Of a DNA stretch of 64,000 bases, positions 1 to 64,000 are shown piece by piece. This DNA is from Bacteroidetes bacterium RIFCSPLOWO2_12_FULL_35_15. Lineage in GTDB: Bacteria > Bacteroidota > Bacteroidia > 2-12-FULL-35-15. A program made the position numbers and the translations under genes. The notes below the pieces were generated by a model. The model saw nothing but the letters and a program-made list of their open reading frames with translations. It ran no database searches and had not been told where the DNA came from. The stretch is from contig MEPB01000006.1 in the NCBI GenBank assembly GCA_001769385.1, forward strand, positions 24,182-88,181, in the 5' to 3' direction. Every line of letters starts with the position of its first letter. The stretch's first letter is position 1.

Positions 1-289
1 GGCCGCCATGGCAACGAACTCCGCTAAACCGTTTTCCATGACTAAGAATACTAAAGTCAGGCTGGTTATAAATAAGCGGCATAACGCGTTTAAAATGTGG
101 TGAAAACGTAAGTATCACATCATATATGTCAGCAGGAATACACGTCATTCCATCAACCTTAACGCCATCACCTCTTATTTCATCTTCCAATTGATAACAC
201 AACCATTTGCTATCAGCAAACACATCACTGATGATGTTTCTGTGAGCTCCGGTATTGTAAATTTTACGTTGCGAAATAAATGTTAGCAT
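1..289 (-). CDS. Partial ORF: N-terminus at 289, runs off the window start. Last gene of the tail/lysis operon, possibly an endolysin-like hydrolase.
   Basis: My translation of the minus strand from the ATG at 287-289 is MLTFISQRKIYNTGAHRNIISDVFADSKWLCYQLEDEIRGDG...HGKRFSGVRCHGG, with no stop before position 1. It sits immediately after a holin-like gene. The function is a guess. Confidence 0.3.
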   Translation of the reverse strand, partial: MLTFISQRKIYNTGAHRNIISDVFADSKWLCYQLEDEIRGDGVKVDGMTCIPADIYDVILTFSPHFKRVMPLIYNQPDFSILSHGKRFSGVRCHGG

Positions 290-291
290 GA

Positions 292-498
292 TCAGATCTC
301 CTCGCTTTTTTTATTTGATTTGTTTTTATAATGTGCATGAATTTTAATTCCGTAATATAATAAAATAATAGCTGATACAGCGCATTTCAGAACAATATCT
401 AAACTTGTAAATAATGCAGTTAAACCACCTGCACCAACTACGGCAGCTTTTATTTCTTCGGAATGTTTATCCGCTAATTGAATGAATATTTGTTTCAT
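292..498 (-). CDS. Small membrane protein, holin-like (two predicted TM helices and a charged C-tail).
   Basis: The 68-aa product has hydrophobic stretches AAVVGAGGLTALFTSLDIVL and CAVSAIILLYYGI followed by KIHAHYKNKSNKKSEEI. It lies at the distal end of the tail operon. Confidence 0.4.
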   Translation of the reverse strand: MKQIFIQLADKHSEEIKAAVVGAGGLTALFTSLDIVLKCAVSAIILLYYGIKIHAHYKNKSNKKSEEI

Positions 499-510
499 AA
501 ATATATATTT

Positions 511-891
511 TTAAATATCAAATTTCTTTCTGCTGTCACCAGTTGCAATGGATACTTCCAATAATGATCTAATACTTACACCGTTATCAGTTGCCCAAAT
601 TAAAAACTCTTCTTGACCAATAGCAGTGTCATAACCCTCCTGATCTTTATCAACAATCACTCCTGTTTGCGCATTTACTTTTGTTTCGTTATCTGCTGTT
701 AATGTAACCGGATAAGGATTAAATCGTGATGTTCCTACAACAGGAGTTCCATCAGCATTGAAGTAACGCACTTGTATTTTATGTTCAACAGAAAAACTTT
801 CGTCATCTTGTTTGAATGATAAATGTTTTGCTTTTCTTTTCAATCCGCTAACAGGGCAGTTTGAAATATTTTTTTCGATGTTTAAAGGCAT
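511..891 (-). CDS. Hypothetical phage protein.
   Basis: 126-aa ORF in the tail/lysis operon with no recognisable motif. Confidence 0.4.
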   Translation of the reverse strand: MPLNIEKNISNCPVSGLKRKAKHLSFKQDDESFSVEHKIQVRYFNADGTPVVGTSRFNPYPVTLTADNETKVNAQTGVIVDKDQEGYDTAIGQEEFLIWATDNGVSIRSLLEVSIATGDSRKKFDI

Positions 892-912
892 GATAAATAT
901 TTTAGTTTTAAA

Positions 913-1665
913 TTAAACGCCCCATTTATTAAAAAGATATTGACGAATTGCATTGTAATTGGCATCTGATAAAAAAGTATTGGCATGAATCACTTCACAT
1001 AAATTAAAACTTGATAAAGCAAGTCCACTAGCTTTTCCACCAATTGTAAAATAATTAGAAGATGTGCAATCTGTCATAGCTGCCGATGCAAGGGCGCTAT
1101 TAACTCCATCGCAAGCAACTTTCATTTTAGATGTGTCTTTTCTTACGACAAAACAAATCATCTTTACAGTTGCTGGTGTTGTAATAGGGAAGTATGACCA
1201 TGAAGGCGAAACAGAATTATTGCTGCCCATACATCTCCAACCAGCCCCATTTGCCCAATTAGCAATAGTAAAATTCGGAACAACTGTGGATGCCCATGCC
1301 GAATTAACTATGTTTAGATCATATCCAACAGGCGTCAGTGTTAAGTTTTTAATTACCAAAAAAACTGTTTTTGTTGTCCCTGTCACTCCTGCTACATTTG
1401 CTGCCTCAATATAATCGGACGTGCCATTAAGTAAAATCGTATTCTTCCCACTAACAACCGTATCTTTTTTGAAAGTTCCTGTTCCTGTGAAAACAACTCC
1501 ACCTATCTTATCTTTAATTGTTGTTACCGCTGTTCCATCTGCAATAATTCCTCCCGAATTGATAGTGCTCATATCGTTTCCATCCAACCACAGATTTACA
1601 CCTGCAATTTTATTCGGCAGCTTTGATGCGATAATTATTTTATTTGTTGCTCTATAAACTGGCAT
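913..1665 (-). CDS. LamG/concanavalin-like tail fibre or receptor-binding protein (paralogue 1).
   Basis: N-terminal motif KIAGVNLWLDGNDMS and C-terminus ...YLFNKWGV, both typical of LamG_3-type phage RBPs. It is a paralogue of the upstream ORF, and the stop of one abuts the start of the other. Confidence 0.45.
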   Translation of the reverse strand: MPVYRATNKIIIASKLPNKIAGVNLWLDGNDMSTINSGGIIADGTAVTTIKDKIGGVVFTGTGTFKKDTVVSGKNTILLNGTSDYIEAANVAGVTGTTKTVFLVIKNLTLTPVGYDLNIVNSAWASTVVPNFTIANWANGAGWRCMGSNNSVSPSWSYFPITTPATVKMICFVVRKDTSKMKVACDGVNSALASAAMTDCTSSNYFTIGGKASGLALSSFNLCEVIHANTFLSDANYNAIRQYLFNKWGV

Positions 1666-2391
1666 TTATGCTATCCCCCATTTAGTTTTCAAATAGTATT
1701 CTACTTCTAATATTTCAGGAATACTCAATCTTCTATTAAAAATTATTACCTCATATACTCTATTTGGAGTTGTAACGGACGAAAATCCACCATTACCCAT
1801 GTAAATTCTTGCAGCACTGTAAGAAGGGTTTGATGACTGAGATACTAATAATGGAACCTTTCTGTTACTCCTAAAAACAAGTGGGTAACCAGCGATACCT
1901 GTTTGATTCATCATATACAACCTCTTATTAGTAACCATCGTATTGTCACGCAAATTCCCAACAGCGCCACCGGATGAATCATAAGTAAGAACTTGCGTAC
2001 CAGTATTTGAATCGCCACGTACCTGATGCAACAATGCCGTTAATGTAGCGGTGTAGTTCATTCCGAAAATCAACTCATTAGCTGAACCTCCCGAAACATA
2101 ATTACAATGCGCACCTACTGAGAATGCTGTTAATTCGGATACACCGACTAAACTTGTTATTCCTGTTTTTGAATAGGAACTGTAAGTGCCTTTTATAGTC
2201 AGGAAAGGATAACCGGATGCATCAACTCCTGTTTTCCCCTCTGTTCCTGTCAATGTCAAATCATTATTTCCGGTTTTATCTTTGAAGGTACTAACAACAG
2301 TATTCACAGCTAATGATTTGTAGTCAGAAGCATCCCACCATCCGGCAAGTCCACTTATCTTATTTGGAAATTGTGCGCCTATCGTTCCCAT
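1666..2391 (-). CDS. LamG/concanavalin-like tail fibre or receptor-binding protein (paralogue 2).
   Basis: N-terminal KISGLAGWWDASDYKS and C-terminus ...YLKTKWGIA. It overlaps the 856-aa tail gene by 1 nt. Confidence 0.45.
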   Translation of the reverse strand: MGTIGAQFPNKISGLAGWWDASDYKSLAVNTVVSTFKDKTGNNDLTLTGTEGKTGVDASGYPFLTIKGTYSSYSKTGITSLVGVSELTAFSVGAHCNYVSGGSANELIFGMNYTATLTALLHQVRGDSNTGTQVLTYDSSGGAVGNLRDNTMVTNKRLYMMNQTGIAGYPLVFRSNRKVPLLVSQSSNPSYSAARIYMGNGGFSSVTTPNRVYEVIIFNRRLSIPEILEVEYYLKTKWGIA

Positions 2392-4961
2392 TATGCAAGT
2401 CTTTCAAATGTGGTGGAACAATTTGTTATGCTACCTGATGCGTCACTATGCTGAGCATTAACTACTATATCATTATCAATTGTTGTGTCTAGTGTTTGCG
2501 CTGCGAAAGAACTTACCAATTGGTAAGGCGCTAACGCTCCTAATTGAACAATGTTAAACGTTCCTAACCCCAAAACACTTCCAGAAGCTCCGGTATCAAC
2601 AATTTGAATTTCATAATCTATCTCAAAATAATCATCTGTGTATATTGAATTAACAGCTAATGGCGTAGCAGATGTTAATGTAACTCCTCCTATTTTTATT
2701 TCAATTAATAAAGTGTCAACACTACTGATGGACGTATATTTACCACGTATTTTTAAACGCAATACTTTTCCGCTTGTCATGCTATTTGCGAATACTCTTA
2801 ACGGTGTAGCTGTTGCACCGATATAATCACCTGCTGTTGTAGAAAGTATGGATGTCTTCGTAACTCCTGTAACTGTTTTCGCTCTGTATTGTCGAAAGAA
2901 AACACCACTTAACCAATCGAAAGTAAAACCGTTTTGAGCGTAATTAAATGCTTTCTGATTAACGTCATGAATATCAACAGTACTTATCTCTTGCGCATAA
3001 TCAGTAACACCACTCATGTTACCCATTACTGAATCAGTAGGAATTAATCCTTCATCCACAATAGTTGCATCCCATGTAGAACCATTATATGCGAACTGAG
3101 CCACTTGATATTGGCGAGTCATTGTAATAGATGCTACCGATGTTATAATTACACCTGCACCAGTATCAACTTTTCTTATGTAAAACACAAACCCTGCAAC
3201 ACCTGTTGGATAGGTACAAGTTAATGCACTTGCACCTGTTGTTACATTATATGTTACTCCATTCTCTGTGGCTGCAACTGTCCAACCTGCTGACTTAGCA
3301 ATACCTCTGGAATCGTAATCAAAAACAAAAGTTTTAGTAATGGAGGCATCTCTGAATTTCTTTGCCGAACCGTTATACCATTCCATTCCGTTTAGTAATC
3401 CCGATGTTACATCAACTCCTGCGATATACCGTTGATGTGCTACGGATGCTGTGGAAGCAGGCATCGCTATAAAAGCATTAGTAGGTGCGCCAGCTCCTCC
3501 AACCCCTAAATTTCCAAGGAATGACCAGTTACCGGAAGTGTCCAATGTTGCTTTTATAACATTATATACTTTAATAAGAAAACTCTTATTATCATTTGTA
3601 CCGATAATTGCATTGCCTCCAAAACTATTACCACCTTGAGTAAATGCATTAACAACACTTGATGCAGTCCAAGCCCCTGTGTTGTATGCCCCGGTATAGG
3701 TAAATTGATTATTAGGTGCAGATAAAGAATTTACAACTACGACATTACCTGCTACAGGTGTAGTATAAACCCATGCGGCACTTACCGATTGTGCAATTTT
3801 ATTTTCGCTTCCAACCCAAGCACCTGATAAACCGGCTGCCGGCAATAAGTATCTTTCGCCTTCAACAAATGCCGGAGGCGCTGTAATTGAATTACTTATT
3901 ACAGGATCTAACCAGGAGGATGTGCCATCAGGGACAATGTCGCTTAACATAGCAACCATCCCATCCTTATCAGGATAGGTGTAAGTACGAGCAGCCGTAT
4001 TAGCATTTACAAAGAATGAAGTAAATGTACCGGCTGTATTAACAAATTTTATTTTGAAAGCATCCCAAACAGCAGCCAAAACACGGGCAACGGTAAAATA
4101 CAGATTGGTTAACCCTTCTGGCACATCATCCGTTGTTCCAGGGCTTGCAGTAATGGCAGTATAAACCGTTCCAGTCCATCGATATTGCAAATTATCATCA
4201 ATGGTAATATATATTTTCCCTGTTTCTCCGGCACCTGGCAATGCTGCGTAATTAGCATATTCCAGTACATCATCCACATAACTTGGCAAATAAGCTGCAT
4301 CTATTTTTGATGAAGAATTTAACGGAGCATAGCCACTCGCTGCGCCTTTATTTGTTATTAATTCAAAATCTGATTCAGCGTGAGCTCCAGCAACCATATT
4401 GCTCGATGCGTCAATTACTGCCATTTTAGAAGGCGCTAACTGTGGTAAGTTGATAATCGGAGCATTTAGGGATATCATGCCGGTATGCCGCAAAGCGGCA
4501 ACAGCATCATTTATTTCAAGCCATCCATAATTCGTATCTGCAAAATATTTAAGTAAAATTCCGGTGTCGTAAGCACTAAGTTGTGAGAATCCCAGCAAAA
4601 AAGTTCTGACAATATTGGCTTGATTATATAGGTCAATATATGATTTGCCATCCAAAGAAGAAAAAGTTTTGCTATTCGCTATATAAATTTTATTTGCGTC
4701 CTGGCTTAAATGACTATCACCCAACGACCCTGCATTATTATAAGGAAGAACTCCGGATGTAGGATTAATTGAACCTGCAGGAACATAATTCAATGCGCTC
4801 CATGCAAGAACCCCATCAGCAAATTTAAATCTTCGTTGATTTGTTCCGGAATATAAAAGATCAGAAGTTATTAAAATTCTTTTTTCAGAATAAACAGTTG
4901 TATCAGCTGCCCATGCCGCTGCTGTTTGAACTACTATCTGACTTTGTATATAAAAATCCAT
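2391..4961 (-). CDS. Large tail fibre/tail protein.
   Basis: 856 aa, Gly/Thr/Ser/Asn-rich and beta-rich, upstream of the two LamG-like genes in the same operon. Confidence 0.5.
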   Translation of the reverse strand: MDFYIQSQIVVQTAAAWAADTTVYSEKRILITSDLLYSGTNQRRFKFADGVLAWSALNYVPAGSINPTSGVLPYNNAGSLGDSHLSQDANKIYIANSKTFSSLDGKSYIDLYNQANIVRTFLLGFSQLSAYDTGILLKYFADTNYGWLEINDAVAALRHTGMISLNAPIINLPQLAPSKMAVIDASSNMVAGAHAESDFELITNKGAASGYAPLNSSSKIDAAYLPSYVDDVLEYANYAALPGAGETGKIYITIDDNLQYRWTGTVYTAITASPGTTDDVPEGLTNLYFTVARVLAAVWDAFKIKFVNTAGTFTSFFVNANTAARTYTYPDKDGMVAMLSDIVPDGTSSWLDPVISNSITAPPAFVEGERYLLPAAGLSGAWVGSENKIAQSVSAAWVYTTPVAGNVVVVNSLSAPNNQFTYTGAYNTGAWTASSVVNAFTQGGNSFGGNAIIGTNDNKSFLIKVYNVIKATLDTSGNWSFLGNLGVGGAGAPTNAFIAMPASTASVAHQRYIAGVDVTSGLLNGMEWYNGSAKKFRDASITKTFVFDYDSRGIAKSAGWTVAATENGVTYNVTTGASALTCTYPTGVAGFVFYIRKVDTGAGVIITSVASITMTRQYQVAQFAYNGSTWDATIVDEGLIPTDSVMGNMSGVTDYAQEISTVDIHDVNQKAFNYAQNGFTFDWLSGVFFRQYRAKTVTGVTKTSILSTTAGDYIGATATPLRVFANSMTSGKVLRLKIRGKYTSISSVDTLLIEIKIGGVTLTSATPLAVNSIYTDDYFEIDYEIQIVDTGASGSVLGLGTFNIVQLGALAPYQLVSSFAAQTLDTTIDNDIVVNAQHSDASGSITNCSTTFERLA

Positions 4962-5144
4962 TTTCTTACCAATTTATATTTACAACTTCCGCATCTAATG
5001 CGCTTGAAATAACTGAGCCTTGCAATACACCATTCAAAAAAACATTAACGGTTCCTCCACCGGTAGCAACCAAAGCTTTTTCCATAACTAAGTCAACAGC
5101 TATTTCAATGTTATTTACAATTTCTATGTCAACTGTATCAGCCA

Positions 5145-5540
5145 TTATGGAAGTGTTAGTGTAGAAGTAATTGAATCTTTCAGCGTGAATAAATATTTTT
5201 TTGTAATGCTGTCGTATTTTGAATCATCTGTTACGCCTGCGTCTGTCTTCCTAACTAATACCTCAATGTTTTTTTTACTCAAACTTCCGGTTTTTGTATC
5301 GGTACTATCGATGGCAATTATTAAAATACCGGTAGCCTGATCTGTAACGTCAATGCTCTTCCATCCGGCTGAAACGGTACGCGAATATTTTTGAAAAACA
5401 GAGTTGTCCTGATTATAAATTACAATCACAATATTATTATATCCGATGGAAAAATCAAGAGGAGCTCCAAGGGCATTTTTTACAGTCAACCTAAAGGTTT
5501 TATCCTCGTTCCGATAAACTATTTCTTCACGCTCGTTCAT
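5145..5540 (-). CDS. Hypothetical phage structural protein.
   Basis: 131-aa ORF in the tail module. Confidence 0.4.
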   Translation of the reverse strand: MNEREEIVYRNEDKTFRLTVKNALGAPLDFSIGYNNIVIVIYNQDNSVFQKYSRTVSAGWKSIDVTDQATGILIIAIDSTDTKTGSLSKKNIEVLVRKTDAGVTDDSKYDSITKKYLFTLKDSITSTLTLP

Positions 5541-5594
5541 TGTAAAATTTTTATTTAAAATTAATTTTCAAACATCCGAATAAAAAGGACAGCC

Positions 5595-6125
5595 CTAAAA
5601 CGTCCACTTGGTTTCATCTTCCCATTTACTTTCATCCAACTGATCCGATTTGTTCGTGCTGATCACATGATTTACAATCCATCCGAACCATCCATCGAAC
5701 ACGGGTCCTACAGGCGTTAACCGGATGCTATTTAATTGCAAATGTTTGATCAGGTTTTCAGGAGAAGGTTGTGCTGAGTCAAATGCTTTTCTCCGATCAT
5801 TTTTCAGTTTCGTAACCATGTCCCAGGCTATTTCAAACATTTCATTTCCGGCCGCTTCAATTTGAGTCCAGTCAGCTGAATTGCATTTTTTTAAAATAAG
5901 TGCTCCGCCATTTAATTGAAGCATCACATTGTCCGAATCATTGTCAATTGGACTATATTCAGGCTCTTGCAATGCAATCATCGGAGAATTAATATTTTTT
6001 AATTCAGTCAACACAGCTTCAGGACCAAACGTGCAAAAATGAATACTCGTTTCATCAACATGCGCTATCGACTTATGCCTGATGGCAGCGTTTTTCCAAT
6101 AAGTTTTGTGTTCTGATGGATTCAT
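5595..6125 (-). CDS. Hypothetical phage protein.
   Basis: 176-aa ORF; start/stop overlaps with the neighbouring ORF (ATGA). Confidence 0.4.
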   Translation of the reverse strand: MNPSEHKTYWKNAAIRHKSIAHVDETSIHFCTFGPEAVLTELKNINSPMIALQEPEYSPIDNDSDNVMLQLNGGALILKKCNSADWTQIEAAGNEMFEIAWDMVTKLKNDRRKAFDSAQPSPENLIKHLQLNSIRLTPVGPVFDGWFGWIVNHVISTNKSDQLDESKWEDETKWTF

Positions 6126-6931
6126 TTTTTAGGGTTTTTCAGATTAACTATTTCTTTAAATATTAATGATAGATCGGTAGTACTTGTTTCGCTGAAGTTT
6201 CCAAATTTCCCGCCACTCATGGCAACAATCACATCTATCCAGGTTGATTTTGAAGCGGCCGCTTCTGTCTCTTTGGTAAATATTTCGGGATAACGGCTTA
6301 CAATTAAAGTCCTGCAACCGATATAGAACAATAGTATTGCATGCTTTTCAGTATGCTTTAAGCGGCTAACATAGTTGGCCGTTTGTTCAATTCTATTTTT
6401 ATCGAATGCATCACGTTTATCATCGCCATTTTTTTCACTTCCTTGTCGGTAAAGCACTGCAATCAGTTGATCTAAAAACAAAGTGTCTTTTGTGGTGTTG
6501 TAATGCAGATACATGCTATCCGCAAAACTAAATTCATCAGCGCGGATTCCGGAAAGTTTATCAGGCGGACCGTAAAAAGTCCGGAAGTGTATTTTTACTT
6601 CCGGGAAAGGATTTTTAGTTAAGGCATTTGCATCGAAAATAAAATTAGTAAGCGATGCCAGATCATACAACGATTCATTGGAGAGTTGTTTGATGTAATA
6701 CAATCTTCGTGCATAATCCCATATTTTATTTCCATCCATCAACTTAAGGAATAGCAATGACTTTGCTTTTATCAGCGTCATATTATTTTGTGCTAACAGT
6801 TGCCAGGCTTCCCAGTATTCGGCAACATAAAGCAATTGTTTTTTGCTCAATTCATTCCAGGAAGACGGGAGCGAAATAGTTTCGCTCACCGGTTTTCCTT
6901 TTCTGAAATATTTTAATTCGAATGATATCAT
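6122..6931 (-). CDS. Hypothetical phage protein.
   Basis: 269-aa ORF, translationally coupled to its neighbours. Confidence 0.4.
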   Translation of the reverse strand: MISFELKYFRKGKPVSETISLPSSWNELSKKQLLYVAEYWEAWQLLAQNNMTLIKAKSLLFLKLMDGNKIWDYARRLYYIKQLSNESLYDLASLTNFIFDANALTKNPFPEVKIHFRTFYGPPDKLSGIRADEFSFADSMYLHYNTTKDTLFLDQLIAVLYRQGSEKNGDDKRDAFDKNRIEQTANYVSRLKHTEKHAILLFYIGCRTLIVSRYPEIFTKETEAAASKSTWIDVIVAMSGGKFGNFSETSTTDLSLIFKEIVNLKNPKK

Positions 6932-7260
6932 ATTTCTGGTAATTCAATTGTTAGATTTTTTAATTCATGAGAGCAATCTCCGCAGAACTTTATTTTACCA
7001 TTAGTTATTATGAAGTGGCAGTGATATGAGTTCTCTGGATTTGACAACCACTCTTCGTTACCTTTAACATTTACATCGACAAACCTTCCGGCTTTTTCAT
7101 TTATAGAAGGCGTAAATGTTGGATTATTTACGTCTCCATTAAATCCCCATTGTGCATTTTGCTGATTTGGAACTATTGTATTGATATAATGATCATGCCC
7201 AGCTGGGCAACGGAAGTAATATGTTCCATGATCCTTGTCGTATAGCTTTACCTTTGCCAT
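6928..7260 (-). CDS. Hypothetical Cys/His-rich small protein (possible metal-binding).
   Basis: 110 aa containing FRCPAGHDHY, HCHF and CGDCSHE. Confidence 0.35.
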   Translation of the reverse strand: MAKVKLYDKDHGTYYFRCPAGHDHYINTIVPNQQNAQWGFNGDVNNPTFTPSINEKAGRFVDVNVKGNEEWLSNPENSYHCHFIITNGKIKFCGDCSHELKNLTIELPEI

Positions 7261-7854
7261 TTATTTCTTAAATTTTAATTTAAAATATGCCCCAAGTTCT
7301 ATTCGCTTTTGGATAAGATCATAGCGAACATCATACAACGTATTTTTTTTCGTCTGAAGTAAAATAGATACCCCACAACCTGCATTATTACCTATTGTAT
7401 TAGCGCCTGCAAATATTCCCGGATACAAAGCCATCCGTTTTTTAGGCACTTCAACAGGCTTGTTGATAATTGTTGTACTCGTTATTGGCTTAAGCCACTG
7501 ATAAGTGAATGTGCGGTTGATGATACTATTTTGCGAAACCGAATCGCAGATGACGGCTCGTAAATTTGTATCTGCAATAACTTGTTTGTAATAGTTGATG
7601 TTGAAATACTTTTGCAGTATTGCAGCGGTATCAACGTGTGCAGGAAGTTCTACAATTACAGTTGCGCCCGGTACCGGAAATGGTTTTGGTACGGGAATAT
7701 TTTTCGGGATGGTATCGTAAGTAGTAATGCTAATAGTATCCGATGTGTTTTTTACTTCCGGACAATTCCCTGTTCCGCAGCGCTGCAAAAACAATACAAG
7801 CATGATCGCAAATCCTGCCCATCCAATGATTGTTATTTTAGTTTGATTGCTCAT
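7261..7854 (-). CDS. Secreted/membrane-anchored phage protein.
   Basis: N-terminal hydrophobic segment ITIIGWAGFAIMLVLFL. Confidence 0.4.
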   Translation of the reverse strand: MSNQTKITIIGWAGFAIMLVLFLQRCGTGNCPEVKNTSDTISITTYDTIPKNIPVPKPFPVPGATVIVELPAHVDTAAILQKYFNINYYKQVIADTNLRAVICDSVSQNSIINRTFTYQWLKPITSTTIINKPVEVPKKRMALYPGIFAGANTIGNNAGCGVSILLQTKKNTLYDVRYDLIQKRIELGAYFKLKFKK

Positions 7855-7869
7855 GTTTTATTATTTTAT

Positions 7870-8865
7870 TTATCCCATAAAAAAGTTACCACTCTCACTA
7901 TCATTTGTAAACGAATGATCCGTTGTATCACTATCATATACATCACTGGCGGCATAAGTCGCATAGTCAGCAATGTTAGTCGCTAAAAATTCTTTCAGTT
8001 TTTTACTATATGTTTTTGCGTCATTTTCGGCAGCCATTTCAAGTTTAAAGATCATGGCATCTTTAGCCGGTTGTTTTTGCGAAACAACCTGGGCGTTCCC
8101 GGTATTGTTAAAATTCAAAATGCCTCGTTCATCAATACTTACCGATAATTCGGTAAATGCGCGTTTCATCGTGAATGGCACTAAAGCCTTTTGAATTAAT
8201 GCAACCACTTTCAGGTTATTTGCAGATAAATTATTAGCAATGTGCTGAGTCATCAGCTCATTGTAAAAACTTTCACCGATTATCGCTGTAATATCAAATT
8301 CCTGTGCCTTTTTCATAGCACTTCGCAAGGCAATAAAATTCAAACGTGAATTTCCGATGGGCGAAAACAAGTCCGAAAACTGTTTTGTAGTAGTAATAAA
8401 ACACTCTTTAAATACTGTATAAGCGGATGATGCAGCCCATAAAGCAAATGTTGCCTTGTTTTCTTCCAGGTAATCCAGCAACGCATCCATTGCACTACCC
8501 GAAGAGCGTAAAACGCTGCGGGATAGATCATCAATTTGCCACTGAAAAGCCGTCTTTAAAGTTTCAGTGGTGTTAATCCGGATACCATTATCACCCATGG
8601 AAACTTGTCCGGTTGGGATCCACAGGAAAAGCATGTAATGCACAATTACTTCCTGGCATTTCTCCAGCAATTCAGTTTGTTTGGCTGATAAGGTTGGAGT
8701 AGTAACATTGTAAGCCGCACTCAATGCATCGTATTCTGTCTTACTCATGTTCGGAATAAGGAAATCACGCTCCGCTTGCTTGATGTATGGCGTAAATGAT
8801 GTGAAGGAGGATGAACCAATAATTGGCACCACTTTTTTAATATCAGCTATCGATTTTAGTAACAT
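7870..8865 (-). CDS. Hypothetical phage structural/morphogenesis protein.
   Basis: 331-aa ORF between the portal-like and tail genes. Confidence 0.4.
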   Translation of the reverse strand: MLLKSIADIKKVVPIIGSSSFTSFTPYIKQAERDFLIPNMSKTEYDALSAAYNVTTPTLSAKQTELLEKCQEVIVHYMLFLWIPTGQVSMGDNGIRINTTETLKTAFQWQIDDLSRSVLRSSGSAMDALLDYLEENKATFALWAASSAYTVFKECFITTTKQFSDLFSPIGNSRLNFIALRSAMKKAQEFDITAIIGESFYNELMTQHIANNLSANNLKVVALIQKALVPFTMKRAFTELSVSIDERGILNFNNTGNAQVVSQKQPAKDAMIFKLEMAAENDAKTYSKKLKEFLATNIADYATYAASDVYDSDTTDHSFTNDSESGNFFMG

Positions 8866-8869
8866 GGTT

Positions 8870-9124
8870 TTAAGTATTTTTTATTTTAGTTGCTGTGCCT
8901 GTTATTACATGATTCTTTTTATCCGTAGCGTTTATTGCAACATTACCATCCATTAGAAATACTACCGTACCTCCATGTTTTCCTAATTCTCGTTTTTGTA
9001 GGTAATCCATTAAATTAGAGTAAGAAGTCAAAGAGTTTATTTTGCTTTGATTACGCGTATCAGTCAGGCTTAGATTGAACATGGTTTTTATAGGTATTAG
9101 GTTATGCAATTTTTTTAGTTTCAC
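8870..9124 (-). CDS. Hypothetical small protein.
   Basis: 84-aa ORF. Confidence 0.3.
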   Translation of the reverse strand: MKLKKLHNLIPIKTMFNLSLTDTRNQSKINSLTSYSNLMDYLQKRELGKHGGTVVFLMDGNVAINATDKKNHVITGTATKIKNT

Positions 9125-10436
9125 TTCCTTTATCCAGCGTAGTCATAAATTGATTTCTGAAACGAAATTCTATTTCCGGATCCCAACCGTTGAATTCAAT
9201 AATTAAATTGTTCAGCGGCTCTAAAATCAAATCCTGACGGGATTTATTAGTCATCACATGCAAGTTGTAAGCTTCGCGGATGTTTGAACCTGCACCGCCC
9301 ATTCCATTGTTTGGCATGGTCCCAACTAATGCCGGATGTAGTCCGATGGCTGACATCGTTCTAAGCGAAGCATCTTTACCATCTTCCAGATACTTTCCAT
9401 CTTTAATTTTATCGTCAATGGCTTCGATCTGAATCAAATTAAATTCTTTTCCACCATTACCGCCATTAAACTCATGATGCACAACACTGATAAGTGATCG
9501 CCCTGCTTTTTCAGCTCCCATCAATGTATCTTGCATCGACTCTATTTCTTTTTTCTTAATGTTTGTCTTATCCTTGTCCGGCATTTTCGCCCAGCCGTCA
9601 AACTTCTTTTCCCAATACATGTTGCTGATCCGGATGTGATATTTGATAGTCATTTGATTCGCCAACAAAGCTTTTTTAAATTTCGGAATAGCTTCCGCAA
9701 CCGCTAACCATCCGCTTTCACGCAGCGAGTTCCAACTGGCAAGCTGATAAAATTTATTTCCAGGCTGCGCATAATTCAGCGGATAGATATAGTTGGTCCC
9801 TTTTAAATTTTCTTTTAGTTGTTGTGCAGGATTGTAGTATGCATCCAGTACCGGAAGTTTTTTTGTAAACGGATCGTTCGCTTTTCCATCAGGCCATTGC
9901 GCATTGATGTAGCAATTATCAATCATTCCCGATTTGCTGTTCTGAACGCCCCACCTGCATTCTTCAGCAGCTTGCGAACAGATCTGAAGTATTTCCGTTC
10001 CTCCGATATTCAAAACTATTTCAGGGAAAACATTATAAAACCAATACACATCGGTTGCCGATTCCTGCAGGTAGCGATTGATATTAGAATGCTTCAACCA
10101 TGCTTTGATTTCCACATTGTTTGCTTTATCAACCGGTACCAATTTGCTGTCATCTTCCGGATCAGGAGTTCCCCAGATCAAACCACCGGCATAAAGTAAA
10201 CCAGCTTGTTTCTCCAGTAACATTCCAAGCTCCGTGTTTTTGCGTACATCAGCAATTACCAGTTGTGGAAAATCATTGTCTTCGCCCCAAAATAATATTT
10301 CATTTTTTGCAGCAAGTTTATTTATTGAGGAAGATGGCCGTGTGGTATTGATTACATCGGTAGATATCGATGCACTAACGCCAGGCATGTAACTAAAACG
10401 ATAATCCTCACTGAATAATACTTCTTTATTTTCCAT
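9102..10436 (-). CDS. Putative portal protein.
   Basis: 444 aa, a plausible portal size, sitting between the terminase and tail genes. No diagnostic motif was seen. Confidence 0.35.
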   Translation of the reverse strand: MENKEVLFSEDYRFSYMPGVSASISTDVINTTRPSSSINKLAAKNEILFWGEDNDFPQLVIADVRKNTELGMLLEKQAGLLYAGGLIWGTPDPEDDSKLVPVDKANNVEIKAWLKHSNINRYLQESATDVYWFYNVFPEIVLNIGGTEILQICSQAAEECRWGVQNSKSGMIDNCYINAQWPDGKANDPFTKKLPVLDAYYNPAQQLKENLKGTNYIYPLNYAQPGNKFYQLASWNSLRESGWLAVAEAIPKFKKALLANQMTIKYHIRISNMYWEKKFDGWAKMPDKDKTNIKKKEIESMQDTLMGAEKAGRSLISVVHHEFNGGNGGKEFNLIQIEAIDDKIKDGKYLEDGKDASLRTMSAIGLHPALVGTMPNNGMGGAGSNIREAYNLHVMTNKSRQDLILEPLNNLIIEFNGWDPEIEFRFRNQFMTTLDKGSETKKIA

Positions 10437-10693
10437 TAGATAATTACTTTTTTGTGATTGAGTTCGGTTATAAGGTGAATGTGTACAGGATAAGGGTGGT
10501 CAGCGCTATTCTCCTGGCGAACAGTGATCAGGTCATTACGCTTCATGTTGTATTTCGCACCGGTTTTAAAAGCAGCTGTTAACTCAATGAGTTCACCGCC
10601 TGTGTTTTTCGATAAATTGCAGGTAACAAATTTGAGTTGAAAAGCTTTTTTTGAAGCTTCCATTTGTCTTAGTGCATCGCCCAGTGTTATCAT
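10436..10693 (-). CDS. Hypothetical small protein.
   Basis: 85-aa ORF whose stop overlaps the start of the downstream gene. Confidence 0.35.
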   Translation of the reverse strand: MITLGDALRQMEASKKAFQLKFVTCNLSKNTGGELIELTAAFKTGAKYNMKRNDLITVRQENSADHPYPVHIHLITELNHKKVII

Positions 10694-10779
10694 ATTACGA
10701 ATTTGCGAACACAGCGCAAATAAATAAAGGACAGGTTATGAAAACAAAAAGCATCCCGGTTAGAGATGCTTTTTATTTC

Positions 10780-11106
10780 TTATGAATTTGTCACAATGGA
10801 ATTCCACCATACCCATTTCCGGTCAACATCAGGATCCACATACAACGGTTTTAGAATACTCAGATAGATGATCGTTCCCTTCGGTACAAACGTATTATCT
10901 GAAAGCGTACCCATAAATAATGGAACAGTTCCATTATGAAGCTGAACTGGCGCTTCGTAAACAATCAGGTAACTAACATCAACCATCGGTAACTCATACG
11001 AACTTTCAATTTTCGGGACCTTCTTTGCGCCCGTATCTGCGCTGATCACGCTAAAACATCCAAACAATAGTAAGAATGAGATAGAAATTAATACTTGTTT
11101 TTTCAT
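10780..11106 (-). CDS. Putative lipoprotein.
   Basis: Signal peptide with a lipobox-like LLFGCFSV. Confidence 0.4.
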   Translation of the reverse strand: MKKQVLISISFLLLFGCFSVISADTGAKKVPKIESSYELPMVDVSYLIVYEAPVQLHNGTVPLFMGTLSDNTFVPKGTIIYLSILKPLYVDPDVDRKWVWWNSIVTNS

Positions 11107-11258
11107 AAACCAAAACTATTAAGAGGGCAGGCATATTTAAAGGACAGGTATTTATCCGGATGTGTACCGTTTACACTTGATTTTTTTGCTACTTTTTGTA
11201 TCAAGACAAAAAGTAGGGCGGGCGCCCTTTCTCCGCTTGTTGGTAAGCAGATAATGTA

Positions 11259-11720
11259 CTACTTTAAAAACTCGTTACACATAGCCATCTGTAAGGATTT
11301 AAGCACTTTTATTTTGTCGTTGCAATTGCGTATCACTTCGTCAATCAGTGCCGTATTTTTTAAATACTTATCCTTTTCAGGCTTGTGTTTTTCTATCCCT
11401 TCAAAAATTACGGTTTGAATATCTCCAATCCTAATGAATGGAACAACAGAACCGCCAATATGAATATCAAACTTTCTACCCTTGTACAACAAATGCACAA
11501 TATCAAACAGGTGAGGAGCATCAGAATAAACGGCCACGCAATTTTTTATTGGTTGCCGTAATGGTCGCCCACTATGTAAGCCTTTAGATTGAATATAGAA
11601 ACATGGTGTTAAACTCATTTTGTTTGGGAAGGTCTGCAAGGAAAATTTAAATTTTCCCATTCGTAATAAACATATCAAAAATAGAAAGTGCAACATAGTA
11701 GTTATTTGCTCCTGGTGCAT
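11259..11720 (-). CDS. Hypothetical protein with an HsdS-like target-recognition-domain signature.
   Basis: PFIRIGDIQ plus a C-terminal helix IDEVIRNCNDKIKVLKSLQ resemble type I R-M S-subunit TRDs. The match is weak. Confidence 0.25.
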   Translation of the reverse strand: MHQEQITTMLHFLFLICLLRMGKFKFSLQTFPNKMSLTPCFYIQSKGLHSGRPLRQPIKNCVAVYSDAPHLFDIVHLLYKGRKFDIHIGGSVVPFIRIGDIQTVIFEGIEKHKPEKDKYLKNTALIDEVIRNCNDKIKVLKSLQMAMCNEFLK

Positions 11721-11904
11721 TTCTTCTTATTTTTCTTAGGTAGGTTAAAAAATCTTTTTCATTAAAAATATTATTTAAGCCACGCTGGCTCAATTGTTCA
11801 ATAACAATAGATTTCATATATTTGTACTCCGATTAGTTTGAATTTGCGTTTGAGGTAATTTGGAAAAAACGCCCCGATGGTTACAGCCAAAGGGGCGTTT
11901 GCTT

Positions 11905-12297
11905 TTAGATAACGAAACTTAATACTTCCGCTTCTGAAACATCAATTAAAGAATCAAGCTTCACTTTTGCATACGTCAAAAGTTCTTTAATCACTCCATT
12001 GTTAGCAATTTCAAAGGATTTCATACCACTTTTAAAAACAATAGTGCAACCCTGAGTGCCATCATCCGCAATGATGAATTTTGCTAACTGGCTTTTTTTG
12101 TCCGTCAAAACCTCATGACGTTTCGCCAAGATTTCAAACTGTTCAGCCTTTTTAATTCGGTCAATCGCTGAAACCTTTTTTTCTTCCGCTATTACTTCGT
12201 TTAAAGGTTTTGTAATTACAGTTACTAAACCATTTTTTCCATTTGTAGATGCTTCCATTTTAGGCGCACTTGCATTTTTTTCTTTTGTTACAATCAT
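11905..12297 (-). CDS. Hypothetical protein.
   Basis: 130-aa ORF preceded by the conserved upstream motif. Confidence 0.35.
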   Translation of the reverse strand: MIVTKEKNASAPKMEASTNGKNGLVTVITKPLNEVIAEEKKVSAIDRIKKAEQFEILAKRHEVLTDKKSQLAKFIIADDGTQGCTIVFKSGMKSFEIANNGVIKELLTYAKVKLDSLIDVSEAEVLSFVI

Positions 12298-12325
12298 TTT
12301 TTTTTGCGTTTAAGTATTTGATTAT
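12298..12325 (-). promoter_or_regulatory. Conserved upstream motif copy (variant).
   Basis: Plus-strand tttttttttgcgtttaagtatttgatt immediately 5' of the 12297 start codon. Confidence 0.4.
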
Positions 12326-12694
12326 TAATTATTTAACACCATAAAGATACAAAACAACAAAACGTTTTCCAAATTTTTACAAACTTTAATAACCTGATAC
12401 ACAGACGCTTACAACTATTTTAACATGATTTATATCACCTTTTACGCAAATAAATTGCATAACTTTTTGATTTTTAGAGCCTTAAATAATTTTTTCTTTT
12501 CAAAAACACAAAAATATCTCGATAGAGCCCGTCACGCGCTATGGAAGAAATGGAAGTTTCCAAAATTTAAAAACGTTATATGAGCCGTATCTATTGATAG
12601 TAGAGGGGTTTAAAGCCTTTGAACGCCTTATTTGATAGGTGTTACAGGGTTGCACATAAAAAAACAGTCCTTAGGGTAGTGATGCTGTGAAAGT

Positions 12695-14200
12695 TTATTG
12701 TGGTAAGTTGTAGTCTCCGGATGATGTACTTAAACTTCCTGCATACTTAGCGAATCCAAGTGTATCATGTGCATCACTAAAGTGTGTAGTCTCGGACTGA
12801 TCTAATTTCTTTACGCGCTCAGGGCGCTTATCTTTCTCAAATCCATTCTTACCTTCAACTATACCGGCATTGTTCATGGATAGTATCAGGTGCTTACAGT
12901 TAGACTCGTTATACCTGAACACAGGCAACCTACTGTCATTCTCCTGATGTGCCAGGTACCAGAAGTTATATCTATCCTTATGATCAGGAATAGGCCCTAT
13001 ATCATGCTCATTGATAGTCCACTTATTAGCCGTAAGCACTCTAACTACCATATCCCTGAATGTCTCAGTATGTCCTCTGCCTTTAGCAGATTGATCATAG
13101 TAGTAGTTAACTACCTTGCAACCGTGCTCCTTATAATAGTCGCACCAATCCTGTATAGTAGTGTCAATGTTGAATGGCGAAAGTCTGTGCAATGCACTGA
13201 GGTATCTGAACTCACGGCCTACCTCCTGGCATGTAACCACGCCATTGAATGACGCACCATAATCACATGCGATATCCAGTGGCTCTGAATGAACACGGTC
13301 GCCATCGGCTAAGCAATTAGCTGCTTTCGCTTTTGCAAAGTTATAATCAAGCGATATCAGGAATGAGTTATTGAAAGCATCACGACAATGTTTATCCTCT
13401 TTAAATTGCGGATAAAAGCCTCCTTCGATTCTTCCCGGGCGAATGTTTAGAATTTCCGCATCATAAATCATTTTAGTAAGTACGCGCTTATTTTCCTTAA
13501 ACCATTTAGCACCAAGATTTTTAAAGTTGTGGAACGCATCAGCACGCAGATACATGATACTTGCCGGATCCTTGATCGCTTCCTCTTCCATTTTAAACAA
13601 CCACTTTCCTTTTGCAGTCATTGGAACAGATGTTGCGTACAGCGTATTTTCATGAAGCGGTGACTTTCCGAATATATCTTTATTCCCCCTTATGGTCGCA
13701 CCAACATTGTTGAATAACCGATCGTAATCAAACAATGCGGCCTCATCACCTATGGCGCCATCCACATTATTACCACGACCACCATCAACCATGTCTAAAG
13801 AAACCATCACAAACGTTGTCCCATTAAACCAGTGGATCGCATTGGTATAATCTAAAATAGGCTCATAAGCTTCTTTCCATTTCCATTTTGCCGGTGCTCT
13901 TCGCCCAACAAAATAATGCTTGTCTTTATAATATCCTAAGCGCGCGAATCCCTGAATGGTAGATGGTAGTGTTCGCGTAAGCATTTGGGAATAAGTTGCA
14001 CCAACCAGGGCAATTTTAGAACGCGGAAGCTCTGTAACAAAGTCAACTGCCTTCTTAGCAATTACGGTACTCTTACCTGTTCCGCGCGCCCACTCCAGAA
14101 ATATATGAGGCTGTGGAGCCATGATTGCCAATACCTGTGGAATATTGTATTCAATTGGATCCTGTTCGCCAATAATATATTTTGAGTAGTGTACTGCCAT
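12695..14200 (-). CDS. terL: Terminase large subunit.
   Basis: Walker A LEWARGTGKST and Walker B IGDEAAL; 501 aa. Confidence 0.8.
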   Translation of the reverse strand: MAVHYSKYIIGEQDPIEYNIPQVLAIMAPQPHIFLEWARGTGKSTVIAKKAVDFVTELPRSKIALVGATYSQMLTRTLPSTIQGFARLGYYKDKHYFVGRRAPAKWKWKEAYEPILDYTNAIHWFNGTTFVMVSLDMVDGGRGNNVDGAIGDEAALFDYDRLFNNVGATIRGNKDIFGKSPLHENTLYATSVPMTAKGKWLFKMEEEAIKDPASIMYLRADAFHNFKNLGAKWFKENKRVLTKMIYDAEILNIRPGRIEGGFYPQFKEDKHCRDAFNNSFLISLDYNFAKAKAANCLADGDRVHSEPLDIACDYGASFNGVVTCQEVGREFRYLSALHRLSPFNIDTTIQDWCDYYKEHGCKVVNYYYDQSAKGRGHTETFRDMVVRVLTANKWTINEHDIGPIPDHKDRYNFWYLAHQENDSRLPVFRYNESNCKHLILSMNNAGIVEGKNGFEKDKRPERVKKLDQSETTHFSDAHDTLGFAKYAGSLSTSSGDYNLPQ

Positions 14201-14802
14201 TATTTAACCTCCTCCGACTCTACATCTTCAACATCCTTGAAATTCAACATCTTTGATGGCATTTTTGCAGATAGATTAATTGCTCCATCTTTCAGTAATG
14301 AAACCAGTTGTTTTTGTAGGTCGGAAGGTAAAACAATGCTGTATTTGTGTGGCTCAAAGTCGCTGAAATCAGGCATGTCGTTCATGTCTAATTCAGGACC
14401 AACAATTTCAAGATGACATTTCAATGCCATACTTATTTTTTTGTTATCCCTTGAATTAAGTGCTATCTCAAGGTTTTTACGACTTAACTCCAACAGATAT
14501 GCAATTTCATACGGTCGATTAACCTTAATCATCTGACCAAAAATATATTGCGTTTCAGCAATGCAATACCTGGCCTTACGTTCGGACATTTCGTATTTAT
14601 CTTTCAGGAATCCAATCACCGCTGAATGCTGATTATAGCGCATCAGCATGTTATTGATAATAATATACCGTTCGTAATTCTCGCGCGTTTTTGCAGGCAA
14701 TTTGCTATCATCCGGATTCTCCAGGAATGCAATGATCAGATCTGCTTCCCGGAAGCCTTTTAAATTTTTAGCTGAAGGAATTAATTTTCTGTTTTTTTTC
14801 AT
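14200..14802 (-). CDS. Putative terminase small subunit.
   Basis: 200 aa, directly upstream of TerL and overlapping it (ATGA), with an acidic C-tail. Confidence 0.4.
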   Translation of the reverse strand: MKKNRKLIPSAKNLKGFREADLIIAFLENPDDSKLPAKTRENYERYIIINNMLMRYNQHSAVIGFLKDKYEMSERKARYCIAETQYIFGQMIKVNRPYEIAYLLELSRKNLEIALNSRDNKKISMALKCHLEIVGPELDMNDMPDFSDFEPHKYSIVLPSDLQKQLVSLLKDGAINLSAKMPSKMLNFKDVEDVESEEVK

Positions 14803-15059
14803 ACGCTGATACCATGAAGTTTTGTGTTTTCAATTATCTGCAGGGCTGAAATTTGTGCCGGTGACGAACCATTAATTGCCAGCTCAAATACACTTCTTCT
14901 TACCAAAGCTTCTTGCTTTAATCTTCCGCGCTGATAATGAATCTTGAAGTCTTTATTATCAATAGATTTCTCTTCTAATTCAAGGATAATCGCAATTTCT
15001 TTTGGAGAAAAGAAAAGTCCGGCATACTGCTCAACTTGGTTTTGAACTTCTGTATTCAT
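14799..15059 (-). CDS. Hypothetical small protein (possible HTH).
   Basis: 86-aa ORF coupled to the TerS-like gene. Confidence 0.3.
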   Translation of the reverse strand: MNTEVQNQVEQYAGLFFSPKEIAIILELEEKSIDNKDFKIHYQRGRLKQEALVRRSVFELAINGSSPAQISALQIIENTKLHGISV

Positions 15060-15071
15060 GTTTTTAAACTT

Positions 15072-15665
15072 TTAGTAAACTTTTTTACCATTAATTACAT
15101 CCATAATCCATTGCTTGTGAAAATTCATGCTATGCTCATTTCCCATAATGTAACCGCATTCAATGCGCGGATTGTTGCTCATGTTGGCTGAGCTAACAAC
15201 AGAAGCCTTTAACCGCTCACCATCAATTACCATCACCTTTGCATGACACTTGGTAAGCACATAGCCGGTTGCAAACTTTTCAATAAAATCAAAGTGTTTG
15301 GCATCCAGTGTCCGGATCCGATAATCGAAAACAAAATATAAATTGCGGATAGCGCCTGATTGCTTGAGCGCATACAGGATGCGCGCAGGCTCTTCTTTCA
15401 GTGTCCAGGTACTAATATAAACATCTGCTGGTCCCGATTGTTCAAGCAAATAAGTAAGTAACTCGTGCATGCTAAATTCACCTGCAGTACAAAATTCAAC
15501 AAACCGATTGGACAAATTTCGTCCAATTAGTTTTGTCAGCAATTCCGATGCTTTGCAACGTATTTGATAGGACAATTCAAATGAATTATCCGAAGCAGAA
15601 GCTTCCAGCTTCGTAGCTTTTTCAGAAAGTTTTTTATCAATATCACTTATCTCAAACAGCGCCAT
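15072..15665 (-). CDS. Phospholipase D-family (single HKD) nuclease-like protein.
   Basis: HKD motif CHAKVMVIDGERLKASVVSSAN. Confidence 0.55.
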   Translation of the reverse strand: MALFEISDIDKKLSEKATKLEASASDNSFELSYQIRCKASELLTKLIGRNLSNRFVEFCTAGEFSMHELLTYLLEQSGPADVYISTWTLKEEPARILYALKQSGAIRNLYFVFDYRIRTLDAKHFDFIEKFATGYVLTKCHAKVMVIDGERLKASVVSSANMSNNPRIECGYIMGNEHSMNFHKQWIMDVINGKKVY

Positions 15666-16275
15666 TTGTAAGTTTTATTAGTTCCATATCTATTTCCGCT
15701 ATTCTGGTAACGGTATAATTATAATCAGCTACCCGCTTTTTATTTGATTTCAGTTTACTTCTTTGCACGCGAAGCCTTCGTGCTTCATCTTTCAATTGAA
15801 GCGCTTTAAGCGCAACATTTTCAGTGTTGTATTCGGGAATTTCTTTTTTGATTTCAATCGGAAGAAGATCTTTCCCGGTTGTTTTAAATTCGTCCAGGCG
15901 GTTAAAAATATTCCTACGCTGTTCCACAAGCTTCAATACATCCTTCGCAATTTTAAAGCGATCAGAATTTGTTCGTACAATAGCTAATTGTGCATGTAGA
16001 TAACCGATCTTACGAATCAGCTCACCAAGTTTATCAAATTCGGTTTGCAGCTGCAGAGGAAAATCATCACGATTGTATTTTGAAATTTTCCGCTCCGGGA
16101 CCAGGACGGAAATTGCGCGAAGCTCAGAGTCTAATTTTTCTTTTGTGTAAATATTAGCACCTGATTGAAACAAAGCTTTCAGTGTATTGTTTGAACCGTA
16201 TTTCAGGTAAAAATCAACACCCTGCTTGTATTCTCTTCCGGATGCAACCCATTTGGTATAAAAAGAAATTTCCAT
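15652..16275 (-). CDS. Hypothetical protein.
   Basis: 207-aa ORF with a charged C-terminal region. Confidence 0.4.
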   Translation of the reverse strand: MEISFYTKWVASGREYKQGVDFYLKYGSNNTLKALFQSGANIYTKEKLDSELRAISVLVPERKISKYNRDDFPLQLQTEFDKLGELIRKIGYLHAQLAIVRTNSDRFKIAKDVLKLVEQRRNIFNRLDEFKTTGKDLLPIEIKKEIPEYNTENVALKALQLKDEARRLRVQRSKLKSNKKRVADYNYTVTRIAEIDMELIKLTNGAV

Positions 16276-16318
16276 ACCGTAAACTTACAGTATGGAAATT
16301 TCCAATCAGAGGACAACC

Positions 16319-16603
16319 TTAAGCCAACTTAACTAACCATTGTAATTTTGCATCATCACCAATGGCCGAATAACTATATCCGTTATCTTTTAATAATTTA
16401 TACATTTCACTGCTATCCAGCATAGCGGCAAGCGGATAATGTTGTGTAATGCGTTCAATGAAATCAACTGTTGACAAACATAAATCAGCTTCTCTTATAC
16501 TTGCAACAGGAATATACTTTTCCTTTATCGCAAACATGATATCTTCTAATTCGGCTCTGAAATTTATTTCTTCAGGGGATTGTTTTTCTTCGTTTATAGA
16601 CAT
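16319..16603 (-). CDS. Hypothetical protein.
   Basis: 94-aa ORF. Confidence 0.35.
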   Translation of the reverse strand: MSINEEKQSPEEINFRAELEDIMFAIKEKYIPVASIREADLCLSTVDFIERITQHYPLAAMLDSSEMYKLLKDNGYSYSAIGDDAKLQWLVKLA

Positions 16604-16743
16604 GGTTGCGGAAGTATGGTGCCAGGATGTGTCTATAATTAATACCGAAGTAATAAATATCGAAGAGTGTTACCACATCTTCCATCCTGGCATTTTTAAT
16701 TATCAATTTTAAGCGGTAAAATTATAGACAGGACAAAACTAAT

Positions 16744-16777
16744 AAAAAAAGCCACGCATTACTGCATGGCCTTTTTT
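16744..16777 (-). terminator. Rho-independent terminator-like hairpin flanked by an A-run and a T-run (bidirectional).
   Basis: aaaaaaaGCCACGCAttacTGCATGGCCtttttt, immediately after the 16800..16997 gene. Confidence 0.5.
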
Positions 16778-16799
16778 AAAAATAATTTAAAACCCTAAA

Positions 16800-16997
16800 C
16801 TAAACCCTTTTTGTTACAGGGGGTTCAACCCTGCTAATCACTTCCGCTCCGGCTTTAATAAAAGCATCTGCCTGCGCTACGCTGCATGTGCTTAAATCAA
16901 TGCTCACGTTTCCGTGAACATATTTTCCGGGTCCGTAGCCTGGCGACATCTTGAATTTCCCTTCAAGCTTTGTCGATAATTTTAATGGTTCTGCCAT
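16800..16997 (-). CDS. Hypothetical small protein.
   Basis: 65-aa ORF at the end of the head operon, followed by the terminator. Confidence 0.3.
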   Translation of the reverse strand: MAEPLKLSTKLEGKFKMSPGYGPGKYVHGNVSIDLSTCSVAQADAFIKAGAEVISRVEPPVTKRV

Positions 16998-17033
16998 TTT
17001 AAATAGATATTAAATGAATACTTGATTGAATTA

Positions 17034-17573
17034 CTAAACTGCAGGAACCAACGAAACAGTGCTTGTGTAAACATAGTTTACAGGAGCCATGCTGCTGATC
17101 TCAAACTCGTGTCCGCGAACTCCGCCACTGTTTGTACCGGAATTAAATTTCGGCTTGAACTGTGCGTAAAAATCAGCGCTTCCGATTTGAATCATTGTTC
17201 CATCTGCTAAGGGAACAAGAACGAGCATTTGGTCATTTTTTACTAAGCTTGCAAAACCGATCGCTTCTTTTTTCGCTCCCGGATGGAAAATTTTTGCAAG
17301 TTGGCCAAAACTGTGACCATCGCGCTCTCCTTGAACGTTGAATTCAACACTTCCTTTGTCAAGTGTGCAATACAATTGGTTCCAGCATTTGCCGACAACA
17401 AAAGTATGTGCAGTTGCAATTTCGACTTTTGCACCCGGAGTTACCGCTGCAGGATTTGGAACCTGAATGGCCAAAAAATCCCTGATTGGCGCAAAAAATA
17501 TTTTTTGTTTGGTACCACCCATGTTGTCTTCTTGACCATCCGGTGTTCCTAAATCTTCATATGCTATTACCAT
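17034..17573 (-). CDS. Hypothetical phage structural protein (head-associated).
   Basis: 179-aa ORF downstream of the capsid gene. Confidence 0.4.
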   Translation of the reverse strand: MVIAYEDLGTPDGQEDNMGGTKQKIFFAPIRDFLAIQVPNPAAVTPGAKVEIATAHTFVVGKCWNQLYCTLDKGSVEFNVQGERDGHSFGQLAKIFHPGAKKEAIGFASLVKNDQMLVLVPLADGTMIQIGSADFYAQFKPKFNSGTNSGGVRGHEFEISSMAPVNYVYTSTVSLVPAV

Positions 17574-17626
17574 GATTAAAAATTTTTTATGTTTAAATAC
17601 TTTATTGAATTGTCAAAAAAATTTCC

Positions 17627-17914
17627 TTAAATCTCTTTAAGAAAACTGCTGCCGGACTCAACCAACTCAGCCACTAATTTTTTATTGGCAGACAGGTCTT
17701 CGGCTTTTACTTCTTTTTTATTGTGGAAAAAAGATTTCGGAACTACTTCGTATTTCTTTTCGTCATGTTCTACCACATGCTTTAATTTAGCAGAGCTTGA
17801 AAGGCTGCCTAGCTTCTTGCTTAATTCAGCAATTACAGCGTCTTTTTCGTCACACTGTTTTTGTAATTCTTCAACCTCAGTTAATTCAGTTGGAGCGTTT
17901 TTTGTTTTTGCCAT
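17627..17914 (-). CDS. Hypothetical charged/coiled-coil protein.
   Basis: 95 aa, Lys/Glu-rich. Confidence 0.35.
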   Translation of the reverse strand: MAKTKNAPTELTEVEELQKQCDEKDAVIAELSKKLGSLSSSAKLKHVVEHDEKKYEVVPKSFFHNKKEVKAEDLSANKKLVAELVESGSSFLKEI

Positions 17915-17997
17915 TTTTATAAAAATAAAATTGTTTTAATTCCGTGAACTGCAATAAAACTAAGCGAAGCAATATGCTTCGCTTAGAATTTTTTTTC

Positions 17998-19068
17998 TTA
18001 CGCCTGATCGTTAACGTAAAGTGTTTCAAGGTCAGATATTTCGCAACCTTGTCTCCACTTAACAATAGCTTTGTAGCCATGCAAGGTATCAACCACTTTA
18101 CCAATCTTGTTAAAGTCGCCTTCCATGTTGGTACCGAAAGCAAGGTTCTCGCGTTGTGTTACAATAACACGTCCGCTGTCTCCCATCCAGGTGCATTCTT
18201 CAATACCCCATTTTTTACCGCTTCCGTAGATGTACTTTTTACCATCACCCATATCGGATGTAGCAACTGTACCATAAGTAGTACGCTCATGTTCAACATA
18301 CGCGCGGAATACATCAGGTGCAACACGGAATGTACCACCCAAATTACGGTGAGTAACAGTCATTCCATTGTACATCAACTCCAGTTTTGTTAATGCGTTT
18401 GCATTGGTGATTGCACCGGTAGCAATCAGGTTTGCACCTGCAATTCCACCTCCGGTAATTTCATCAGCAATGATGGTTCCCCATCCTGAAGAAATCACAA
18501 CATCATCCGCATCAACCCATTTTGCAGGGTGAGTAGCAGGAGATTCACCAGCAGCAGTGATCACTGCACATTTGTAAACTACTTCTCCATAATTTACATA
18601 ATCACCTACAGCATACGCTAACAAAGCGTCAAACGCAGCAGCATTTCCGTTGTAGTCACTCAAATAAATGTTGTCATTTATTTCCTGAGCAATTTTTTTC
18701 ATTTCCTGTTCCCAGATCCATTGAGAAAACGGAATGTCTTTCGCGTTTGGGTCCAACTGATCTCCTGCAAAAGTTCCGCGGGCCTCTTCCGGGATGATGG
18801 TAATGATTTTCATTCCTTCATACACCAATAATTTTCTGCCTGAAAAATCACGATTAGTTCCTTTCGGAGTTTCCACGTTCAGGTTCAAAGGACGGATTCC
18901 TTTGTTTACAGTCATTTTTGGTAATAACATACCAAATGATGATACGTTACGTAATACACGAACTTGTGGAATGAAATCCATTCCGTTCAATGCTTGTGCA
19001 ATCAATTGCTTGTCGAACTGACCAGCGTATTTTAGGATTGCATCAAATGTTGTTGCTTTTGTTGCCAT
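17998..19068 (-). CDS. Putative major capsid protein.
   Basis: 356 aa, immediately downstream of the prohead protease-scaffold gene; its position and size fit an HK97-like MCP. Confidence 0.5.
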   Translation of the reverse strand: MATKATTFDAILKYAGQFDKQLIAQALNGMDFIPQVRVLRNVSSFGMLLPKMTVNKGIRPLNLNVETPKGTNRDFSGRKLLVYEGMKIITIIPEEARGTFAGDQLDPNAKDIPFSQWIWEQEMKKIAQEINDNIYLSDYNGNAAAFDALLAYAVGDYVNYGEVVYKCAVITAAGESPATHPAKWVDADDVVISSGWGTIIADEITGGGIAGANLIATGAITNANALTKLELMYNGMTVTHRNLGGTFRVAPDVFRAYVEHERTTYGTVATSDMGDGKKYIYGSGKKWGIEECTWMGDSGRVIVTQRENLAFGTNMEGDFNKIGKVVDTLHGYKAIVKWRQGCEISDLETLYVNDQA

Positions 19069-19132
19069 TATTTTTTTAATTAATTGTGAATACTATTTTT
19101 TTACTTTTTTACTGATTGCGTTTAAGGCTATT

Positions 19133-20452
19133 TTATTTGCGTGGACCGTAAAGCTTTTCGCGTGAAGCGCGTACTTCATCATCCACATCACAGGAGAAAT
19201 CGGATTCTTTTTCTTCTGCAGTCGTGGTGTCGGTAACTTTTTTTATAGGAGCTGTTGCACCCGGATGTTTCGCTTTCAAATCAGCTAACTCAGTATCGGC
19301 ACTTGTTTTTGCTGTAGTTAGTGTTTGAATAGAAGTGTTGGCGGTTGCCAATTCTCCTTCAGCTTTTTCAGCGCGTGCAATAGCTGCCGTTAAATCTGTT
19401 TTTGCTTGAGCAAGCGTTGCAAGCTCCGCGTTCATCTGACTTAAATGATCTTCAGTCAAAACCGTTTCATCGGCTTTAAAAGTGGAATCTTTACCAGAAA
19501 AAAAGGCCGTAATTGCAGCCCAACTTAATTTTGATTTCATGTTTGATTGATTTTGGTTTGTATTACTTGATTGATTGAACTCTTGTGAATTGGCAAGCTC
19601 CTGAGCGCGCGCAATAGCTTCATCGAATGTTTTAAATCCATCTATAAGCCCGACACTGATTGCGTCCTGAGCCATAAACATTTTCCCTGATAAAGTTTCT
19701 TTTTGATTTAGTCTATCGCCCCTGTTTGATTTTACAGCTCCTACAAATACATCATTGATAGAATTCAGCGTTGCTTTAAGCGCATCGTATTTACCCTGCC
19801 TGGCTTGTATAAACTCTTGATTTTTTTGAGTACTTGCATCAGCATATATTTCATGAAAAACGACACCTTGCTTTTCATACATCGCTTGGAGATCTGCAAA
19901 ACTTACCATTGTACCAATGCTTCCTATACGGTCCGTTTTGTTGGATGCGTAAATTTCAGTTGATGCAGAAGCAAACCAATAGCCTGCGCTTGCGAGCAAT
20001 CCATCGACAAGAGTAAGTACAGGTTTTTGAGTTTTCGCTGCGAGAACAGCCTCGTGAAGCCCTTCTGTTCCATTTACTGTCCCTCCGGGAGTATCATCTA
20101 CCATCAGGATAGAACCAATATTAGGATTAGCAGCAGCAGACTGAACTAATGAAATATATGTTTGTGTTCCAGGAGCTCCGCAATTATCGTGTTTCATGAT
20201 CGGACCAGAAACATATATTACAGCTGTTGAACGGGAAGAAGAGTTGCTAAATGGTTTTGTGTCTTTTGAAGAAAAAGAAACGGCTCCAACGTTATCTATT
20301 GAAAAGTATTTTGCAACGACATTTTCTTTATCTAATACATTGAAGTTTCCTTTTAGAATACTATCTATTAAAAGAAACTGAGAATCTGCGTATGACTTTT
20401 CAATCAACCAGATACCATTTGTAATTTCTAAAAAAATATTATGTTTTGACAT
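19133..20452 (-). CDS. S49 (SppA/ClpP-fold) prohead protease fused to a coiled-coil scaffold-like C-terminus.
   Basis: SppA-like core (TLVDGLLASAGYWFASAS...IGSIGTM) and a C-terminal Ala/Glu/Leu/Thr-rich heptad region. Confidence 0.7.
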   Translation of the reverse strand: MSKHNIFLEITNGIWLIEKSYADSQFLLIDSILKGNFNVLDKENVVAKYFSIDNVGAVSFSSKDTKPFSNSSSRSTAVIYVSGPIMKHDNCGAPGTQTYISLVQSAAANPNIGSILMVDDTPGGTVNGTEGLHEAVLAAKTQKPVLTLVDGLLASAGYWFASASTEIYASNKTDRIGSIGTMVSFADLQAMYEKQGVVFHEIYADASTQKNQEFIQARQGKYDALKATLNSINDVFVGAVKSNRGDRLNQKETLSGKMFMAQDAISVGLIDGFKTFDEAIARAQELANSQEFNQSSNTNQNQSNMKSKLSWAAITAFFSGKDSTFKADETVLTEDHLSQMNAELATLAQAKTDLTAAIARAEKAEGELATANTSIQTLTTAKTSADTELADLKAKHPGATAPIKKVTDTTTAEEKESDFSCDVDDEVRASREKLYGPRK

Positions 20453-20518
20453 AGCTTCATTATTGAACTATGCCAAAATTCTAACAACCGGAAGGTTTAT
20501 TAAAGGACAGAAAAACGA

Positions 20519-21028
20519 CTATATATCATACACATAAGCCGGATGTGTTCCATCACCGAAGAAGCTGATGTTATAACCTGCAAGCTCCGGAATGTTTGAT
20601 TTTGTATTTAACGAATATTTGAAACGGACAGGCTCTTCAATAGAACCAATTATTTTGCGCAACTTATTGCTATCAGTATAGTCAACAATGAATTTACCAT
20701 TGCGCATTTCATTAAATATTTTTGTTTTTTCAATGGTATCTTTTGGCGAAAATGCTGAAATGTTTCTTTTGTAAACAGTACCACTATTGGTATCTTCAGT
20801 AGGCTCCGCATAACCGATGGTACCTAAAGTTGCATACACTTCGTACCATCTGCAATTTGCTTTTAATGTTATTTCGGTAGTAATAGCGCCATCAATAGCG
20901 TCATCTATACTTTCAACATCATCAGCTTTAGCAATTTTAAAGCGGATTATTCCGCCTAAATTATCATCTTCAAATAGGGTTATATCGTCCATTTTTATTG
21001 AGTTTTTGTACTGTTTTTCGGGACACAT
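20519..21028 (-). CDS. Hypothetical protein.
   Basis: 169-aa ORF. Confidence 0.4.
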   Translation of the reverse strand: MCPEKQYKNSIKMDDITLFEDDNLGGIIRFKIAKADDVESIDDAIDGAITTEITLKANCRWYEVYATLGTIGYAEPTEDTNSGTVYKRNISAFSPKDTIEKTKIFNEMRNGKFIVDYTDSNKLRKIIGSIEEPVRFKYSLNTKSNIPELAGYNISFFGDGTHPAYVYDI

Positions 21029-21042
21029 GTCCCATAAATTAA

Positions 21043-21507
21043 TTATATCAATGATACCAAAGGCTCTAAGCCTTTCTCGTGTCGGTAGTAATCTTTTTTG
21101 ATAGTTTCGTACGGCAGAACGGTCTCATCCATGTTAAATTTGTCGTATGCAAACAGGATCGCTTCTTTCTTTTTTATCTTTTTTATTTCCATCAATGTAT
21201 CGATCATAATTCGCATTTGCATTTTTAAATGACACTCCACAAAACGGTTGAACTCAACAATATTTGTTTTTGTGAGCACACAACCCTTCCTCAGAAAAAC
21301 TTCTTCCACAATTTTAACCGTGATCAGATCCGAGTAATACGCATTGCAATCAGCAATGCGTTTATCCTTTGTAGTTTTCGGATCACCCACAAGTTGGTAA
21401 AAATACTTTCCTATTGCGCTGTCTCTCCTCATCAATGCAGGAGTTCCAAAACAATTTTCAATATGTTTTCTTACGTATGGTTTTGCCGGAATAGATGCTG
21501 TAAACAT
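21043..21507 (-). CDS. Hypothetical protein.
   Basis: 154-aa ORF just downstream of the iteron-like region. Confidence 0.4.
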   Translation of the reverse strand: MFTASIPAKPYVRKHIENCFGTPALMRRDSAIGKYFYQLVGDPKTTKDKRIADCNAYYSDLITVKIVEEVFLRKGCVLTKTNIVEFNRFVECHLKMQMRIMIDTLMEIKKIKKKEAILFAYDKFNMDETVLPYETIKKDYYRHEKGLEPLVSLI

Positions 21508-21539
21508 AAATAGCGAGTTAGGTTAGTATCTGTTTTTTT

Positions 21540-21930
21540 TCTGGACTACTGGACTGAATACATTTATACATAGTAATTTACCAATAAACACTGGACTTTG
21601 CAATAGTCCAGACGATTTTTTTTGAAAAGCACTGTTAAACAGTCCAATTGACGATATTCAATTAAATATATTGATGCTCTAAGTATTCCGATCATAAAAA
21701 AAGTGGACTATTTTCGCTTAGTCCACAATAGGACTAATTAGTACTATTTTAAAAACCACTTAAAAGCACTGCCATTATTGCAGCACATAAACATTCAGTC
21801 CAAAAGTCCACTTTTTTACATCTTTTATAGGTGACTATTAAACAAAGAAATAAGGAATAAAAAAGAATATATATACTGTATGCGCTGATCTAAAAATTTA
21901 CATCAGAAAACATCACAAGTGGACTTATTG
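21540..21930. repeat. Iteron-like cluster of about 11 TGGACT/AGTCCA hexamers (many as GTGGACT/AGTCCAC) in a 610-bp non-coding gap.
   Basis: ctggactactggactg, cactggactt, atagtccagac, acagtccaatt, agtggactat, ttagtccacaatAGGACTaat, ttcagtccaaaagtccactt, agtggacttatt. Confidence 0.6.
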
Positions 21931-22016
21931 CATTGGCGGGCTTCTTTTGACACCCCTGCGCTAAAAACAACCTTTCAGGGGAGAGGGGTAAAGGGGAGAG
22001 GAAGGTAAATTAAAGG

Positions 22017-22049
22017 CATAAAAAAGGCTCAACAATGTACTGTTGAGCC
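22017..22049 (-). terminator. Rho-independent terminator for the 22120..22608 gene.
   Basis: Perfect hairpin GGCTCAACAatgtacTGTTGAGCC, with a T-run on the minus strand (A-run 22017-22025 on plus). Confidence 0.6.
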
Positions 22050-22119
22050 AAATTAATAAGATACATCCCATTGTGTGAGATACGCGCTAAGAAGTTACAT
22101 TACTGTGTTTGATTCAAGT

Positions 22120-22608
22120 TTAAATCTTGTTTCCATTTGTTAGTTTTCCAGTCCCGCCACAACTTTTGCAGGCTCCCGGGTATGGTTCTATGCTTGTTGA
22201 TCTTGTTTGTTCAAAACCTCTGTCTTTTCCATTGCCACGGCAATCCGGACATTGGAAAGGAAGCTCTTCAATGAGCTGCCCCTTATCAAAATTTAATTGC
22301 AACTCGAATATAAGATCCTTTCTTTTTAGCCTGGTACAATATTCATGGGCAATCACTAATTTATCTTCATAGCCGGGCACAACTGTAATTCCTCTGTATT
22401 GTAATCCTTTTTTAATTTCAACAGTTTCAGGTTCTCTGTAAAATTTTCGCAAGTAATCAATGTGCATTCCGATAAAATACTCAGGCGCAAATATTTTCAC
22501 TCTTTCCATGTCGCAGAAATTACGCAAAGTGATGTGCGCTGAATGGTATAGTTTGTGCAAAAGCTGTTCGGTAATGCCTTCTGTATAAATAATACTTCTT
22601 GTTTCCAT
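22120..22608 (-). CDS. Hypothetical protein with a C-terminal CxxC...CxxC zinc ribbon.
   Basis: FQCPDCRGNG...CKSCGGTG. Confidence 0.4.
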   Translation of the reverse strand: METRSIIYTEGITEQLLHKLYHSAHITLRNFCDMERVKIFAPEYFIGMHIDYLRKFYREPETVEIKKGLQYRGITVVPGYEDKLVIAHEYCTRLKRKDLIFELQLNFDKGQLIEELPFQCPDCRGNGKDRGFEQTRSTSIEPYPGACKSCGGTGKLTNGNKI

Positions 22609-22760
22609 ATTTCAAATTTATTAATTATTTACCAATTTCAATACATGTAAAATCAATTTGCTCTACTCCCGGGTGTTCTGCAAACTGCCAGATGCCTACA
22701 ATTTCATAAGTGCCTAGTTTCGAAATATAAATCAGTTTCCCTGATTCCGATATAAACAAG

Positions 22761-23078
22761 TTAGATTCCATCTTTTATTTTTTTATAGATCAACAGCATT
22801 AAATATTCGCTATTAGACCCCGATTTAAACTCAGTTAAAAACTCGCTGGCGGAAACTCCATTTGATGCATAAGTCACAATGCTTCCCAGATCAAAAATAT
22901 GGATCCTGGCCACATCAATTAATTTTGCGTAAAACTTATTATTCGTATCCGGATCACAAATGATCACATCCATTGGTAAATCTTTTTGAGGAATTAAATG
23001 TTCCGGAGCCAAATTGAGGCTGTAAATAATATCTGCCTGCAGCTTATTATTTATGTTTTGTATGTTGATTGTTTTCAT
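22761..23078 (-). CDS. Hypothetical protein.
   Basis: 105-aa ORF overlapping its neighbour by 4 nt. Confidence 0.3.
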   Translation of the reverse strand: MKTINIQNINNKLQADIIYSLNLAPEHLIPQKDLPMDVIICDPDTNNKFYAKLIDVARIHIFDLGSIVTYASNGVSASEFLTEFKSGSNSEYLMLLIYKKIKDGI

Positions 23079-23767
23079 CGCGTAATTTTTTTGAATTCAA
23101 TTACCCATACCCAGGGATTTGCAAACCATGACGCTACTCCATTTGTTTCATACCACAATGATTCAAACGAATCCCTTGCAGTATAGCATTCGCTAACTGA
23201 GTTTTTAAGGTAATTTTTATATGTATTAATAGTTTTTGTATTCCCCCATTTATTTCCATCCCAAACCTGAATATCTTTCAGGTCGTCATCCTGTGGAAAT
23301 AATAATACTCCTTCAGCTTTCGCATCTTCTTCTGTAATATCATGTAATCGTTCAACTCTGATATTAGTGATTTCAAGCCATATACGGGCATATGATTTAG
23401 GCATATGAATAGATGGCTTCCATTTAGACAGTCCGGATGGAACTTCTCTGTTTACATAGTTGGCTTTAAAAAAATGAAACCCTGATGTCAATCCTATTGC
23501 GAAAGTTTCTCGCACCCAAAGCAAATCACCAATTTTGCCGTAAGGGCATTTGATTACATCAGTTACTTCATATCTTTCCACTTCTCCAGGAACTACAAAC
23601 CTTGCAACAAAGTCTCCTTGTTTTTGCCAGTTATTGCTTTTTACAATTTCAGTTGCTTTTATATTTATTTTTTCTAATCCTCTTGTTCTCCTGGTCTTTG
23701 ATTTTGTTTCGTTATCAACAGCAATCACCATTGGTGTGCTGAATAATATTGGAATTTCTTTTTTCAT
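23075..23767 (-). CDS. Hypothetical protein (possibly ASCH-like).
   Basis: 230 aa with a weak ASCH-like N-terminus (PMVIAVDNETKSKTRRTRG). Confidence 0.3.
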   Translation of the reverse strand: MKKEIPILFSTPMVIAVDNETKSKTRRTRGLEKINIKATEIVKSNNWQKQGDFVARFVVPGEVERYEVTDVIKCPYGKIGDLLWVRETFAIGLTSGFHFFKANYVNREVPSGLSKWKPSIHMPKSYARIWLEITNIRVERLHDITEEDAKAEGVLLFPQDDDLKDIQVWDGNKWGNTKTINTYKNYLKNSVSECYTARDSFESLWYETNGVASWFANPWVWVIEFKKITR

Positions 23768-23790
23768 TGCTTTGCGTTTAAGGGTTATTA
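23768..23790 (-). promoter_or_regulatory. Conserved upstream motif (minus-strand sense ...TAATAACCCTTAAACGCAAAGC-aATG).
   Basis: One of at least 9 copies of the motif (TT)GCGTTTAAGG(G)TT found 1-12 nt upstream of minus-strand start codons. Confidence 0.45.
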
Positions 23791-23791
23791 A

Positions 23792-24121
23792 TTAGTTAAC
23801 TTTTTCAAAAATTAATCTCCAGTATTCAGTTCGTTTTACTTTCGAACATTCTATTCCTATGATATTCATTCTTTCTGTTGCGCCATCAGGATGAAGCAAT
23901 AATATTTCTTTTGCTTCACTGATTACTTTTCCGAAAAATTCTTTTATGTCAATCCAGTTTCTATTCCCATCGGAATATTCTACCTCTATCAACTTTTCAT
24001 TTTTATCGTAATCACATGGTGTAATTCCTTTTGGAATTTTCCTTGTAAATCCCGGGTGAGAAAACCTTGAATCCATCGATTCTTTTATTAAATGGTGAAT
24101 GGGTATTTTAATGAAGTCCAT
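23792..24121 (-). CDS. Hypothetical protein.
   Basis: 109-aa ORF preceded by the conserved motif. Confidence 0.35.
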   Translation of the reverse strand: MDFIKIPIHHLIKESMDSRFSHPGFTRKIPKGITPCDYDKNEKLIEVEYSDGNRNWIDIKEFFGKVISEAKEILLLHPDGATERMNIIGIECSKVKRTEYWRLIFEKVN

Positions 24122-24145
24122 TTTGTTTTGCGTTTAAGGGTTTAT
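24122..24145 (-). promoter_or_regulatory. Conserved upstream motif copy.
   Basis: Plus-strand tttgttttgcgtttaagggtttat immediately 5' of the 24121 start codon. Confidence 0.45.
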
Positions 24146-24153
24146 ATTGATTA

Positions 24154-24426
24154 TTATTTATAGTGGTATTTCTTGAATTTCTCATAAAGTACATCAGCAG
24201 CTGCTCTCACTTCATCAATTGTTTTTCCTTTTAATTTTTCCAGCTCATCATAAAGCTTATCGGCTTGTTTTCTGTTTTTAAAGACAATTGGAAATTTAAA
24301 CTCTCCGGATTTCTTTTTTCCAAATCTTAGCACTGGACAGTATAAGTCGATATACGGTTTTTTTATAGTCATCATGGGCTGCAAGTGAACAAATCTTAGT
24401 GCTTCTGTTTGATTTAAATTTTTCAT
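24154..24426 (-). CDS. Hypothetical protein.
   Basis: 90-aa ORF preceded by a motif variant (cgtttaaggttagtatc). Confidence 0.35.
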   Translation of the reverse strand: MKNLNQTEALRFVHLQPMMTIKKPYIDLYCPVLRFGKKKSGEFKFPIVFKNRKQADKLYDELEKLKGKTIDEVRAAADVLYEKFKKYHYK

Positions 24427-24621
24427 TTTTTTTCGTTTAAGGTTAGTATCTCAATTTTCTCTTTTAACTCAATTATTTTTTGAATATATTCAGCTTGCTC
24501 AGCAGCAATTTTCTTATTCAGATTATTGCCAATTGTAATTAACTCAGTTGAGTTTTTATCTGTTATTAATGCTGCTGTTAGAATAGCTGCGTGTATTTCG
24601 TTTTTTGAAGTTTTTCATGGT

Positions 24622-25047
24622 TTATAATTTAGTACGCATTTCAATTTCTATTTTGGCCAGGTTAATTATTTGTCCGATTGAACTGGATATTTCTTTTGCC
24701 TGAGGCACGTATTCTTTATCGGCTTTCACTTTTTCGATATTATCTAATAGAGTATCCCTGAGCTTCGACATTATGCTTAATGGAATAGTTTGTGATTTGA
24801 GAATTACTGCCGTGTTTTTATTTAGTTCAGTAACATCACCGGAGATCGCCACTTCAACTTCAATGTGATTCTGAAATAAAATATTTAAATCAAATAATGT
24901 TGTCATGATCCACTCTGAATCTGTGGCAATATGAATCACGTCATTATCCTGCCTGAAGGATTGAAATAATAATATCTGATCGTTTTTTTTGTTTTTAAAG
25001 TGCTTCCCCATCATGGATTGCAGCTTTTTAATTTTGTCGTTGCTCAT
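24622..25047 (-). CDS. Hypothetical protein.
   Basis: 141-aa ORF. Confidence 0.35.
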   Translation of the reverse strand: MSNDKIKKLQSMMGKHFKNKKNDQILLFQSFRQDNDVIHIATDSEWIMTTLFDLNILFQNHIEVEVAISGDVTELNKNTAVILKSQTIPLSIMSKLRDTLLDNIEKVKADKEYVPQAKEISSSIGQIINLAKIEIEMRTKL

Positions 25048-25852
25048 GTTTTTTAATTTGTCGGTTTAACATTAATTCATTTCTTTTTAGTTCAATTAAT
25101 TCGGGATATTTTAATAATTCTTTTTTCAATTCCGGTTTTTTAAATGCCAGCAATCCGGCTACGTATCTATCACTTAAGGCCATATTTGATGATGCTGCAT
25201 TTAGCATTGCGTTTTCCGCCCTGGTAATTAATGATAAATTTTCAAGTGTAACATTGGTTGTGTCTTCATCTAAAAATCTCAAAACAAATCCTTCAGGTAC
25301 CGGTCCGAAATGTTGTTCAAATAACCATGGTCCATAATGAACAAATCCGGATCCTGTTTTTATTACTTTAAATGGCCTGTTATAATCGCGATCGTACCAG
25401 GTGCGAATATCACCAACTTTCAAAACTCTTCCTTCCCAGCATTTCCAATGACTATCAGCATATCTGCGCATATCAACATTTCGTACTTTAATTTCAGATT
25501 TTTCAATTTCTGTTCGTTTCAGTTGCAGATACCTTCTTTTCTTCTCAACATGTTTTTGCCTCCATCCTTTATTTTTATTGTAGAAAACATTGAATAGTTC
25601 AGCGATTTCCGTGTCACCCAAAACTTTATAAAACTTCTTCAGGAAATAAATCTGATCATCATTCCAGTATTCCAGATCCATTCTTTTCAATCCAAGTTCA
25701 TAAAGTTTTGTCCGGGTTGTAGTAAGTCTTAAATTCAAAGCATTAGCCAACTCGCTATTTGTCATCGATTGATAATTTGCTTTTAAAAAGCAAAGCATAT
25801 CATCTGTCCAGACAGTTTCATTGTACACGTATTTCCCGTTTTTATATGGCAT
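25028..25852 (-). CDS. HNH homing-endonuclease-like protein.
   Basis: C-terminal WLFEQHFGPVPEGFVLRFLDEDTTNVTLENLSLITRAENA is HNH_3-like. Confidence 0.5.
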   Translation of the reverse strand: MPYKNGKYVYNETVWTDDMLCFLKANYQSMTNSELANALNLRLTTTRTKLYELGLKRMDLEYWNDDQIYFLKKFYKVLGDTEIAELFNVFYNKNKGWRQKHVEKKRRYLQLKRTEIEKSEIKVRNVDMRRYADSHWKCWEGRVLKVGDIRTWYDRDYNRPFKVIKTGSGFVHYGPWLFEQHFGPVPEGFVLRFLDEDTTNVTLENLSLITRAENAMLNAASSNMALSDRYVAGLLAFKKPELKKELLKYPELIELKRNELMLNRQIKKHEQRQN

Positions 25853-25853
25853 A

Positions 25854-26159
25854 CTATGTAAATATTAATCGTTTATTTTCTTTGATAATTTTTGATTCAA
25901 AAGGAAATCCATTTTCAGGGACCTGCTGGATCTGATCCATCAAGGCGCCCGAACCGGTAAATACAACATGATATGCTGCACCAATCATAATTTGTAAATG
26001 CAAACACTTTCCATTGCTTTTATCCTTTGCGTATTTTGATTCTACAATCCGGAAAGCGTGCACCATTATTTTATTATTCAGGATGTTATCCATTTCTATT
26101 TTGGTTCCGATAAAAGATTTTGAAGCAGTTTCGATACCGAATTCGCTAAACTTTTTCAT
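25854..26159 (-). CDS. Hypothetical protein.
   Basis: 101-aa ORF directly downstream of the RT. Confidence 0.35.
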   Translation of the reverse strand: MKKFSEFGIETASKSFIGTKIEMDNILNNKIMVHAFRIVESKYAKDKSNGKCLHLQIMIGAAYHVVFTGSGALMDQIQQVPENGFPFESKIIKENKRLIFT

Positions 26160-27105
26160 TTGCTATTTTCTTTTTTAGATTAATACAATTGGCGTGATTT
26201 AACCATCCATTATAGGATGCTAATGATTGCCGGTTTTTGTTTTTGGATATCATCCGGAAACAGTTTTGTTTTATTCGCTTCCTTAATCGAACATGTGTGT
26301 GGTAAAATACATAACCAACAAAATCAACTCCGCGATATTCAACCGGAAATACCTGGTAGTTTTTTTTAACTGTTAATTTTAAATGTTCCTGCATGTATTT
26401 TTTTATATCAGCAAGGATGGCGTGTAAATAGGGTTTATTATCAGAAAGGATCACAATATCATCAGCATACCGGAAATAATACTTCACTGCTTTATCTTCT
26501 TTTATCCAGTGATCGAGATAGGTGAGATAGAAATTTGCAAAATATTGACTTAAATAATTTCCAATTGGTAGTCCCGGTGCGCTATCAATAATTTCATCAA
26601 GCAAAATCAATAAATCAACATCCTTTATTTTTTTTCGAAGCATGTATTTTAAAATATCATGATTCACATTCGGATAAAACTTCGTTACGTCAAGTTTTAA
26701 GCAATATTTTGTTCCCTGCTTATCAACTAATGCTTTTTTGAATGAACGTACGGCTGCATGTATTCCTTTCCCTTTTATACAGCTATATGTATCCGCAGTA
26801 AATGTTGAAACAAAAATCTTTTCCATTACATTCATAATCGCATGATGAACAATTCGATCAGGAAAGTATGGCAAACAAAATATTTCGCGTGGCTTAGGAT
26901 CTGTAATCATAAAAGTTTTATACTCGGATGTTTTATAGGTTTTGTTTTTCAGCGATTCATGAAGCTGTAGTATTTTTTCTTCACGATTCTTATCAAATAG
27001 CTGAACACCGTATTGATGTTTTTTGCCTTTTCTGGCATTTGCATCAGCAGCATATAAATTTTCAATGCTGATGATCTTATCGTATATGTTTCCTGTTCTT
27101 TTCAT
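26146..27105 (-). CDS. Diversity-generating-retroelement-type reverse transcriptase. The likely true start is Met at 27105; the ORF track extends it to 27309 across the TR-like repeat.
   Basis: N-terminal MKRTGNIYDKIISIENLYAADANARKGK, the catalytic FRYADDIVIL, and the DGR-diagnostic LPIGNYLSQYF (I/LGxxxSQ in place of the group II QG motif). About 320 aa and no maturase or endonuclease domain. Confidence 0.75.
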   Translation of the reverse strand: MKRTGNIYDKIISIENLYAADANARKGKKHQYGVQLFDKNREEKILQLHESLKNKTYKTSEYKTFMITDPKPREIFCLPYFPDRIVHHAIMNVMEKIFVSTFTADTYSCIKGKGIHAAVRSFKKALVDKQGTKYCLKLDVTKFYPNVNHDILKYMLRKKIKDVDLLILLDEIIDSAPGLPIGNYLSQYFANFYLTYLDHWIKEDKAVKYYFRYADDIVILSDNKPYLHAILADIKKYMQEHLKLTVKKNYQVFPVEYRGVDFVGYVFYHTHVRLRKRIKQNCFRMISKNKNRQSLASYNGWLNHANCINLKKKIANEKV

Positions 27106-27215
27106 TCCTTTGCTTTCACGGTCGTTTTCGTTTTCACTACCAACGCCCAATCTTTTAAACTTTATTTTTTGCCCTGTTGGCAAGGTTTGCATTGTTATTA
27201 AATTATTCCCAGCAT

Positions 27216-27284
27216 AGGTGGGAGCCGCAATCCGTACCCGTGTGCCAACCATCGTAATTCGAGTACGAGAAGCCGAAGCCCGAC
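27216..27284 (-). repeat. Copy A of a 69-bp repeat, the DGR template-repeat (TR) candidate. It lies in a non-coding context 5' of the RT.
   Basis: aggtgggagccgcaatccgtacccgtgtgccaaccatcgtaattcgagtacgagaagccgaagcccga. Its flanks are unique and its 3' (sense) end differs from copies B and C. Confidence 0.55.
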
Positions 27285-27321
27285 ACATCAAACAGCTCAT
27301 CCAATGCACAACCCAATTTCA

Positions 27322-27696
27322 TTACATTAAATAATAATCAATGTATAGTTGTTTAAATTGCTCTACCGCATATAAGCATAAATCACTTGATTTAAAGCAA
27401 AGGCGGGAGCCGCAATACGTAAGCGTGCTCCAACCAGCGTAAGCCGAGTCCGAGACGCCGAAGCCCGATGGCTTTTCGTTAGAGGCATCTACTTCAAACC
27501 ATGGGAAGTATTTCCATTCATTTTTATTATTCCAGTTTGGTTCCCATCCTTCATTCAATGCCTGAGTGATGATGATAAGTTTATAATGGGATAACAAAGC
27601 TTTCTGATGCTTTTCAGGAAGCGCACTTACATCAGGTAATGTTTCAGAAGTGTTTAATGCTTTGCACGCATCTTCAAATGTTTTGATTTTGTTCAT
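27322..27696 (-). CDS. DGR variable target protein 2 (small; C-terminal variable region).
   Basis: Paralogue of 27704..28189 (IKTFEDAC, NEGWEPNWNN..EWKYFPWFE). Its C-terminal ...PSGFGVSDSAYAGWSTLTYCGSRLCF is encoded by repeat copy B. Confidence 0.6.
   Translation of the reverse strand: MNKIKTFEDACKALNTSETLPDVSALPEKHQKALLSHYKLIIITQALNEGWEPNWNNKNEWKYFPWFEVDASNEKPSGFGVSDSAYAGWSTLTYCGSRLCFKSSDLCLYAVEQFKQLYIDYYLM
27401..27469 (-). repeat. Repeat copy B, the variable-repeat (VR) candidate at the 3' end of target 2.
   Basis: aggcgggagccgcaatacgtaagcgtgctccaaccagcgtaagccgagtccgagacgccgaagcccga. Confidence 0.6.
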
Positions 27697-27703
27697 TTGT
27701 TTA

Positions 27704-28189
27704 TTATTTGATTGTTAAAAATTGATTGTATAAGTCGATGAATTGTGTCCCGGCATAAATGGCTAACTCTTTATTTTTAAAGCAAAGGCGGGAGCCGCAA
27801 GTCGAATGCGTGAACCAAATACCGTAATCCGAGTACGAGAAGCCGAAGCCCGACTTGTTTGCTTCAAACCAAGGGTAATATTTATATTCACTGGAGTTGT
27901 TCCAATCCGGCTTCCACCCTTCGTTCAATGATCTATTGATGATTGAAATTTTCAGAAATGCTTGCGCAGCCAATAATTCTTCATCAACTCCACTATAATT
28001 CAATAATATTGACTGGCTTTCTGTAGTTCCAACTTCATCACATGCATCTTCAAATGTTTTTATTCGATCCATAATGTTTTGTGAAAGGATCTCTTTGCCG
28101 ATTAAATTTTCAAGCAAAGATTTTCCGCTTTTGTCAGCGGATCTGTATGCTTTTAAGGCATTTGATTTTTTAATGTTGATTGTTCCCAT
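27704..28189 (-). CDS. DGR variable target protein 1 (small; C-terminal variable region).
   Basis: Its C-terminal ...KSGFGFSYSDYGIWFTHSTCGSRLCF is encoded by repeat copy C. Confidence 0.6.
   Translation of the reverse strand: MGTINIKKSNALKAYRSADKSGKSLLENLIGKEILSQNIMDRIKTFEDACDEVGTTESQSILLNYSGVDEELLAAQAFLKISIINRSLNEGWKPDWNNSSEYKYYPWFEANKSGFGFSYSDYGIWFTHSTCGSRLCFKNKELAIYAGTQFIDLYNQFLTIK
27786..27854 (-). repeat. Repeat copy C, the VR candidate at the 3' end of target 1.
   Basis: aggcgggagccgcaagtcgaatgcgtgaaccaaataccgtaatccgagtacgagaagccgaagcccga. Confidence 0.6.
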
Positions 28190-28256
28190 TTTGGTTTTTT
28201 GTTTAAGGTTTATATTTATTTAATATTCATTTTTGAAAATTTGCTTTTCATAAAAC

Positions 28257-31200
28257 TCAAAACGGCATATCATCACTCTTCTTAGGCAATACACCAACTT
28301 TCGAATCAAACACCGTAAAGTATTCTACATTATTTCGTTTATCGCGGCCGCCATCTTTATCACCGGTATCGTTATTTGCAATGGTTGGATTAAATACATA
28401 TCCTTTGTATAAGCAATATCTTTTTATCGAACGCTTGAATACACGCGTATCCATGTATTTATTTTGTTTTTGTTCTGGGAATGCTGCATAGAAATCTTCG
28501 AGCATTATTTTTCTATCGAACGGTTTATTTAAGTGGTAATTAATTTTTCCTGTTTGTGCATCATCCTCGTTATCGTGATCATAATACGATTCTGCCCACT
28601 CAAGAAAGATCTCACCAATTTGCTGACGTAACCTGCGTTTTTCCAAACGTTCCATTGGAGCTTCAACCAAACCGTGTTCAAAATAAATTTGTACACAGTT
28701 GGCAGCGAAATTGTAAAATCGATTCCACTGGTCATCGCTCCACTCGCTAAAAAACATGCAGCCGTGTTCATCAACCGGTTGATATTTTGCACTGTAATAA
28801 TCACTGAAAGCCATTTTAAACTGACGCGCTTCAAAACTTCCACCTTCGCCATTCAGCGCATGGTTAGTCGTTATTAAAATCTTTGGTGATTCTTCAGGTG
28901 TTAATCTGAAGGAAGGCTTACCTTTTGGATTTATTTTCCAGTTTCCGCCAATGTGACTAAACCAGTTTTCGAAATCGAAATTCACTCGCACGTCATCAAT
29001 ATTCACAACGCGTGTTCGCTCGTTTACTTCTTCCAGGATAAATTTATCTTCAGCGATATCCTTTTGTTTTCCCGGGATAATAACAGTCGGAATAAGTTTT
29101 TCAAGAGCTGTACCGTTTAATGATTTTCCGCTGCGTCCATTACTATCTCCAACTTCCGATTGAACGCCATCCATGGCAATTACTGCTTTTGCTCTGTTTG
29201 CATCAAAATAATCATGAAGTAAAAAACCGAAGCCACAGCATTTATTTATAAAGTGCATCATCAGATCTTCTTTTTTCAGATCCGACAATTCTGTTTTTGG
29301 AGTATTCGGTTTTTTGATTTTAAAAATGCCTTCATGCGTATCGCGCCAGTGGAAATTACTGGTGTTCATGTAATATTGATAAAACATACATTTCTCAGCT
29401 TCTTCTTTTCCTTGCGGGTATTCAATGCTGAATTTTTTATCTGCATCCTGTTTTACTCTTATGTTTAAAGGTTTTATTGTTGCGCTGAAATCTTTTATCT
29501 TATCTTTCCATACATGGCCATCCAGTTCGGTTATTTGTTTTTCTTCAACTCCTTCAGATGTAATTTTCCAGTACACTTTGTTAAAATACATAAACTGGAT
29601 TCCTTTATCCGATTTGTGAAATTTTAGTGTAATAAAATCGAGGTTGTTAAAATTGTCCAGGTACATGCGATATCCTCTGAAAAACATTTCCTGAACATTC
29701 TTTTTCTGCAAAGCAAACTTTACAAAATCACTTAAATAATCTTTGATTTGCGAAGGCTTTACAACTCGCACAACGTTATCTTCAACGCGGATAAAATTAA
29801 ATTCACCATCTCCCTGTAATGCGTACCGGCCAAACTTTTTATTTTGAAGGAACATGCAGCACTCTACATATTTAAAAGTGGTTACAGTTTCGGTACCATC
29901 GCCTTTTTTCTTGGTGTATTCTTCCCAGAACTGTTCTTCATGCGAAATTGGTTGCGCAAGCTCCAGTTCGTTTTCTTCATTAAAATGAAATTTTTCACGG
30001 CCAATCAAAAACACTTTTCGTTCCTTCAATAAGTCCATGTGATGTTTGGCAAACTCCACATTACTATCCAGGTGAAAGAATTCTTTGCGTAATTTAAATT
30101 CGTTATACGCTGTAATATTGTGGCAATTCACGTAATGTCCAATTCCTTGCGGATGCAATTTTGCATCTTCAAAATCTTTCAGGAACAGATCTTCCTGGCC
30201 CTCTAGTGTGTATTTCAATAAATCATCAACGCCCTTTTGTTTATGTTCTTTGCGCACATACGCAAAATAAATTTGCAAGTGGATCCCGGAACTGTTTAAC
30301 GCATGAAAATATTTACGGAAATTCATAATAGCAGCAACGAAGCTTCTTGGCCGCTGATCTACCGGAGCATCAATACTTGATCCGATATCGCAAAAGTCAG
30401 CATCAACAAAAAATACCACTTCTTCTACTTCGCATTGCTTTACAATCAGTTGGTATTCGTGTGCTAACTGTCCGCTGTTAGCGATATTGTGAATACCCAT
30501 GATGCCAACACTATCTAAACCGTGTTTCGTGCTTTTGTCGGCTTTTTTTTCGCCTTCCTGAGTAGCCAGGCATTTTATTTTAATTCTGTTTTTATATTTA
30601 GTGCGGATGGTTTTATTAATCCAAATTCGGGATCCCGAATTGTAGGGGCTTTTATATTTAGTGGGCCGTCCGTTTTTATCAGGCCATAACTCAGGATGTT
30701 GGTAGCGGATTCGAATAAGCGGAAAATCTTTAGATGTTCCTTTTCGATTATACAACATCGGATTGTTATTCAAATCCATGTAATGCAAAATCATATCATC
30801 ACCACTGGGATCAATTTCCCAACGCTCGTTCAGTGTTCCTTTTTGATATCGGTCAATTTCAATGGTAGTTTCATCGTTATTCCCTTTTTTCTCATCACGC
30901 TGATCAGCATCATTTAATCCGGAAGCCGCTAATTGTTGATCGCGGAAACTACTTTGTTTCTCAGCTTTCTTTTCTTTTTTAGCTGGCTGCTTTGGTTGTA
31001 TTAATGGTAATTCTGCTTGTTCGTATTCCAGATTTATATTTAGTCTGTCTGCTAAAAACTTCATGGTTTGCAACCAATCCAAGTTTTTAACTTTCGTTAC
31101 AAAACCAACATAACCAACACCGGCAGTATCACAGCTCCAACACTTCCATATTCCTTTTTGCTTACTTACATTAAATTTCTTTTTTGAATTGCAAAACGGA

Positions 31201-31307
31201 CAATCCCCAACTCCTTTATTTGACAGGGTAACATAATCACCAATCACATCCAGGATAGCTCCTTTGGTTTCAATTTCTATTTTACAATTTTCGGTTATAT
31301 AGGTCAT
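28257..31307 (-). CDS. DNA primase-helicase (zinc-finger primase N-terminus plus P-loop helicase C-terminus).
   Basis: CPFCNSKKKF...KCWSC zinc motif, and Walker A GDSNGRSGKS in the C-terminal half; 1016 aa. Confidence 0.7.
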   Translation of the reverse strand: MTYITENCKIEIETKGAILDVIGDYVTLSNKGVGDCPFCNSKKKFNVSKQKGIWKCWSCDTAGVGYVGFVTKVKNLDWLQTMKFLADRLNINLEYEQAELPLIQPKQPAKKEKKAEKQSSFRDQQLAASGLNDADQRDEKKGNNDETTIEIDRYQKGTLNERWEIDPSGDDMILHYMDLNNNPMLYNRKGTSKDFPLIRIRYQHPELWPDKNGRPTKYKSPYNSGSRIWINKTIRTKYKNRIKIKCLATQEGEKKADKSTKHGLDSVGIMGIHNIANSGQLAHEYQLIVKQCEVEEVVFFVDADFCDIGSSIDAPVDQRPRSFVAAIMNFRKYFHALNSSGIHLQIYFAYVRKEHKQKGVDDLLKYTLEGQEDLFLKDFEDAKLHPQGIGHYVNCHNITAYNEFKLRKEFFHLDSNVEFAKHHMDLLKERKVFLIGREKFHFNEENELELAQPISHEEQFWEEYTKKKGDGTETVTTFKYVECCMFLQNKKFGRYALQGDGEFNFIRVEDNVVRVVKPSQIKDYLSDFVKFALQKKNVQEMFFRGYRMYLDNFNNLDFITLKFHKSDKGIQFMYFNKVYWKITSEGVEEKQITELDGHVWKDKIKDFSATIKPLNIRVKQDADKKFSIEYPQGKEEAEKCMFYQYYMNTSNFHWRDTHEGIFKIKKPNTPKTELSDLKKEDLMMHFINKCCGFGFLLHDYFDANRAKAVIAMDGVQSEVGDSNGRSGKSLNGTALEKLIPTVIIPGKQKDIAEDKFILEEVNERTRVVNIDDVRVNFDFENWFSHIGGNWKINPKGKPSFRLTPEESPKILITTNHALNGEGGSFEARQFKMAFSDYYSAKYQPVDEHGCMFFSEWSDDQWNRFYNFAANCVQIYFEHGLVEAPMERLEKRRLRQQIGEIFLEWAESYYDHDNEDDAQTGKINYHLNKPFDRKIMLEDFYAAFPEQKQNKYMDTRVFKRSIKRYCLYKGYVFNPTIANNDTGDKDGGRDKRNNVEYFTVFDSKVGVLPKKSDDMPF

Positions 31308-31320
31308 AAATAATTTATAA

Positions 31321-31632
31321 TTAGGTTAGTCCATCACAAAAGTTTGACAAGGCATGATCTATTTGATCTAATAAGTCTTCATGTTTTTCAATTGTCATTG
31401 AACTTTTTATTGTTTCCGAAGGAAAATTTTTAGCACGCAAAACAATTGCTTTGCTTTTTATTCTTAATGCCTCAAGTCCTTCAATAATCAATTTTTCATC
31501 TGTAGCAGTTAATCTTAAATTAATTGAGCGGTCATTTTCTCTTTCAATTGGCGAACTATAAATACCCGAACTATATTCTTTTTGGCGGGCAAGCTCCATT
31601 GCTTTTTTTGTAAAATCGGATATCTCAGTCAT
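31321..31632 (-). CDS. Hypothetical protein.
   Basis: 103-aa ORF. Confidence 0.35.
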   Translation of the reverse strand: MTEISDFTKKAMELARQKEYSSGIYSSPIERENDRSINLRLTATDEKLIIEGLEALRIKSKAIVLRAKNFPSETIKSSMTIEKHEDLLDQIDHALSNFCDGLT

Positions 31633-31635
31633 GGT

Positions 31636-31824
31636 TTAATAAATTTTTAATATTCCGTTATGTGATTTTCCTTCTAAATCTTCAATTGCACTTTCTACGC
31701 CTGCTTTCAAGTAACCATAAGCTACCGCAGCATTATATTCGCGGCTATTTTCCTCTGCTCTGTTTAAATTATGTTTTAAATAATTTATAAGGCTTTGTTT
31801 TTCTTTTGCTGATAATCCTGCCAT
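31636..31824 (-). CDS. Hypothetical small protein.
   Basis: 62-aa ORF. Confidence 0.3.
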   Translation of the reverse strand: MAGLSAKEKQSLINYLKHNLNRAEENSREYNAAVAYGYLKAGVESAIEDLEGKSHNGILKIY

Positions 31825-32078
31825 TGTTATAATTTTTAGTTATATAATTCTATTAGTTGAAGCATTACATTAGCGCGCTTTTCAATCACTTTTAATTTCT
31901 GATGAACATGCTGCAGTAATCTTTTTTGTTTAATTTTCTTTTGCTGATGCCAGCGCTGTTTGTTGGTGAATACTGTCATGGGCTATAAATGGTTTATAAT
32001 GCGGACGGCTTAAAGTCAGGTAGCACTGCCATTGAAATATAATTTCGTCTAATGCTTTTTCGATGTCAGATTTCTTTT

Positions 32079-32393
32079 TCATCGTTTATAAGATCTGGCA
32101 ACATCAATGATCATATTTAATTTTTCCAACTCACCGGCATAAGATCTATTAGTCATCACCGGAAGAATATTTTTCAGATCCTCTTCATGAAAATTAACCA
32201 GCCAGCATATTTGAAACATAGTATATTTCGAACAATCCTTTCCAACCGATTTATACAAATCATACACCTTAGCCATCGATCTTGCAACCTGTGGTTTTTT
32301 ATAGTGATCGCTTAATTTTTCCAATACACGCTTATGGTTTATCCACAATTGTATTTTAAAAGCAAATTGCTGTTTAGTTAGTGGCTGATTCAT
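32079..32393 (-). CDS. Hypothetical protein.
   Basis: 104-aa ORF. Confidence 0.35.
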   Translation of the reverse strand: MNQPLTKQQFAFKIQLWINHKRVLEKLSDHYKKPQVARSMAKVYDLYKSVGKDCSKYTMFQICWLVNFHEEDLKNILPVMTNRSYAGELEKLNMIIDVARSYKR

Positions 32394-32664
32394 TTTCGAT
32401 AGAATTAGTAAGGTTTACAACTAATTGAATAAGGTCGTTTACGGTTTTTAATTTATTTACATCATCGTATGCCAATGCTATTTCAAATGCGCTTTCTACT
32501 TCATAACCTATGGTCATCATATCTAATGAATCAGCTCCAATGTCTTCTGCAAAGCGTGATGTTTCGGTAATTTGTGAAACCGGTGTTCCGGTCACATCAA
32601 AAATTATTTCAATAATTTTCTTTTCCGGTTGTAGTCTGTTTATTTCTGTCATGGTAGGTATCAT
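32374..32664 (-). CDS. Acyl-carrier-protein-like (phosphopantetheine-attachment) protein.
   Basis: FAEDIGADSLDMMTIGYEVESAFEI matches the ACP DSLD Ser motif and helix II. Confidence 0.45.
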   Translation of the reverse strand: MIPTMTEINRLQPEKKIIEIIFDVTGTPVSQITETSRFAEDIGADSLDMMTIGYEVESAFEIALAYDDVNKLKTVNDLIQLVVNLTNSIENESATN

Positions 32665-33020
32665 TAGAAGTTTAGGTGTAAATGTTTTTCAATAAATATG
32701 GAGTAGGGGTGAACGGCAATAAAGCCCCATCTGCGTGCAGTATCAACTTCCATTTTTGCACCTTCTGATTGATCCCAATCATTTAGAGTTACCAATACAT
32801 CAGCAACAGGTAATACTTGAAAACAAGCACGCATACAAGCTAACCAGTGTTCGTGATCGCTTGTGTAAAATTCCCGTGGAATCGATTGGCAGATCTCATG
32901 TGGATTTAACACAATGTATCCCAGCGTTTCGAGGTTTTTTTGTGCTTCTTCAAATGTTACGAAGTTTCCGCCTATCACTTTGGAAATCGGGCCAGAGATG
33001 TAAATTGTTTTTTTACTCAT
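32664..33020 (-). CDS. DUF4406/nucleoside-2-deoxyribosyltransferase-like protein.
   Basis: N-terminal MSKKTIYISGPIS... Confidence 0.4.
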   Translation of the reverse strand: MSKKTIYISGPISKVIGGNFVTFEEAQKNLETLGYIVLNPHEICQSIPREFYTSDHEHWLACMRACFQVLPVADVLVTLNDWDQSEGAKMEVDTARRWGFIAVHPYSIFIEKHLHLNF

Positions 33021-33045
33021 AATTGTTTTGCGTTTAAGGGTTAGT
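33021..33045 (-). promoter_or_regulatory. Conserved upstream motif copy.
   Basis: Plus-strand aattgttttgcgtttaagggttagtatt immediately 5' of the 33020 start codon. Confidence 0.45.
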
Positions 33046-33071
33046 ATTAAAGTTTGCTCCGGGGGGAGTGA

Positions 33072-33329
33072 TTATTTTTTCTTTTCTAACTGTTCTTTAA
33101 ACAGGATATACTCAGGCTCAGCAAAAATTTCACAAAGCACTGCACGGCATAATTTCGGAACAGGAGTTATGCCCTGGCACCAATTGAAAAATACTGTTGA
33201 ATTAACACCGCATTCATCCATCACCTTTTTTTTAATGATGGGTGCGTCAATTCGTGAAAGCAACATATATTTTTCCTTCAGTTTAGTTTCAAAATGTGGC
33301 TTTTCAATTATTTCCTTGATTTTCGTCAT
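33072..33329 (-). CDS. Putative Cro-like/early regulator.
   Basis: 85-aa ORF divergent from the XRE repressor gene. Confidence 0.3.
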   Translation of the reverse strand: MTKIKEIIEKPHFETKLKEKYMLLSRIDAPIIKKKVMDECGVNSTVFFNWCQGITPVPKLCRAVLCEIFAEPEYILFKEQLEKKK

Positions 33330-33394
33330 TGTTGTATTGTGATTTTATAATTATGTCATATATTTATAATGCAAACTAAACGAAATTATAGTTA

Positions 33395-33416
33395 CGACTA
33401 AAATATATTTTAGTCG
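33395..33416. promoter_or_regulatory. Perfect palindromic operator candidate in the divergent regulatory gap.
   Basis: CGACTAAAATatATTTTAGTCG, 10-bp arms, between 33329 and 33445. Confidence 0.5.
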
Positions 33417-33444
33417 AGTTGTTAACACGATTTCAACAACCGCC

Positions 33445-33801
33445 ATGAAAGAAGCAATAGATTTATATCTAAAGAAGCGTGGAAAGACAATAAAGGATAT
33501 ACTTCCAGAGATTGGAATGACAGAGGCCGGTTATTATGCTGCTATCAGAAATGATAGTATGAAAGTAATTACACTGCAGAAAATTGCAAAAGCTCTTTCA
33601 GTCTCCATTTGCCAATTTTTTACCGAAAATGACAATAATCTGACGGAGCCGAAAGCTGATTCTGGGAATGACACCGAAATTGTAAAAACATTGAAACGAA
33701 CAATAAAGGCGCAAGAAATTGCAATGGAGGCAATGCAGGTAACAATTAACATGCTTCAAAAGGAAGAAGCACGCCAAATAACTTATAGTAAAAAGAAATA
33801 A
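33445..33801 (+). CDS. XRE-family helix-turn-helix repressor (phage CI-like).
   Basis: HTH_XRE signature KTIKDILPEIGMTEAGYYAAIRNDS..ITLQKIAKALSVSICQFF. It is the only plus-strand gene in the phage region and is divergently arranged from the lytic genes. Confidence 0.6.
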   Translation: MKEAIDLYLKKRGKTIKDILPEIGMTEAGYYAAIRNDSMKVITLQKIAKALSVSICQFFTENDNNLTEPKADSGNDTEIVKTLKRTIKAQEIAMEAMQVTINMLQKEEARQITYSKKK

Positions 33802-34269
33802 TAAAAAGATTGAATTCATACAGCGTTAGCTGATCTTGTCCGTTAAAAACCGCGAACTTTTAAAATCACACAAGAACAAGCCCAAACGTTCACGCAAAGC
33901 GTGGGCAGGCTTATTTGTGTGTGATGCGTGCTTCGCGGTACGTTAACGGCATGGGTATAGTTCTAGCTCACGCTGATTTTTTAAAAGCTTATGAGTGCGT
34001 GTAAAGGTTGCGAACTATTCGATTTATTGATAGAACTAAATAAAGCTCTGGAGAAAACAATAAAGAACCAGAAAAAAGCAATAAAACTGCTTACCAAGAA
34101 TCAACAATTAAAAATGGATTTTAACCCGAATTAACGCACTAAATAAAATGCGCCAAGTGAGTCAAGTGCGCCACGAGTGCGCCAAAAATGAAAACACAAA
34201 ATATAGCAATATCAGTATGTACAGGAAATTATACGGAAGATTTGAATCCCTTCGCGGTCACAAAAATTA

Positions 34270-34297
34270 AAGCCCTTGATTTCAAGGGCTTTTTTTA
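34270..34297. terminator. Bidirectional terminator hairpin.
   Basis: AAAGCCCTTGAtttCAAGGGCTTTTTTT, between the phage region and the end of the T9SS gene. Confidence 0.55.
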
Positions 34298-34381
34298 TGA
34301 TATTTTTGATTTTTATCTATTATGATTTTTCATATGTAAAGTCTAATGAATATTAAATTTATTCTGAAGACTACTAAAGAA

Positions 34382-37300
34382 TTATTTTACTACTAATCGT
34401 TTATGTATTATTTCGTTTTTACTTGTTGCTGTTACCATATAAACACCTGAAGACAGTCTTGTTAAAGGATCTATTGCGGTAATAGTTTGGTCAGTGGTTT
34501 TTGTAATAATTTTAGAATAAACCTCTTGCCCTGTTGCATCATAAAGAACAACCAAAATTTCTTCATTTTCATTTCCTGTTAACAAAATATTAAATCCATT
34601 TCCATCGTTTGGATTTGGAAATATATTTACAGAAGTTCCTGCTTTCTTATAATCTATTGAAACTATATTGGAGTAATTCCTATTCCCATCATAATCTGTT
34701 TGTTTTAATCTGTAATAAGAAGTCCCGGCATAAGGATTTAAATCCACCTCTGAATAATACAATGTGTTTGTACTTGTTCCTGCTCCATCAATGGTTATGA
34801 CAGATTCAAAATTGGCTGCGTCAATACTTTTTTCTATTGTGAAGTAATCATTGTTTTTTTCAGAAGCTGTACTCCAGGCTAAATCAACTGTTTTTGATGA
34901 ATTTAATTTTGCATCAAAAGTTAATAATTTTATTGGCAAAGGGTTTAATCCAATACGTGATCCAAATGTAAACGGACTGAATGAGTTCATAACATCAGAT
35001 GTTATATTTCCAGGACTTGCTGCAGTAATAGATGATTGCCCTGCATTTTCCCATGCACTACCATTCCAGTGGGCAACATTCAAATCGGAAGAGTAATTAT
35101 TTATAAAGCTTCTGGCAGCATCTTCCCAAAATAATTGTACCGGCACATCTGAAGTTCCTGTGTTTCTATCACATGTCCAATATTCAACTATACTTACATT
35201 ATTTAATACCGGTGCCGGAATGGTTGCCATAGATAAAAAGTCAACATAGGGTGTGTCAAAATATTGAGCAGTAAATGCGTCTGTTGCATCTGAAGGGGTC
35301 CCTATTCCCAATCGAGCCCAGGTACTGCCTTTCCCAATTGGAAATACAAAGGCTTGGTTTCCAATTTTTTTCATTGGCCCATTTACAAAACTTGTGTTTG
35401 TTCCCGCTGTAGAGGTGGCGTTGTCTGTTAGTGTTAAAATATTTGTTGATGTTGTGTTTATTATTCCATCGGTCATTGTCAAGCTTCCGGTAACCGTAAG
35501 AGGAATTAAAAGTGTTGTTGTTGATCCAGGTTTGTTTTGTTCAAGATGATCAAAAGTTATGGAACCTAATGTACTGTTAATTGTAGCTGGTGTACTACTA
35601 AAAAAAGTAACTACTTGTCCTGTGGTTGTTAAATTCCCATTCAAAATAAGATTACCTCCAATAGTTAGTGGTTTATTATAAGTTAAATCAGCTCCTGTTG
35701 CAATAGTTAGGTTATAATAATTACCTATACCGGTTCCATCAACAACAACAGGATTCCCTGTAAATGTTACCGTAGAAGTATTTCCGTTAAATACACCATT
35801 GTTTGTAAAGTTCCCTGCAATTGTATGACTAAGACTTGTTCCTGCATTAAAAGTTGAACCTGTTCCTATTAATACATCCTGAAGATTCCAGGAGTTAGGT
35901 GGAGTGATGCCGGTTGTATTGGTATTTGATATTTCTAAAAAATTGAAAACAGGGGCATTATCCAAAATGGTAATGGGCTCTGTTCCTCCAAATTCAACTT
36001 CTCCTGTACTTAAAAAACTTCCTCCAACGTCATCAAGCCGGATAGTGGCTTCAGCAGAAAACGGGGGCTGAGGCATAAAATAGATTTTGTAATTACTTAT
36101 TACATTTCCATTATTAGTAAAATTCCCATAAAATGTATGTTTTAAAGAACCACCATTAAAAGTAGCTCCTGCTCCTACTGTGAAAGAACCGTAAACAGAC
36201 CAAGGTTCTGATGCTGTTATTCCTGCTGTGTTATTAATGTTTACAGTAGCAAATATAGGAGGAGTATTACTGTTTAGAATGGGAGCAACAGTTCCATTAA
36301 AATTAATTACTCCGGTTGAAGTGGATGTCATTGCGTTTATTAACTGCAATGTTTGGACTCTTGTTCCAGTAAATGTTACCGCACCACTGCTAAACAAAGT
36401 TCCCTTATTTGTGCAATCACCATTAAAACTAACAGTAGATGATCCCCAATTAACTGAGCTTAAAGTATCCACAAAAAAATCACCTGAAATGGATATGTTA
36501 GAATTTAAAAAAGTATATGAACCGCCTGAAGCTACCAGGTTATCCAGAGTAGCATTTCCCGAAAATGTTTTAGATATGCCACTTAATATAAGTGTGCTTT
36601 TATAAGTAGAATAAGTACCATTATTTGTTAAATTTCCATATACAGTGACAATGTTTGAATCACAATAAATTGTTGCACCTGAGTTTATTGTAAGATCCCC
36701 TTTAATCAGTACAGTTCGCAAATGAAAATGTTTTTTGTTACTTCCACCATTGGATATGAGTAGATTTCCAAATTCAGTTGCTAAAATATGCTGGTGCATT
36801 GTACCGTTAAATTCGACCGTACTTGATGCATGCATAACATTGGTTATAAAGTTGGTTGGAAAATTAGTTGCTCCTCCCACTTTCAGGTAGGAAGCAGAAT
36901 CAAGCATAAATGTACCACCGGGATTGCTTCTGTTTGCATTATACATTGCCAGGTCCATTGTTCCTTTACTGATCAGCAGGTCGCTGTTTATTATTAAATT
37001 TCCACTAAGAGATAAGGAACCTGAGGGTTTGTTTACAATTAGAATATTAAATGTATTCGCATTTACAAATTGATCGGTTGTTCCATTAAAATTTACAGAT
37101 CCGGAGTTGGTTGTAAATGTTCCGTTGTTCGTCCAGCTTCCCATTAAATTAATCCTGGCTCCGAATTCAATGAAATTGGTATTGGAACCAATTGAAATAT
37201 TTCCGGCAACTGTCAGTGTATCAGAAATTGCCAGTTCACCTCCTATGCCGGTGCTTAAATTTCCATTAATAACTGTCGGGAAATTAATTTTTGCCCGTTC

Positions 37301-40300
37301 AGTAGACTTTTCGATTGATAAATTATTATAGATAACAGGTGCTACAATTTGCCTTTCTGTTCCCGAATAAATAACAGTACCCGACCCTGCCGTAAAGCTT
37401 CCTGAAGTATAGTTGTAAGCTCCATTTATTGTAAGTGTCCCGTTTCCTGTAAAATTAATCGAACCGGTCGCACTTTGGTTTAGATCATTATTAATCATAA
37501 CAGAGCCGTTTCCAATTTTCAATTGAATATCATGGCCATTCGTTCCATCACTTAAATTAATGTTTGTTCCTATTATTAATGCATTTGAGGAGACATCAAT
37601 CACATGCGATGCAGGATCAATCCAATTTCCATTCACAGCTCCAAGAATGCTCAGTGAACCACTGATTAAGGTAAGTGTGCTTGCCTGTATACTTCCATAT
37701 TGCAAAACACTAACTGTTCTGGTTGAGCTAATTGTCGGATTATAGATAAAGCCCGTTTGCCCTATTTGTGCCTCATCCGTTGACGTTGGAATTCTGTTTG
37801 CCATTGATTCTCCTGAAATGGTAGTCCAGTTTGCGGCATTTTCCCATGCTGAACTTACAGAACCATTCCAACGGACAACATTTTTTATCCCGGCCAATGT
37901 CCACCTTCCTTCAAGAGCTGAAATTCCGGTTTTTTCTACAAAATTTAAGGCTGTATCTTTTGTAGTATAACCAATACTATCCCAAACATTACTATCCGAA
38001 TTGTAATTAAATTCGTTTAAGTTAGGTTCGTTCACAGCATTCAATTCGTTGTGGTCGTAATGCAGACGCAATGTGGAGGAGCTGAAAGTCCCTGCAGGTA
38101 TTGTAATGTTATATTCCCGGTTAAGACATTCTTGTCCGACATTAAAGTCGGGTACATTTGCAAGAGTTACAACCTCTGTAACAGAAGTCAGAGATACTGA
38201 TGGGTTGATGAATGTAATTGCATTTTGTGCACTTTCAAAATAATAAGCAGTGCCGTCAATAAAAGTATGATTGTGAGTGATTGTACCAATAATAATACCT
38301 GCACCAATGCGTGTGTCTGTAATTGTTACCGCATTAGTTCCTGTCTGTATGGTGCCATTCGTTACTGTTAAATTTGTAACTGTAATATTATTTGACAGTG
38401 TCAAATTAATGAATAAGCTATTTTTATTTACGATAAGATTATTAAATTCGGTTGCTCCCGCTATCGTTGCCGAATTGCCTCCTAACAATTGAATGGTTGA
38501 TGTTCCATCAGTAAAAGTTCCGCTGTTTGTAAAATGGCGATATATGGTATGTGTGAAAGAGGAAGCATCGAATGTCACACCGAAATTAATTGTAAAGTCA
38601 TTGTTAATTATAAGCTCATCAATAGGAGTTTTTATGCCTCCGTTGGAAAGTATAAGGTTGTGATAAGTAGTATTAACAAGTGACTGAGCTGTAGGTGAAT
38701 TATACACCACTGTGTTAGGAATATTTGTAGTTACATTTAATGTCCCGGTTTTAGTGAATACATTAGCAATACATAAAGTTGCATTACTTCCAAGAAGTAC
38801 TGTTTTGGTTGCGTTAATCGTAACATTAAATAAATTTGCTGTTCCCGAAAGAGCTGTAGTTCCATTCATTGTTGTTGTTCCTGCCGTTGCAGTAAAGCTT
38901 CCTGAACTTGCTACAGAAAGATTCGACAATAAAGTATAATTACTTGCTGTTGAAATTGTTCCCAAAATACTTAAAGCAAAAAAAGTAATTGCGCCATTTC
39001 CTGAAATTGTTTTTGTAACACCATTAAAAGTGATTGTTCCTGCACTTGCAGCAAATGAATTATTTACACTAAGGTTCCCGGAAATAGTAATGTTTGATGC
39101 TGTCGTTATGCTGCCTGTAATGATGCAATTATATAATAAAAGACCAGGGCCTGATATTGTTTTTCCTGTTCCCGACATTGTAAGTGAGCCTCCTGTTGAA
39201 TGAATGAAATTTGCGGTAAGGGAGGTACTTATATTCCCGGAGACATTTATGGAAGTATTTCCGGAAGCATTTATTCCTGTGGCTGTGAAAGCAAGATTAT
39301 AGAAATTATTCGTTCCTGTACCACTCAGTACAACATTTGTTCCTGAAAATGTAACTGTGGAAGTGTTTCCATTAAAAGTTCCGGAATTGTTCCAATTGCT
39401 GATGAATTTATGAGTAAATGTCCCTCCATCAAATGTGGATGCAGCATCCAGAACCACGTTCCCGTTTACAGTAATGTTTTGTGCAGCAAAAAATGTAACA
39501 CTTGTACCTGTCCCGACAGTGCTTGTTAAATTTCCTGATATTGTGATTGCCGTGGCAGGCATGGTTTTTACAACAGCTCCTGTAGTGCCGCTAAATGATA
39601 GGTTTCCATAAGCTGCTGCTAAAACAATTTGATTGTTTCCGTAATACTCTACCGTACTGGTAGTGGAAAGGGAAATGGTTGAATAATTGCTTGGGAAAGT
39701 AGTTGTTCCTCCGATTCTAAGTTTAGCGCCAGCAGCAACAATAACTGAACCTCCTGTATTAGTATTGCCTCTGTTAGCAGTGAAAGTTAGTAAATCAAGT
39801 GTCCCGGCATCAATATATATCTTTCCTGAAGAGGAGGAGGAAGAATTTAAAGCAGGTAAATTTCCTGTTAAAGTTTTTGTCATACCCCCGCTAACGTGCA
39901 GATAGCCATATGTTAGGATATTTGTAATGTTTTGGTTTATAACAGAGGATGCGTAGTTTACAGTACTTGTAGCATTTAATGTGATTGTACCTGACAATGA
40001 ATAGTTATTTGTGAAATTTAGTGTTTTGACGAATATGACTCCAGCTGAATTCACCGTTAATGTTGCGTTACCGGACACTAAACAGGAAGCTGTTGGGTCG
40101 AGTGAACCATTGACAGTTAGCATAGTATTGATTGAAATATTGTTTGCTAATGTTACTAAACTTCCCGCATTAATAGCTAATCGTTGAAAAGCCGTTACTC
40201 CGGTAAGGGTTTGTGTTGTTCCCAAAAAAGTCACAACCGCAGTTGCATTGCTTGCAGAGTAGGTGCCTGCATTGTTCCAATTCCCTTTAATTGAAATGGA

Positions 40301-40633
40301 TGTTCCTGCACCTGTATGCAAAATTGTTCCATTGCCACCAATAGTAACATTACCCGAAATAGTAATGTTTTTTGTAACCGTCAATGTGGATACTTTCGTA
40401 CTACTTCCAATAATTAAGGACTTACAATTAACAGGGGTAGTTAATGAAGGTTGAAAAGATCCTGTGAAATTGGCATCCCCAATTATAGCATCAACAGTAG
40501 AATTAGGTATTCCTGCTGTCCAGTTAGAAGGAGAGCTCCAGTTTGTGCTGACAGTACCTTTCCAGGAAGTTTGAGCGGTGATATTACTCATTATCATGAG
40601 TAAAAGCGATATACTATAAATGAACTTTTTCAT
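34382..40633 (-). CDS. Giant secreted repetitive beta-rich surface protein with a T9SS C-terminal sorting domain.
   Basis: N-terminal signal peptide MKKFIYSISLLLMIMSNITAQ, a 2083-aa body made of Gly/Asn/Thr/Ser repeats, and a C-terminal ~80-aa Por/T9SS CTD-like segment (...SGVYMVTATSKNEIIHKRLVVK). Confidence 0.75.
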   Translation of the reverse strand: MKKFIYSISLLLMIMSNITAQTSWKGTVSTNWSSPSNWTAGIPNSTVDAIIGDANFTGSFQPSLTTPVNCKSLIIGSSTKVSTLTVTKNITISGNVTIGGNGTILHTGAGTSISIKGNWNNAGTYSASNATAVVTFLGTTQTLTGVTAFQRLAINAGSLVTLANNISINTMLTVNGSLDPTASCLVSGNATLTVNSAGVIFVKTLNFTNNYSLSGTITLNATSTVNYASSVINQNITNILTYGYLHVSGGMTKTLTGNLPALNSSSSSSGKIYIDAGTLDLLTFTANRGNTNTGGSVIVAAGAKLRIGGTTTFPSNYSTISLSTTSTVEYYGNNQIVLAAAYGNLSFSGTTGAVVKTMPATAITISGNLTSTVGTGTSVTFFAAQNITVNGNVVLDAASTFDGGTFTHKFISNWNNSGTFNGNTSTVTFSGTNVVLSGTGTNNFYNLAFTATGINASGNTSINVSGNISTSLTANFIHSTGGSLTMSGTGKTISGPGLLLYNCIITGSITTASNITISGNLSVNNSFAASAGTITFNGVTKTISGNGAITFFALSILGTISTASNYTLLSNLSVASSGSFTATAGTTTMNGTTALSGTANLFNVTINATKTVLLGSNATLCIANVFTKTGTLNVTTNIPNTVVYNSPTAQSLVNTTYHNLILSNGGIKTPIDELIINNDFTINFGVTFDASSFTHTIYRHFTNSGTFTDGTSTIQLLGGNSATIAGATEFNNLIVNKNSLFINLTLSNNITVTNLTVTNGTIQTGTNAVTITDTRIGAGIIIGTITHNHTFIDGTAYYFESAQNAITFINPSVSLTSVTEVVTLANVPDFNVGQECLNREYNITIPAGTFSSSTLRLHYDHNELNAVNEPNLNEFNYNSDSNVWDSIGYTTKDTALNFVEKTGISALEGRWTLAGIKNVVRWNGSVSSAWENAANWTTISGESMANRIPTSTDEAQIGQTGFIYNPTISSTRTVSVLQYGSIQASTLTLISGSLSILGAVNGNWIDPASHVIDVSSNALIIGTNINLSDGTNGHDIQLKIGNGSVMINNDLNQSATGSINFTGNGTLTINGAYNYTSGSFTAGSGTVIYSGTERQIVAPVIYNNLSIEKSTERAKINFPTVINGNLSTGIGGELAISDTLTVAGNISIGSNTNFIEFGARINLMGSWTNNGTFTTNSGSVNFNGTTDQFVNANTFNILIVNKPSGSLSLSGNLIINSDLLISKGTMDLAMYNANRSNPGGTFMLDSASYLKVGGATNFPTNFITNVMHASSTVEFNGTMHQHILATEFGNLLISNGGSNKKHFHLRTVLIKGDLTINSGATIYCDSNIVTVYGNLTNNGTYSTYKSTLILSGISKTFSGNATLDNLVASGGSYTFLNSNISISGDFFVDTLSSVNWGSSTVSFNGDCTNKGTLFSSGAVTFTGTRVQTLQLINAMTSTSTGVINFNGTVAPILNSNTPPIFATVNINNTAGITASEPWSVYGSFTVGAGATFNGGSLKHTFYGNFTNNGNVISNYKIYFMPQPPFSAEATIRLDDVGGSFLSTGEVEFGGTEPITILDNAPVFNFLEISNTNTTGITPPNSWNLQDVLIGTGSTFNAGTSLSHTIAGNFTNNGVFNGNTSTVTFTGNPVVVDGTGIGNYYNLTIATGADLTYNKPLTIGGNLILNGNLTTTGQVVTFFSSTPATINSTLGSITFDHLEQNKPGSTTTLLIPLTVTGSLTMTDGIINTTSTNILTLTDNATSTAGTNTSFVNGPMKKIGNQAFVFPIGKGSTWARLGIGTPSDATDAFTAQYFDTPYVDFLSMATIPAPVLNNVSIVEYWTCDRNTGTSDVPVQLFWEDAARSFINNYSSDLNVAHWNGSAWENAGQSSITAASPGNITSDVMNSFSPFTFGSRIGLNPLPIKLLTFDAKLNSSKTVDLAWSTASEKNNDYFTIEKSIDAANFESVITIDGAGTSTNTLYYSEVDLNPYAGTSYYRLKQTDYDGNRNYSNIVSIDYKKAGTSVNIFPNPNDGNGFNILLTGNENEEILVVLYDATGQEVYSKIITKTTDQTITAIDPLTRLSSGVYMVTATSKNEIIHKRLVVK

Positions 40634-40979
40634 AGAAAATCAGGTTTAAAGTTTGTTCCTTTTTTCAAAAAACGTTGTAGGATTTTTTGTGATCAGAGTT
40701 ATATTTTCGGTGTAAAATCCTATGTAAAATTGATAAGGATTGCACTGAAATTATTTACGAAAAAACTCTTTTTCTTACATCTGTAACTATTAAATGATTG
40801 TTTTTGTTAGAATTTATGACGAGGGTTATGATTTGATATAAAACGATTTGAGATTGACATTTTAGTGTGCATTCATGAGTTCTTGATTTTAGTATTTAAT
40901 GGTTAAAAGAATCTGGTAAATTATTTTAAAATCTTCTTGTCATATATTTTCAGTAATTTGTACAACCAAACTAAAACCA

Positions 40980-41924
40980 ATGAACCCATACGCAATAGCA
41001 ATACATGGTGGTGCAGGCACCATTCTTCGCTCAACGATGACCCCTGAAAAAGAAGCCAATTATAAAAATGGATTAGAAGAAGCGATTAATTCTGCTGAGA
41101 CAATATTAAAAAAAGGTGGAACTTCTATTGATGCTGTGGAGGCTGCAATTAAAACATTAGAGGACAATCCTCTTTTCAATGCCGGCAAGGGCGCTGTATT
41201 TACGAATGAAGGGAAAAACGAGATGGATGCTTCCATCATGAATGGAAAAGATCTGATGGCTGGTGCTGTTTCCGGAGTAAGTAATATAAAAAACCCAATT
41301 AGCTTATCGAGGGTGGTAATGGAAAGATCGGAGCATGTTTTCTTATCCGGAAAGGGAGCTATGGATTTCGCAAAAAAAAATAATTTTGAATTTTTGCCTG
41401 ATGAGTACTTTTTTGTTCAGATGCGTTACGATCAGCTACAACAAGCTAAAGAAACCGATAGCATTGTTTTAGATCATTCTGAAAATAAATTTGAAAATGG
41501 TGAAAAAAAATTCGGAACAGTTGGTGCTGTTGCTTTAGATATTCATGGAAACATTGCCGCAGGAACAAGCACCGGAGGTATGACAAATAAAAAGAATGGA
41601 CGTGTTGGCGATACTCCTGTCATTGGTGCCGGTACCTATGCAAATAATAAAACCTGTGCTGTTTCTTGCACCGGGCACGGTGAGTTTTTTATCCGTTCCG
41701 TTGTAGCGTATGATATATCCTGCTTAATGGAATATAAAGGTTTAACATTAAAACAAGCCTGCGATTATGTGGTGAATGACAAATTAGTTAAAATTGGTGG
41801 CGAAGGTGGACTTATCGCGCTTGATGCAAAAGGGAATATTGAATTGCCATTTAATTCAGAAGGAATGTACCGCGCCATGAAAAGATCAGATGGGGATATT
41901 TATATTGGAATTTACAGGGAGTAA
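40980..41924 (+). CDS. iaaA: Isoaspartyl peptidase/L-asparaginase (Ntn hydrolase, plant type).
   Basis: IAIHGGAGTI and the autoproteolytic site GTVGAVALD. Confidence 0.85.
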   Translation: MNPYAIAIHGGAGTILRSTMTPEKEANYKNGLEEAINSAETILKKGGTSIDAVEAAIKTLEDNPLFNAGKGAVFTNEGKNEMDASIMNGKDLMAGAVSGVSNIKNPISLSRVVMERSEHVFLSGKGAMDFAKKNNFEFLPDEYFFVQMRYDQLQQAKETDSIVLDHSENKFENGEKKFGTVGAVALDIHGNIAAGTSTGGMTNKKNGRVGDTPVIGAGTYANNKTCAVSCTGHGEFFIRSVVAYDISCLMEYKGLTLKQACDYVVNDKLVKIGGEGGLIALDAKGNIELPFNSEGMYRAMKRSDGDIYIGIYRE

Positions 41925-41960
41925 TCTATATTTAAGTAAAACCGGCAGTGTTAATGAAGG

Positions 41961-41984
41961 CAGGATGTATTTCCTGTTTTTTTA
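41961..41984 (+). terminator. Rho-independent terminator after the asparaginase gene.
   Basis: CAGGAtgtattTCCTG followed by TTTTTTT. Confidence 0.55.
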
Positions 41985-42383
41985 TTATTTATAGGAACTA
42001 TCTGATTTATTATAAAAAATGGTTTTAAAAAGTTTTCTTCCTAAACCTGTTTTATAAAAGATTGTATTTATATATTTTGTTATTTTTATTGCAGAACAAA
42101 TTTTTTTAAATGCCTTTATTCTATTGAGGTATTTCCCTTCATTTACATCACTTCACAATCTATTTTATACCTCGCCTTTTTAGGTTTTTTAATCCGGTAA
42201 AAATACTTTGCCCGGAATTTCAAAAGCATGATTTTGCGCATGTTTTTAAAAAAAAGAATTATTGATATTTGAACAATTCGAGTTTTATTAAAAAGTGTAG
42301 TTTCAATAATTTTGTTTATCTTTTTTGAATAGATTTAATAAACAAATTATTAGTATTCAATTATTCTGAATTTTTAAATATAA

Positions 42384-44075
42384 ATGGAAAAACTTTTACA
42401 TAAATCGGAAATAGAACTCGGAAATTTTGCTGTTTCAATTTTAAATAAACCATTCACAGGTCCTGATGGAGTTATCCATTCGAATACTGCCCAAGTGGAT
42501 TTCTTTGATAGTAGAGGAAAAAAAATTAATGTAGTCGAATATGGTTATAAAACCAGGGAAGAGATTTTCAAGTTAATTGATTCTCAAAATCTCAATCTTA
42601 ATTATTGTTATGTAAATAATTTTTCCCTGCCGGAATATCGTAAAATCAGTCACCTTCCGGCCAATGAGCCGATTCCCTTTTTAACATTTTCAGCAAAAAA
42701 TAGTTTTTTTGATTGTGATCACACAACAGATTTTTCTTTTGCTGTATTTCAAGCCGCTAAAATAAGTTTTGAATCAACAATTTTTGGCGATGGATTTGTA
42801 AATTTTACCGGAGTAAAGTTTGCTGATTCAACTGTAAGTTTCAGACGTACCCGTTTTGGGGATGGGACCATTGATTTCCGTTTTGCGGAGTTTGGTGAAG
42901 GAAATCTTAGCTTTCATTATTCACATTTTGGTCTTGGTGATGTTTCATTCGTAAATACAAATTTTGGCGACAGCAATGTCGATTTTCAATCTACCACGTT
43001 TGGCGATGGCAATATTGATTTTAAGTACGCGAAGTTTGGGAAAGGTGATATTTCTTTTGAAAAAACAATTTTCGGGAATGGAAAAAAAGATTTTAAAGCT
43101 GTTGAATTTGGCGAGGGAAAAGTGGACTTTAAAAGAGTTCAATTTGGCAATGGTGATATTTCATTCGAAGGCGCAGAGTTTGGTGCAGGCAAAATTAGTT
43201 TTAGGCTTTCAACTTTCGGCAAAGGTCATATTAGTTTTGAAATGGCTGACTTTAGAAAGACGGAGGTGTCTTTTGAAAAAGTGGAGTTTGCTTCTGGCCG
43301 GGTAACTTTTCGGGATGCTAAAGTAGATCAGATCACATTTAAGGCAAGTCAACTGGATGCCTATTTTGATTTTAAATTTTCTCAATGTAACTATCTCGAT
43401 CTTACCGAAACTATTATAAGAGATGTTATCGATTTTCTTTCTGATGATGTGAAAACAAACATTAAACTCCTGAATTTTTCGGGAATGAAAAATTTCGGGA
43501 GAATAATTATTGACTGGAAAGATAACGATGTTAAGGCAATTATCTATAATCAAAAAGAAACTTCTTTTCGTCAAAAAGCTAACCAGTTTAGAGTTTTGAA
43601 AGAAGAGTTCCATAGTGCAGGAAAATACAATGATGAGGATAGAGCGTATGTCGAATTTAAACGTTGTGAACAAAAAGCTCATTTAGAAGTGGACTTGAAG
43701 GAACACCCTTTGAATTTTCTTTGGGCCTACCCATCCTATTTTTTTAAGTGGTTAATATTTGATAAAATGGGCAAATATGCAACAAACCCGATGCGTGTGA
43801 TTCTTAGTGTGCTAATTGTTTACTCTGTTTATGGTCTTTTATATTTTGTTATGCCTATGTTTTGTGACGCTTCTCTTGAATCGTCATACCAATTAAAAGA
43901 TGCACATTCTATTGGTGTGGCATTCTACTATAGTGCCGTTACCTTTTTTACCATTGGATTTGGGGATTATTATCCGATGGGATATTTAAGAGTTTTAGCT
44001 GCTACCGAAGGTTTTTCCGGAGTCTTTTTGATGTCCTATTTTACGGTTGCCTTTGTTAGGAAAATTTTAAGATAA
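42384..44075 (+). CDS. Pentapeptide-repeat protein fused to a K+-channel-like pore domain.
   Basis: Many A(D/N)FxG-type repeats (e.g. TIFGDGFVNF, TRFGDGTIDF, TNFGDSNVDF), then C-terminal TM helices containing TIGFGDYYP. Confidence 0.55.
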   Translation: MEKLLHKSEIELGNFAVSILNKPFTGPDGVIHSNTAQVDFFDSRGKKINVVEYGYKTREEIFKLIDSQNLNLNYCYVNNFSLPEYRKISHLPANEPIPFLTFSAKNSFFDCDHTTDFSFAVFQAAKISFESTIFGDGFVNFTGVKFADSTVSFRRTRFGDGTIDFRFAEFGEGNLSFHYSHFGLGDVSFVNTNFGDSNVDFQSTTFGDGNIDFKYAKFGKGDISFEKTIFGNGKKDFKAVEFGEGKVDFKRVQFGNGDISFEGAEFGAGKISFRLSTFGKGHISFEMADFRKTEVSFEKVEFASGRVTFRDAKVDQITFKASQLDAYFDFKFSQCNYLDLTETIIRDVIDFLSDDVKTNIKLLNFSGMKNFGRIIIDWKDNDVKAIIYNQKETSFRQKANQFRVLKEEFHSAGKYNDEDRAYVEFKRCEQKAHLEVDLKEHPLNFLWAYPSYFFKWLIFDKMGKYATNPMRVILSVLIVYSVYGLLYFVMPMFCDASLESSYQLKDAHSIGVAFYYSAVTFFTIGFGDYYPMGYLRVLAATEGFSGVFLMSYFTVAFVRKILR

Positions 44076-44111
44076 ATTTTAATAAATAAAATAATTTGAT
44101 AAATTAATTAA

Positions 44112-46259
44112 ATGCGCTACAAACTAGGAATTGATATTGGCGGTACGTTCACAGATCTAATTTTAGTCTCTGATGAAGGAACAACCACCATCCACAAAAC
44201 ACTTTCTACCCCTCTTGATCCCTCTATTGGATTTATTAATGGTATCAGCGAACTGGCTGAAATGATAAAGTTGCCTTTCGGGAAATTTATTAATTCCATT
44301 GATACCATTGTTCATGGAACCACAGTAGCAACTAATGCTTTGCTTACTTTAAGAGGAGCAAAAACAGCACTTGTTACCACCAAAGGTTTTCGTGATGCAT
44401 TGGAAATGAGAAGAGGAATTCGTGAAGAACAATATAATAATCATTATAAAAATGTAACACCGCTTGCGCCTCGCTATTTACGATTTACTATTGATGAACG
44501 TATTGATGCCGAAGGAAAAGTGTTGAATAAATTTGATGAAAAAGAACTTCTCTCCATCATTAAAAAAATAAAAGAAGAAAAGGTAGAGTCTGTTGCCATT
44601 TGTTTTTTGAATTCATTTAAAAATGATATCCATGAACGTAAAGCAGTCAGGTTTTTAAGAAAAGCATTGCCAGGAATCTTTGTAACTGCTTCATTCGAAG
44701 TATTGCCATCCATTCGTTTTTATGAGCGTGTGAGTACAACTGTTGTTAGCGCATTTGTTGGACCGATCGTTGCAAATTATTTTGATAAACTTACACAAAA
44801 GTTAAAAGGCATTGATTTCAAAGGACAATTACTGATCATGCAATCAAACGGTGGAGTGGTAACACCGGATGTTGTGAAGAAAACACCAGCAGTTACTGTT
44901 CTTTCAGGACCTGCAGCAGCACCAACCGCAGGAGCATTTTATTCTGCTTTGTTAGGATATAAAAATTGCATCACGGTGGATATGGGTGGGACGAGCTTTG
45001 ATGCTGCTCTGGTAATTGAAAACCAAAGTGTAACCAGTACCGAAGGAAGTATTAATCGCTATCGCATTGCATTGCCATCATTGGATATTATTACAATTGG
45101 TGCCGGTGGAGGAAGTATTGGCTGGATAGATAGTGGAGGTCTTTTACAAATGGGACCTCAAAGTGCTGGCGCATTGCCTGGTCCGGCTTGTTACGATAGA
45201 GGAGGGGAACTTCCTTCCTGTACAGATGCTGATCTGGTTCTTGGATACCTGAATCCTGATTTTTTTGCGGGAGGGAAATTAAAATTAGATAAAGCAAAAG
45301 CTGTAAAAGCGATCAAAGAGGAACTTGCTGCTAAACTTGGTTTAACGGTTGAAGAAGCTGCCGCAGGAATGTATCGTATCATCAATAGCAACATGGCGCA
45401 AGGTGTTCGTCAGGTTTCAGTAGAGAGAGGTTATGATCCACGCGAATTCTTGTTTATTGTTGCCGGTGGTGCAGGATCCATACATTCTTCTGAAATATGT
45501 AAAGAATTAGAAATCTCCATGTTCCTTGTTCCGAATGTGTCTTCTATTTTTTGTGCAGCAGGGATGTTGCTGGGTGATCTGAAACATGATTATATCCGTT
45601 CGTATTTCACTTCTTTCAATAATATTAATAAAAATAAATTCCTTACACTATTTAATGAAATGAAAGAAGAGGGTATGAAAACATTGATTGAAGAAGGAAT
45701 TAAAAAGAATAAGATCGAGTTTTATCCTGTGTTGGATATGCGTTATCTGGGGCAATATCACGAAGTGCAATTACAAGCTGATTGGAAAGATGTTACCAAC
45801 TTTAAATTGGATAATATTTTTGAAACGTTCCATAAAGAACATAACCGGCAGTTTGGTTATTCCTTGAAAGAGGAAGGAACTGAAATGGAACTTATCAATG
45901 TGAGATTGAGAGTGATCGGACAAAATGAAAAACCAAAATTTTTATCGGGAAATAATAATTCTGTTTCTGCAGAATCTGCGATCAAAGAAAATCGTGATGT
46001 GTATATTCCTGAGTTGAATAAATACAAAAAAATTCCTGTTTATGATGGTGATAAAGCTATATATGGTGCACAAATAAAAGGTCCTTGCATCATTGAAAAA
46101 ATTACCACTTCAATTTTTGTTAGTGAGAATTACGATTGTATTGTAGATAATTTTGGATCGATCATCGTGTATGAAAAGGGAATGATTACAGAGATTTCTA
46201 AGAAGATTTCAACGATTAAATTGAATAAAACAGAAAAAGAATCAGCAATTAAAAATTAA
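44112..46259 (+). CDS. hyuA: Hydantoinase/oxoprolinase family protein, A subunit.
   Basis: N-terminal MRYKLGIDIGGTFTDL; 715 aa. Confidence 0.85.
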   Translation: MRYKLGIDIGGTFTDLILVSDEGTTTIHKTLSTPLDPSIGFINGISELAEMIKLPFGKFINSIDTIVHGTTVATNALLTLRGAKTALVTTKGFRDALEMRRGIREEQYNNHYKNVTPLAPRYLRFTIDERIDAEGKVLNKFDEKELLSIIKKIKEEKVESVAICFLNSFKNDIHERKAVRFLRKALPGIFVTASFEVLPSIRFYERVSTTVVSAFVGPIVANYFDKLTQKLKGIDFKGQLLIMQSNGGVVTPDVVKKTPAVTVLSGPAAAPTAGAFYSALLGYKNCITVDMGGTSFDAALVIENQSVTSTEGSINRYRIALPSLDIITIGAGGGSIGWIDSGGLLQMGPQSAGALPGPACYDRGGELPSCTDADLVLGYLNPDFFAGGKLKLDKAKAVKAIKEELAAKLGLTVEEAAAGMYRIINSNMAQGVRQVSVERGYDPREFLFIVAGGAGSIHSSEICKELEISMFLVPNVSSIFCAAGMLLGDLKHDYIRSYFTSFNNINKNKFLTLFNEMKEEGMKTLIEEGIKKNKIEFYPVLDMRYLGQYHEVQLQADWKDVTNFKLDNIFETFHKEHNRQFGYSLKEEGTEMELINVRLRVIGQNEKPKFLSGNNNSVSAESAIKENRDVYIPELNKYKKIPVYDGDKAIYGAQIKGPCIIEKITTSIFVSENYDCIVDNFGSIIVYEKGMITEISKKISTIKLNKTEKESAIKN

Positions 46260-46649
46260 TGAATAAGGAAGATAGAGATCCATTGACAGAAAAAATTATT
46301 GCTTGTGCCTTTCAAGTGCATAATGAGATTGGCCCAGGCTTTCTTGAAAAAATATATCATAAGGCCATGATTCTTTTTTTTAAAATTGATGGATTAGATG
46401 TTGAAACAGAAAAGTAATTTAATGTGATATTTTAAAATGAAAATGTTGGAAAATTTCGTTGTGATTTGGTTGTGGAAAATAAAGTAAATAGTGGAGTTCA
46501 AAGCAGTATCAGGATATCTTCCTGTTTTGTTTGAGCATCAGGTTCTTTCTTATCTAAAAGCATCAGGAAAAAGTACAGGCTTAATTATAAATTTTGGAAA
46601 TAAAAGTTGTGAAATAAGAAGATTAATATCAAACCAAAAATCGATGTAA
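46259..46649 (+). pseudogene. Frameshifted GxxExxY-family gene remnant.
   Basis: Frame 1 gives MNKEDRDPLTEKIIACAFQVHNEIGPGFLEKIYHKAMI...ETEK*. Other frames downstream encode GKFRCDLVVENKV... and ...SYLKASGKSTGLIINFGNKSCEIRRLISNQ. It is collinear with the intact paralogue at 49026 but is broken by stops and frameshifts. Confidence 0.55.
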
Positions 46650-46679
46650 TCTTTCTTTAATCTTGTAATCTTATTTAAT

Positions 46680-48350
46680 ATGAAAGTAGATAAAATATTA
46701 ATTTCCATTTTCCAGCGTTCCTTCAAATCCATTACAGATGAGATGAGTATTTCGCTGACTAAAACTACACGATCTCCAATTCTTTGTGAAGCGAAGGATT
46801 TTGTAACGGGTCTGTATGATGCAAAAGGACAGATGTTAGAGCAAACAGAGAATCTTCCGATCCTGTCTTTTTCTTTGGGGCCTGTTTGTAAACATCTTTT
46901 AGAAGTATATGGAAAAGAAATTTATCCCGGTGATGTGATTATTCACAATGATGTATTCACCATGGGAAATCAGAATAATGATGTGGCCATTTTCAAACCA
47001 ATATTTTTGGGAGAAACATTAATTGGTTGGTCTGCTGCAAAAGGGCATCAGGCCGATATTGGGGGGGCAGTTCAAGGTGGTTATAATCCAAATGCAACTG
47101 AAGTTTGGCAGGAAGCAATTCGTATTCCGGCAACCAAATTGTACGACAGAGGCAAACTTCGTAAAGATGTTTGGAATCTGATCTTTGCAAACATTCGTTT
47201 GAATATTGTGGAACAGGATATCAAAGCACAGATCGGTGCTTGTACGCTTGGAGAAAGGCGTTTTCAGGCTTTTGTGGAGAAATACGGATTAGAATGTTTT
47301 GAACTGCACAAGCAAGAGTTGTTCAATGCAACTGAAAAAATGATGCGTCAGGAAATAAAAGAAATTCCAAATGGAGTTTATTTTGGCGAAAGTATGGTGT
47401 ATTACGATGGAAAACATCCCGGAAGTAAATTCCCTATTAAGGCAAAAATAACGGTGAAGAATGAGGACATTGAATTTGATTTTTCAAAATCATCACCTCA
47501 AACAACAGGCTTTGTAAATGGAATTTATACATCAACCTGTTCTGCAATAACACTTACTTTCCTTCAAATGGTGAATCCAAATATTCCGCACAACGAAGGA
47601 ATGATCAAGCCTTTAAAATATATTGTACCGGAAGGTACAATTTTGAATGCCCGATATCCGGCCGCAACAACTTTTGGAAATCATTTATGTCCGCAAGTGG
47701 CTGATAGTATTTTTAAAGCATTGTCAAAAGCGGTTCCTACACGTATCACAGCGGGTTGGAATCATTTGCTTTGTTCATTGTTCACAGGAAATCATCCGCG
47801 AACAAATCGCAAATACGTGGACATCTGTTTCCTGGGAATGAAAGGTGGATCAGGTGCAATGTTAGGGGATGACGGGTATGATCACATTGGAATGATAGAT
47901 GCATCGGGTGGTGTGCTTGATCAGGATTATGAAATGTATGAGCAGCAAACTCCGCATTTAATAATGAAACATGAATATCTCTGCGATTCGGCAGGAGCAG
48001 GCAAATGGCGAGGTGGATTGGGAACAGAAACTATAATTAAAGTGGGAGCTAACAATACGAAAATGGTAGTGTTTGGTGATGGTGATGTGGTTCCTGCTTA
48101 TGGATTAAAAGGTGGTAAAGAAAGTATCTTGAATATTCTTGAATTGCGTTACCCGAATGGAAAAAAGAAAAGACCATACAGCAAAGATATTGTGGACGAT
48201 ATTCCTTCCGGAACTATTTATTATCAAGTTGCCGGTGGTGGCGGAGGTTACGGAAATCCAAAAGAAAGAGGAAAAGAGCAAGTGAAGATGGATGTGAAAA
48301 ATGGAATTGTTTCTAAGAAAGTTGCTGAGAAAGTTTATGGAGTAAAATGA
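46680..48350 (+). CDS. hyuB: Hydantoinase B/oxoprolinase family protein.
   Basis: 556 aa, paired with hyuA, with conserved Gly-rich segments (DGYDHIGMIDASGG...). Confidence 0.8.
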   Translation: MKVDKILISIFQRSFKSITDEMSISLTKTTRSPILCEAKDFVTGLYDAKGQMLEQTENLPILSFSLGPVCKHLLEVYGKEIYPGDVIIHNDVFTMGNQNNDVAIFKPIFLGETLIGWSAAKGHQADIGGAVQGGYNPNATEVWQEAIRIPATKLYDRGKLRKDVWNLIFANIRLNIVEQDIKAQIGACTLGERRFQAFVEKYGLECFELHKQELFNATEKMMRQEIKEIPNGVYFGESMVYYDGKHPGSKFPIKAKITVKNEDIEFDFSKSSPQTTGFVNGIYTSTCSAITLTFLQMVNPNIPHNEGMIKPLKYIVPEGTILNARYPAATTFGNHLCPQVADSIFKALSKAVPTRITAGWNHLLCSLFTGNHPRTNRKYVDICFLGMKGGSGAMLGDDGYDHIGMIDASGGVLDQDYEMYEQQTPHLIMKHEYLCDSAGAGKWRGGLGTETIIKVGANNTKMVVFGDGDVVPAYGLKGGKESILNILELRYPNGKKKRPYSKDIVDDIPSGTIYYQVAGGGGGYGNPKERGKEQVKMDVKNGIVSKKVAEKVYGVK

Positions 48351-48351
48351 A

Positions 48352-48453
48352 ATCTACGAAATACGAATGGGTACGAATATACGAAAACGATAAAATGATG
48401 ATCTACGAAATACGCCCTTCGACAAACTCAGGGTGACTACGAATATACGAATG
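48352..48453. repeat. TACGAAT heptamer repeat array (intergenic).
   Basis: ctacgaaatacgaatgggtacgaatatacgaaaacg...atctacgaaatacg...gactacgaatatacgaatg. Confidence 0.7.
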
Positions 48454-48603
48454 AAAAAAAATAATTTAAATATTGAATGATTTGCGTTAGGGATAGCAGC
48501 GGAAATCCTTTTGAGAGGAACGAGCAAAAGATTGAAGCGAATAGCCCGACCCGCAGGGTAACGCCCAAAATAGAATAATAAGATTATTTAAAAAATTATA
48601 AAT

Positions 48604-49014
48604 ATGCAGCATACCACAATTTTACCGGATGGTTGGCCAACACCAAAAGGATATTCCAATGGAATACTTGCAGCAAAAGGCAGAGTACTTTTTTTAGCTG
48701 GTCAGGTAGGTTGGACCCCTGAAGAAAAATTCGCAAGCGATAAACTGATCCCACAGTTTGAACAAGCATTAAAAAATATTGTTGCTATTGTAAAACAAGC
48801 AGGTGGAAAACCGGAAGATATTTGCAAGATGACTTGTTTCTGCAAAGACAGAGCACAATATTTAGAAAGCAGAAGAGAGTTAGGAGCTATCTGGAAAAAT
48901 ATCATGGGAAAACATTATCCCTGCATGAGTATGATTTTCGTGGTGGATTTGTTGGATCATCCTGCATTAATCGAGATTGAAGCTACAGCAGTTATTCCTA
49001 CTAATAACGAATAA
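48604..49014 (+). CDS. RidA/YjgF/TdcF-family protein.
   Basis: 136 aa, YjgF-like. Its stop codon lies within a TACGAAT-type repeat (aacgaaTAAacgaattacgaATG). Confidence 0.7.
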   Translation: MQHTTILPDGWPTPKGYSNGILAAKGRVLFLAGQVGWTPEEKFASDKLIPQFEQALKNIVAIVKQAGGKPEDICKMTCFCKDRAQYLESRRELGAIWKNIMGKHYPCMSMIFVVDLLDHPALIEIEATAVIPTNNE

Positions 49015-49025
49015 ACGAATTACGA

Positions 49026-49439
49026 ATGAGAGTTGTGTTAAAAAAAGAAAATTTGTTATATCCTGAACTATCTTTTCAGGTTGTAGGAGTTTTATTTGAA
49101 GTAAGTAATACATTAGGATATGGCTATCTGGAAAAATATTATCAAAAAGCAATTGCAGCATTACTTAAAAAATCAAATATAAATTTTAAGGAACAGGTTA
49201 AAGTTGAAGTAATAATTGGAGATGAAATTATAGCAGAAGGTCGTGCGGATTTCATAATTGATGAAAAAATTATTTTGGAAATTAAAAAAGGTGATTCATT
49301 CCGGAAAGATAATATTGATCAATTGCACAGTTATTTAAAAATGACCGGAATGGAGCTTGGCATCCTTGCGAATTTTACATCAAAAGGATTACTTTATAAA
49401 AGAATCGTAAATATTCGTAATTCACAAATTCGTAATTAG
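49026..49439 (+). CDS. GxxExxY-family protein.
   Basis: GYGYLEKYY motif; its C-terminal residues and stop are encoded by the ATTCGTAA repeat. Confidence 0.7.
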   Translation: MRVVLKKENLLYPELSFQVVGVLFEVSNTLGYGYLEKYYQKAIAALLKKSNINFKEQVKVEVIIGDEIIAEGRADFIIDEKIILEIKKGDSFRKDNIDQLHSYLKMTGMELGILANFTSKGLLYKRIVNIRNSQIRN

Positions 49440-49546
49440 TAGAACGATGGACTTAAATATTCGTAATTAGTAAATTCGTAATTAGTAGAACGATGGACTT
49501 AAATATTCGTAATTAGTAAATTCGTAATTAGTAGAACGATGGACTT
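49409..49546 (+). repeat. 3 x 46-bp tandem repeat built from ATTCGTAATTAGTA units. Each copy ends in ...agaacgATGGACTT, and the third copy supplies the start codon of the acyl-CoA dehydrogenase.
   Basis: Copies at 49409-49454, 49455-49500 and 49501-49546. Copies 2 and 3 are identical and copy 1 differs at 3 positions. Copies 1 and 2 encode only the mini-ORF MDLNIRN*. Confidence 0.8.
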
Positions 49547-50669
49547 TGAATTAAACGAAATACAAAAACAAATTCAACAAACTTTTCGAGACTTTACCGA
49601 TAGGAGAGTAAAACCTGTTGCTGGTAAATTAGATGAAGAAAAAAAGTTTCCTCACCAGCTTTTTAAAGAAGCCGGGGATCTGGGATTTTTTGGGATGCGT
49701 TATCCTGAAAGTGCAGGAGGAAGCGGATTGGATATTGTTTCCTACTCATTAGCTGTAATTGAAATGGCAAGAGGATCCTTGTCGCTGGCTGCTGTTTGTA
49801 CCATGCAATCATTAATGGGAACCTACTTTCTTTATCGTTTTGGTAATAAAGAGATCATTGAAAATTATTTTGATGAAGCCCTGAAAGGTAATAAAATTGG
49901 TGGTATTTGCATGACGGAGCCTAATGCAGGTTCCGATTTAATGGCAATTAAAACACTTGCAAAAGTTACTGATGATGGCTTTATTCTTAGCGGACAAAAG
50001 ACCTGGATCACATCAGCTCCGGTTGCTGATTTTTTTACGGTGCTTGCACGAACCGATAATCATGAAAAACTCTCCATATTTTTTGTGCCTGCTGATTTGA
50101 AAGGAGTGATTGTTGGAAAAAGTATTGAGAAAATGGGTGTGCGAGCTTCCGTAACCAGTGAAGTAGCTTTTGTTGATGTTCAGCTCCCGAAAAAATATTT
50201 GCTTGGCGAAATTGGTGGAGGAACAAAATGCCTTATTGAAATTCTTGCCGAGATCCGGATCATGACCGCTGCTCTTGCTATCGGAGTTGCAACAGCAGCT
50301 TATGAAGATGCTTTGAAATATGCCAATGAGCGTTCACAATTTGGAAAACCAATTGGGAAATTTCAGGCTGTACAAATGAAATTTGCGGACATGGCAGTGA
50401 AACTGGAAACATCCAAACATTATGTGATGTATGCAGCAAGCTTAAGTGATAAAAATCTCCCGCGTCAGAAAGAAGCAATGATAGCAAAGCTCTATGCTTC
50501 GGAATGTGCAGTAAATATATGTGATGAAGCATCCCGTGTACTTGCTTCTTATGGTTACGCAGTTGAATATAATGTAGAAAGGTATTTACGGGATTCTCGT
50601 TTTACGTTGATTGGTGGGGGAACCTCAGAAATATTAAAAATAAATATTGCAAAAGAATTAGGACTATGA
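49539..50669 (+). CDS. Acyl-CoA dehydrogenase.
   Basis: ACAD fold motifs: CMTEPNAGSDL, a C-terminal RYLRDSRFTLIGGGTSEI, and catalytic Glu context. Confidence 0.85.
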   Translation: MDFELNEIQKQIQQTFRDFTDRRVKPVAGKLDEEKKFPHQLFKEAGDLGFFGMRYPESAGGSGLDIVSYSLAVIEMARGSLSLAAVCTMQSLMGTYFLYRFGNKEIIENYFDEALKGNKIGGICMTEPNAGSDLMAIKTLAKVTDDGFILSGQKTWITSAPVADFFTVLARTDNHEKLSIFFVPADLKGVIVGKSIEKMGVRASVTSEVAFVDVQLPKKYLLGEIGGGTKCLIEILAEIRIMTAALAIGVATAAYEDALKYANERSQFGKPIGKFQAVQMKFADMAVKLETSKHYVMYAASLSDKNLPRQKEAMIAKLYASECAVNICDEASRVLASYGYAVEYNVERYLRDSRFTLIGGGTSEILKINIAKELGL

Positions 50670-50675
50670 GAAGTT

Positions 50676-50826
50676 CTACGAATTACGAATTAAACGAATT
50701 ACGAATGAGATTTTCCAATTTATCAGATGTTTACGTTAGTATTTCATCTTTATTCGTAATTCGGCCATTCGTAATTAGTAGTGTAATATATTCACTTTTA
50801 TTTGCAGTTTGTTCATTCGTAATAAA
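50676..50826. repeat. TACGAAT/ATTCGTA inverted heptamer array (intergenic).
   Basis: ctacgaattacgaattaaacgaattacgaatgag ... ttattcgtaattcggccattcgtaattagt ... cattcgtaata. Confidence 0.7.
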
Positions 50827-50837
50827 TAGGTAAAAAT

Positions 50838-52238
50838 ATGAGTAATATAAAATCATACGGAATCGCATTACCTCATTTCAGAATCGAGGATACTATTCTT
50901 CACCCCAAAGGAAAGAAAGGCATAACAAAGTCAGTTTGTTTTTCTGATGAAGATTTGATCACACTTGCTTTTCAGGCAGCATCAAACTGTTTGGATGTCA
51001 GTTCGAGCGGAGTCGAGAACTCAAATCTCAAATCTAATATTGATGCAATTCTCTTTGCCTCATCAACTCCGGTTTTTAAAAATCGGTATCATGCTTCTTT
51101 TCTTGCTGATCAATTAGGTTTACTTCATGGCATTTTAGCGCTTGATCTTATAAATTCAGCCCGAAGTGGAACGGATGCCCTGTTATTGGCAAATACATTA
51201 ATTGATTTCGGTAAATACAAAAATATTTTGGTGCTTGCTTCTGATGTTCATTTTCCTTCAATCGGAAAAGAGCTTTCAACTCCCTTCGGTCATGCTGCCT
51301 GTGCAATTTTGATAGGTAATGAAAAAGGTATTGCAGAATTTACTTCAGCCAAATCATACAGTTCTTCACTGGCTGAAGAATTTTCTTACAAAGGAAATAC
51401 TATTCAGTATGATCCTCGATTTAGCCGTGATGCAGGATTTAAAGCAAACCTGACTTCTGCACTTAAAAGTTTTGCGTCTAACCCAAAATCGATTGATGCT
51501 GTAATTTTAAATTCTCTTTATGCTCGAATGGCAGGAGGGATTTTTGCGAAAGCTGGTTTTGAAGAAACACAATTTGCAATGGACACCCTTTCTTCCAAAC
51601 TAGGAAATACAGGTGCTGTTCATGCGTTACTGCTGTTAGTGAATGAAATTGAAAACGAAAAGAAAACCATCTTACTTGCAGATTACACAAACGGAACAAA
51701 CTTTTTTGAAATAAAAAATCAAGGTTCCAATTCTGAAAAAGTACTGCAAGAGCAATTGAAAAATTTCGAATTAATTAATTCTTATCAGGATTATTTATTG
51801 TTGCGCAAAACAGGAAATTTCAATTCAGCAAAATACGAAACCAAAGAAATGTTTTCTTCTGAAATGATGCAGGAACGTGAGAAAGACACCTTGCAATATC
51901 TGAAAGGTTTGAAATGCGATAAGTGCGGAACCATTTATTATCTGAAATCTACTCGATGTAAAAATTGTAAAGAAGAAAATTTTTCAGATGTTCAATTATC
52001 AAAAACTGGAATTGTTTATACCTTAACAAGCGAACATTATTTTCCAAGTTCATTCCCTCCAATTCATATGTTGGTAATTGATCTGGATGGTGGGGGAAGG
52101 GTTACAGTTCAACAAACTGATACCATGTATCCTGAAAAAAATAAAATAAAGATCGGTTCGAAAGTGAAATTGGTTTTACGAAAAATGATTGAGAATGATA
52201 TGAAACCAAATTATTTCTGGAAGGCTGTAAATCTATGA
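50838..52238 (+). CDS. HMG-CoA-synthase-like (thiolase-fold) protein fused to a C-terminal DUF35-type Zn-ribbon/OB-fold domain.
   Basis: N-terminal SYGIALPHFRIEDT and a C-terminal zinc ribbon CDKCGTIYYLKSTRCKNCKEE. Confidence 0.5.
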   Translation: MSNIKSYGIALPHFRIEDTILHPKGKKGITKSVCFSDEDLITLAFQAASNCLDVSSSGVENSNLKSNIDAILFASSTPVFKNRYHASFLADQLGLLHGILALDLINSARSGTDALLLANTLIDFGKYKNILVLASDVHFPSIGKELSTPFGHAACAILIGNEKGIAEFTSAKSYSSSLAEEFSYKGNTIQYDPRFSRDAGFKANLTSALKSFASNPKSIDAVILNSLYARMAGGIFAKAGFEETQFAMDTLSSKLGNTGAVHALLLLVNEIENEKKTILLADYTNGTNFFEIKNQGSNSEKVLQEQLKNFELINSYQDYLLLRKTGNFNSAKYETKEMFSSEMMQEREKDTLQYLKGLKCDKCGTIYYLKSTRCKNCKEENFSDVQLSKTGIVYTLTSEHYFPSSFPPIHMLVIDLDGGGRVTVQQTDTMYPEKNKIKIGSKVKLVLRKMIENDMKPNYFWKAVNL

Positions 52239-52240
52239 AA

Positions 52241-52297
52241 TACGAATTGATACGAATAGAATCTACGAATACGAATTAGTACGAATATACGAATAGA
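52241..52297. repeat. TACGAAT heptamer array (intergenic).
   Basis: aaatacgaattgatacgaatagaatctacgaatacgaattagtacgaatatacgaatag. Confidence 0.7.
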
Positions 52298-52333
52298 TGA
52301 AATTAAGAATGTAAAATTCACAATTAAGAATTA

Positions 52334-53506
52334 ATGAAAGATATAGCAATAATAGGCATTGGAGTAACAAAGTTCGGTGAATTGTTTCATCAGAGTTATG
52401 ACGACTTGGTGCGTGATGCCGCGATGCAAGCTGTGAACGATGCTCAGATCAATATGGATGAAATTGGGGCTGCATGGCTTTCAACTGCATTCCCTGAAAT
52501 AGGTGTTTTTAAAGGTAGAAGCGGAATGGATCTGTCTGAGCCACTTTCTTTGTATAATATTCCTGTAACAAGGGTTTCAAATTTTTGTGCCTCAGGCGCA
52601 GATGCTATACGCAATGCCGTGAATGCATTACGTGCAGGAGAATGTGATGTAGCGATGGCATTGGGAGTGGAGAAGCTTCGTGATCGCCAACCGCAGGATA
52701 GTATTGTAAAAATGATGGTTGAATACGGACATCCGTTTTTACAAAAAGGATTTACAGCTGCCGGTACATTTGCTGTATATGCAAACCGGATGATGAAAGA
52801 ATTTGGTGTAACCCGTGAAGATATTTCAAACGTTTCGGTGAAAAATCATTTTCATGGTTCATTAAATGAAAAAGCATTCTATCGTAAACCATGCACACTT
52901 GAAGAAGTAATGAGATCACAAATGGTTGCTGATCCTCTTACCGTTTTGGATAGCTGCCCGACCACTGATGGTGCAGCTTGTGTGATAATTGTGCGTGCGG
53001 AAGATGTGAATAAAAATAAACACAAGCCTGTTTTTATTAAAGGTGTTGGACTTTCTGTTTCAACAGGATGGGATCTTCCTTTCTTCGATCCCAATCATGA
53101 TTTTCTTTCTTTTGAAGCCACACGCAATGCAGCAAAAATGGCTTATAAACAAGCAGGTATTACAAATCCAATTGAAGAACTGGATTTGGTGGAAGTACAT
53201 GATTGTTTTTCAATAGTCGAATTATTAACTTATGAAGATCTCGGATTATGCAAACAAGGGGAAGCAAAAGATCTGATACGAGGAAAAGAAACACAACTCG
53301 GAGGGAAAATTCCTGTGAATGTGAGTGGTGGACTTTTATCTTGTGGACATCCGGTTGGTGCAACAGGAATAAGAATGGTGGTTGAAGTTTCCAATCACTT
53401 GCGCAATTCTGCAGGTGAACGACAAGTGAAAAAAGCAAAAAGAGGATTAACACATAATATTGGAGGTCCAGGTGCTATTGCATCGGTGATCATTCTGGAA
53501 AATTAA
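52334..53506 (+). CDS. Thiolase, SCP-x/non-specific lipid-transfer type.
   Basis: Active-site region NFCASGADAIRNAV and C-terminal GGLLSCGHPVGATG. Confidence 0.75.
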   Translation: MKDIAIIGIGVTKFGELFHQSYDDLVRDAAMQAVNDAQINMDEIGAAWLSTAFPEIGVFKGRSGMDLSEPLSLYNIPVTRVSNFCASGADAIRNAVNALRAGECDVAMALGVEKLRDRQPQDSIVKMMVEYGHPFLQKGFTAAGTFAVYANRMMKEFGVTREDISNVSVKNHFHGSLNEKAFYRKPCTLEEVMRSQMVADPLTVLDSCPTTDGAACVIIVRAEDVNKNKHKPVFIKGVGLSVSTGWDLPFFDPNHDFLSFEATRNAAKMAYKQAGITNPIEELDLVEVHDCFSIVELLTYEDLGLCKQGEAKDLIRGKETQLGGKIPVNVSGGLLSCGHPVGATGIRMVVEVSNHLRNSAGERQVKKAKRGLTHNIGGPGAIASVIILEN

Positions 53507-53509
53507 ATT

Positions 53510-53630
53510 TTACGAAAATACGAATGAATACTAATCTCCGAATAAAGTAAAATGCAAAATCCGAAATTAAAAATTGGATTAATTCGATTCATAAATTCGT
53601 ACAATTGGTATTTCGTAAAGCAAACTAAAT
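53510..53630. repeat. TACGAAA/TACGAAT and ATTCGTA/TTTCGTA heptamer array (intergenic).
   Basis: ttacgaaaatacgaatgaatac...aattcgattcataaattcgtacaattggtatttcgtaaag. Confidence 0.65.
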
Positions 53631-53640
53631 TATATAAAAG

Positions 53641-54024
53641 ATGAAAGTACTACTTAGCAAACCCGGACTTGATGGTCATGATGTAGGAGTGAAAGTATTG
53701 GCTCACGGATTAATTGATGCAGGATTTCAGGTTGTTTATACCGGACTCCGGAAAACAATTGAAGAGATCGTTGATATAGCTGTAAAAAACAAAGTGGACA
53801 TTATAGGTATGTCGATACTCTCCGGGACACATTTAGTTCTTGCGCAAAGAATGAAAGAAGTTCTTGCGGAAAGAAAACTTAATATTCCATGGTTTGTCGG
53901 AGGAAATATTCCTGCAAAAGATATTGAAAAATTGAAAAAGCTGGGAGCACACAATGCATTCGCTACCGGGAGTAAAGTGGCAGATGTGGTTAATTATTTT
54001 AATTCGATAAAAGTAAAAGCATGA
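53641..54024 (+). CDS. Cobalamin-binding small subunit of an acyl-CoA (methylmalonyl-CoA-type) mutase.
   Basis: DxHxxG B12-binding motif (LDGHDVG); 127 aa. Its stop overlaps the start of the large subunit. Confidence 0.85.
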   Translation: MKVLLSKPGLDGHDVGVKVLAHGLIDAGFQVVYTGLRKTIEEIVDIAVKNKVDIIGMSILSGTHLVLAQRMKEVLAERKLNIPWFVGGNIPAKDIEKLKKLGAHNAFATGSKVADVVNYFNSIKVKA

Positions 54025-55643
54025 GCACAACAAAAACAAAAAAAACGGCTGAAGATCTGGGTGTAAAAAGAGTATATTTAGAATCAGGTCTTGAAGTTGA
54101 CCCTGTTTATACTGCAAGCGATACCGAAAATTCAAATAGTAAGAATGAAATGCCTGGAGTATATCCTTTTACCCGTGGTATTCATCCTACCATGTATCGT
54201 AATAAACCCTTTACGATTCGTCAGTATGCGGGTTTTGCTTCTCCTGAGGAAACTAATGAACGGTTTCAGTTTTTGATAAAAAATGGTCAGTCAGGATTAA
54301 ATGTGGCCTTTGATCTTCCAACTCAATGTGGTCTGGATTCAGACGACCTAAGAGCATTTGGTGAAGTAGGGAGAGTGGGTATGTCAATTGATACACTTCA
54401 TGATTTCGAAATTGCTTTTAAAAATATCGATCTTGATAAAATTACAGTTTCCATGACTATCAATGGTACTGCAATTATTTTGATTGCTATGTATATCGCC
54501 ATGGCAGAAAAAGCCGGATATGATATTTCAACGTTGAGAGGTACCGCACAAAATGATATTTTAAAAGAATTTATCGGTAGAGGAACATGGATCTTTCCGG
54601 TAGATAAATCGGTGAAATTGGTGGTAGATACCATTGAGTATTGTGCTAAACACGTACCTAAATATAGTCCTGTTAGCGTTTGTGGTTATCATATCCGGGA
54701 AAGTGGTGCTAATCCGATCCAGGAAATGGCTTATGCTTTCTGTATTGCAAAAGCTTATACGGATGGCGCCTTGAGTAGGGGAATTACCATTGATGATTTT
54801 GCATCACGATTGTCTTTCAATTTTGATATTTATGGAAATCTTTTTGAGCAGGTTGCAAAGTTCCGTGGTGGAAGAAGATTATGGGCAAAAATAATACGTG
54901 AAGAGTATGGTGCTAAAAAAGACAGCTCCTGCTGGTTACGGATGATCGCTGGTGGTGGCGGTGGCGGATTGACGAAAGAACAACCTGAAAATAATATTGT
55001 GAGAAGCGCATATTATGCATTGATCAGTGCTTTATCAGGAACCCAAACCATGGCGCTTTGCAGTTATGATGAAGCCTATACCATTCCTACAGAACACTCA
55101 GCTGAAATTTCATTACGTACCATGCAGATCATGATCCATGAAATGGGTATTTGCGATACTGTTGATCCATTGGGTGGTTCATACTATGTGGAAGCATTGA
55201 CCGATAAGTTTGAAGAAGAAATTAAGAAAGAAATGAAGACCGTTGAAAAATGGGATGGGATCGTGAATGCTGTTGCCACAGGGAAAATCCAAGAGTCGGT
55301 TTCTAAACAGGCTTATGTTAGAGAAATGGGAATGCAAACAGGAAAAGTCCCTAAAGTGGGAGTAAATATTTATACGAGAGAAGAAGAAGCGAAAGAGGTT
55401 GAATTTCATCCATACAATTTAGATGCAGCAAATGCTCAAATTGGAAAATTGAAAACAACAAAAGCTGCAAGAAATGCTGAAAAAGTAAAAGCTTGTCTGG
55501 CATTGGTAAAACAAGATGCAATCGATGATAAAAATTTGATGCCGGCAATTATTGCAGCTGTAAAAGAATATTGTACTGTTGGCGAAATTGTAACAGCCAT
55601 GAAAGAAGTATATGGAGAATTTAAAGAACCAATTTTCTTTTAA
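54021..55643 (+). CDS. Acyl-CoA mutase large (substrate-binding TIM-barrel) subunit. Substrate specificity unknown.
   Basis: 540 aa with methylmalonyl-CoA-mutase-like segments (YPFTRGIHPTMYRNKPFTIRQYAGF...). Confidence 0.8.
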   Translation: MSTTKTKKTAEDLGVKRVYLESGLEVDPVYTASDTENSNSKNEMPGVYPFTRGIHPTMYRNKPFTIRQYAGFASPEETNERFQFLIKNGQSGLNVAFDLPTQCGLDSDDLRAFGEVGRVGMSIDTLHDFEIAFKNIDLDKITVSMTINGTAIILIAMYIAMAEKAGYDISTLRGTAQNDILKEFIGRGTWIFPVDKSVKLVVDTIEYCAKHVPKYSPVSVCGYHIRESGANPIQEMAYAFCIAKAYTDGALSRGITIDDFASRLSFNFDIYGNLFEQVAKFRGGRRLWAKIIREEYGAKKDSSCWLRMIAGGGGGGLTKEQPENNIVRSAYYALISALSGTQTMALCSYDEAYTIPTEHSAEISLRTMQIMIHEMGICDTVDPLGGSYYVEALTDKFEEEIKKEMKTVEKWDGIVNAVATGKIQESVSKQAYVREMGMQTGKVPKVGVNIYTREEEAKEVEFHPYNLDAANAQIGKLKTTKAARNAEKVKACLALVKQDAIDDKNLMPAIIAAVKEYCTVGEIVTAMKEVYGEFKEPIFF

Positions 55644-55714
55644 ACTGTTGCGGAATATGAATAAAGAAAAAAAAACATTTTGCGTCTTTGCGCCTTAGTG
55701 GCAAAAAATAATAA

Positions 55715-56947
55715 ATGAAAAATAGAAATCAAATTACCGTATTATCTTTAGAACAAGCATTGGCTTTGCCTTTCGCTACCGAACGAATGGTGCAGCAAGG
55801 TTGGCGGGTAATTCGTATTGAGACTCCTTCCGAAGATGGTGGTGGAAATGCTGGTGATCCGAATCGTTATATAGGTTCTGATCTGGGTTATCATGATCTT
55901 CATTCCTATTACATTGCTCCGAATATAGGCAAAGAAGCAATTACGATAAATCTGAAAAAGAAAGAAGGACAAGATCTTCTTCTGAAAATAATTAAAGAAT
56001 TGAATGTGGATGTGTTTATGTGTAACACCTTACCAAAACGTTACAAACAACTTGGAATAGATTTTAATACACTTTCACAAGCTAATCCAAAATTAATTTG
56101 GTGTGGTATTTCTGCCATGGGGCCTGATTATCCGGAGCGCGCTGGTTACGATCCTGCATTGCAGGCATTGATGGGTTATACGTTTATGACGGGGGAACCG
56201 GATGGAAAACCTGTTCCTTGCGGAATCCCTATCATCGATCTGAAAGCAGGTGATGAAGCATTTACCCAAGTGATCTTGGCGATGCTGGAACAAAAAAACT
56301 CTCCTGTGGGAAGGGTTGGGGTGGGGGCAGGAAAAGAAATTCATATTTCCATGGCGCAATGTGCTGCCAGTTGGCTCATTACCGCTTTACCTCAATTGGC
56401 ATTTGTAAAAAACGAAAGCGAACTTTTTACGCGTAGTGGAAACGAACATCGCAGTTTTATTCCTTGCAATGCTTATCCGACAACAGATGGGTTTGTATAT
56501 CTCGCTATCGGGAATGATTTGCAATGGAACAAATTCACTTCACTAAAAGGATTCGAGAAATTGTTTTCTGAGAGTAGAAAAACAAATGAAGGCCGCATGA
56601 AGGATAAAGAGAATATTTATCATGAGATCGGTGAGATAACAAAGAATTATACAACAAAAGAATTTTCAGATCTGTGTTTGTCGATTAATTTATCTGTTGC
56701 TCCTGTTAACTCTATCAAAGAAGTGGCGGCATTAGAGTTTGTGAATAAGAACATGCTGAAAACGAGTCTTCCAGATGGAAGAGAAGCAAAACTTTCACCC
56801 GCATCATACAATACTGAATATTTAGAAAAAAATAATTTTTTATTAAAGTGTTCACCACGATTGGGAGAACAAAATGAGATCGTTTATAAAGAAATTGGAT
56901 ATAGTGAAAGTGAAATTAAGCAGCTTGAAGAGGAAAGAATCATTTAA
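55715..56947 (+). CDS. Family III CoA-transferase (CaiB/BaiF-like).
   Basis: 410 aa, CaiB-like fold. Confidence 0.75.
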   Translation: MKNRNQITVLSLEQALALPFATERMVQQGWRVIRIETPSEDGGGNAGDPNRYIGSDLGYHDLHSYYIAPNIGKEAITINLKKKEGQDLLLKIIKELNVDVFMCNTLPKRYKQLGIDFNTLSQANPKLIWCGISAMGPDYPERAGYDPALQALMGYTFMTGEPDGKPVPCGIPIIDLKAGDEAFTQVILAMLEQKNSPVGRVGVGAGKEIHISMAQCAASWLITALPQLAFVKNESELFTRSGNEHRSFIPCNAYPTTDGFVYLAIGNDLQWNKFTSLKGFEKLFSESRKTNEGRMKDKENIYHEIGEITKNYTTKEFSDLCLSINLSVAPVNSIKEVAALEFVNKNMLKTSLPDGREAKLSPASYNTEYLEKNNFLLKCSPRLGEQNEIVYKEIGYSESEIKQLEEERII

Positions 56948-57052
56948 TAAAATTTGATATGTAAACCCCTGTCAGGGTTTCAAACCCTGACAGGGGTATT
57001 ATTGCTTGGTTTAAGATGTATGTGATAATCAACAATTCTAATTTCCCAATAA

Positions 57053-60000
57053 ATGCAAAAACAGACCATTGACATATTAACTTCTTTCAGTAAAGCACAA
57101 AAACGTTGTGTTATGGGAAATGTTGCTGTTGCTCGTGGAGCGATTGAAGCAGGAGTGAATGGTGTATTCTCCTATCCGGGAACACCTTCCACAGAAATTT
57201 CAGAAGTATTTAATTTTGTCAATGATTTTCAAAGTAAAAAAGATTTTCAAAAAAAATATCCTAAACAAACCGAACATAAAATTTATTTTGAATACAGCAT
57301 CAATGAAAAAATTGCATTAGAAAAAGCAATTGCTTATTCCATAGGAAATAAAAGTGCCATGTGTGTGATGAAAAATGTGGGGATGAATGTGGCCTCGGAT
57401 GCTTTGATGAGCGTTACCTATCAAACAATTATTGCTCCTTTGGTTATTGTTCTTTGCGATGATCCGGGCTGTTTTTCTAGTTCAAACGAACAGGATTCTC
57501 GCTATTGGGGAAAATTTGCTTCTGTCCCAATGTTTAATCCGGCATCTCCGGAAGATGCATTATTAATGACAAAAACAGCTTTCTCGCTTTCTGCTCAATT
57601 ACGATTACCGGTTATTGTTCGTATGACTACTCGTGTAGATCATTCTCGCGGAGTGATTTCGTATGGTAATTTTGATCCGAAAGAAACAATTGCTCATTTT
57701 GATAGATTACCTCAACATATTAATATTCCTGCACGTACAGCAACCGCTCATAAAACATTACTAGATAAACTAGATTCGGAACTTTTTGTTATACTGAATA
57801 AAAAGTTCAATACTGTTTTTCCATCTGTTAAAACCGGGAAGGAGCAAATGGGAATTATTGCGAGTGGTGTTTCTTTGGTGTATGCTCAGGAATTGTTATC
57901 AAGAAACAGCGAAACAAAAAATATTTCTGTTCTAAAAGTTGGTGTGATTCATCCTTTCCCTGAAAAAGATATTTTAACGTTTTTAAAGAAAGGAATTAAA
58001 AGAGTTTTAATTCTTGAAGAACTGGATCCACTCCTTGAAAATGATGTTCGAGTGATCATTCAAAAAAATAAAATTGATTGCGAAGTTATTGGGAAAGGAT
58101 ATTCAGGATTAAATGTTACGGGTGAATATACGTTGGATATTATTAGAAATGTTCTTGAAAAATTTACATCTTATTCTTTATGCAAAAAAGAAAATCAACC
58201 ATTACCTGATGTCGATAAACTCCTTGCCAGTTTACCGCCTCGTCCGCCAACACTTTGTGCAGGATGTCCTCATCGGGCAACATTCTATGCACTTAAATTA
58301 GCTGTCCCTCGGGAGAATGGAAATATTATTTTGTGTGGAGACATCGGCTGTTCAGGATTGGGAGCATTACCTCCAATTCAAATGATCGATACGATCAACC
58401 ACATGGGAATGAGTGTATCGATGGCACAAGGACTTTCGGAGGCAATGCATTTGAAACCAGAACAAGGGAAAGTTATAGCGATGCTGGGTGATGGAACATT
58501 TTTTCATTCCGGTGTGGCATCTTTGATCAATGCAATTTATACACGTGCAAATATTACGGTTATTATTTTTGATAACAGAACTATTGGAATGACGGGCCAT
58601 CAGGATCATCCCGGTGCCACTCAACATTCAAAATATCAACAGATTGATATTTATTCGTTGGTAAAAGGATTGGGAGTGGAATGTGTTGAAACCATGATGC
58701 CTTTTAATTTGAAGGATACTTATGAGAAAGTAAAAAATGCAATTAACCATATAGGGGTTTCTGTTTTAATTGCAAGGGCTCCTTGTATTTTCCTTCCTGA
58801 ATTTAAAGATGGGGCACTCGTTAGAAAGAGTTTGCATGTTGACCAAAGCAAATGCAATACCTGTTTTAATCATTGCGATGTAAGTATTTCATGTTCAAAA
58901 GAATATTCGGGGAAAGAAAGTCTTGATCGCGCAAGAGCAAAAGTTGTTGCAAAAGTACAGGTGTATGCCCAGGAACAATTATGCCCGGCAAACATTTGTA
59001 ATCACGGATTTTTTAATTCTATCCTAAGTAAAAATTATAAATCAGCTTTAGAAATTGTTAGGGATAAAATGTTGTTTGCCGCTGTATGTGGGGATGTTTG
59101 CCATAAACCGTGTGAATCGTTGTTCAGAACTGAGAATGGGAAATCTGTTCCGATAAAAAAATTAAAAAACTTTGTTAGCAACATTGAAGATAATTTCAAT
59201 GATTTTTCGAAACAAATTTCACGAGCAAAAGTTTCAAATAAGAAGAATAAAAAGATTGCTGTTATCGGTTCAGGTCCTGCAGGGTTAAGTTCCGCATATG
59301 ATCTTGTTCAGGCAGGATATGATGTAACTGTTTTTGAGAAGAACGCTTCCGCTGGGGGAATGATCCGTTTTGTTATTCCTGATTTCAGGATGAACAAAAA
59401 TAATATGGACAAGGAAATGAATGTGCTGAAGGAAATGGGTGTTCGTTTTAAATTTAATTCAATTCTTGGAAAAAATATTACGATAGAAAAACTTTCAAGC
59501 GATTACGATGCGGTTATTCTGGCAATAGGAATGTGGGATTCAGCGACATTAGAGATTGTTGAAAAAAATGTTTCTATTGGCAAAAAGTTTGACGCGATCA
59601 ATTTCTTACGTTCCTACAATGAAAAGAATCTTAAAATAAAATCAGGTTCAACAATATTTATTGTTGGTGGTGGAAATAGTGCCATGGATGCTGCAAGAGC
59701 TGCAAAAAAATTCAACAAAAAAAATAATGTAATAGTTTCTTGCATTGAAAAGACAGATTCAATGCCGGCATTTGTGCAGGAAGTAGAAGAAGCAAAAAGG
59801 GAAGGCATCCGCATTATTGATGGTTGTTTTGCAGATTTGATCGTTGAAAAAAAGAATAAAATATCGATCTCATTAAAATCGTTTGATAAGAAGAAATATC
59901 TTGAAACTATAAAAGCTGATTATATAATTACAGCAATTGGCCAACGTGGCGATGCATCTGCATTAAATGAAAAATTAAGCCTGGATACAAATTTCAGAGT

Positions 60001-60415
60001 TAAGTCTGCAAGCAAGTACAAAAATGTTTTTTTTGCTGGTGATATTGCTTCAGGTAATCATATTTCTTTGATTGGTGCTATTGGCAGTGGAAAGAAAGCT
60101 GCAGTGAATGCAAGAAAGTTATTGGAAGGATATAAGTTTGAATACGAAGGAGAGTTTGCTTTAGATAAGTTGTCGAATTCTGAGAATGGAAATAAAAATA
60201 TACTTAAGAAATTTGAAACCATAGATTTTGAAATTGAAAATGTTCATGACTTTAATTTATATCAACCTTGCGCCAAGTGTGATCATTGTATCGAAAATTT
60301 TGGTTGTCCGGCTATGGTAAAAGTGAATGGAAAAATAATAATTGATGATAAACGCTGTACCCGTTGTGGTTTGTGTATAGATGTTTGTCCGAATGGAGCT
60401 ATTGATTGGGTTTAA
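57053..60415 (+). CDS. iorA: Indolepyruvate/2-oxoacid:ferredoxin oxidoreductase alpha subunit fused to a GltD-like FAD/NAD(P)-binding domain and a C-terminal 4Fe-4S ferredoxin.
   Basis: IorA motifs (CAGCPHRATFYALK and a TPP-binding region) within residues ~1-650. Then KKIAVIGSGPAGLSSAYDL...VGGGNSAMDAARAA (glutamate synthase small-chain-like), ending in CTRCGLCIDVCPNGAI. Confidence 0.7.
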   Translation: MQKQTIDILTSFSKAQKRCVMGNVAVARGAIEAGVNGVFSYPGTPSTEISEVFNFVNDFQSKKDFQKKYPKQTEHKIYFEYSINEKIALEKAIAYSIGNKSAMCVMKNVGMNVASDALMSVTYQTIIAPLVIVLCDDPGCFSSSNEQDSRYWGKFASVPMFNPASPEDALLMTKTAFSLSAQLRLPVIVRMTTRVDHSRGVISYGNFDPKETIAHFDRLPQHINIPARTATAHKTLLDKLDSELFVILNKKFNTVFPSVKTGKEQMGIIASGVSLVYAQELLSRNSETKNISVLKVGVIHPFPEKDILTFLKKGIKRVLILEELDPLLENDVRVIIQKNKIDCEVIGKGYSGLNVTGEYTLDIIRNVLEKFTSYSLCKKENQPLPDVDKLLASLPPRPPTLCAGCPHRATFYALKLAVPRENGNIILCGDIGCSGLGALPPIQMIDTINHMGMSVSMAQGLSEAMHLKPEQGKVIAMLGDGTFFHSGVASLINAIYTRANITVIIFDNRTIGMTGHQDHPGATQHSKYQQIDIYSLVKGLGVECVETMMPFNLKDTYEKVKNAINHIGVSVLIARAPCIFLPEFKDGALVRKSLHVDQSKCNTCFNHCDVSISCSKEYSGKESLDRARAKVVAKVQVYAQEQLCPANICNHGFFNSILSKNYKSALEIVRDKMLFAAVCGDVCHKPCESLFRTENGKSVPIKKLKNFVSNIEDNFNDFSKQISRAKVSNKKNKKIAVIGSGPAGLSSAYDLVQAGYDVTVFEKNASAGGMIRFVIPDFRMNKNNMDKEMNVLKEMGVRFKFNSILGKNITIEKLSSDYDAVILAIGMWDSATLEIVEKNVSIGKKFDAINFLRSYNEKNLKIKSGSTIFIVGGGNSAMDAARAAKKFNKKNNVIVSCIEKTDSMPAFVQEVEEAKREGIRIIDGCFADLIVEKKNKISISLKSFDKKKYLETIKADYIITAIGQRGDASALNEKLSLDTNFRVKSASKYKNVFFAGDIASGNHISLIGAIGSGKKAAVNARKLLEGYKFEYEGEFALDKLSNSENGNKNILKKFETIDFEIENVHDFNLYQPCAKCDHCIENFGCPAMVKVNGKIIIDDKRCTRCGLCIDVCPNGAIDWV

Positions 60416-60459
60416 AATATGATTCGGTGAAATGAATAAAATTATTTATGTTTAGTAGG

Positions 60460-60545
60460 GCTTTGCGTTTTCTTTGCGATTTTTTTTCTTTGCGAACTTT
60501 GCGAGAAATAGGTCACGCAAAGAACACAAAGATTTTCGCAAAGTA
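60460..60545. repeat. CTTTGCG/CGCAAAG heptamer array forming a nested palindrome.
   Basis: gctttgcgttttctttgcgattttttttctttgcgaactttgcgagaaataggtcacgcaaagaacacaaagattttcgcaaag. Confidence 0.6.
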
Positions 60546-60595
60546 TTAAGAACGCATGAACTGGAATAAAGGTTTTAATATTTAGATAACAGTGG

Positions 60596-61189
60596 ATGAC
60601 AAAAAAAAGTAAAATTATTATTGCCGGTGTAGGAGGACAAGGAGTTGTTTTTCTTACCGAAATTCTTGTAGATGCAGCTATTCGTGCCGGAATAAATGCT
60701 GCAACAAGTGAAATTCACGGACTTTCACAACGTGGTGGTTCTGTAGTAGCAGGAGTGACATTCGGAGAAAATACATTTGGATTTGTTGAAAATGCTGCAG
60801 CGGATTTTTTACTTGGATTGGAATTGTTGGAAGCACAACGTGCATTAAATTATTTACATTGCAATAGCATTGCAATTGTTGACAATACAAAGATACTTCC
60901 TCATTCTGTAAATGCCAAAAAAGGAGTTTATCCTGATACTGAAAAGTTTATCAGTTATTTGAAAAAAAATATCAAAGGAACTATTTTTATTGAGGAAGAA
61001 TTTTTAGGTTTGACACCTGTGATGCGTAATTTAGTTGTCTTGGGAAAAGCGGCATCAGTAAAAAGTTTTCCGGTAAAATCGAAATTTATTGAAGAAGCAA
61101 TTAAAAATAATACCAGAGGTGATGCTGAAAAATCACTTAAGGTTTTTAGGGAAGCATTGAATAGTGTAAACAAAATTAAAGCAGTTTAA
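60596..61189 (+). CDS. iorB: Indolepyruvate oxidoreductase beta subunit (2-oxoacid:ferredoxin oxidoreductase gamma-type).
   Basis: 197 aa, N-terminal IIIAGVGGQGVVFLTEIL. Confidence 0.75.
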   Translation: MTKKSKIIIAGVGGQGVVFLTEILVDAAIRAGINAATSEIHGLSQRGGSVVAGVTFGENTFGFVENAAADFLLGLELLEAQRALNYLHCNSIAIVDNTKILPHSVNAKKGVYPDTEKFISYLKKNIKGTIFIEEEFLGLTPVMRNLVVLGKAASVKSFPVKSKFIEEAIKNNTRGDAEKSLKVFREALNSVNKIKAV

Positions 61190-61226
61190 AATAGGTCATA
61201 CAATATTACATTGTCATTAAGTGAAA

Positions 61227-61307
61227 AATATTCGACCCCGAAGGGGGCGCATGTTAATAGCAAAATAAGATATTTCTATAAATATTAGACCCCGAAGGGG
61301 TCGAATA
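61227..61307 (+). terminator. Pair of related GC-core hairpins (REP-like; probable terminator after iorB).
   Basis: aatattCGACCCCgaaGGGGGCG and aatattaGACCCCgaaGGGGTCgaata. The 5' half of the first is complementary to the 3' half of the second. Confidence 0.45.
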
Positions 61308-61347
61308 AAATATGTTTAAAAATAATATTTAATAATGTTTTTATAAA

Positions 61348-61854
61348 ATGAGTAAAAAGAAAAAATTAGTTGTTCAGAATGTGGAAGTAACTTTTATTTT
61401 GAATGGAAAAAAGGTTACAAAACAAATTCGCCCTTCTCTGTTATTGATTGATTTTATTCGGGACGAATTATCTCTGGCTGGTACTAAACCTGGCTGTTTA
61501 GAAGGTGAATGTGGTGCTTGTTCTGTATTGATTGATGGTGCAGCAGTAAATTCATGTATGTATCTGGCAATAAATATTCATGGTAAAAATCTAACGACTA
61601 TTGAAGGATTATCTGATGTTAATGGCTTGGATCCGGTTCAGGATTCTATGATAAAACATGGCGCTGTGCAGTGTGGATTCTGTTCTTCCGGTATGACAAT
61701 GAGCATTAAATCGATGCAGATCAAATATAAAAAAGATAAAAAGAAGCCATCAAAAGAGGAGATAAAAAAAGGTTTGGAAGGGAACTTATGCAGATGTACC
61801 GGATATGTGAAAATTATTGAAGCAGCAGAAGCAGTGATAAATAAGGTTAAATAG
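61348..61854 (+). CDS. (2Fe-2S)-binding small subunit of a xanthine dehydrogenase/CO dehydrogenase-family molybdoenzyme.
   Basis: GCLEGECGACSV, CGFCSSGM and LCRCTGY motifs. Confidence 0.85.
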   Translation: MSKKKKLVVQNVEVTFILNGKKVTKQIRPSLLLIDFIRDELSLAGTKPGCLEGECGACSVLIDGAAVNSCMYLAINIHGKNLTTIEGLSDVNGLDPVQDSMIKHGAVQCGFCSSGMTMSIKSMQIKYKKDKKKPSKEEIKKGLEGNLCRCTGYVKIIEAAEAVINKVK

Positions 61855-61898
61855 GATAAAATTTTCGATTCAAAATAAATAAATATTATTTTATTAAT

Positions 61899-64000
61899 AT
61901 GAGTAAAAAATTAAATGTAATTGGAACACCAATACCGAAGATAGATGCAGGTATTCGTATCACGGGAAAAGCGGTTTATGGTCAGGATGTAAAACTACCG
62001 GGAATGCTTCATGGTGCTATTCTTCGTGCTGAGTATCCATGCGCGGAATTTACAATTGATGTTTCTGCTGCAAGAAAATTGCCCGGAGTTATTGCTGTTA
62101 TTACAGCGGATGATATTGATTGCAATAACATTAGCTATAAAAAGGATCATCCGATATTAAAAAAAGGAGAAGTAAATTGTATTCGTGATGAAATAGCAGC
62201 TGTTGCCGCTGAAAGTAAAGAGATCGCTGAAAGAGCCATTAAACTTATCAAAGTAAAGTACAAAGAAAAGAAAGGGATTTATGATCCTTTCGATGCATTA
62301 AAGCCTAATGCTCCTCTTGTAAATAAATATTTGAAGGATAGTAAATTCGCGAAAAACATTTCTGATATTTTCTTCTACGAACATGGAAATCTGGAAGAAC
62401 AAAAAAAGAAAAGCGCTGTTATTATCAGCAAACGTTTCGTATTACCTCGCGTAACACATTGTTGTATGGCAACAAGCAACATCACCGCTGATTATTCCTC
62501 TGTCACCAAACGCTTAACATTATATAGTTCAACACAAGTTCCGTTTTTATATCAACGCGACATGGCACATGCTTTGAAAATGAATGCCTCCGATATTCGT
62601 GTTATTCAAGTGGTGATCGGTGGCGGATTTGGAAGTAAATTAGATATGTATCCTTTTGAACCAATTGCTGCTATTCTTTCTATAAAAACAGGAAAGCCTG
62701 TTCAGATAATTTTTGACCGTGAAGAGGAATTTATTGCTTCACCTACGAGGCAGAATATGGTGATTGACTTAATAGCAGGGGCTGATAAAAATGGGAAATT
62801 CACTTTTCGTGATGTTACTATTGTAAAAGATAATGGTGCATTCACTTCCTGGGGCGCAACCACTCCTTTTGTAATGATGCAGACTTTTTCATCACTCTAT
62901 CAAATGCCTGCTTGTCGGTTTGAATCAAAAGCCGTTTATACAAATAATATTTCAGCAGGTTCTTTCCGTGGTTATGGGAATCCACAAGCTGCTTTCGCTA
63001 TCGAAAGTTGTATTGATCTGATGGCCGATAAATTAGGAATGGATAAAGCAGAAATTCGTTTGCTTAATGCAAATTATGCAGGTGAAATAACAGGACAAGG
63101 AATGCACTACGACACTTGCGGACATATAGAAGCCTTGAAAACCGTTATTGAAAAATCGGATTTACGAAATACAAATAAAGAAACTTTACGAAATACTAAT
63201 AAATACGAATCTACGAATAAAGAAAAAGAAACAGTCAACACAGATTCGTATATTCGAAAAAATCCGTATTTCGTAGATAATGTAGATAGATATAAGCGGG
63301 GAGTGGGAATTGCTTCGATGATGCATGTTGGGGGTGGTGCTAAAATTTATCGATCAGATGGTTGCGGAACTACCTTAAAATTGGATGATTACGGACATCT
63401 GACTTTAATTACAGGCTCGAGCGAGATCGGTCAGGGCTCCGAAACTGTTTTGGCAATGATGGCTTCAGAGGAACTTACAATTCCAATGAATAAAATAAAA
63501 GTTATTAATACGGATACGGATGTAAAGCCTTGGGATGTTGGGGTGCATGCATCCCGTACCAGTTTTGTAGCAGGGAATTCGGTGTTAGGTGCTGTTAAAA
63601 AATTAAAAGAAAAATTAAATCAAAAAGCTGCTGTACTTTTAAAATGTACGATTGAGAATTTGATCTATGAAAATGAAGAAATAAAAAATAGTGACGGAAG
63701 TAATTCTGTTCGAATAGAAAAAGTGGTTCGTGAAATGCATTTTGGAGGACAAAATGAGCTGTGTACGGTAAACCATTTTTATGAACCAACAAGTGATTTT
63801 CAGGATAAACAGTTCAAAGGAAATGTTTCAGGTACTTATGCATTTGCTGCGCAGTCAGCTGAAGTGGAAGTGGATACCTATACCGGAAATATTAAGGTAT
63901 TAAATATTCATGTTGCACAAGATGTGGGTAAAGTATTGAATCCACTAAACATCATGGGACAAATTGAAGGAGGTGTTTTGACTGGAGTGGGTTATGGAAT
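61899..64000 (+). CDS. Molybdopterin-binding large subunit of a xanthine dehydrogenase/aldehyde oxidase-family enzyme (3' end beyond the window). It contains an in-frame TACGAAT-repeat insertion.
   Basis: The product begins MSKKLNVIGTPIPKIDAGIRITGKAVYGQDVKLPGMLHGAILRAEYP. Typical MoCo-enzyme segments: RGYGNPQA, GSSEIGQG and VHASRTSFVAG. There is no stop through 64000. Confidence 0.85.
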   Translation, partial: MSKKLNVIGTPIPKIDAGIRITGKAVYGQDVKLPGMLHGAILRAEYPCAEFTIDVSAARKLPGVIAVITADDIDCNNISYKKDHPILKKGEVNCIRDEIAAVAAESKEIAERAIKLIKVKYKEKKGIYDPFDALKPNAPLVNKYLKDSKFAKNISDIFFYEHGNLEEQKKKSAVIISKRFVLPRVTHCCMATSNITADYSSVTKRLTLYSSTQVPFLYQRDMAHALKMNASDIRVIQVVIGGGFGSKLDMYPFEPIAAILSIKTGKPVQIIFDREEEFIASPTRQNMVIDLIAGADKNGKFTFRDVTIVKDNGAFTSWGATTPFVMMQTFSSLYQMPACRFESKAVYTNNISAGSFRGYGNPQAAFAIESCIDLMADKLGMDKAEIRLLNANYAGEITGQGMHYDTCGHIEALKTVIEKSDLRNTNKETLRNTNKYESTNKEKETVNTDSYIRKNPYFVDNVDRYKRGVGIASMMHVGGGAKIYRSDGCGTTLKLDDYGHLTLITGSSEIGQGSETVLAMMASEELTIPMNKIKVINTDTDVKPWDVGVHASRTSFVAGNSVLGAVKKLKEKLNQKAAVLLKCTIENLIYENEEIKNSDGSNSVRIEKVVREMHFGGQNELCTVNHFYEPTSDFQDKQFKGNVSGTYAFAAQSAEVEVDTYTGNIKVLNIHVAQDVGKVLNPLNIMGQIEGGVLTGVGYG
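63162..63275 (+). repeat. Intragenic TACGAAT/ATTCGTA heptamer array, in frame.
   Basis: gatttacgaaatacaaataaagaaactttacgaaatactaataaatacgaatctacgaataaag...cagattcgtatattcgaaaaaatccgtatttcgtag. It translates in the gene frame as ...SDLRNTNKETLRNTNKYESTNKEKETVNTDSYIRKNPYFVDNV... Confidence 0.7.

What the first reader, a model, noticed from the sequence alone, without database searches (positions are those of the whole stretch)
63162..63275. The same heptamer repeat sits in-frame inside the xanthine-dehydrogenase-family large-subunit gene
A 110-bp stretch inside the MoCo-subunit ORF contains forward copies (tttacgaaatac, tttacgaaatact, atacgaatctacgaataaag) followed by inverted copies (gattcgtatattcgaa, ccgtatttcgtag). 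It keeps the reading frame and encodes a low-complexity insert: SDLRNTNKETLRNTNKYESTNKEKETVNTDSYIRKNPYFVDNV. Conserved segments lie before and after it (…GQGMHYDTCGHIEAL and …RYKRGVGIASMMHVGGG). This suggests the intergenic repeat has invaded a surface loop, or linker region, of an enzyme without disrupting it, a rare case of repeat exaptation. Alternatively the gene is a recently inactivated pseudogene.
Basis: seen in the sequence. Interest (0 to 1): 0.6.

Follow-up and report, generated by a model that had tools for sequence, protein, structure and literature searches.

The report
Palindromic repeat translated inside an enzyme linker
A roughly 115-bp hairpin-forming repeat, the same kind that fills nearby intergenic spacers and flanks a small nuclease gene, has landed in frame in the flexible linker between two domains of a molybdenum enzyme, which appears still to be functional.

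Summary
Window 63159-63287 (+) is 43 codons built from TACGAAT-type repeats: forward copies, an A-rich loop, then inverted copies. It lies in an intact xanthine-dehydrogenase-family Mo-subunit gene that starts at 61899. The insert sits between the Pfam domains MoCoBD_1 and MoCoBD_2, exactly where nicotinate dehydrogenase is naturally split into two chains.

The nearest orthologues (96% and 93% identical elsewhere) have a 12-15-residue Lys-rich linker instead. The gene is not a pseudogene: dN/dS against the nearest orthologue is 0.07, the full 793-aa protein occurs identically on 5 contigs, and the operon is intact.

The repeat is a defined palindromic element of about 33-nt arms and a variable loop. 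It is mostly intergenic (67 of 73 copies). Its arm motif occurs in Bacteroidota and many Patescibacteria genomes. The same arms flank GxxExxY (PD-(D/E)XK) genes, including window 49026-49439, and did so in 47 of 73 loci chosen by protein similarity alone. I read the insert as a MITE/REPIN-like derivative of that unit; the nuclease's role in mobility is inferred.

The same linker carries this element, or an unrelated palindromic repeat, in other orthologue lineages. The behaviour resembles Rickettsia palindromic elements, but the element family appears undescribed. Exaptation is not shown.

The parts
61899..64000 (+). Host gene: the xanthine-dehydrogenase/CO-dehydrogenase-family molybdopterin-binding large subunit. 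700 aa lie in the window; the full-length protein is P0001, 793 aa.
   Evidence: Pfam finds Ald_Xan_dh_C at 22-125, MoCoBD_1 at 157-391 and MoCoBD_2 at 464-699. The best solved relative is 4-hydroxybenzoyl-CoA reductase alpha, 1rm6, E 6e-82. The full gene is present in L001 and L002.
63159..63287 (+). Repeat-derived linker segment of 43 codons (DLRNTNKETLRNTNKYESTNKEKETVNTDSYIRKNPYFVDNVD). It occupies the place of the 12-15-residue Lys-rich linker seen in the closest orthologues.
   Evidence: Protein and DNA alignments with P0002 and P0003. It is the only stop-free sense frame of the element. pLDDT is below 50 for residues 423-462.
63161..63185 (+). Extra, partial copy of the left arm (TTTACGAAATACAAATAAAGAAAC).
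   Evidence: Read from the sequence, the alignment A2 and a weak profile hit at 63162-63177.
63186..63218 (+). Left arm of the palindromic element (TTACGAAATACTAATAAATACGAATCTACGAAT).
   Evidence: Arm-profile nhmmer hit with E 5e-9, the best in the window. It aligns with the copies in L006 and L008.
63219..63243 (+). A-rich loop of the element. Loops vary in length and sequence between copies.
   Evidence: Alignment A2 and the folds.
63244..63276 (-). Right arm, an inverted copy of the left arm (read on the + strand: ATTCGTATATTCGAAAAAATCCGTATTTCGTAG).
   Evidence: nhmmer hit on the minus strand with E 2.4e-6. It pairs with the left arm in the predicted hairpin: RNA -22 kcal/mol with z -4.1, DNA z -2.5.
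61348..61854 (+). [2Fe-2S] small subunit of the same enzyme. The FAD subunit lies downstream of the window.
   Evidence: Pfam Fer2_2. The operon layout is seen in L001.
49026..49439 (+). GxxExxY protein gene (PD-(D/E)XK fold). Its ATG is embedded in the last upstream heptamer (TACGAATG) and its 3' end runs into the inverted repeats.
   Evidence: TIGR04256 E 1e-28 and PF13366 E 4e-28. Flanking sequence read.
49003..49027 (+). Forward heptamer copies immediately upstream of the GxxExxY gene.
49405..49546 (-). Inverted heptamer copies downstream of the GxxExxY gene. They lie within a 46-bp unit repeated three times.
48354..48452 (+). Intergenic array of forward arm copies.
   Evidence: nhmmer E 2e-8.
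50676..50824 (.). Intergenic palindromic copy (forward copies, then inverted copies).
52234..52294 (+). Intergenic array of forward arm copies.
   Evidence: nhmmer E 9e-8.
53510..53618 (.). Intergenic palindromic copy with the same termini as the in-gene copy (TTTTACGAAAATACGAAT...GGTATTTCGTAAAG).

Best explanation
A non-autonomous, hairpin-forming repeat element (MITE/REPIN-like) entered the A-rich DNA that encodes the Lys-rich linker between the two molybdopterin-binding domains of this XDH-family large subunit. The element has arms of about 33 nt built from TACGAAT-type heptamers and a variable loop.

The element occupies the one sense frame without stop codons, and its length keeps the phase. 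It is therefore translated as a hydrophilic, disordered 43-residue loop that takes the place of the native 12-15-residue linker. The enzyme tolerates this because the site is a natural domain junction, one at which other family members are split into separate polypeptides.

Shown: the element's anatomy; its absence from sister orthologues; its position; purifying selection on the gene; the mainly intergenic location of the family; and the fact that the same arms flank GxxExxY PD-(D/E)XK genes.

Inferred: the short palindromes are derivatives of the arm-GxxExxY-arm unit; that nuclease mobilises them; and the element reached this allele either by direct insertion or by import of an element-bearing patch through recombination.
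For: 1. Anatomy. Alignment of the in-gene copy with copies in L006, L008 and the intergenic copy at 53.5 kb gives a common left arm TTTACGAAATACGAATAAAAACGAATCTACGAAT, a variable loop, and a right arm ACAGATTCGTAYATTCGTAATGATTCGKATTTCGTAA. These fold as long hairpins with z-scores of -4 to -7.7.

2. Lineage-specific. P0002 (96% identical outside the insert) and P0003 (93%) have short Lys-rich linkers.

3. Position. The insert lies between MoCoBD_1 and MoCoBD_2. NdhL of 3hrd aligns to query residues 1-420 and NdhM to 466-699. pLDDT is below 50 for residues 423-462.

4. The gene is alive. dN/dS is 0.07 overall (0.036 before the insert, 0.080 after) at dS 0.50. The identical 793-aa protein is on 5 contigs, and the small subunit, PALP, FAD subunit and aminotransferase genes are intact beside it.

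5. Frame. Only 1 of the 3 sense frames of the element is stop-free, and it is the frame in use.

6. A repeat family. Of 73 short palindromic copies in the fetched loci, 67 are intergenic.

7. Link to GxxExxY. All 7 GxxExxY genes in those loci are bracketed by forward arms on the left and inverted arms on the right, except that L084's right flank runs off the locus. Among 73 metagenome loci picked by GxxExxY protein similarity alone, 47 have at least 2 ACGAAW upstream and at least 2 WTTCGT downstream, against a background of 0.18 and 0.16 per 200 nt. The D...ExK catalytic motif is conserved in these proteins.

8. Expansion in this genome. In the syntenic contig of orthologue P0004 the operon's intergenic gaps are 0-18 bp. 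Here they are about 100-180 bp and filled with the repeats.

9. A permissive hotspot. The same linker carries this element in P0029, P0024 and P0089, and an unrelated palindromic repeat (GTCATTCCCGCGAAAGCGGGAATCC) in P0073. Five further orthologues (P0100, P0028, P0033, P0055, P0085) carry similar CHSRE-type peptides there; I confirmed the repeat at the DNA level only for P0073.
Against: - I found no target-site duplication at the junctions of 28 copies. The bases just outside the arms merely extend the palindrome.
- The native linker seems to be replaced rather than simply interrupted, which a clean transposition would not do.
- The right junction (…TTTCGTAGAT followed by the Arg codon of R[FY]K) is the same in the window and in P0029. 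At a second site in the gene, element-bearing alleles share flanking sequence across lineages. Recombination between alleles, rather than a fresh insertion here, may therefore explain how this copy arrived.
- No biochemical evidence shows that GxxExxY proteins act on these arms. Twenty-six of the 73 GxxExxY loci lack the two-sided pattern.
- In-frame copies were found only in this one gene family, so a general in-frame lifestyle like that of the Rickettsia elements is not shown.
- Expression of the full-length protein is untested.
Confidence: 0.8

Rival explanations
1. The insert-bearing linker arrived by homologous recombination (gene conversion, or homing-like co-conversion) from a diverged orthologous allele that already carried the element. 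In this view all linker copies descend from one old insertion, and no new insertion happened in this lineage.
For: - The window copy and the P0029 linker copy share the same right junction (GTATTTCGTAGATAG[A/G]). They also share an AAA[A/G]AT spacer and a similar loop, features not seen in the site-2 copies.
- P0001 has RYKRG just after the insert, whereas its clade has RFV[HR]G.
- Around site 2, P0029 is 79-80% identical in DNA to P0089 but about 61% to its 97%-identical sister P0083, so the gene is a mosaic there.
Against: - The left junctions differ between the lineages: KSD|LRN in the window and KSQYH|LRN in P0029.
- The carriers are only about 73% identical as proteins, so recombination between them would be inefficient.
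- The putative imported patch in the window is very short, and the divergence of its flanks from P0002 is modest.
- This rival changes the route of arrival, not the nature of the insert.
Confidence: 0.3
2. The gene is a recently inactivated pseudogene, or the insert destroys its function.
For: A 31-residue net insertion of low-complexity sequence in an enzyme. The mRNA can form a hairpin there.
Against: - The open frame runs through all 793 aa.
- dN/dS is 0.07, and 0.08 downstream of the insert.
- Family-invariant residues, including GGGFGSK and the C-terminal G-K-G-x-x-E-A segment, are retained.
- The identical protein was recovered in independent assemblies.
- The site is a natural split point of the family.
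Confidence: 0.04
3. The segment is an ordinary, fast-evolving low-complexity linker that resembles the intergenic repeat only by chance or by shared AT-rich composition.
For: The linker is hypervariable in length and sequence across orthologues.
Against: - The arm-profile hits at E 5e-9 and 2.4e-6 are the strongest in the window.
- The arms are inverted and pair with each other.
- Near-identical arms occur in other genes' spacers and in other phyla.
- Sister orthologues lack the segment.
Confidence: 0.01
4. The insert has been exapted: the extra loop, or the RNA/DNA hairpin inside the gene, is selected for a function such as linker lengthening, partner docking, translational pausing or regulation.
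For: - The element recurs in the same linker in several lineages.
- In the site-2 copies of P0029 and P0089 the arms are about 97% identical while the loops and flanks have diverged. This suggests either constraint or very recent origin.
Against: - The peptide has no homologues among 1.84 billion representative proteins. The profile search also returned nothing.
- The window copy is partly decayed: its middle helix is lost and its DNA fold z-score is only -2.5.
- Closest relatives do without the insert.
- Unrelated repeats occupy the same site in other lineages, which fits permissiveness rather than a specific function.
Confidence: 0.08

Closest known systems
Rickettsia palindromic elements (RPEs; Ogata et al. 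2000, as summarised in PMC10969869 and PMC3733652)
   Same: Both are palindromic repeats of about 100-150 bp found in intergenic DNA and also inserted in frame in genes for apparently functional enzymes. The result is an extra peptide segment at a structurally permissive position.
   Different: The arms consist of TACGAAT heptamers, unlike what I recall of published RPE sequences; no alignment with RPE sequences was made. The hosts are Bacteroidota and Patescibacteria rather than Rickettsia. In-frame copies are rare here (6 of 73, and the convincing ones all lie in one gene family), whereas nearly half of RPEs are in frame. These arms are associated with a specific nuclease gene.
REP/REPIN elements and REPtrons (RAYT genes flanked by their cognate REPs; PMC3733652)
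   Same: Two inverted repeat units form a hairpin of about 100 nt. Copies lie mostly in intergenic spacers within and between operons. A small gene is bracketed by the same repeats. Occasional copies lie inside genes, sometimes at the same site in orthologues.
   Different: The bracketed gene is a GxxExxY PD-(D/E)XK protein, not an HUH/Y1 tyrosine transposase. The arms are AT-rich multi-heptamer units rather than 20-40-bp GC-rich stem-loops. Some copies end in CTAC...GTAG, but many end in TTAC...GTAA.
[quoted passage not shown]
   Same: Small size, terminal inverted repeats, no coding capacity of its own, many copies, a larger gene-carrying relative with the same termini, and occasional in-frame fusions with host ORFs.
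   Different: No target-site duplication was detected. The gene-carrying relative encodes no recognised transposase.
Nicotinate dehydrogenase NdhL/NdhM (PDB 3hrd), a split Mo-subunit
   Same: It shows that the junction between MoCoBD_1 and MoCoBD_2 can be broken entirely without losing the enzyme. The chain break falls at the position of this insert.
   Different: There the junction is a gene split, not an insertion. It bears only on why the site is permissive.

Membership tests
Xanthine dehydrogenase / aldehyde oxidase / CO dehydrogenase family, Mo-binding large subunit (host gene) | The a/b hammerhead domain plus the two molybdopterin-cofactor-binding domains, in that order | tested here: met
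   PF01315 at 22-125, PF02738 at 157-391 and PF20256 at 464-699, all above their gathering scores.
Xanthine dehydrogenase / aldehyde oxidase / CO dehydrogenase family, Mo-binding large subunit (host gene) | Partner [2Fe-2S] and FAD subunits encoded alongside | tested here: met
   A Fer2_2 gene at 61348-61854. A FAD_binding_5/CO_deh_flav_C gene lies downstream in L001.
Xanthine dehydrogenase / aldehyde oxidase / CO dehydrogenase family, Mo-binding large subunit (host gene) | Conserved active-site and cofactor motifs retained | tested here: met
   GGGFGSK (residues 241-247) and the invariant C-terminal G746-K748-G749-E752-A753 are conserved across 28 orthologues. That E752 is the catalytic Glu is my inference from knowledge of the family.
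MITE | Short non-coding unit bounded by terminal inverted repeats | tested here: met
   Units of 62-180 bp with inverted arms of about 33 nt.
MITE | Multiple dispersed copies in a genome | tested here: met
   Six sites in the window. Twelve stretches of the single MAG GCA_036170475.1 matched.
MITE | Target-site duplication flanking each copy | tested here: not met
   No direct duplication at the 28 junction pairs listed. The flanking 2-3 nt are inverted complements that extend the palindrome.
MITE | A longer autonomous relative with the same termini that encodes the transposase | tested here: inconclusive
   A longer unit with the same termini exists and encodes a GxxExxY PD-(D/E)XK protein. 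That this protein moves the element is unproven.
REPtron / REPIN (RAYT system) | Repeats flank a RAYT (HUH/Y1 transposase) gene | tested here: not met
   The flanked gene is TIGR04256 / PF13366, a PD-(D/E)XK fold. I did not search the window for a RAYT gene.
REPtron / REPIN (RAYT system) | Two inverted repeat units forming a hairpin, located mainly in intergenic DNA | tested here: met
   Folds; 67 of 73 copies are intergenic.
Rickettsia palindromic elements | Sequence membership in one of the described RPE families, in Rickettsia genomes | not tested
   No alignment against RPE sequences was run. The hosts are Bacteroidota and Patescibacteria. From my own knowledge, the heptamer arms do not resemble published RPE consensus sequences.
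Rickettsia palindromic elements | In-frame insertion in genes that stay functional, at surface or permissive positions | tested here: met
   This shows the element behaves like an RPE, not that it is one.
Rfam RNA families | A match to a curated RNA family over the element | tested here: not met
   The only match at gathering threshold in the window is Flavo-1 at 48479-48555. Nothing matches at 63159-63287 or over the other arm copies.

The most novel reading that the evidence does not exclude
The TACGAAT-armed palindromes are the non-autonomous offspring of a so far unrecognised class of selfish element whose enzyme is the GxxExxY PD-(D/E)XK nuclease. This would be a REPtron analogue built on a different catalytic fold. 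It would be shared between Bacteroidota and the Patescibacteria, able to settle in frame in permissive protein linkers, and able to spread between alleles with co-conversion of flanking sequence, as homing elements do. That would give a first function to the large GxxExxY (TIGR04256 / PF13366) family, which is listed as 'unknown' in the literature I could search.
Probability: 0.35. Interest if true: 0.8.

Novelty: new variant of a known kind. Interest (0 to 1): 0.6.

Why it matters
In-frame settlement of selfish palindromic DNA in working enzymes is best known from Rickettsia. Here it is seen in free-living Bacteroidota, with a different element.

The case also gives a clean natural experiment. 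Sister alleles exist with and without the insert. One linker has been hit by at least two unrelated repeat families. That linker is a known split point of the fold. Together these mark a position where this enzyme family accepts large insertions, which is useful for protein engineering and for understanding how linkers evolve.

The wider lead is the tight, orientation-specific association of the arms with GxxExxY nuclease genes in two very distant phyla. It makes the function of that abundant, uncharacterised family directly testable: does the protein bind or cut these arms?

Tried and rejected
- **Peptide profile search.** A profile of the element-encoded peptides, searched against 5.8 billion proteins, found only 42 candidates sharing words and none scoring E <= 10. 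An earlier attempt failed because the query was 39 aa.
- **Full phmmer search.** The 43-aa insert searched against 1.84 billion representatives gave 0 hits at E <= 0.001. This shows the peptide is not a protein module, but a short low-complexity query has limited power.
- **Rfam.** At gathering thresholds no family covers the element.
- **Target-site duplications and target motif.** I inspected 28 junction pairs and found neither.
- **DNA for P0004.** This would have been a third empty-site allele, but the sample file was too large.
- **Literature on GxxExxY / PF13366 / TIGR04256.** Only incidental mentions, with function listed as unknown. A large MITE survey (PMC11602168) had nothing on Patescibacteria or intragenic copies.
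- **Loop as gene remnant.** I considered whether the element's loop is a remnant of the GxxExxY gene or of the native linker. No convincing similarity was seen by eye, so the question stays open.
- **Rejected readings.** Pseudogene, chance resemblance and assembly artefact are rejected; the reasons are given under the rival explanations.
- **Not done.** I did not run fold search on the model. Its mean pLDDT is 69, and the question of insert position was already answered by sequence alignment to solved structures.
Full report
**1. The observation**

There are two forward copies of TTACGAAATAC (63162 and 63186) and two of TACGAAT (63204 and 63212). The inverted copies follow: ATTCGTA at 63244 and GTATTTCGTAG at 63266-63276.

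The ORF starts at ATG 61899 and stays open to the end of the window.

The motif is strongly over-represented. TACGAAT occurs 38 times against 9.0 +/- 3.0 in shuffles, and no shuffle reached 38. A profile built from arm sequences puts its best hit in the whole window inside this gene, at 63186-63218 (E 5e-9). The inverted partner is at 63276-63244 (E 2.4e-6). All other significant hits fall in the intergenic spacers between 48354 and 53618.

**2. The host gene and the position of the insert**

The protein has the a/b-hammerhead domain, MoCoBD_1 (157-391) and MoCoBD_2 (464-699). A [2Fe-2S] subunit gene lies just upstream. Its best solved relative is 4-hydroxybenzoyl-CoA reductase alpha, followed by CO dehydrogenases.

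The repeat-derived residues 421-463 lie between the two cofactor-binding domains. In the split nicotinate dehydrogenase (3hrd), chain NdhL aligns to query residues 1-420 and chain NdhM to 466-699. The insert therefore sits exactly where this fold can be cut into two polypeptides.

An AlphaFold2 model has a mean pLDDT of 69. It gives pLDDT below 50 for residues 423-462, between a confident helix (409-419) and a confident strand (465-477).

**3. The insert is lineage-specific and the gene is alive**

The database holds the identical full-length protein, P0001 (793 aa), and many orthologues of about 760-770 aa. In the alignment, P0002 has EKS-KKKSENKKDKNP-RF, P0003 has EKS-GNKDDNSVKPKDKNS-RF, and P0001 has 43 residues in that place. 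Outside the insert P0002 is 96% identical to P0001 and P0003 is 93% identical.

At the DNA level the flanks align up to the boundaries. The native 36-45 nt are replaced by 129 nt.

P0001 is encoded on 5 contigs, including ENA ERZ27254759 (88 kb) and Logan SRR2090162. In those contigs the operon is intact: an IorA-like fusion, POR, the small subunit, the large subunit, a PALP enzyme, the FAD subunit and an aminotransferase.

Nei-Gojobori dN/dS against P0002 is 0.070 at dS 0.50. It is 0.036 upstream and 0.080 downstream of the insert. The pseudogene alternative is therefore rejected.

**4. What the repeat is**

I aligned the in-gene copy with in-gene copies from orthologues (L006, L008) and with the intergenic copy at 53.5 kb. 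The alignment shows a defined element:
- a left arm, TTTACGAAATACGAATAAAAACGAATCTACGAAT;
- an A-rich loop of variable length;
- a right arm, ACAGATTCGTAYATTCGTAATGATTCGKATTTCGTAA, which is the imperfect reverse complement of the left arm.

The copies fold as long three-segment hairpins. As RNA they give z -5.5 to -7.7 for the L006 and L008 copies and -4.1 for the window copy. As DNA they give z -4.6 to -5.8, and -2.5 for the window copy.

The window copy is partly decayed and carries an extra partial left arm at 63161-63185. Of the three sense frames of the element only one lacks stop codons, and it is the frame in use.

**5. Distribution and the link to GxxExxY genes**

Of these, 76 are from Patescibacteria of many classes, 36 from Bacteroidota, 2 from Gammaproteobacteria MAGs and 2 from unclassified bacteria. 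Several lie on contigs longer than 100 kb.

In these loci I found 73 short palindromic copies, forward arms followed by inverted arms. Sixty-seven have no spanning ORF. The in-ORF cases are the XDH-family genes (the window, L006 twice, L008 and L066) and one doubtful 157-aa ORF in L044.

In one Saccharibacteria locus (L050) the two arms are about 400 bp apart and enclose a small ORF. The same arrangement exists in the window, where ORF 49026-49439 is a GxxExxY protein (TIGR04256 E 1e-28; PF13366 PDDEXK_3 E 4e-28). In both L050 and the window the ATG is embedded in the last heptamer, TACGAATG.

All 7 GxxExxY genes in the fetched loci have forward arms on the left flank. Six also have inverted arms on the right; L084's right flank runs off the locus.

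Those loci had been chosen by the arm pattern, so I repeated the test on loci chosen only by protein similarity. Of 73 metagenome loci with adequate flanks, 47 have at least 2 ACGAAW upstream and at least 2 WTTCGT downstream. The background is 0.18 and 0.16 per 200 nt. The D...ExK catalytic signature is conserved in these proteins.

The architecture is that of a REPtron: a gene bracketed by the repeats that are also scattered through the genome (PMC3733652). The difference is that the enzyme has a PD-(D/E)XK fold rather than being an HUH transposase. The literature I could search lists PF13366 as of unknown function with multiple inter-phylum transfers (PMC3424549). Nothing describes these arms.

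That the nuclease mobilises the arms is an inference, not a result.

**6. Recurrence in the same gene**

Among the 120 best orthologues, the linker carries the TACGAAT element in P0001, P0029, P0024 and P0089. The last two retain only left-arm copies. Inserts of 8 or more residues occur at the linker in 15 of the 120 sequences. Six of these (P0073, P0100, P0028, P0033, P0055, P0085) carry peptides such as CHSRESGNP or RFRGNDN.

In P0073 the DNA behind those peptides is a different palindromic repeat: GTCATTCCCGCGAAAGCGGGAATCC together with its inverted partner.

A neighbour-joining tree places the TACGAAT carriers in three terminal lineages, and the sisters of each lack the insert. P0002 is 96% identical to P0001, P0083 is 97% identical to P0029, and P0069 and P0079 are about 90% identical to P0024 and P0089.

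P0029 and P0089 also carry a full element at a second site near residue 600. P0024, which is 98% identical to P0089, does not, and neither does P0083.

Around that second site the genes are mosaic. P0029 is 79-80% identical in DNA to P0089 but about 61% to P0083. Elsewhere P0029 is 86-97% identical to P0083. The arms of the two site-2 copies differ at one base each, while their loops differ widely.

This pattern fits either transfer of element-bearing patches between alleles or repeated site-specific entry. I cannot tell which. It also leaves open whether the window copy was inserted in this lineage or imported. The window copy shares its right junction and some arm variants with the P0029 linker copy.

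**7. Local context**

In the syntenic contig of orthologue P0004 the operon's intergenic gaps are 0-18 bp. In the window they are about 100-180 bp and are occupied by the repeats. All copies in the 64-kb window lie within about 14 kb of the GxxExxY gene. This is consistent with local spread.

**8. Comparison with known systems, and verdict**

The behaviour matches Rickettsia palindromic elements (in-frame, tolerated; PMC10969869) and intragenic REPs. The element is not a member of those families, for three reasons:
- it is found in Bacteroidota and Patescibacteria rather than Rickettsia, and its heptamer arms do not resemble what I recall of RPE or REP sequences, though I made no direct alignment;
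- it has no detectable target-site duplication;
- its associated gene is of a different kind.

The encoded peptide has no protein homologues, so exaptation is unsupported.

I file it as a new variant of a known kind. The GxxExxY association is the part most worth following up.

Noticed in passing
window 48479-48555 (+): A Flavo-1 RNA motif (RF01705, 51.8 bits against a gathering score of 42). It lies directly after the forward arm array at 48354-48452 and before a RidA-like gene at 48604-49014. It supports a Bacteroidota origin for the window.
   Followed up: no
window 49408-49546: A 46-bp unit repeated three times (96% matches). Each unit contains two inverted heptamers plus TAGAACGATGGACTT, which is the ribosome-binding region, ATG and first codons of the acyl-CoA dehydrogenase gene that starts at 49539. 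The junction between the right arm and the downstream gene start has therefore been duplicated twice.
   Followed up: partly
window 49026-49439 (+): The GxxExxY ORF lacks the usual stop after ...KRIVN[LI]. It reads 7 codons further into the inverted repeats (IRNSQIRN).
   Followed up: partly
L126 8966-9070 (orthologue P0073): An unrelated GC-rich palindromic repeat (GTCATTCCCGCGAAAGCGGGAATCC with inverted partners) is translated in the same interdomain linker (CHSRESGNP...RFRGNDN). No other copy occurs in the 20 kb fetched. Similar peptides occur in P0100, P0028, P0033, P0055 and P0085.
   Followed up: partly
L006 11766-11880 and L008 4397-4514 (near residue 600 of the orthologues): A second in-frame insertion site for the same element lies in a loop of MoCoBD_2. 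Nucleotide identity is mosaic around it: element-bearing alleles from different lineages resemble each other more than their own sisters.
   Followed up: partly
Genome loci L009-L124: Near-identical arms of about 30 nt occur in Bacteroidota and in many Patescibacteria classes (Saccharibacteria, Parcubacteria, Moranbacteria, Terrybacteria, Staskawiczbacteria, Sungiibacteriota and others), plus two Gammaproteobacteria MAGs. This implies transfer between phyla.
   Followed up: partly
window 57053-60415 (+): A 1120-aa fusion protein lies immediately upstream of the POR and XDH-family genes. It combines an indolepyruvate-oxidoreductase-like TPP domain, a pyridine-nucleotide-disulfide-oxidoreductase (GltD-like) domain and ferredoxin domains. 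The fusion is conserved in the orthologous operons.
   Followed up: no
window 34382-40633 (-): A 2083-aa ORF. I did not examine it.
   Followed up: no
L044 4354-4426: A short palindromic copy lies inside a 157-aa open frame in a Saccharibacteria contig. It could be a second kind of in-frame host or a spurious ORF.
   Followed up: no
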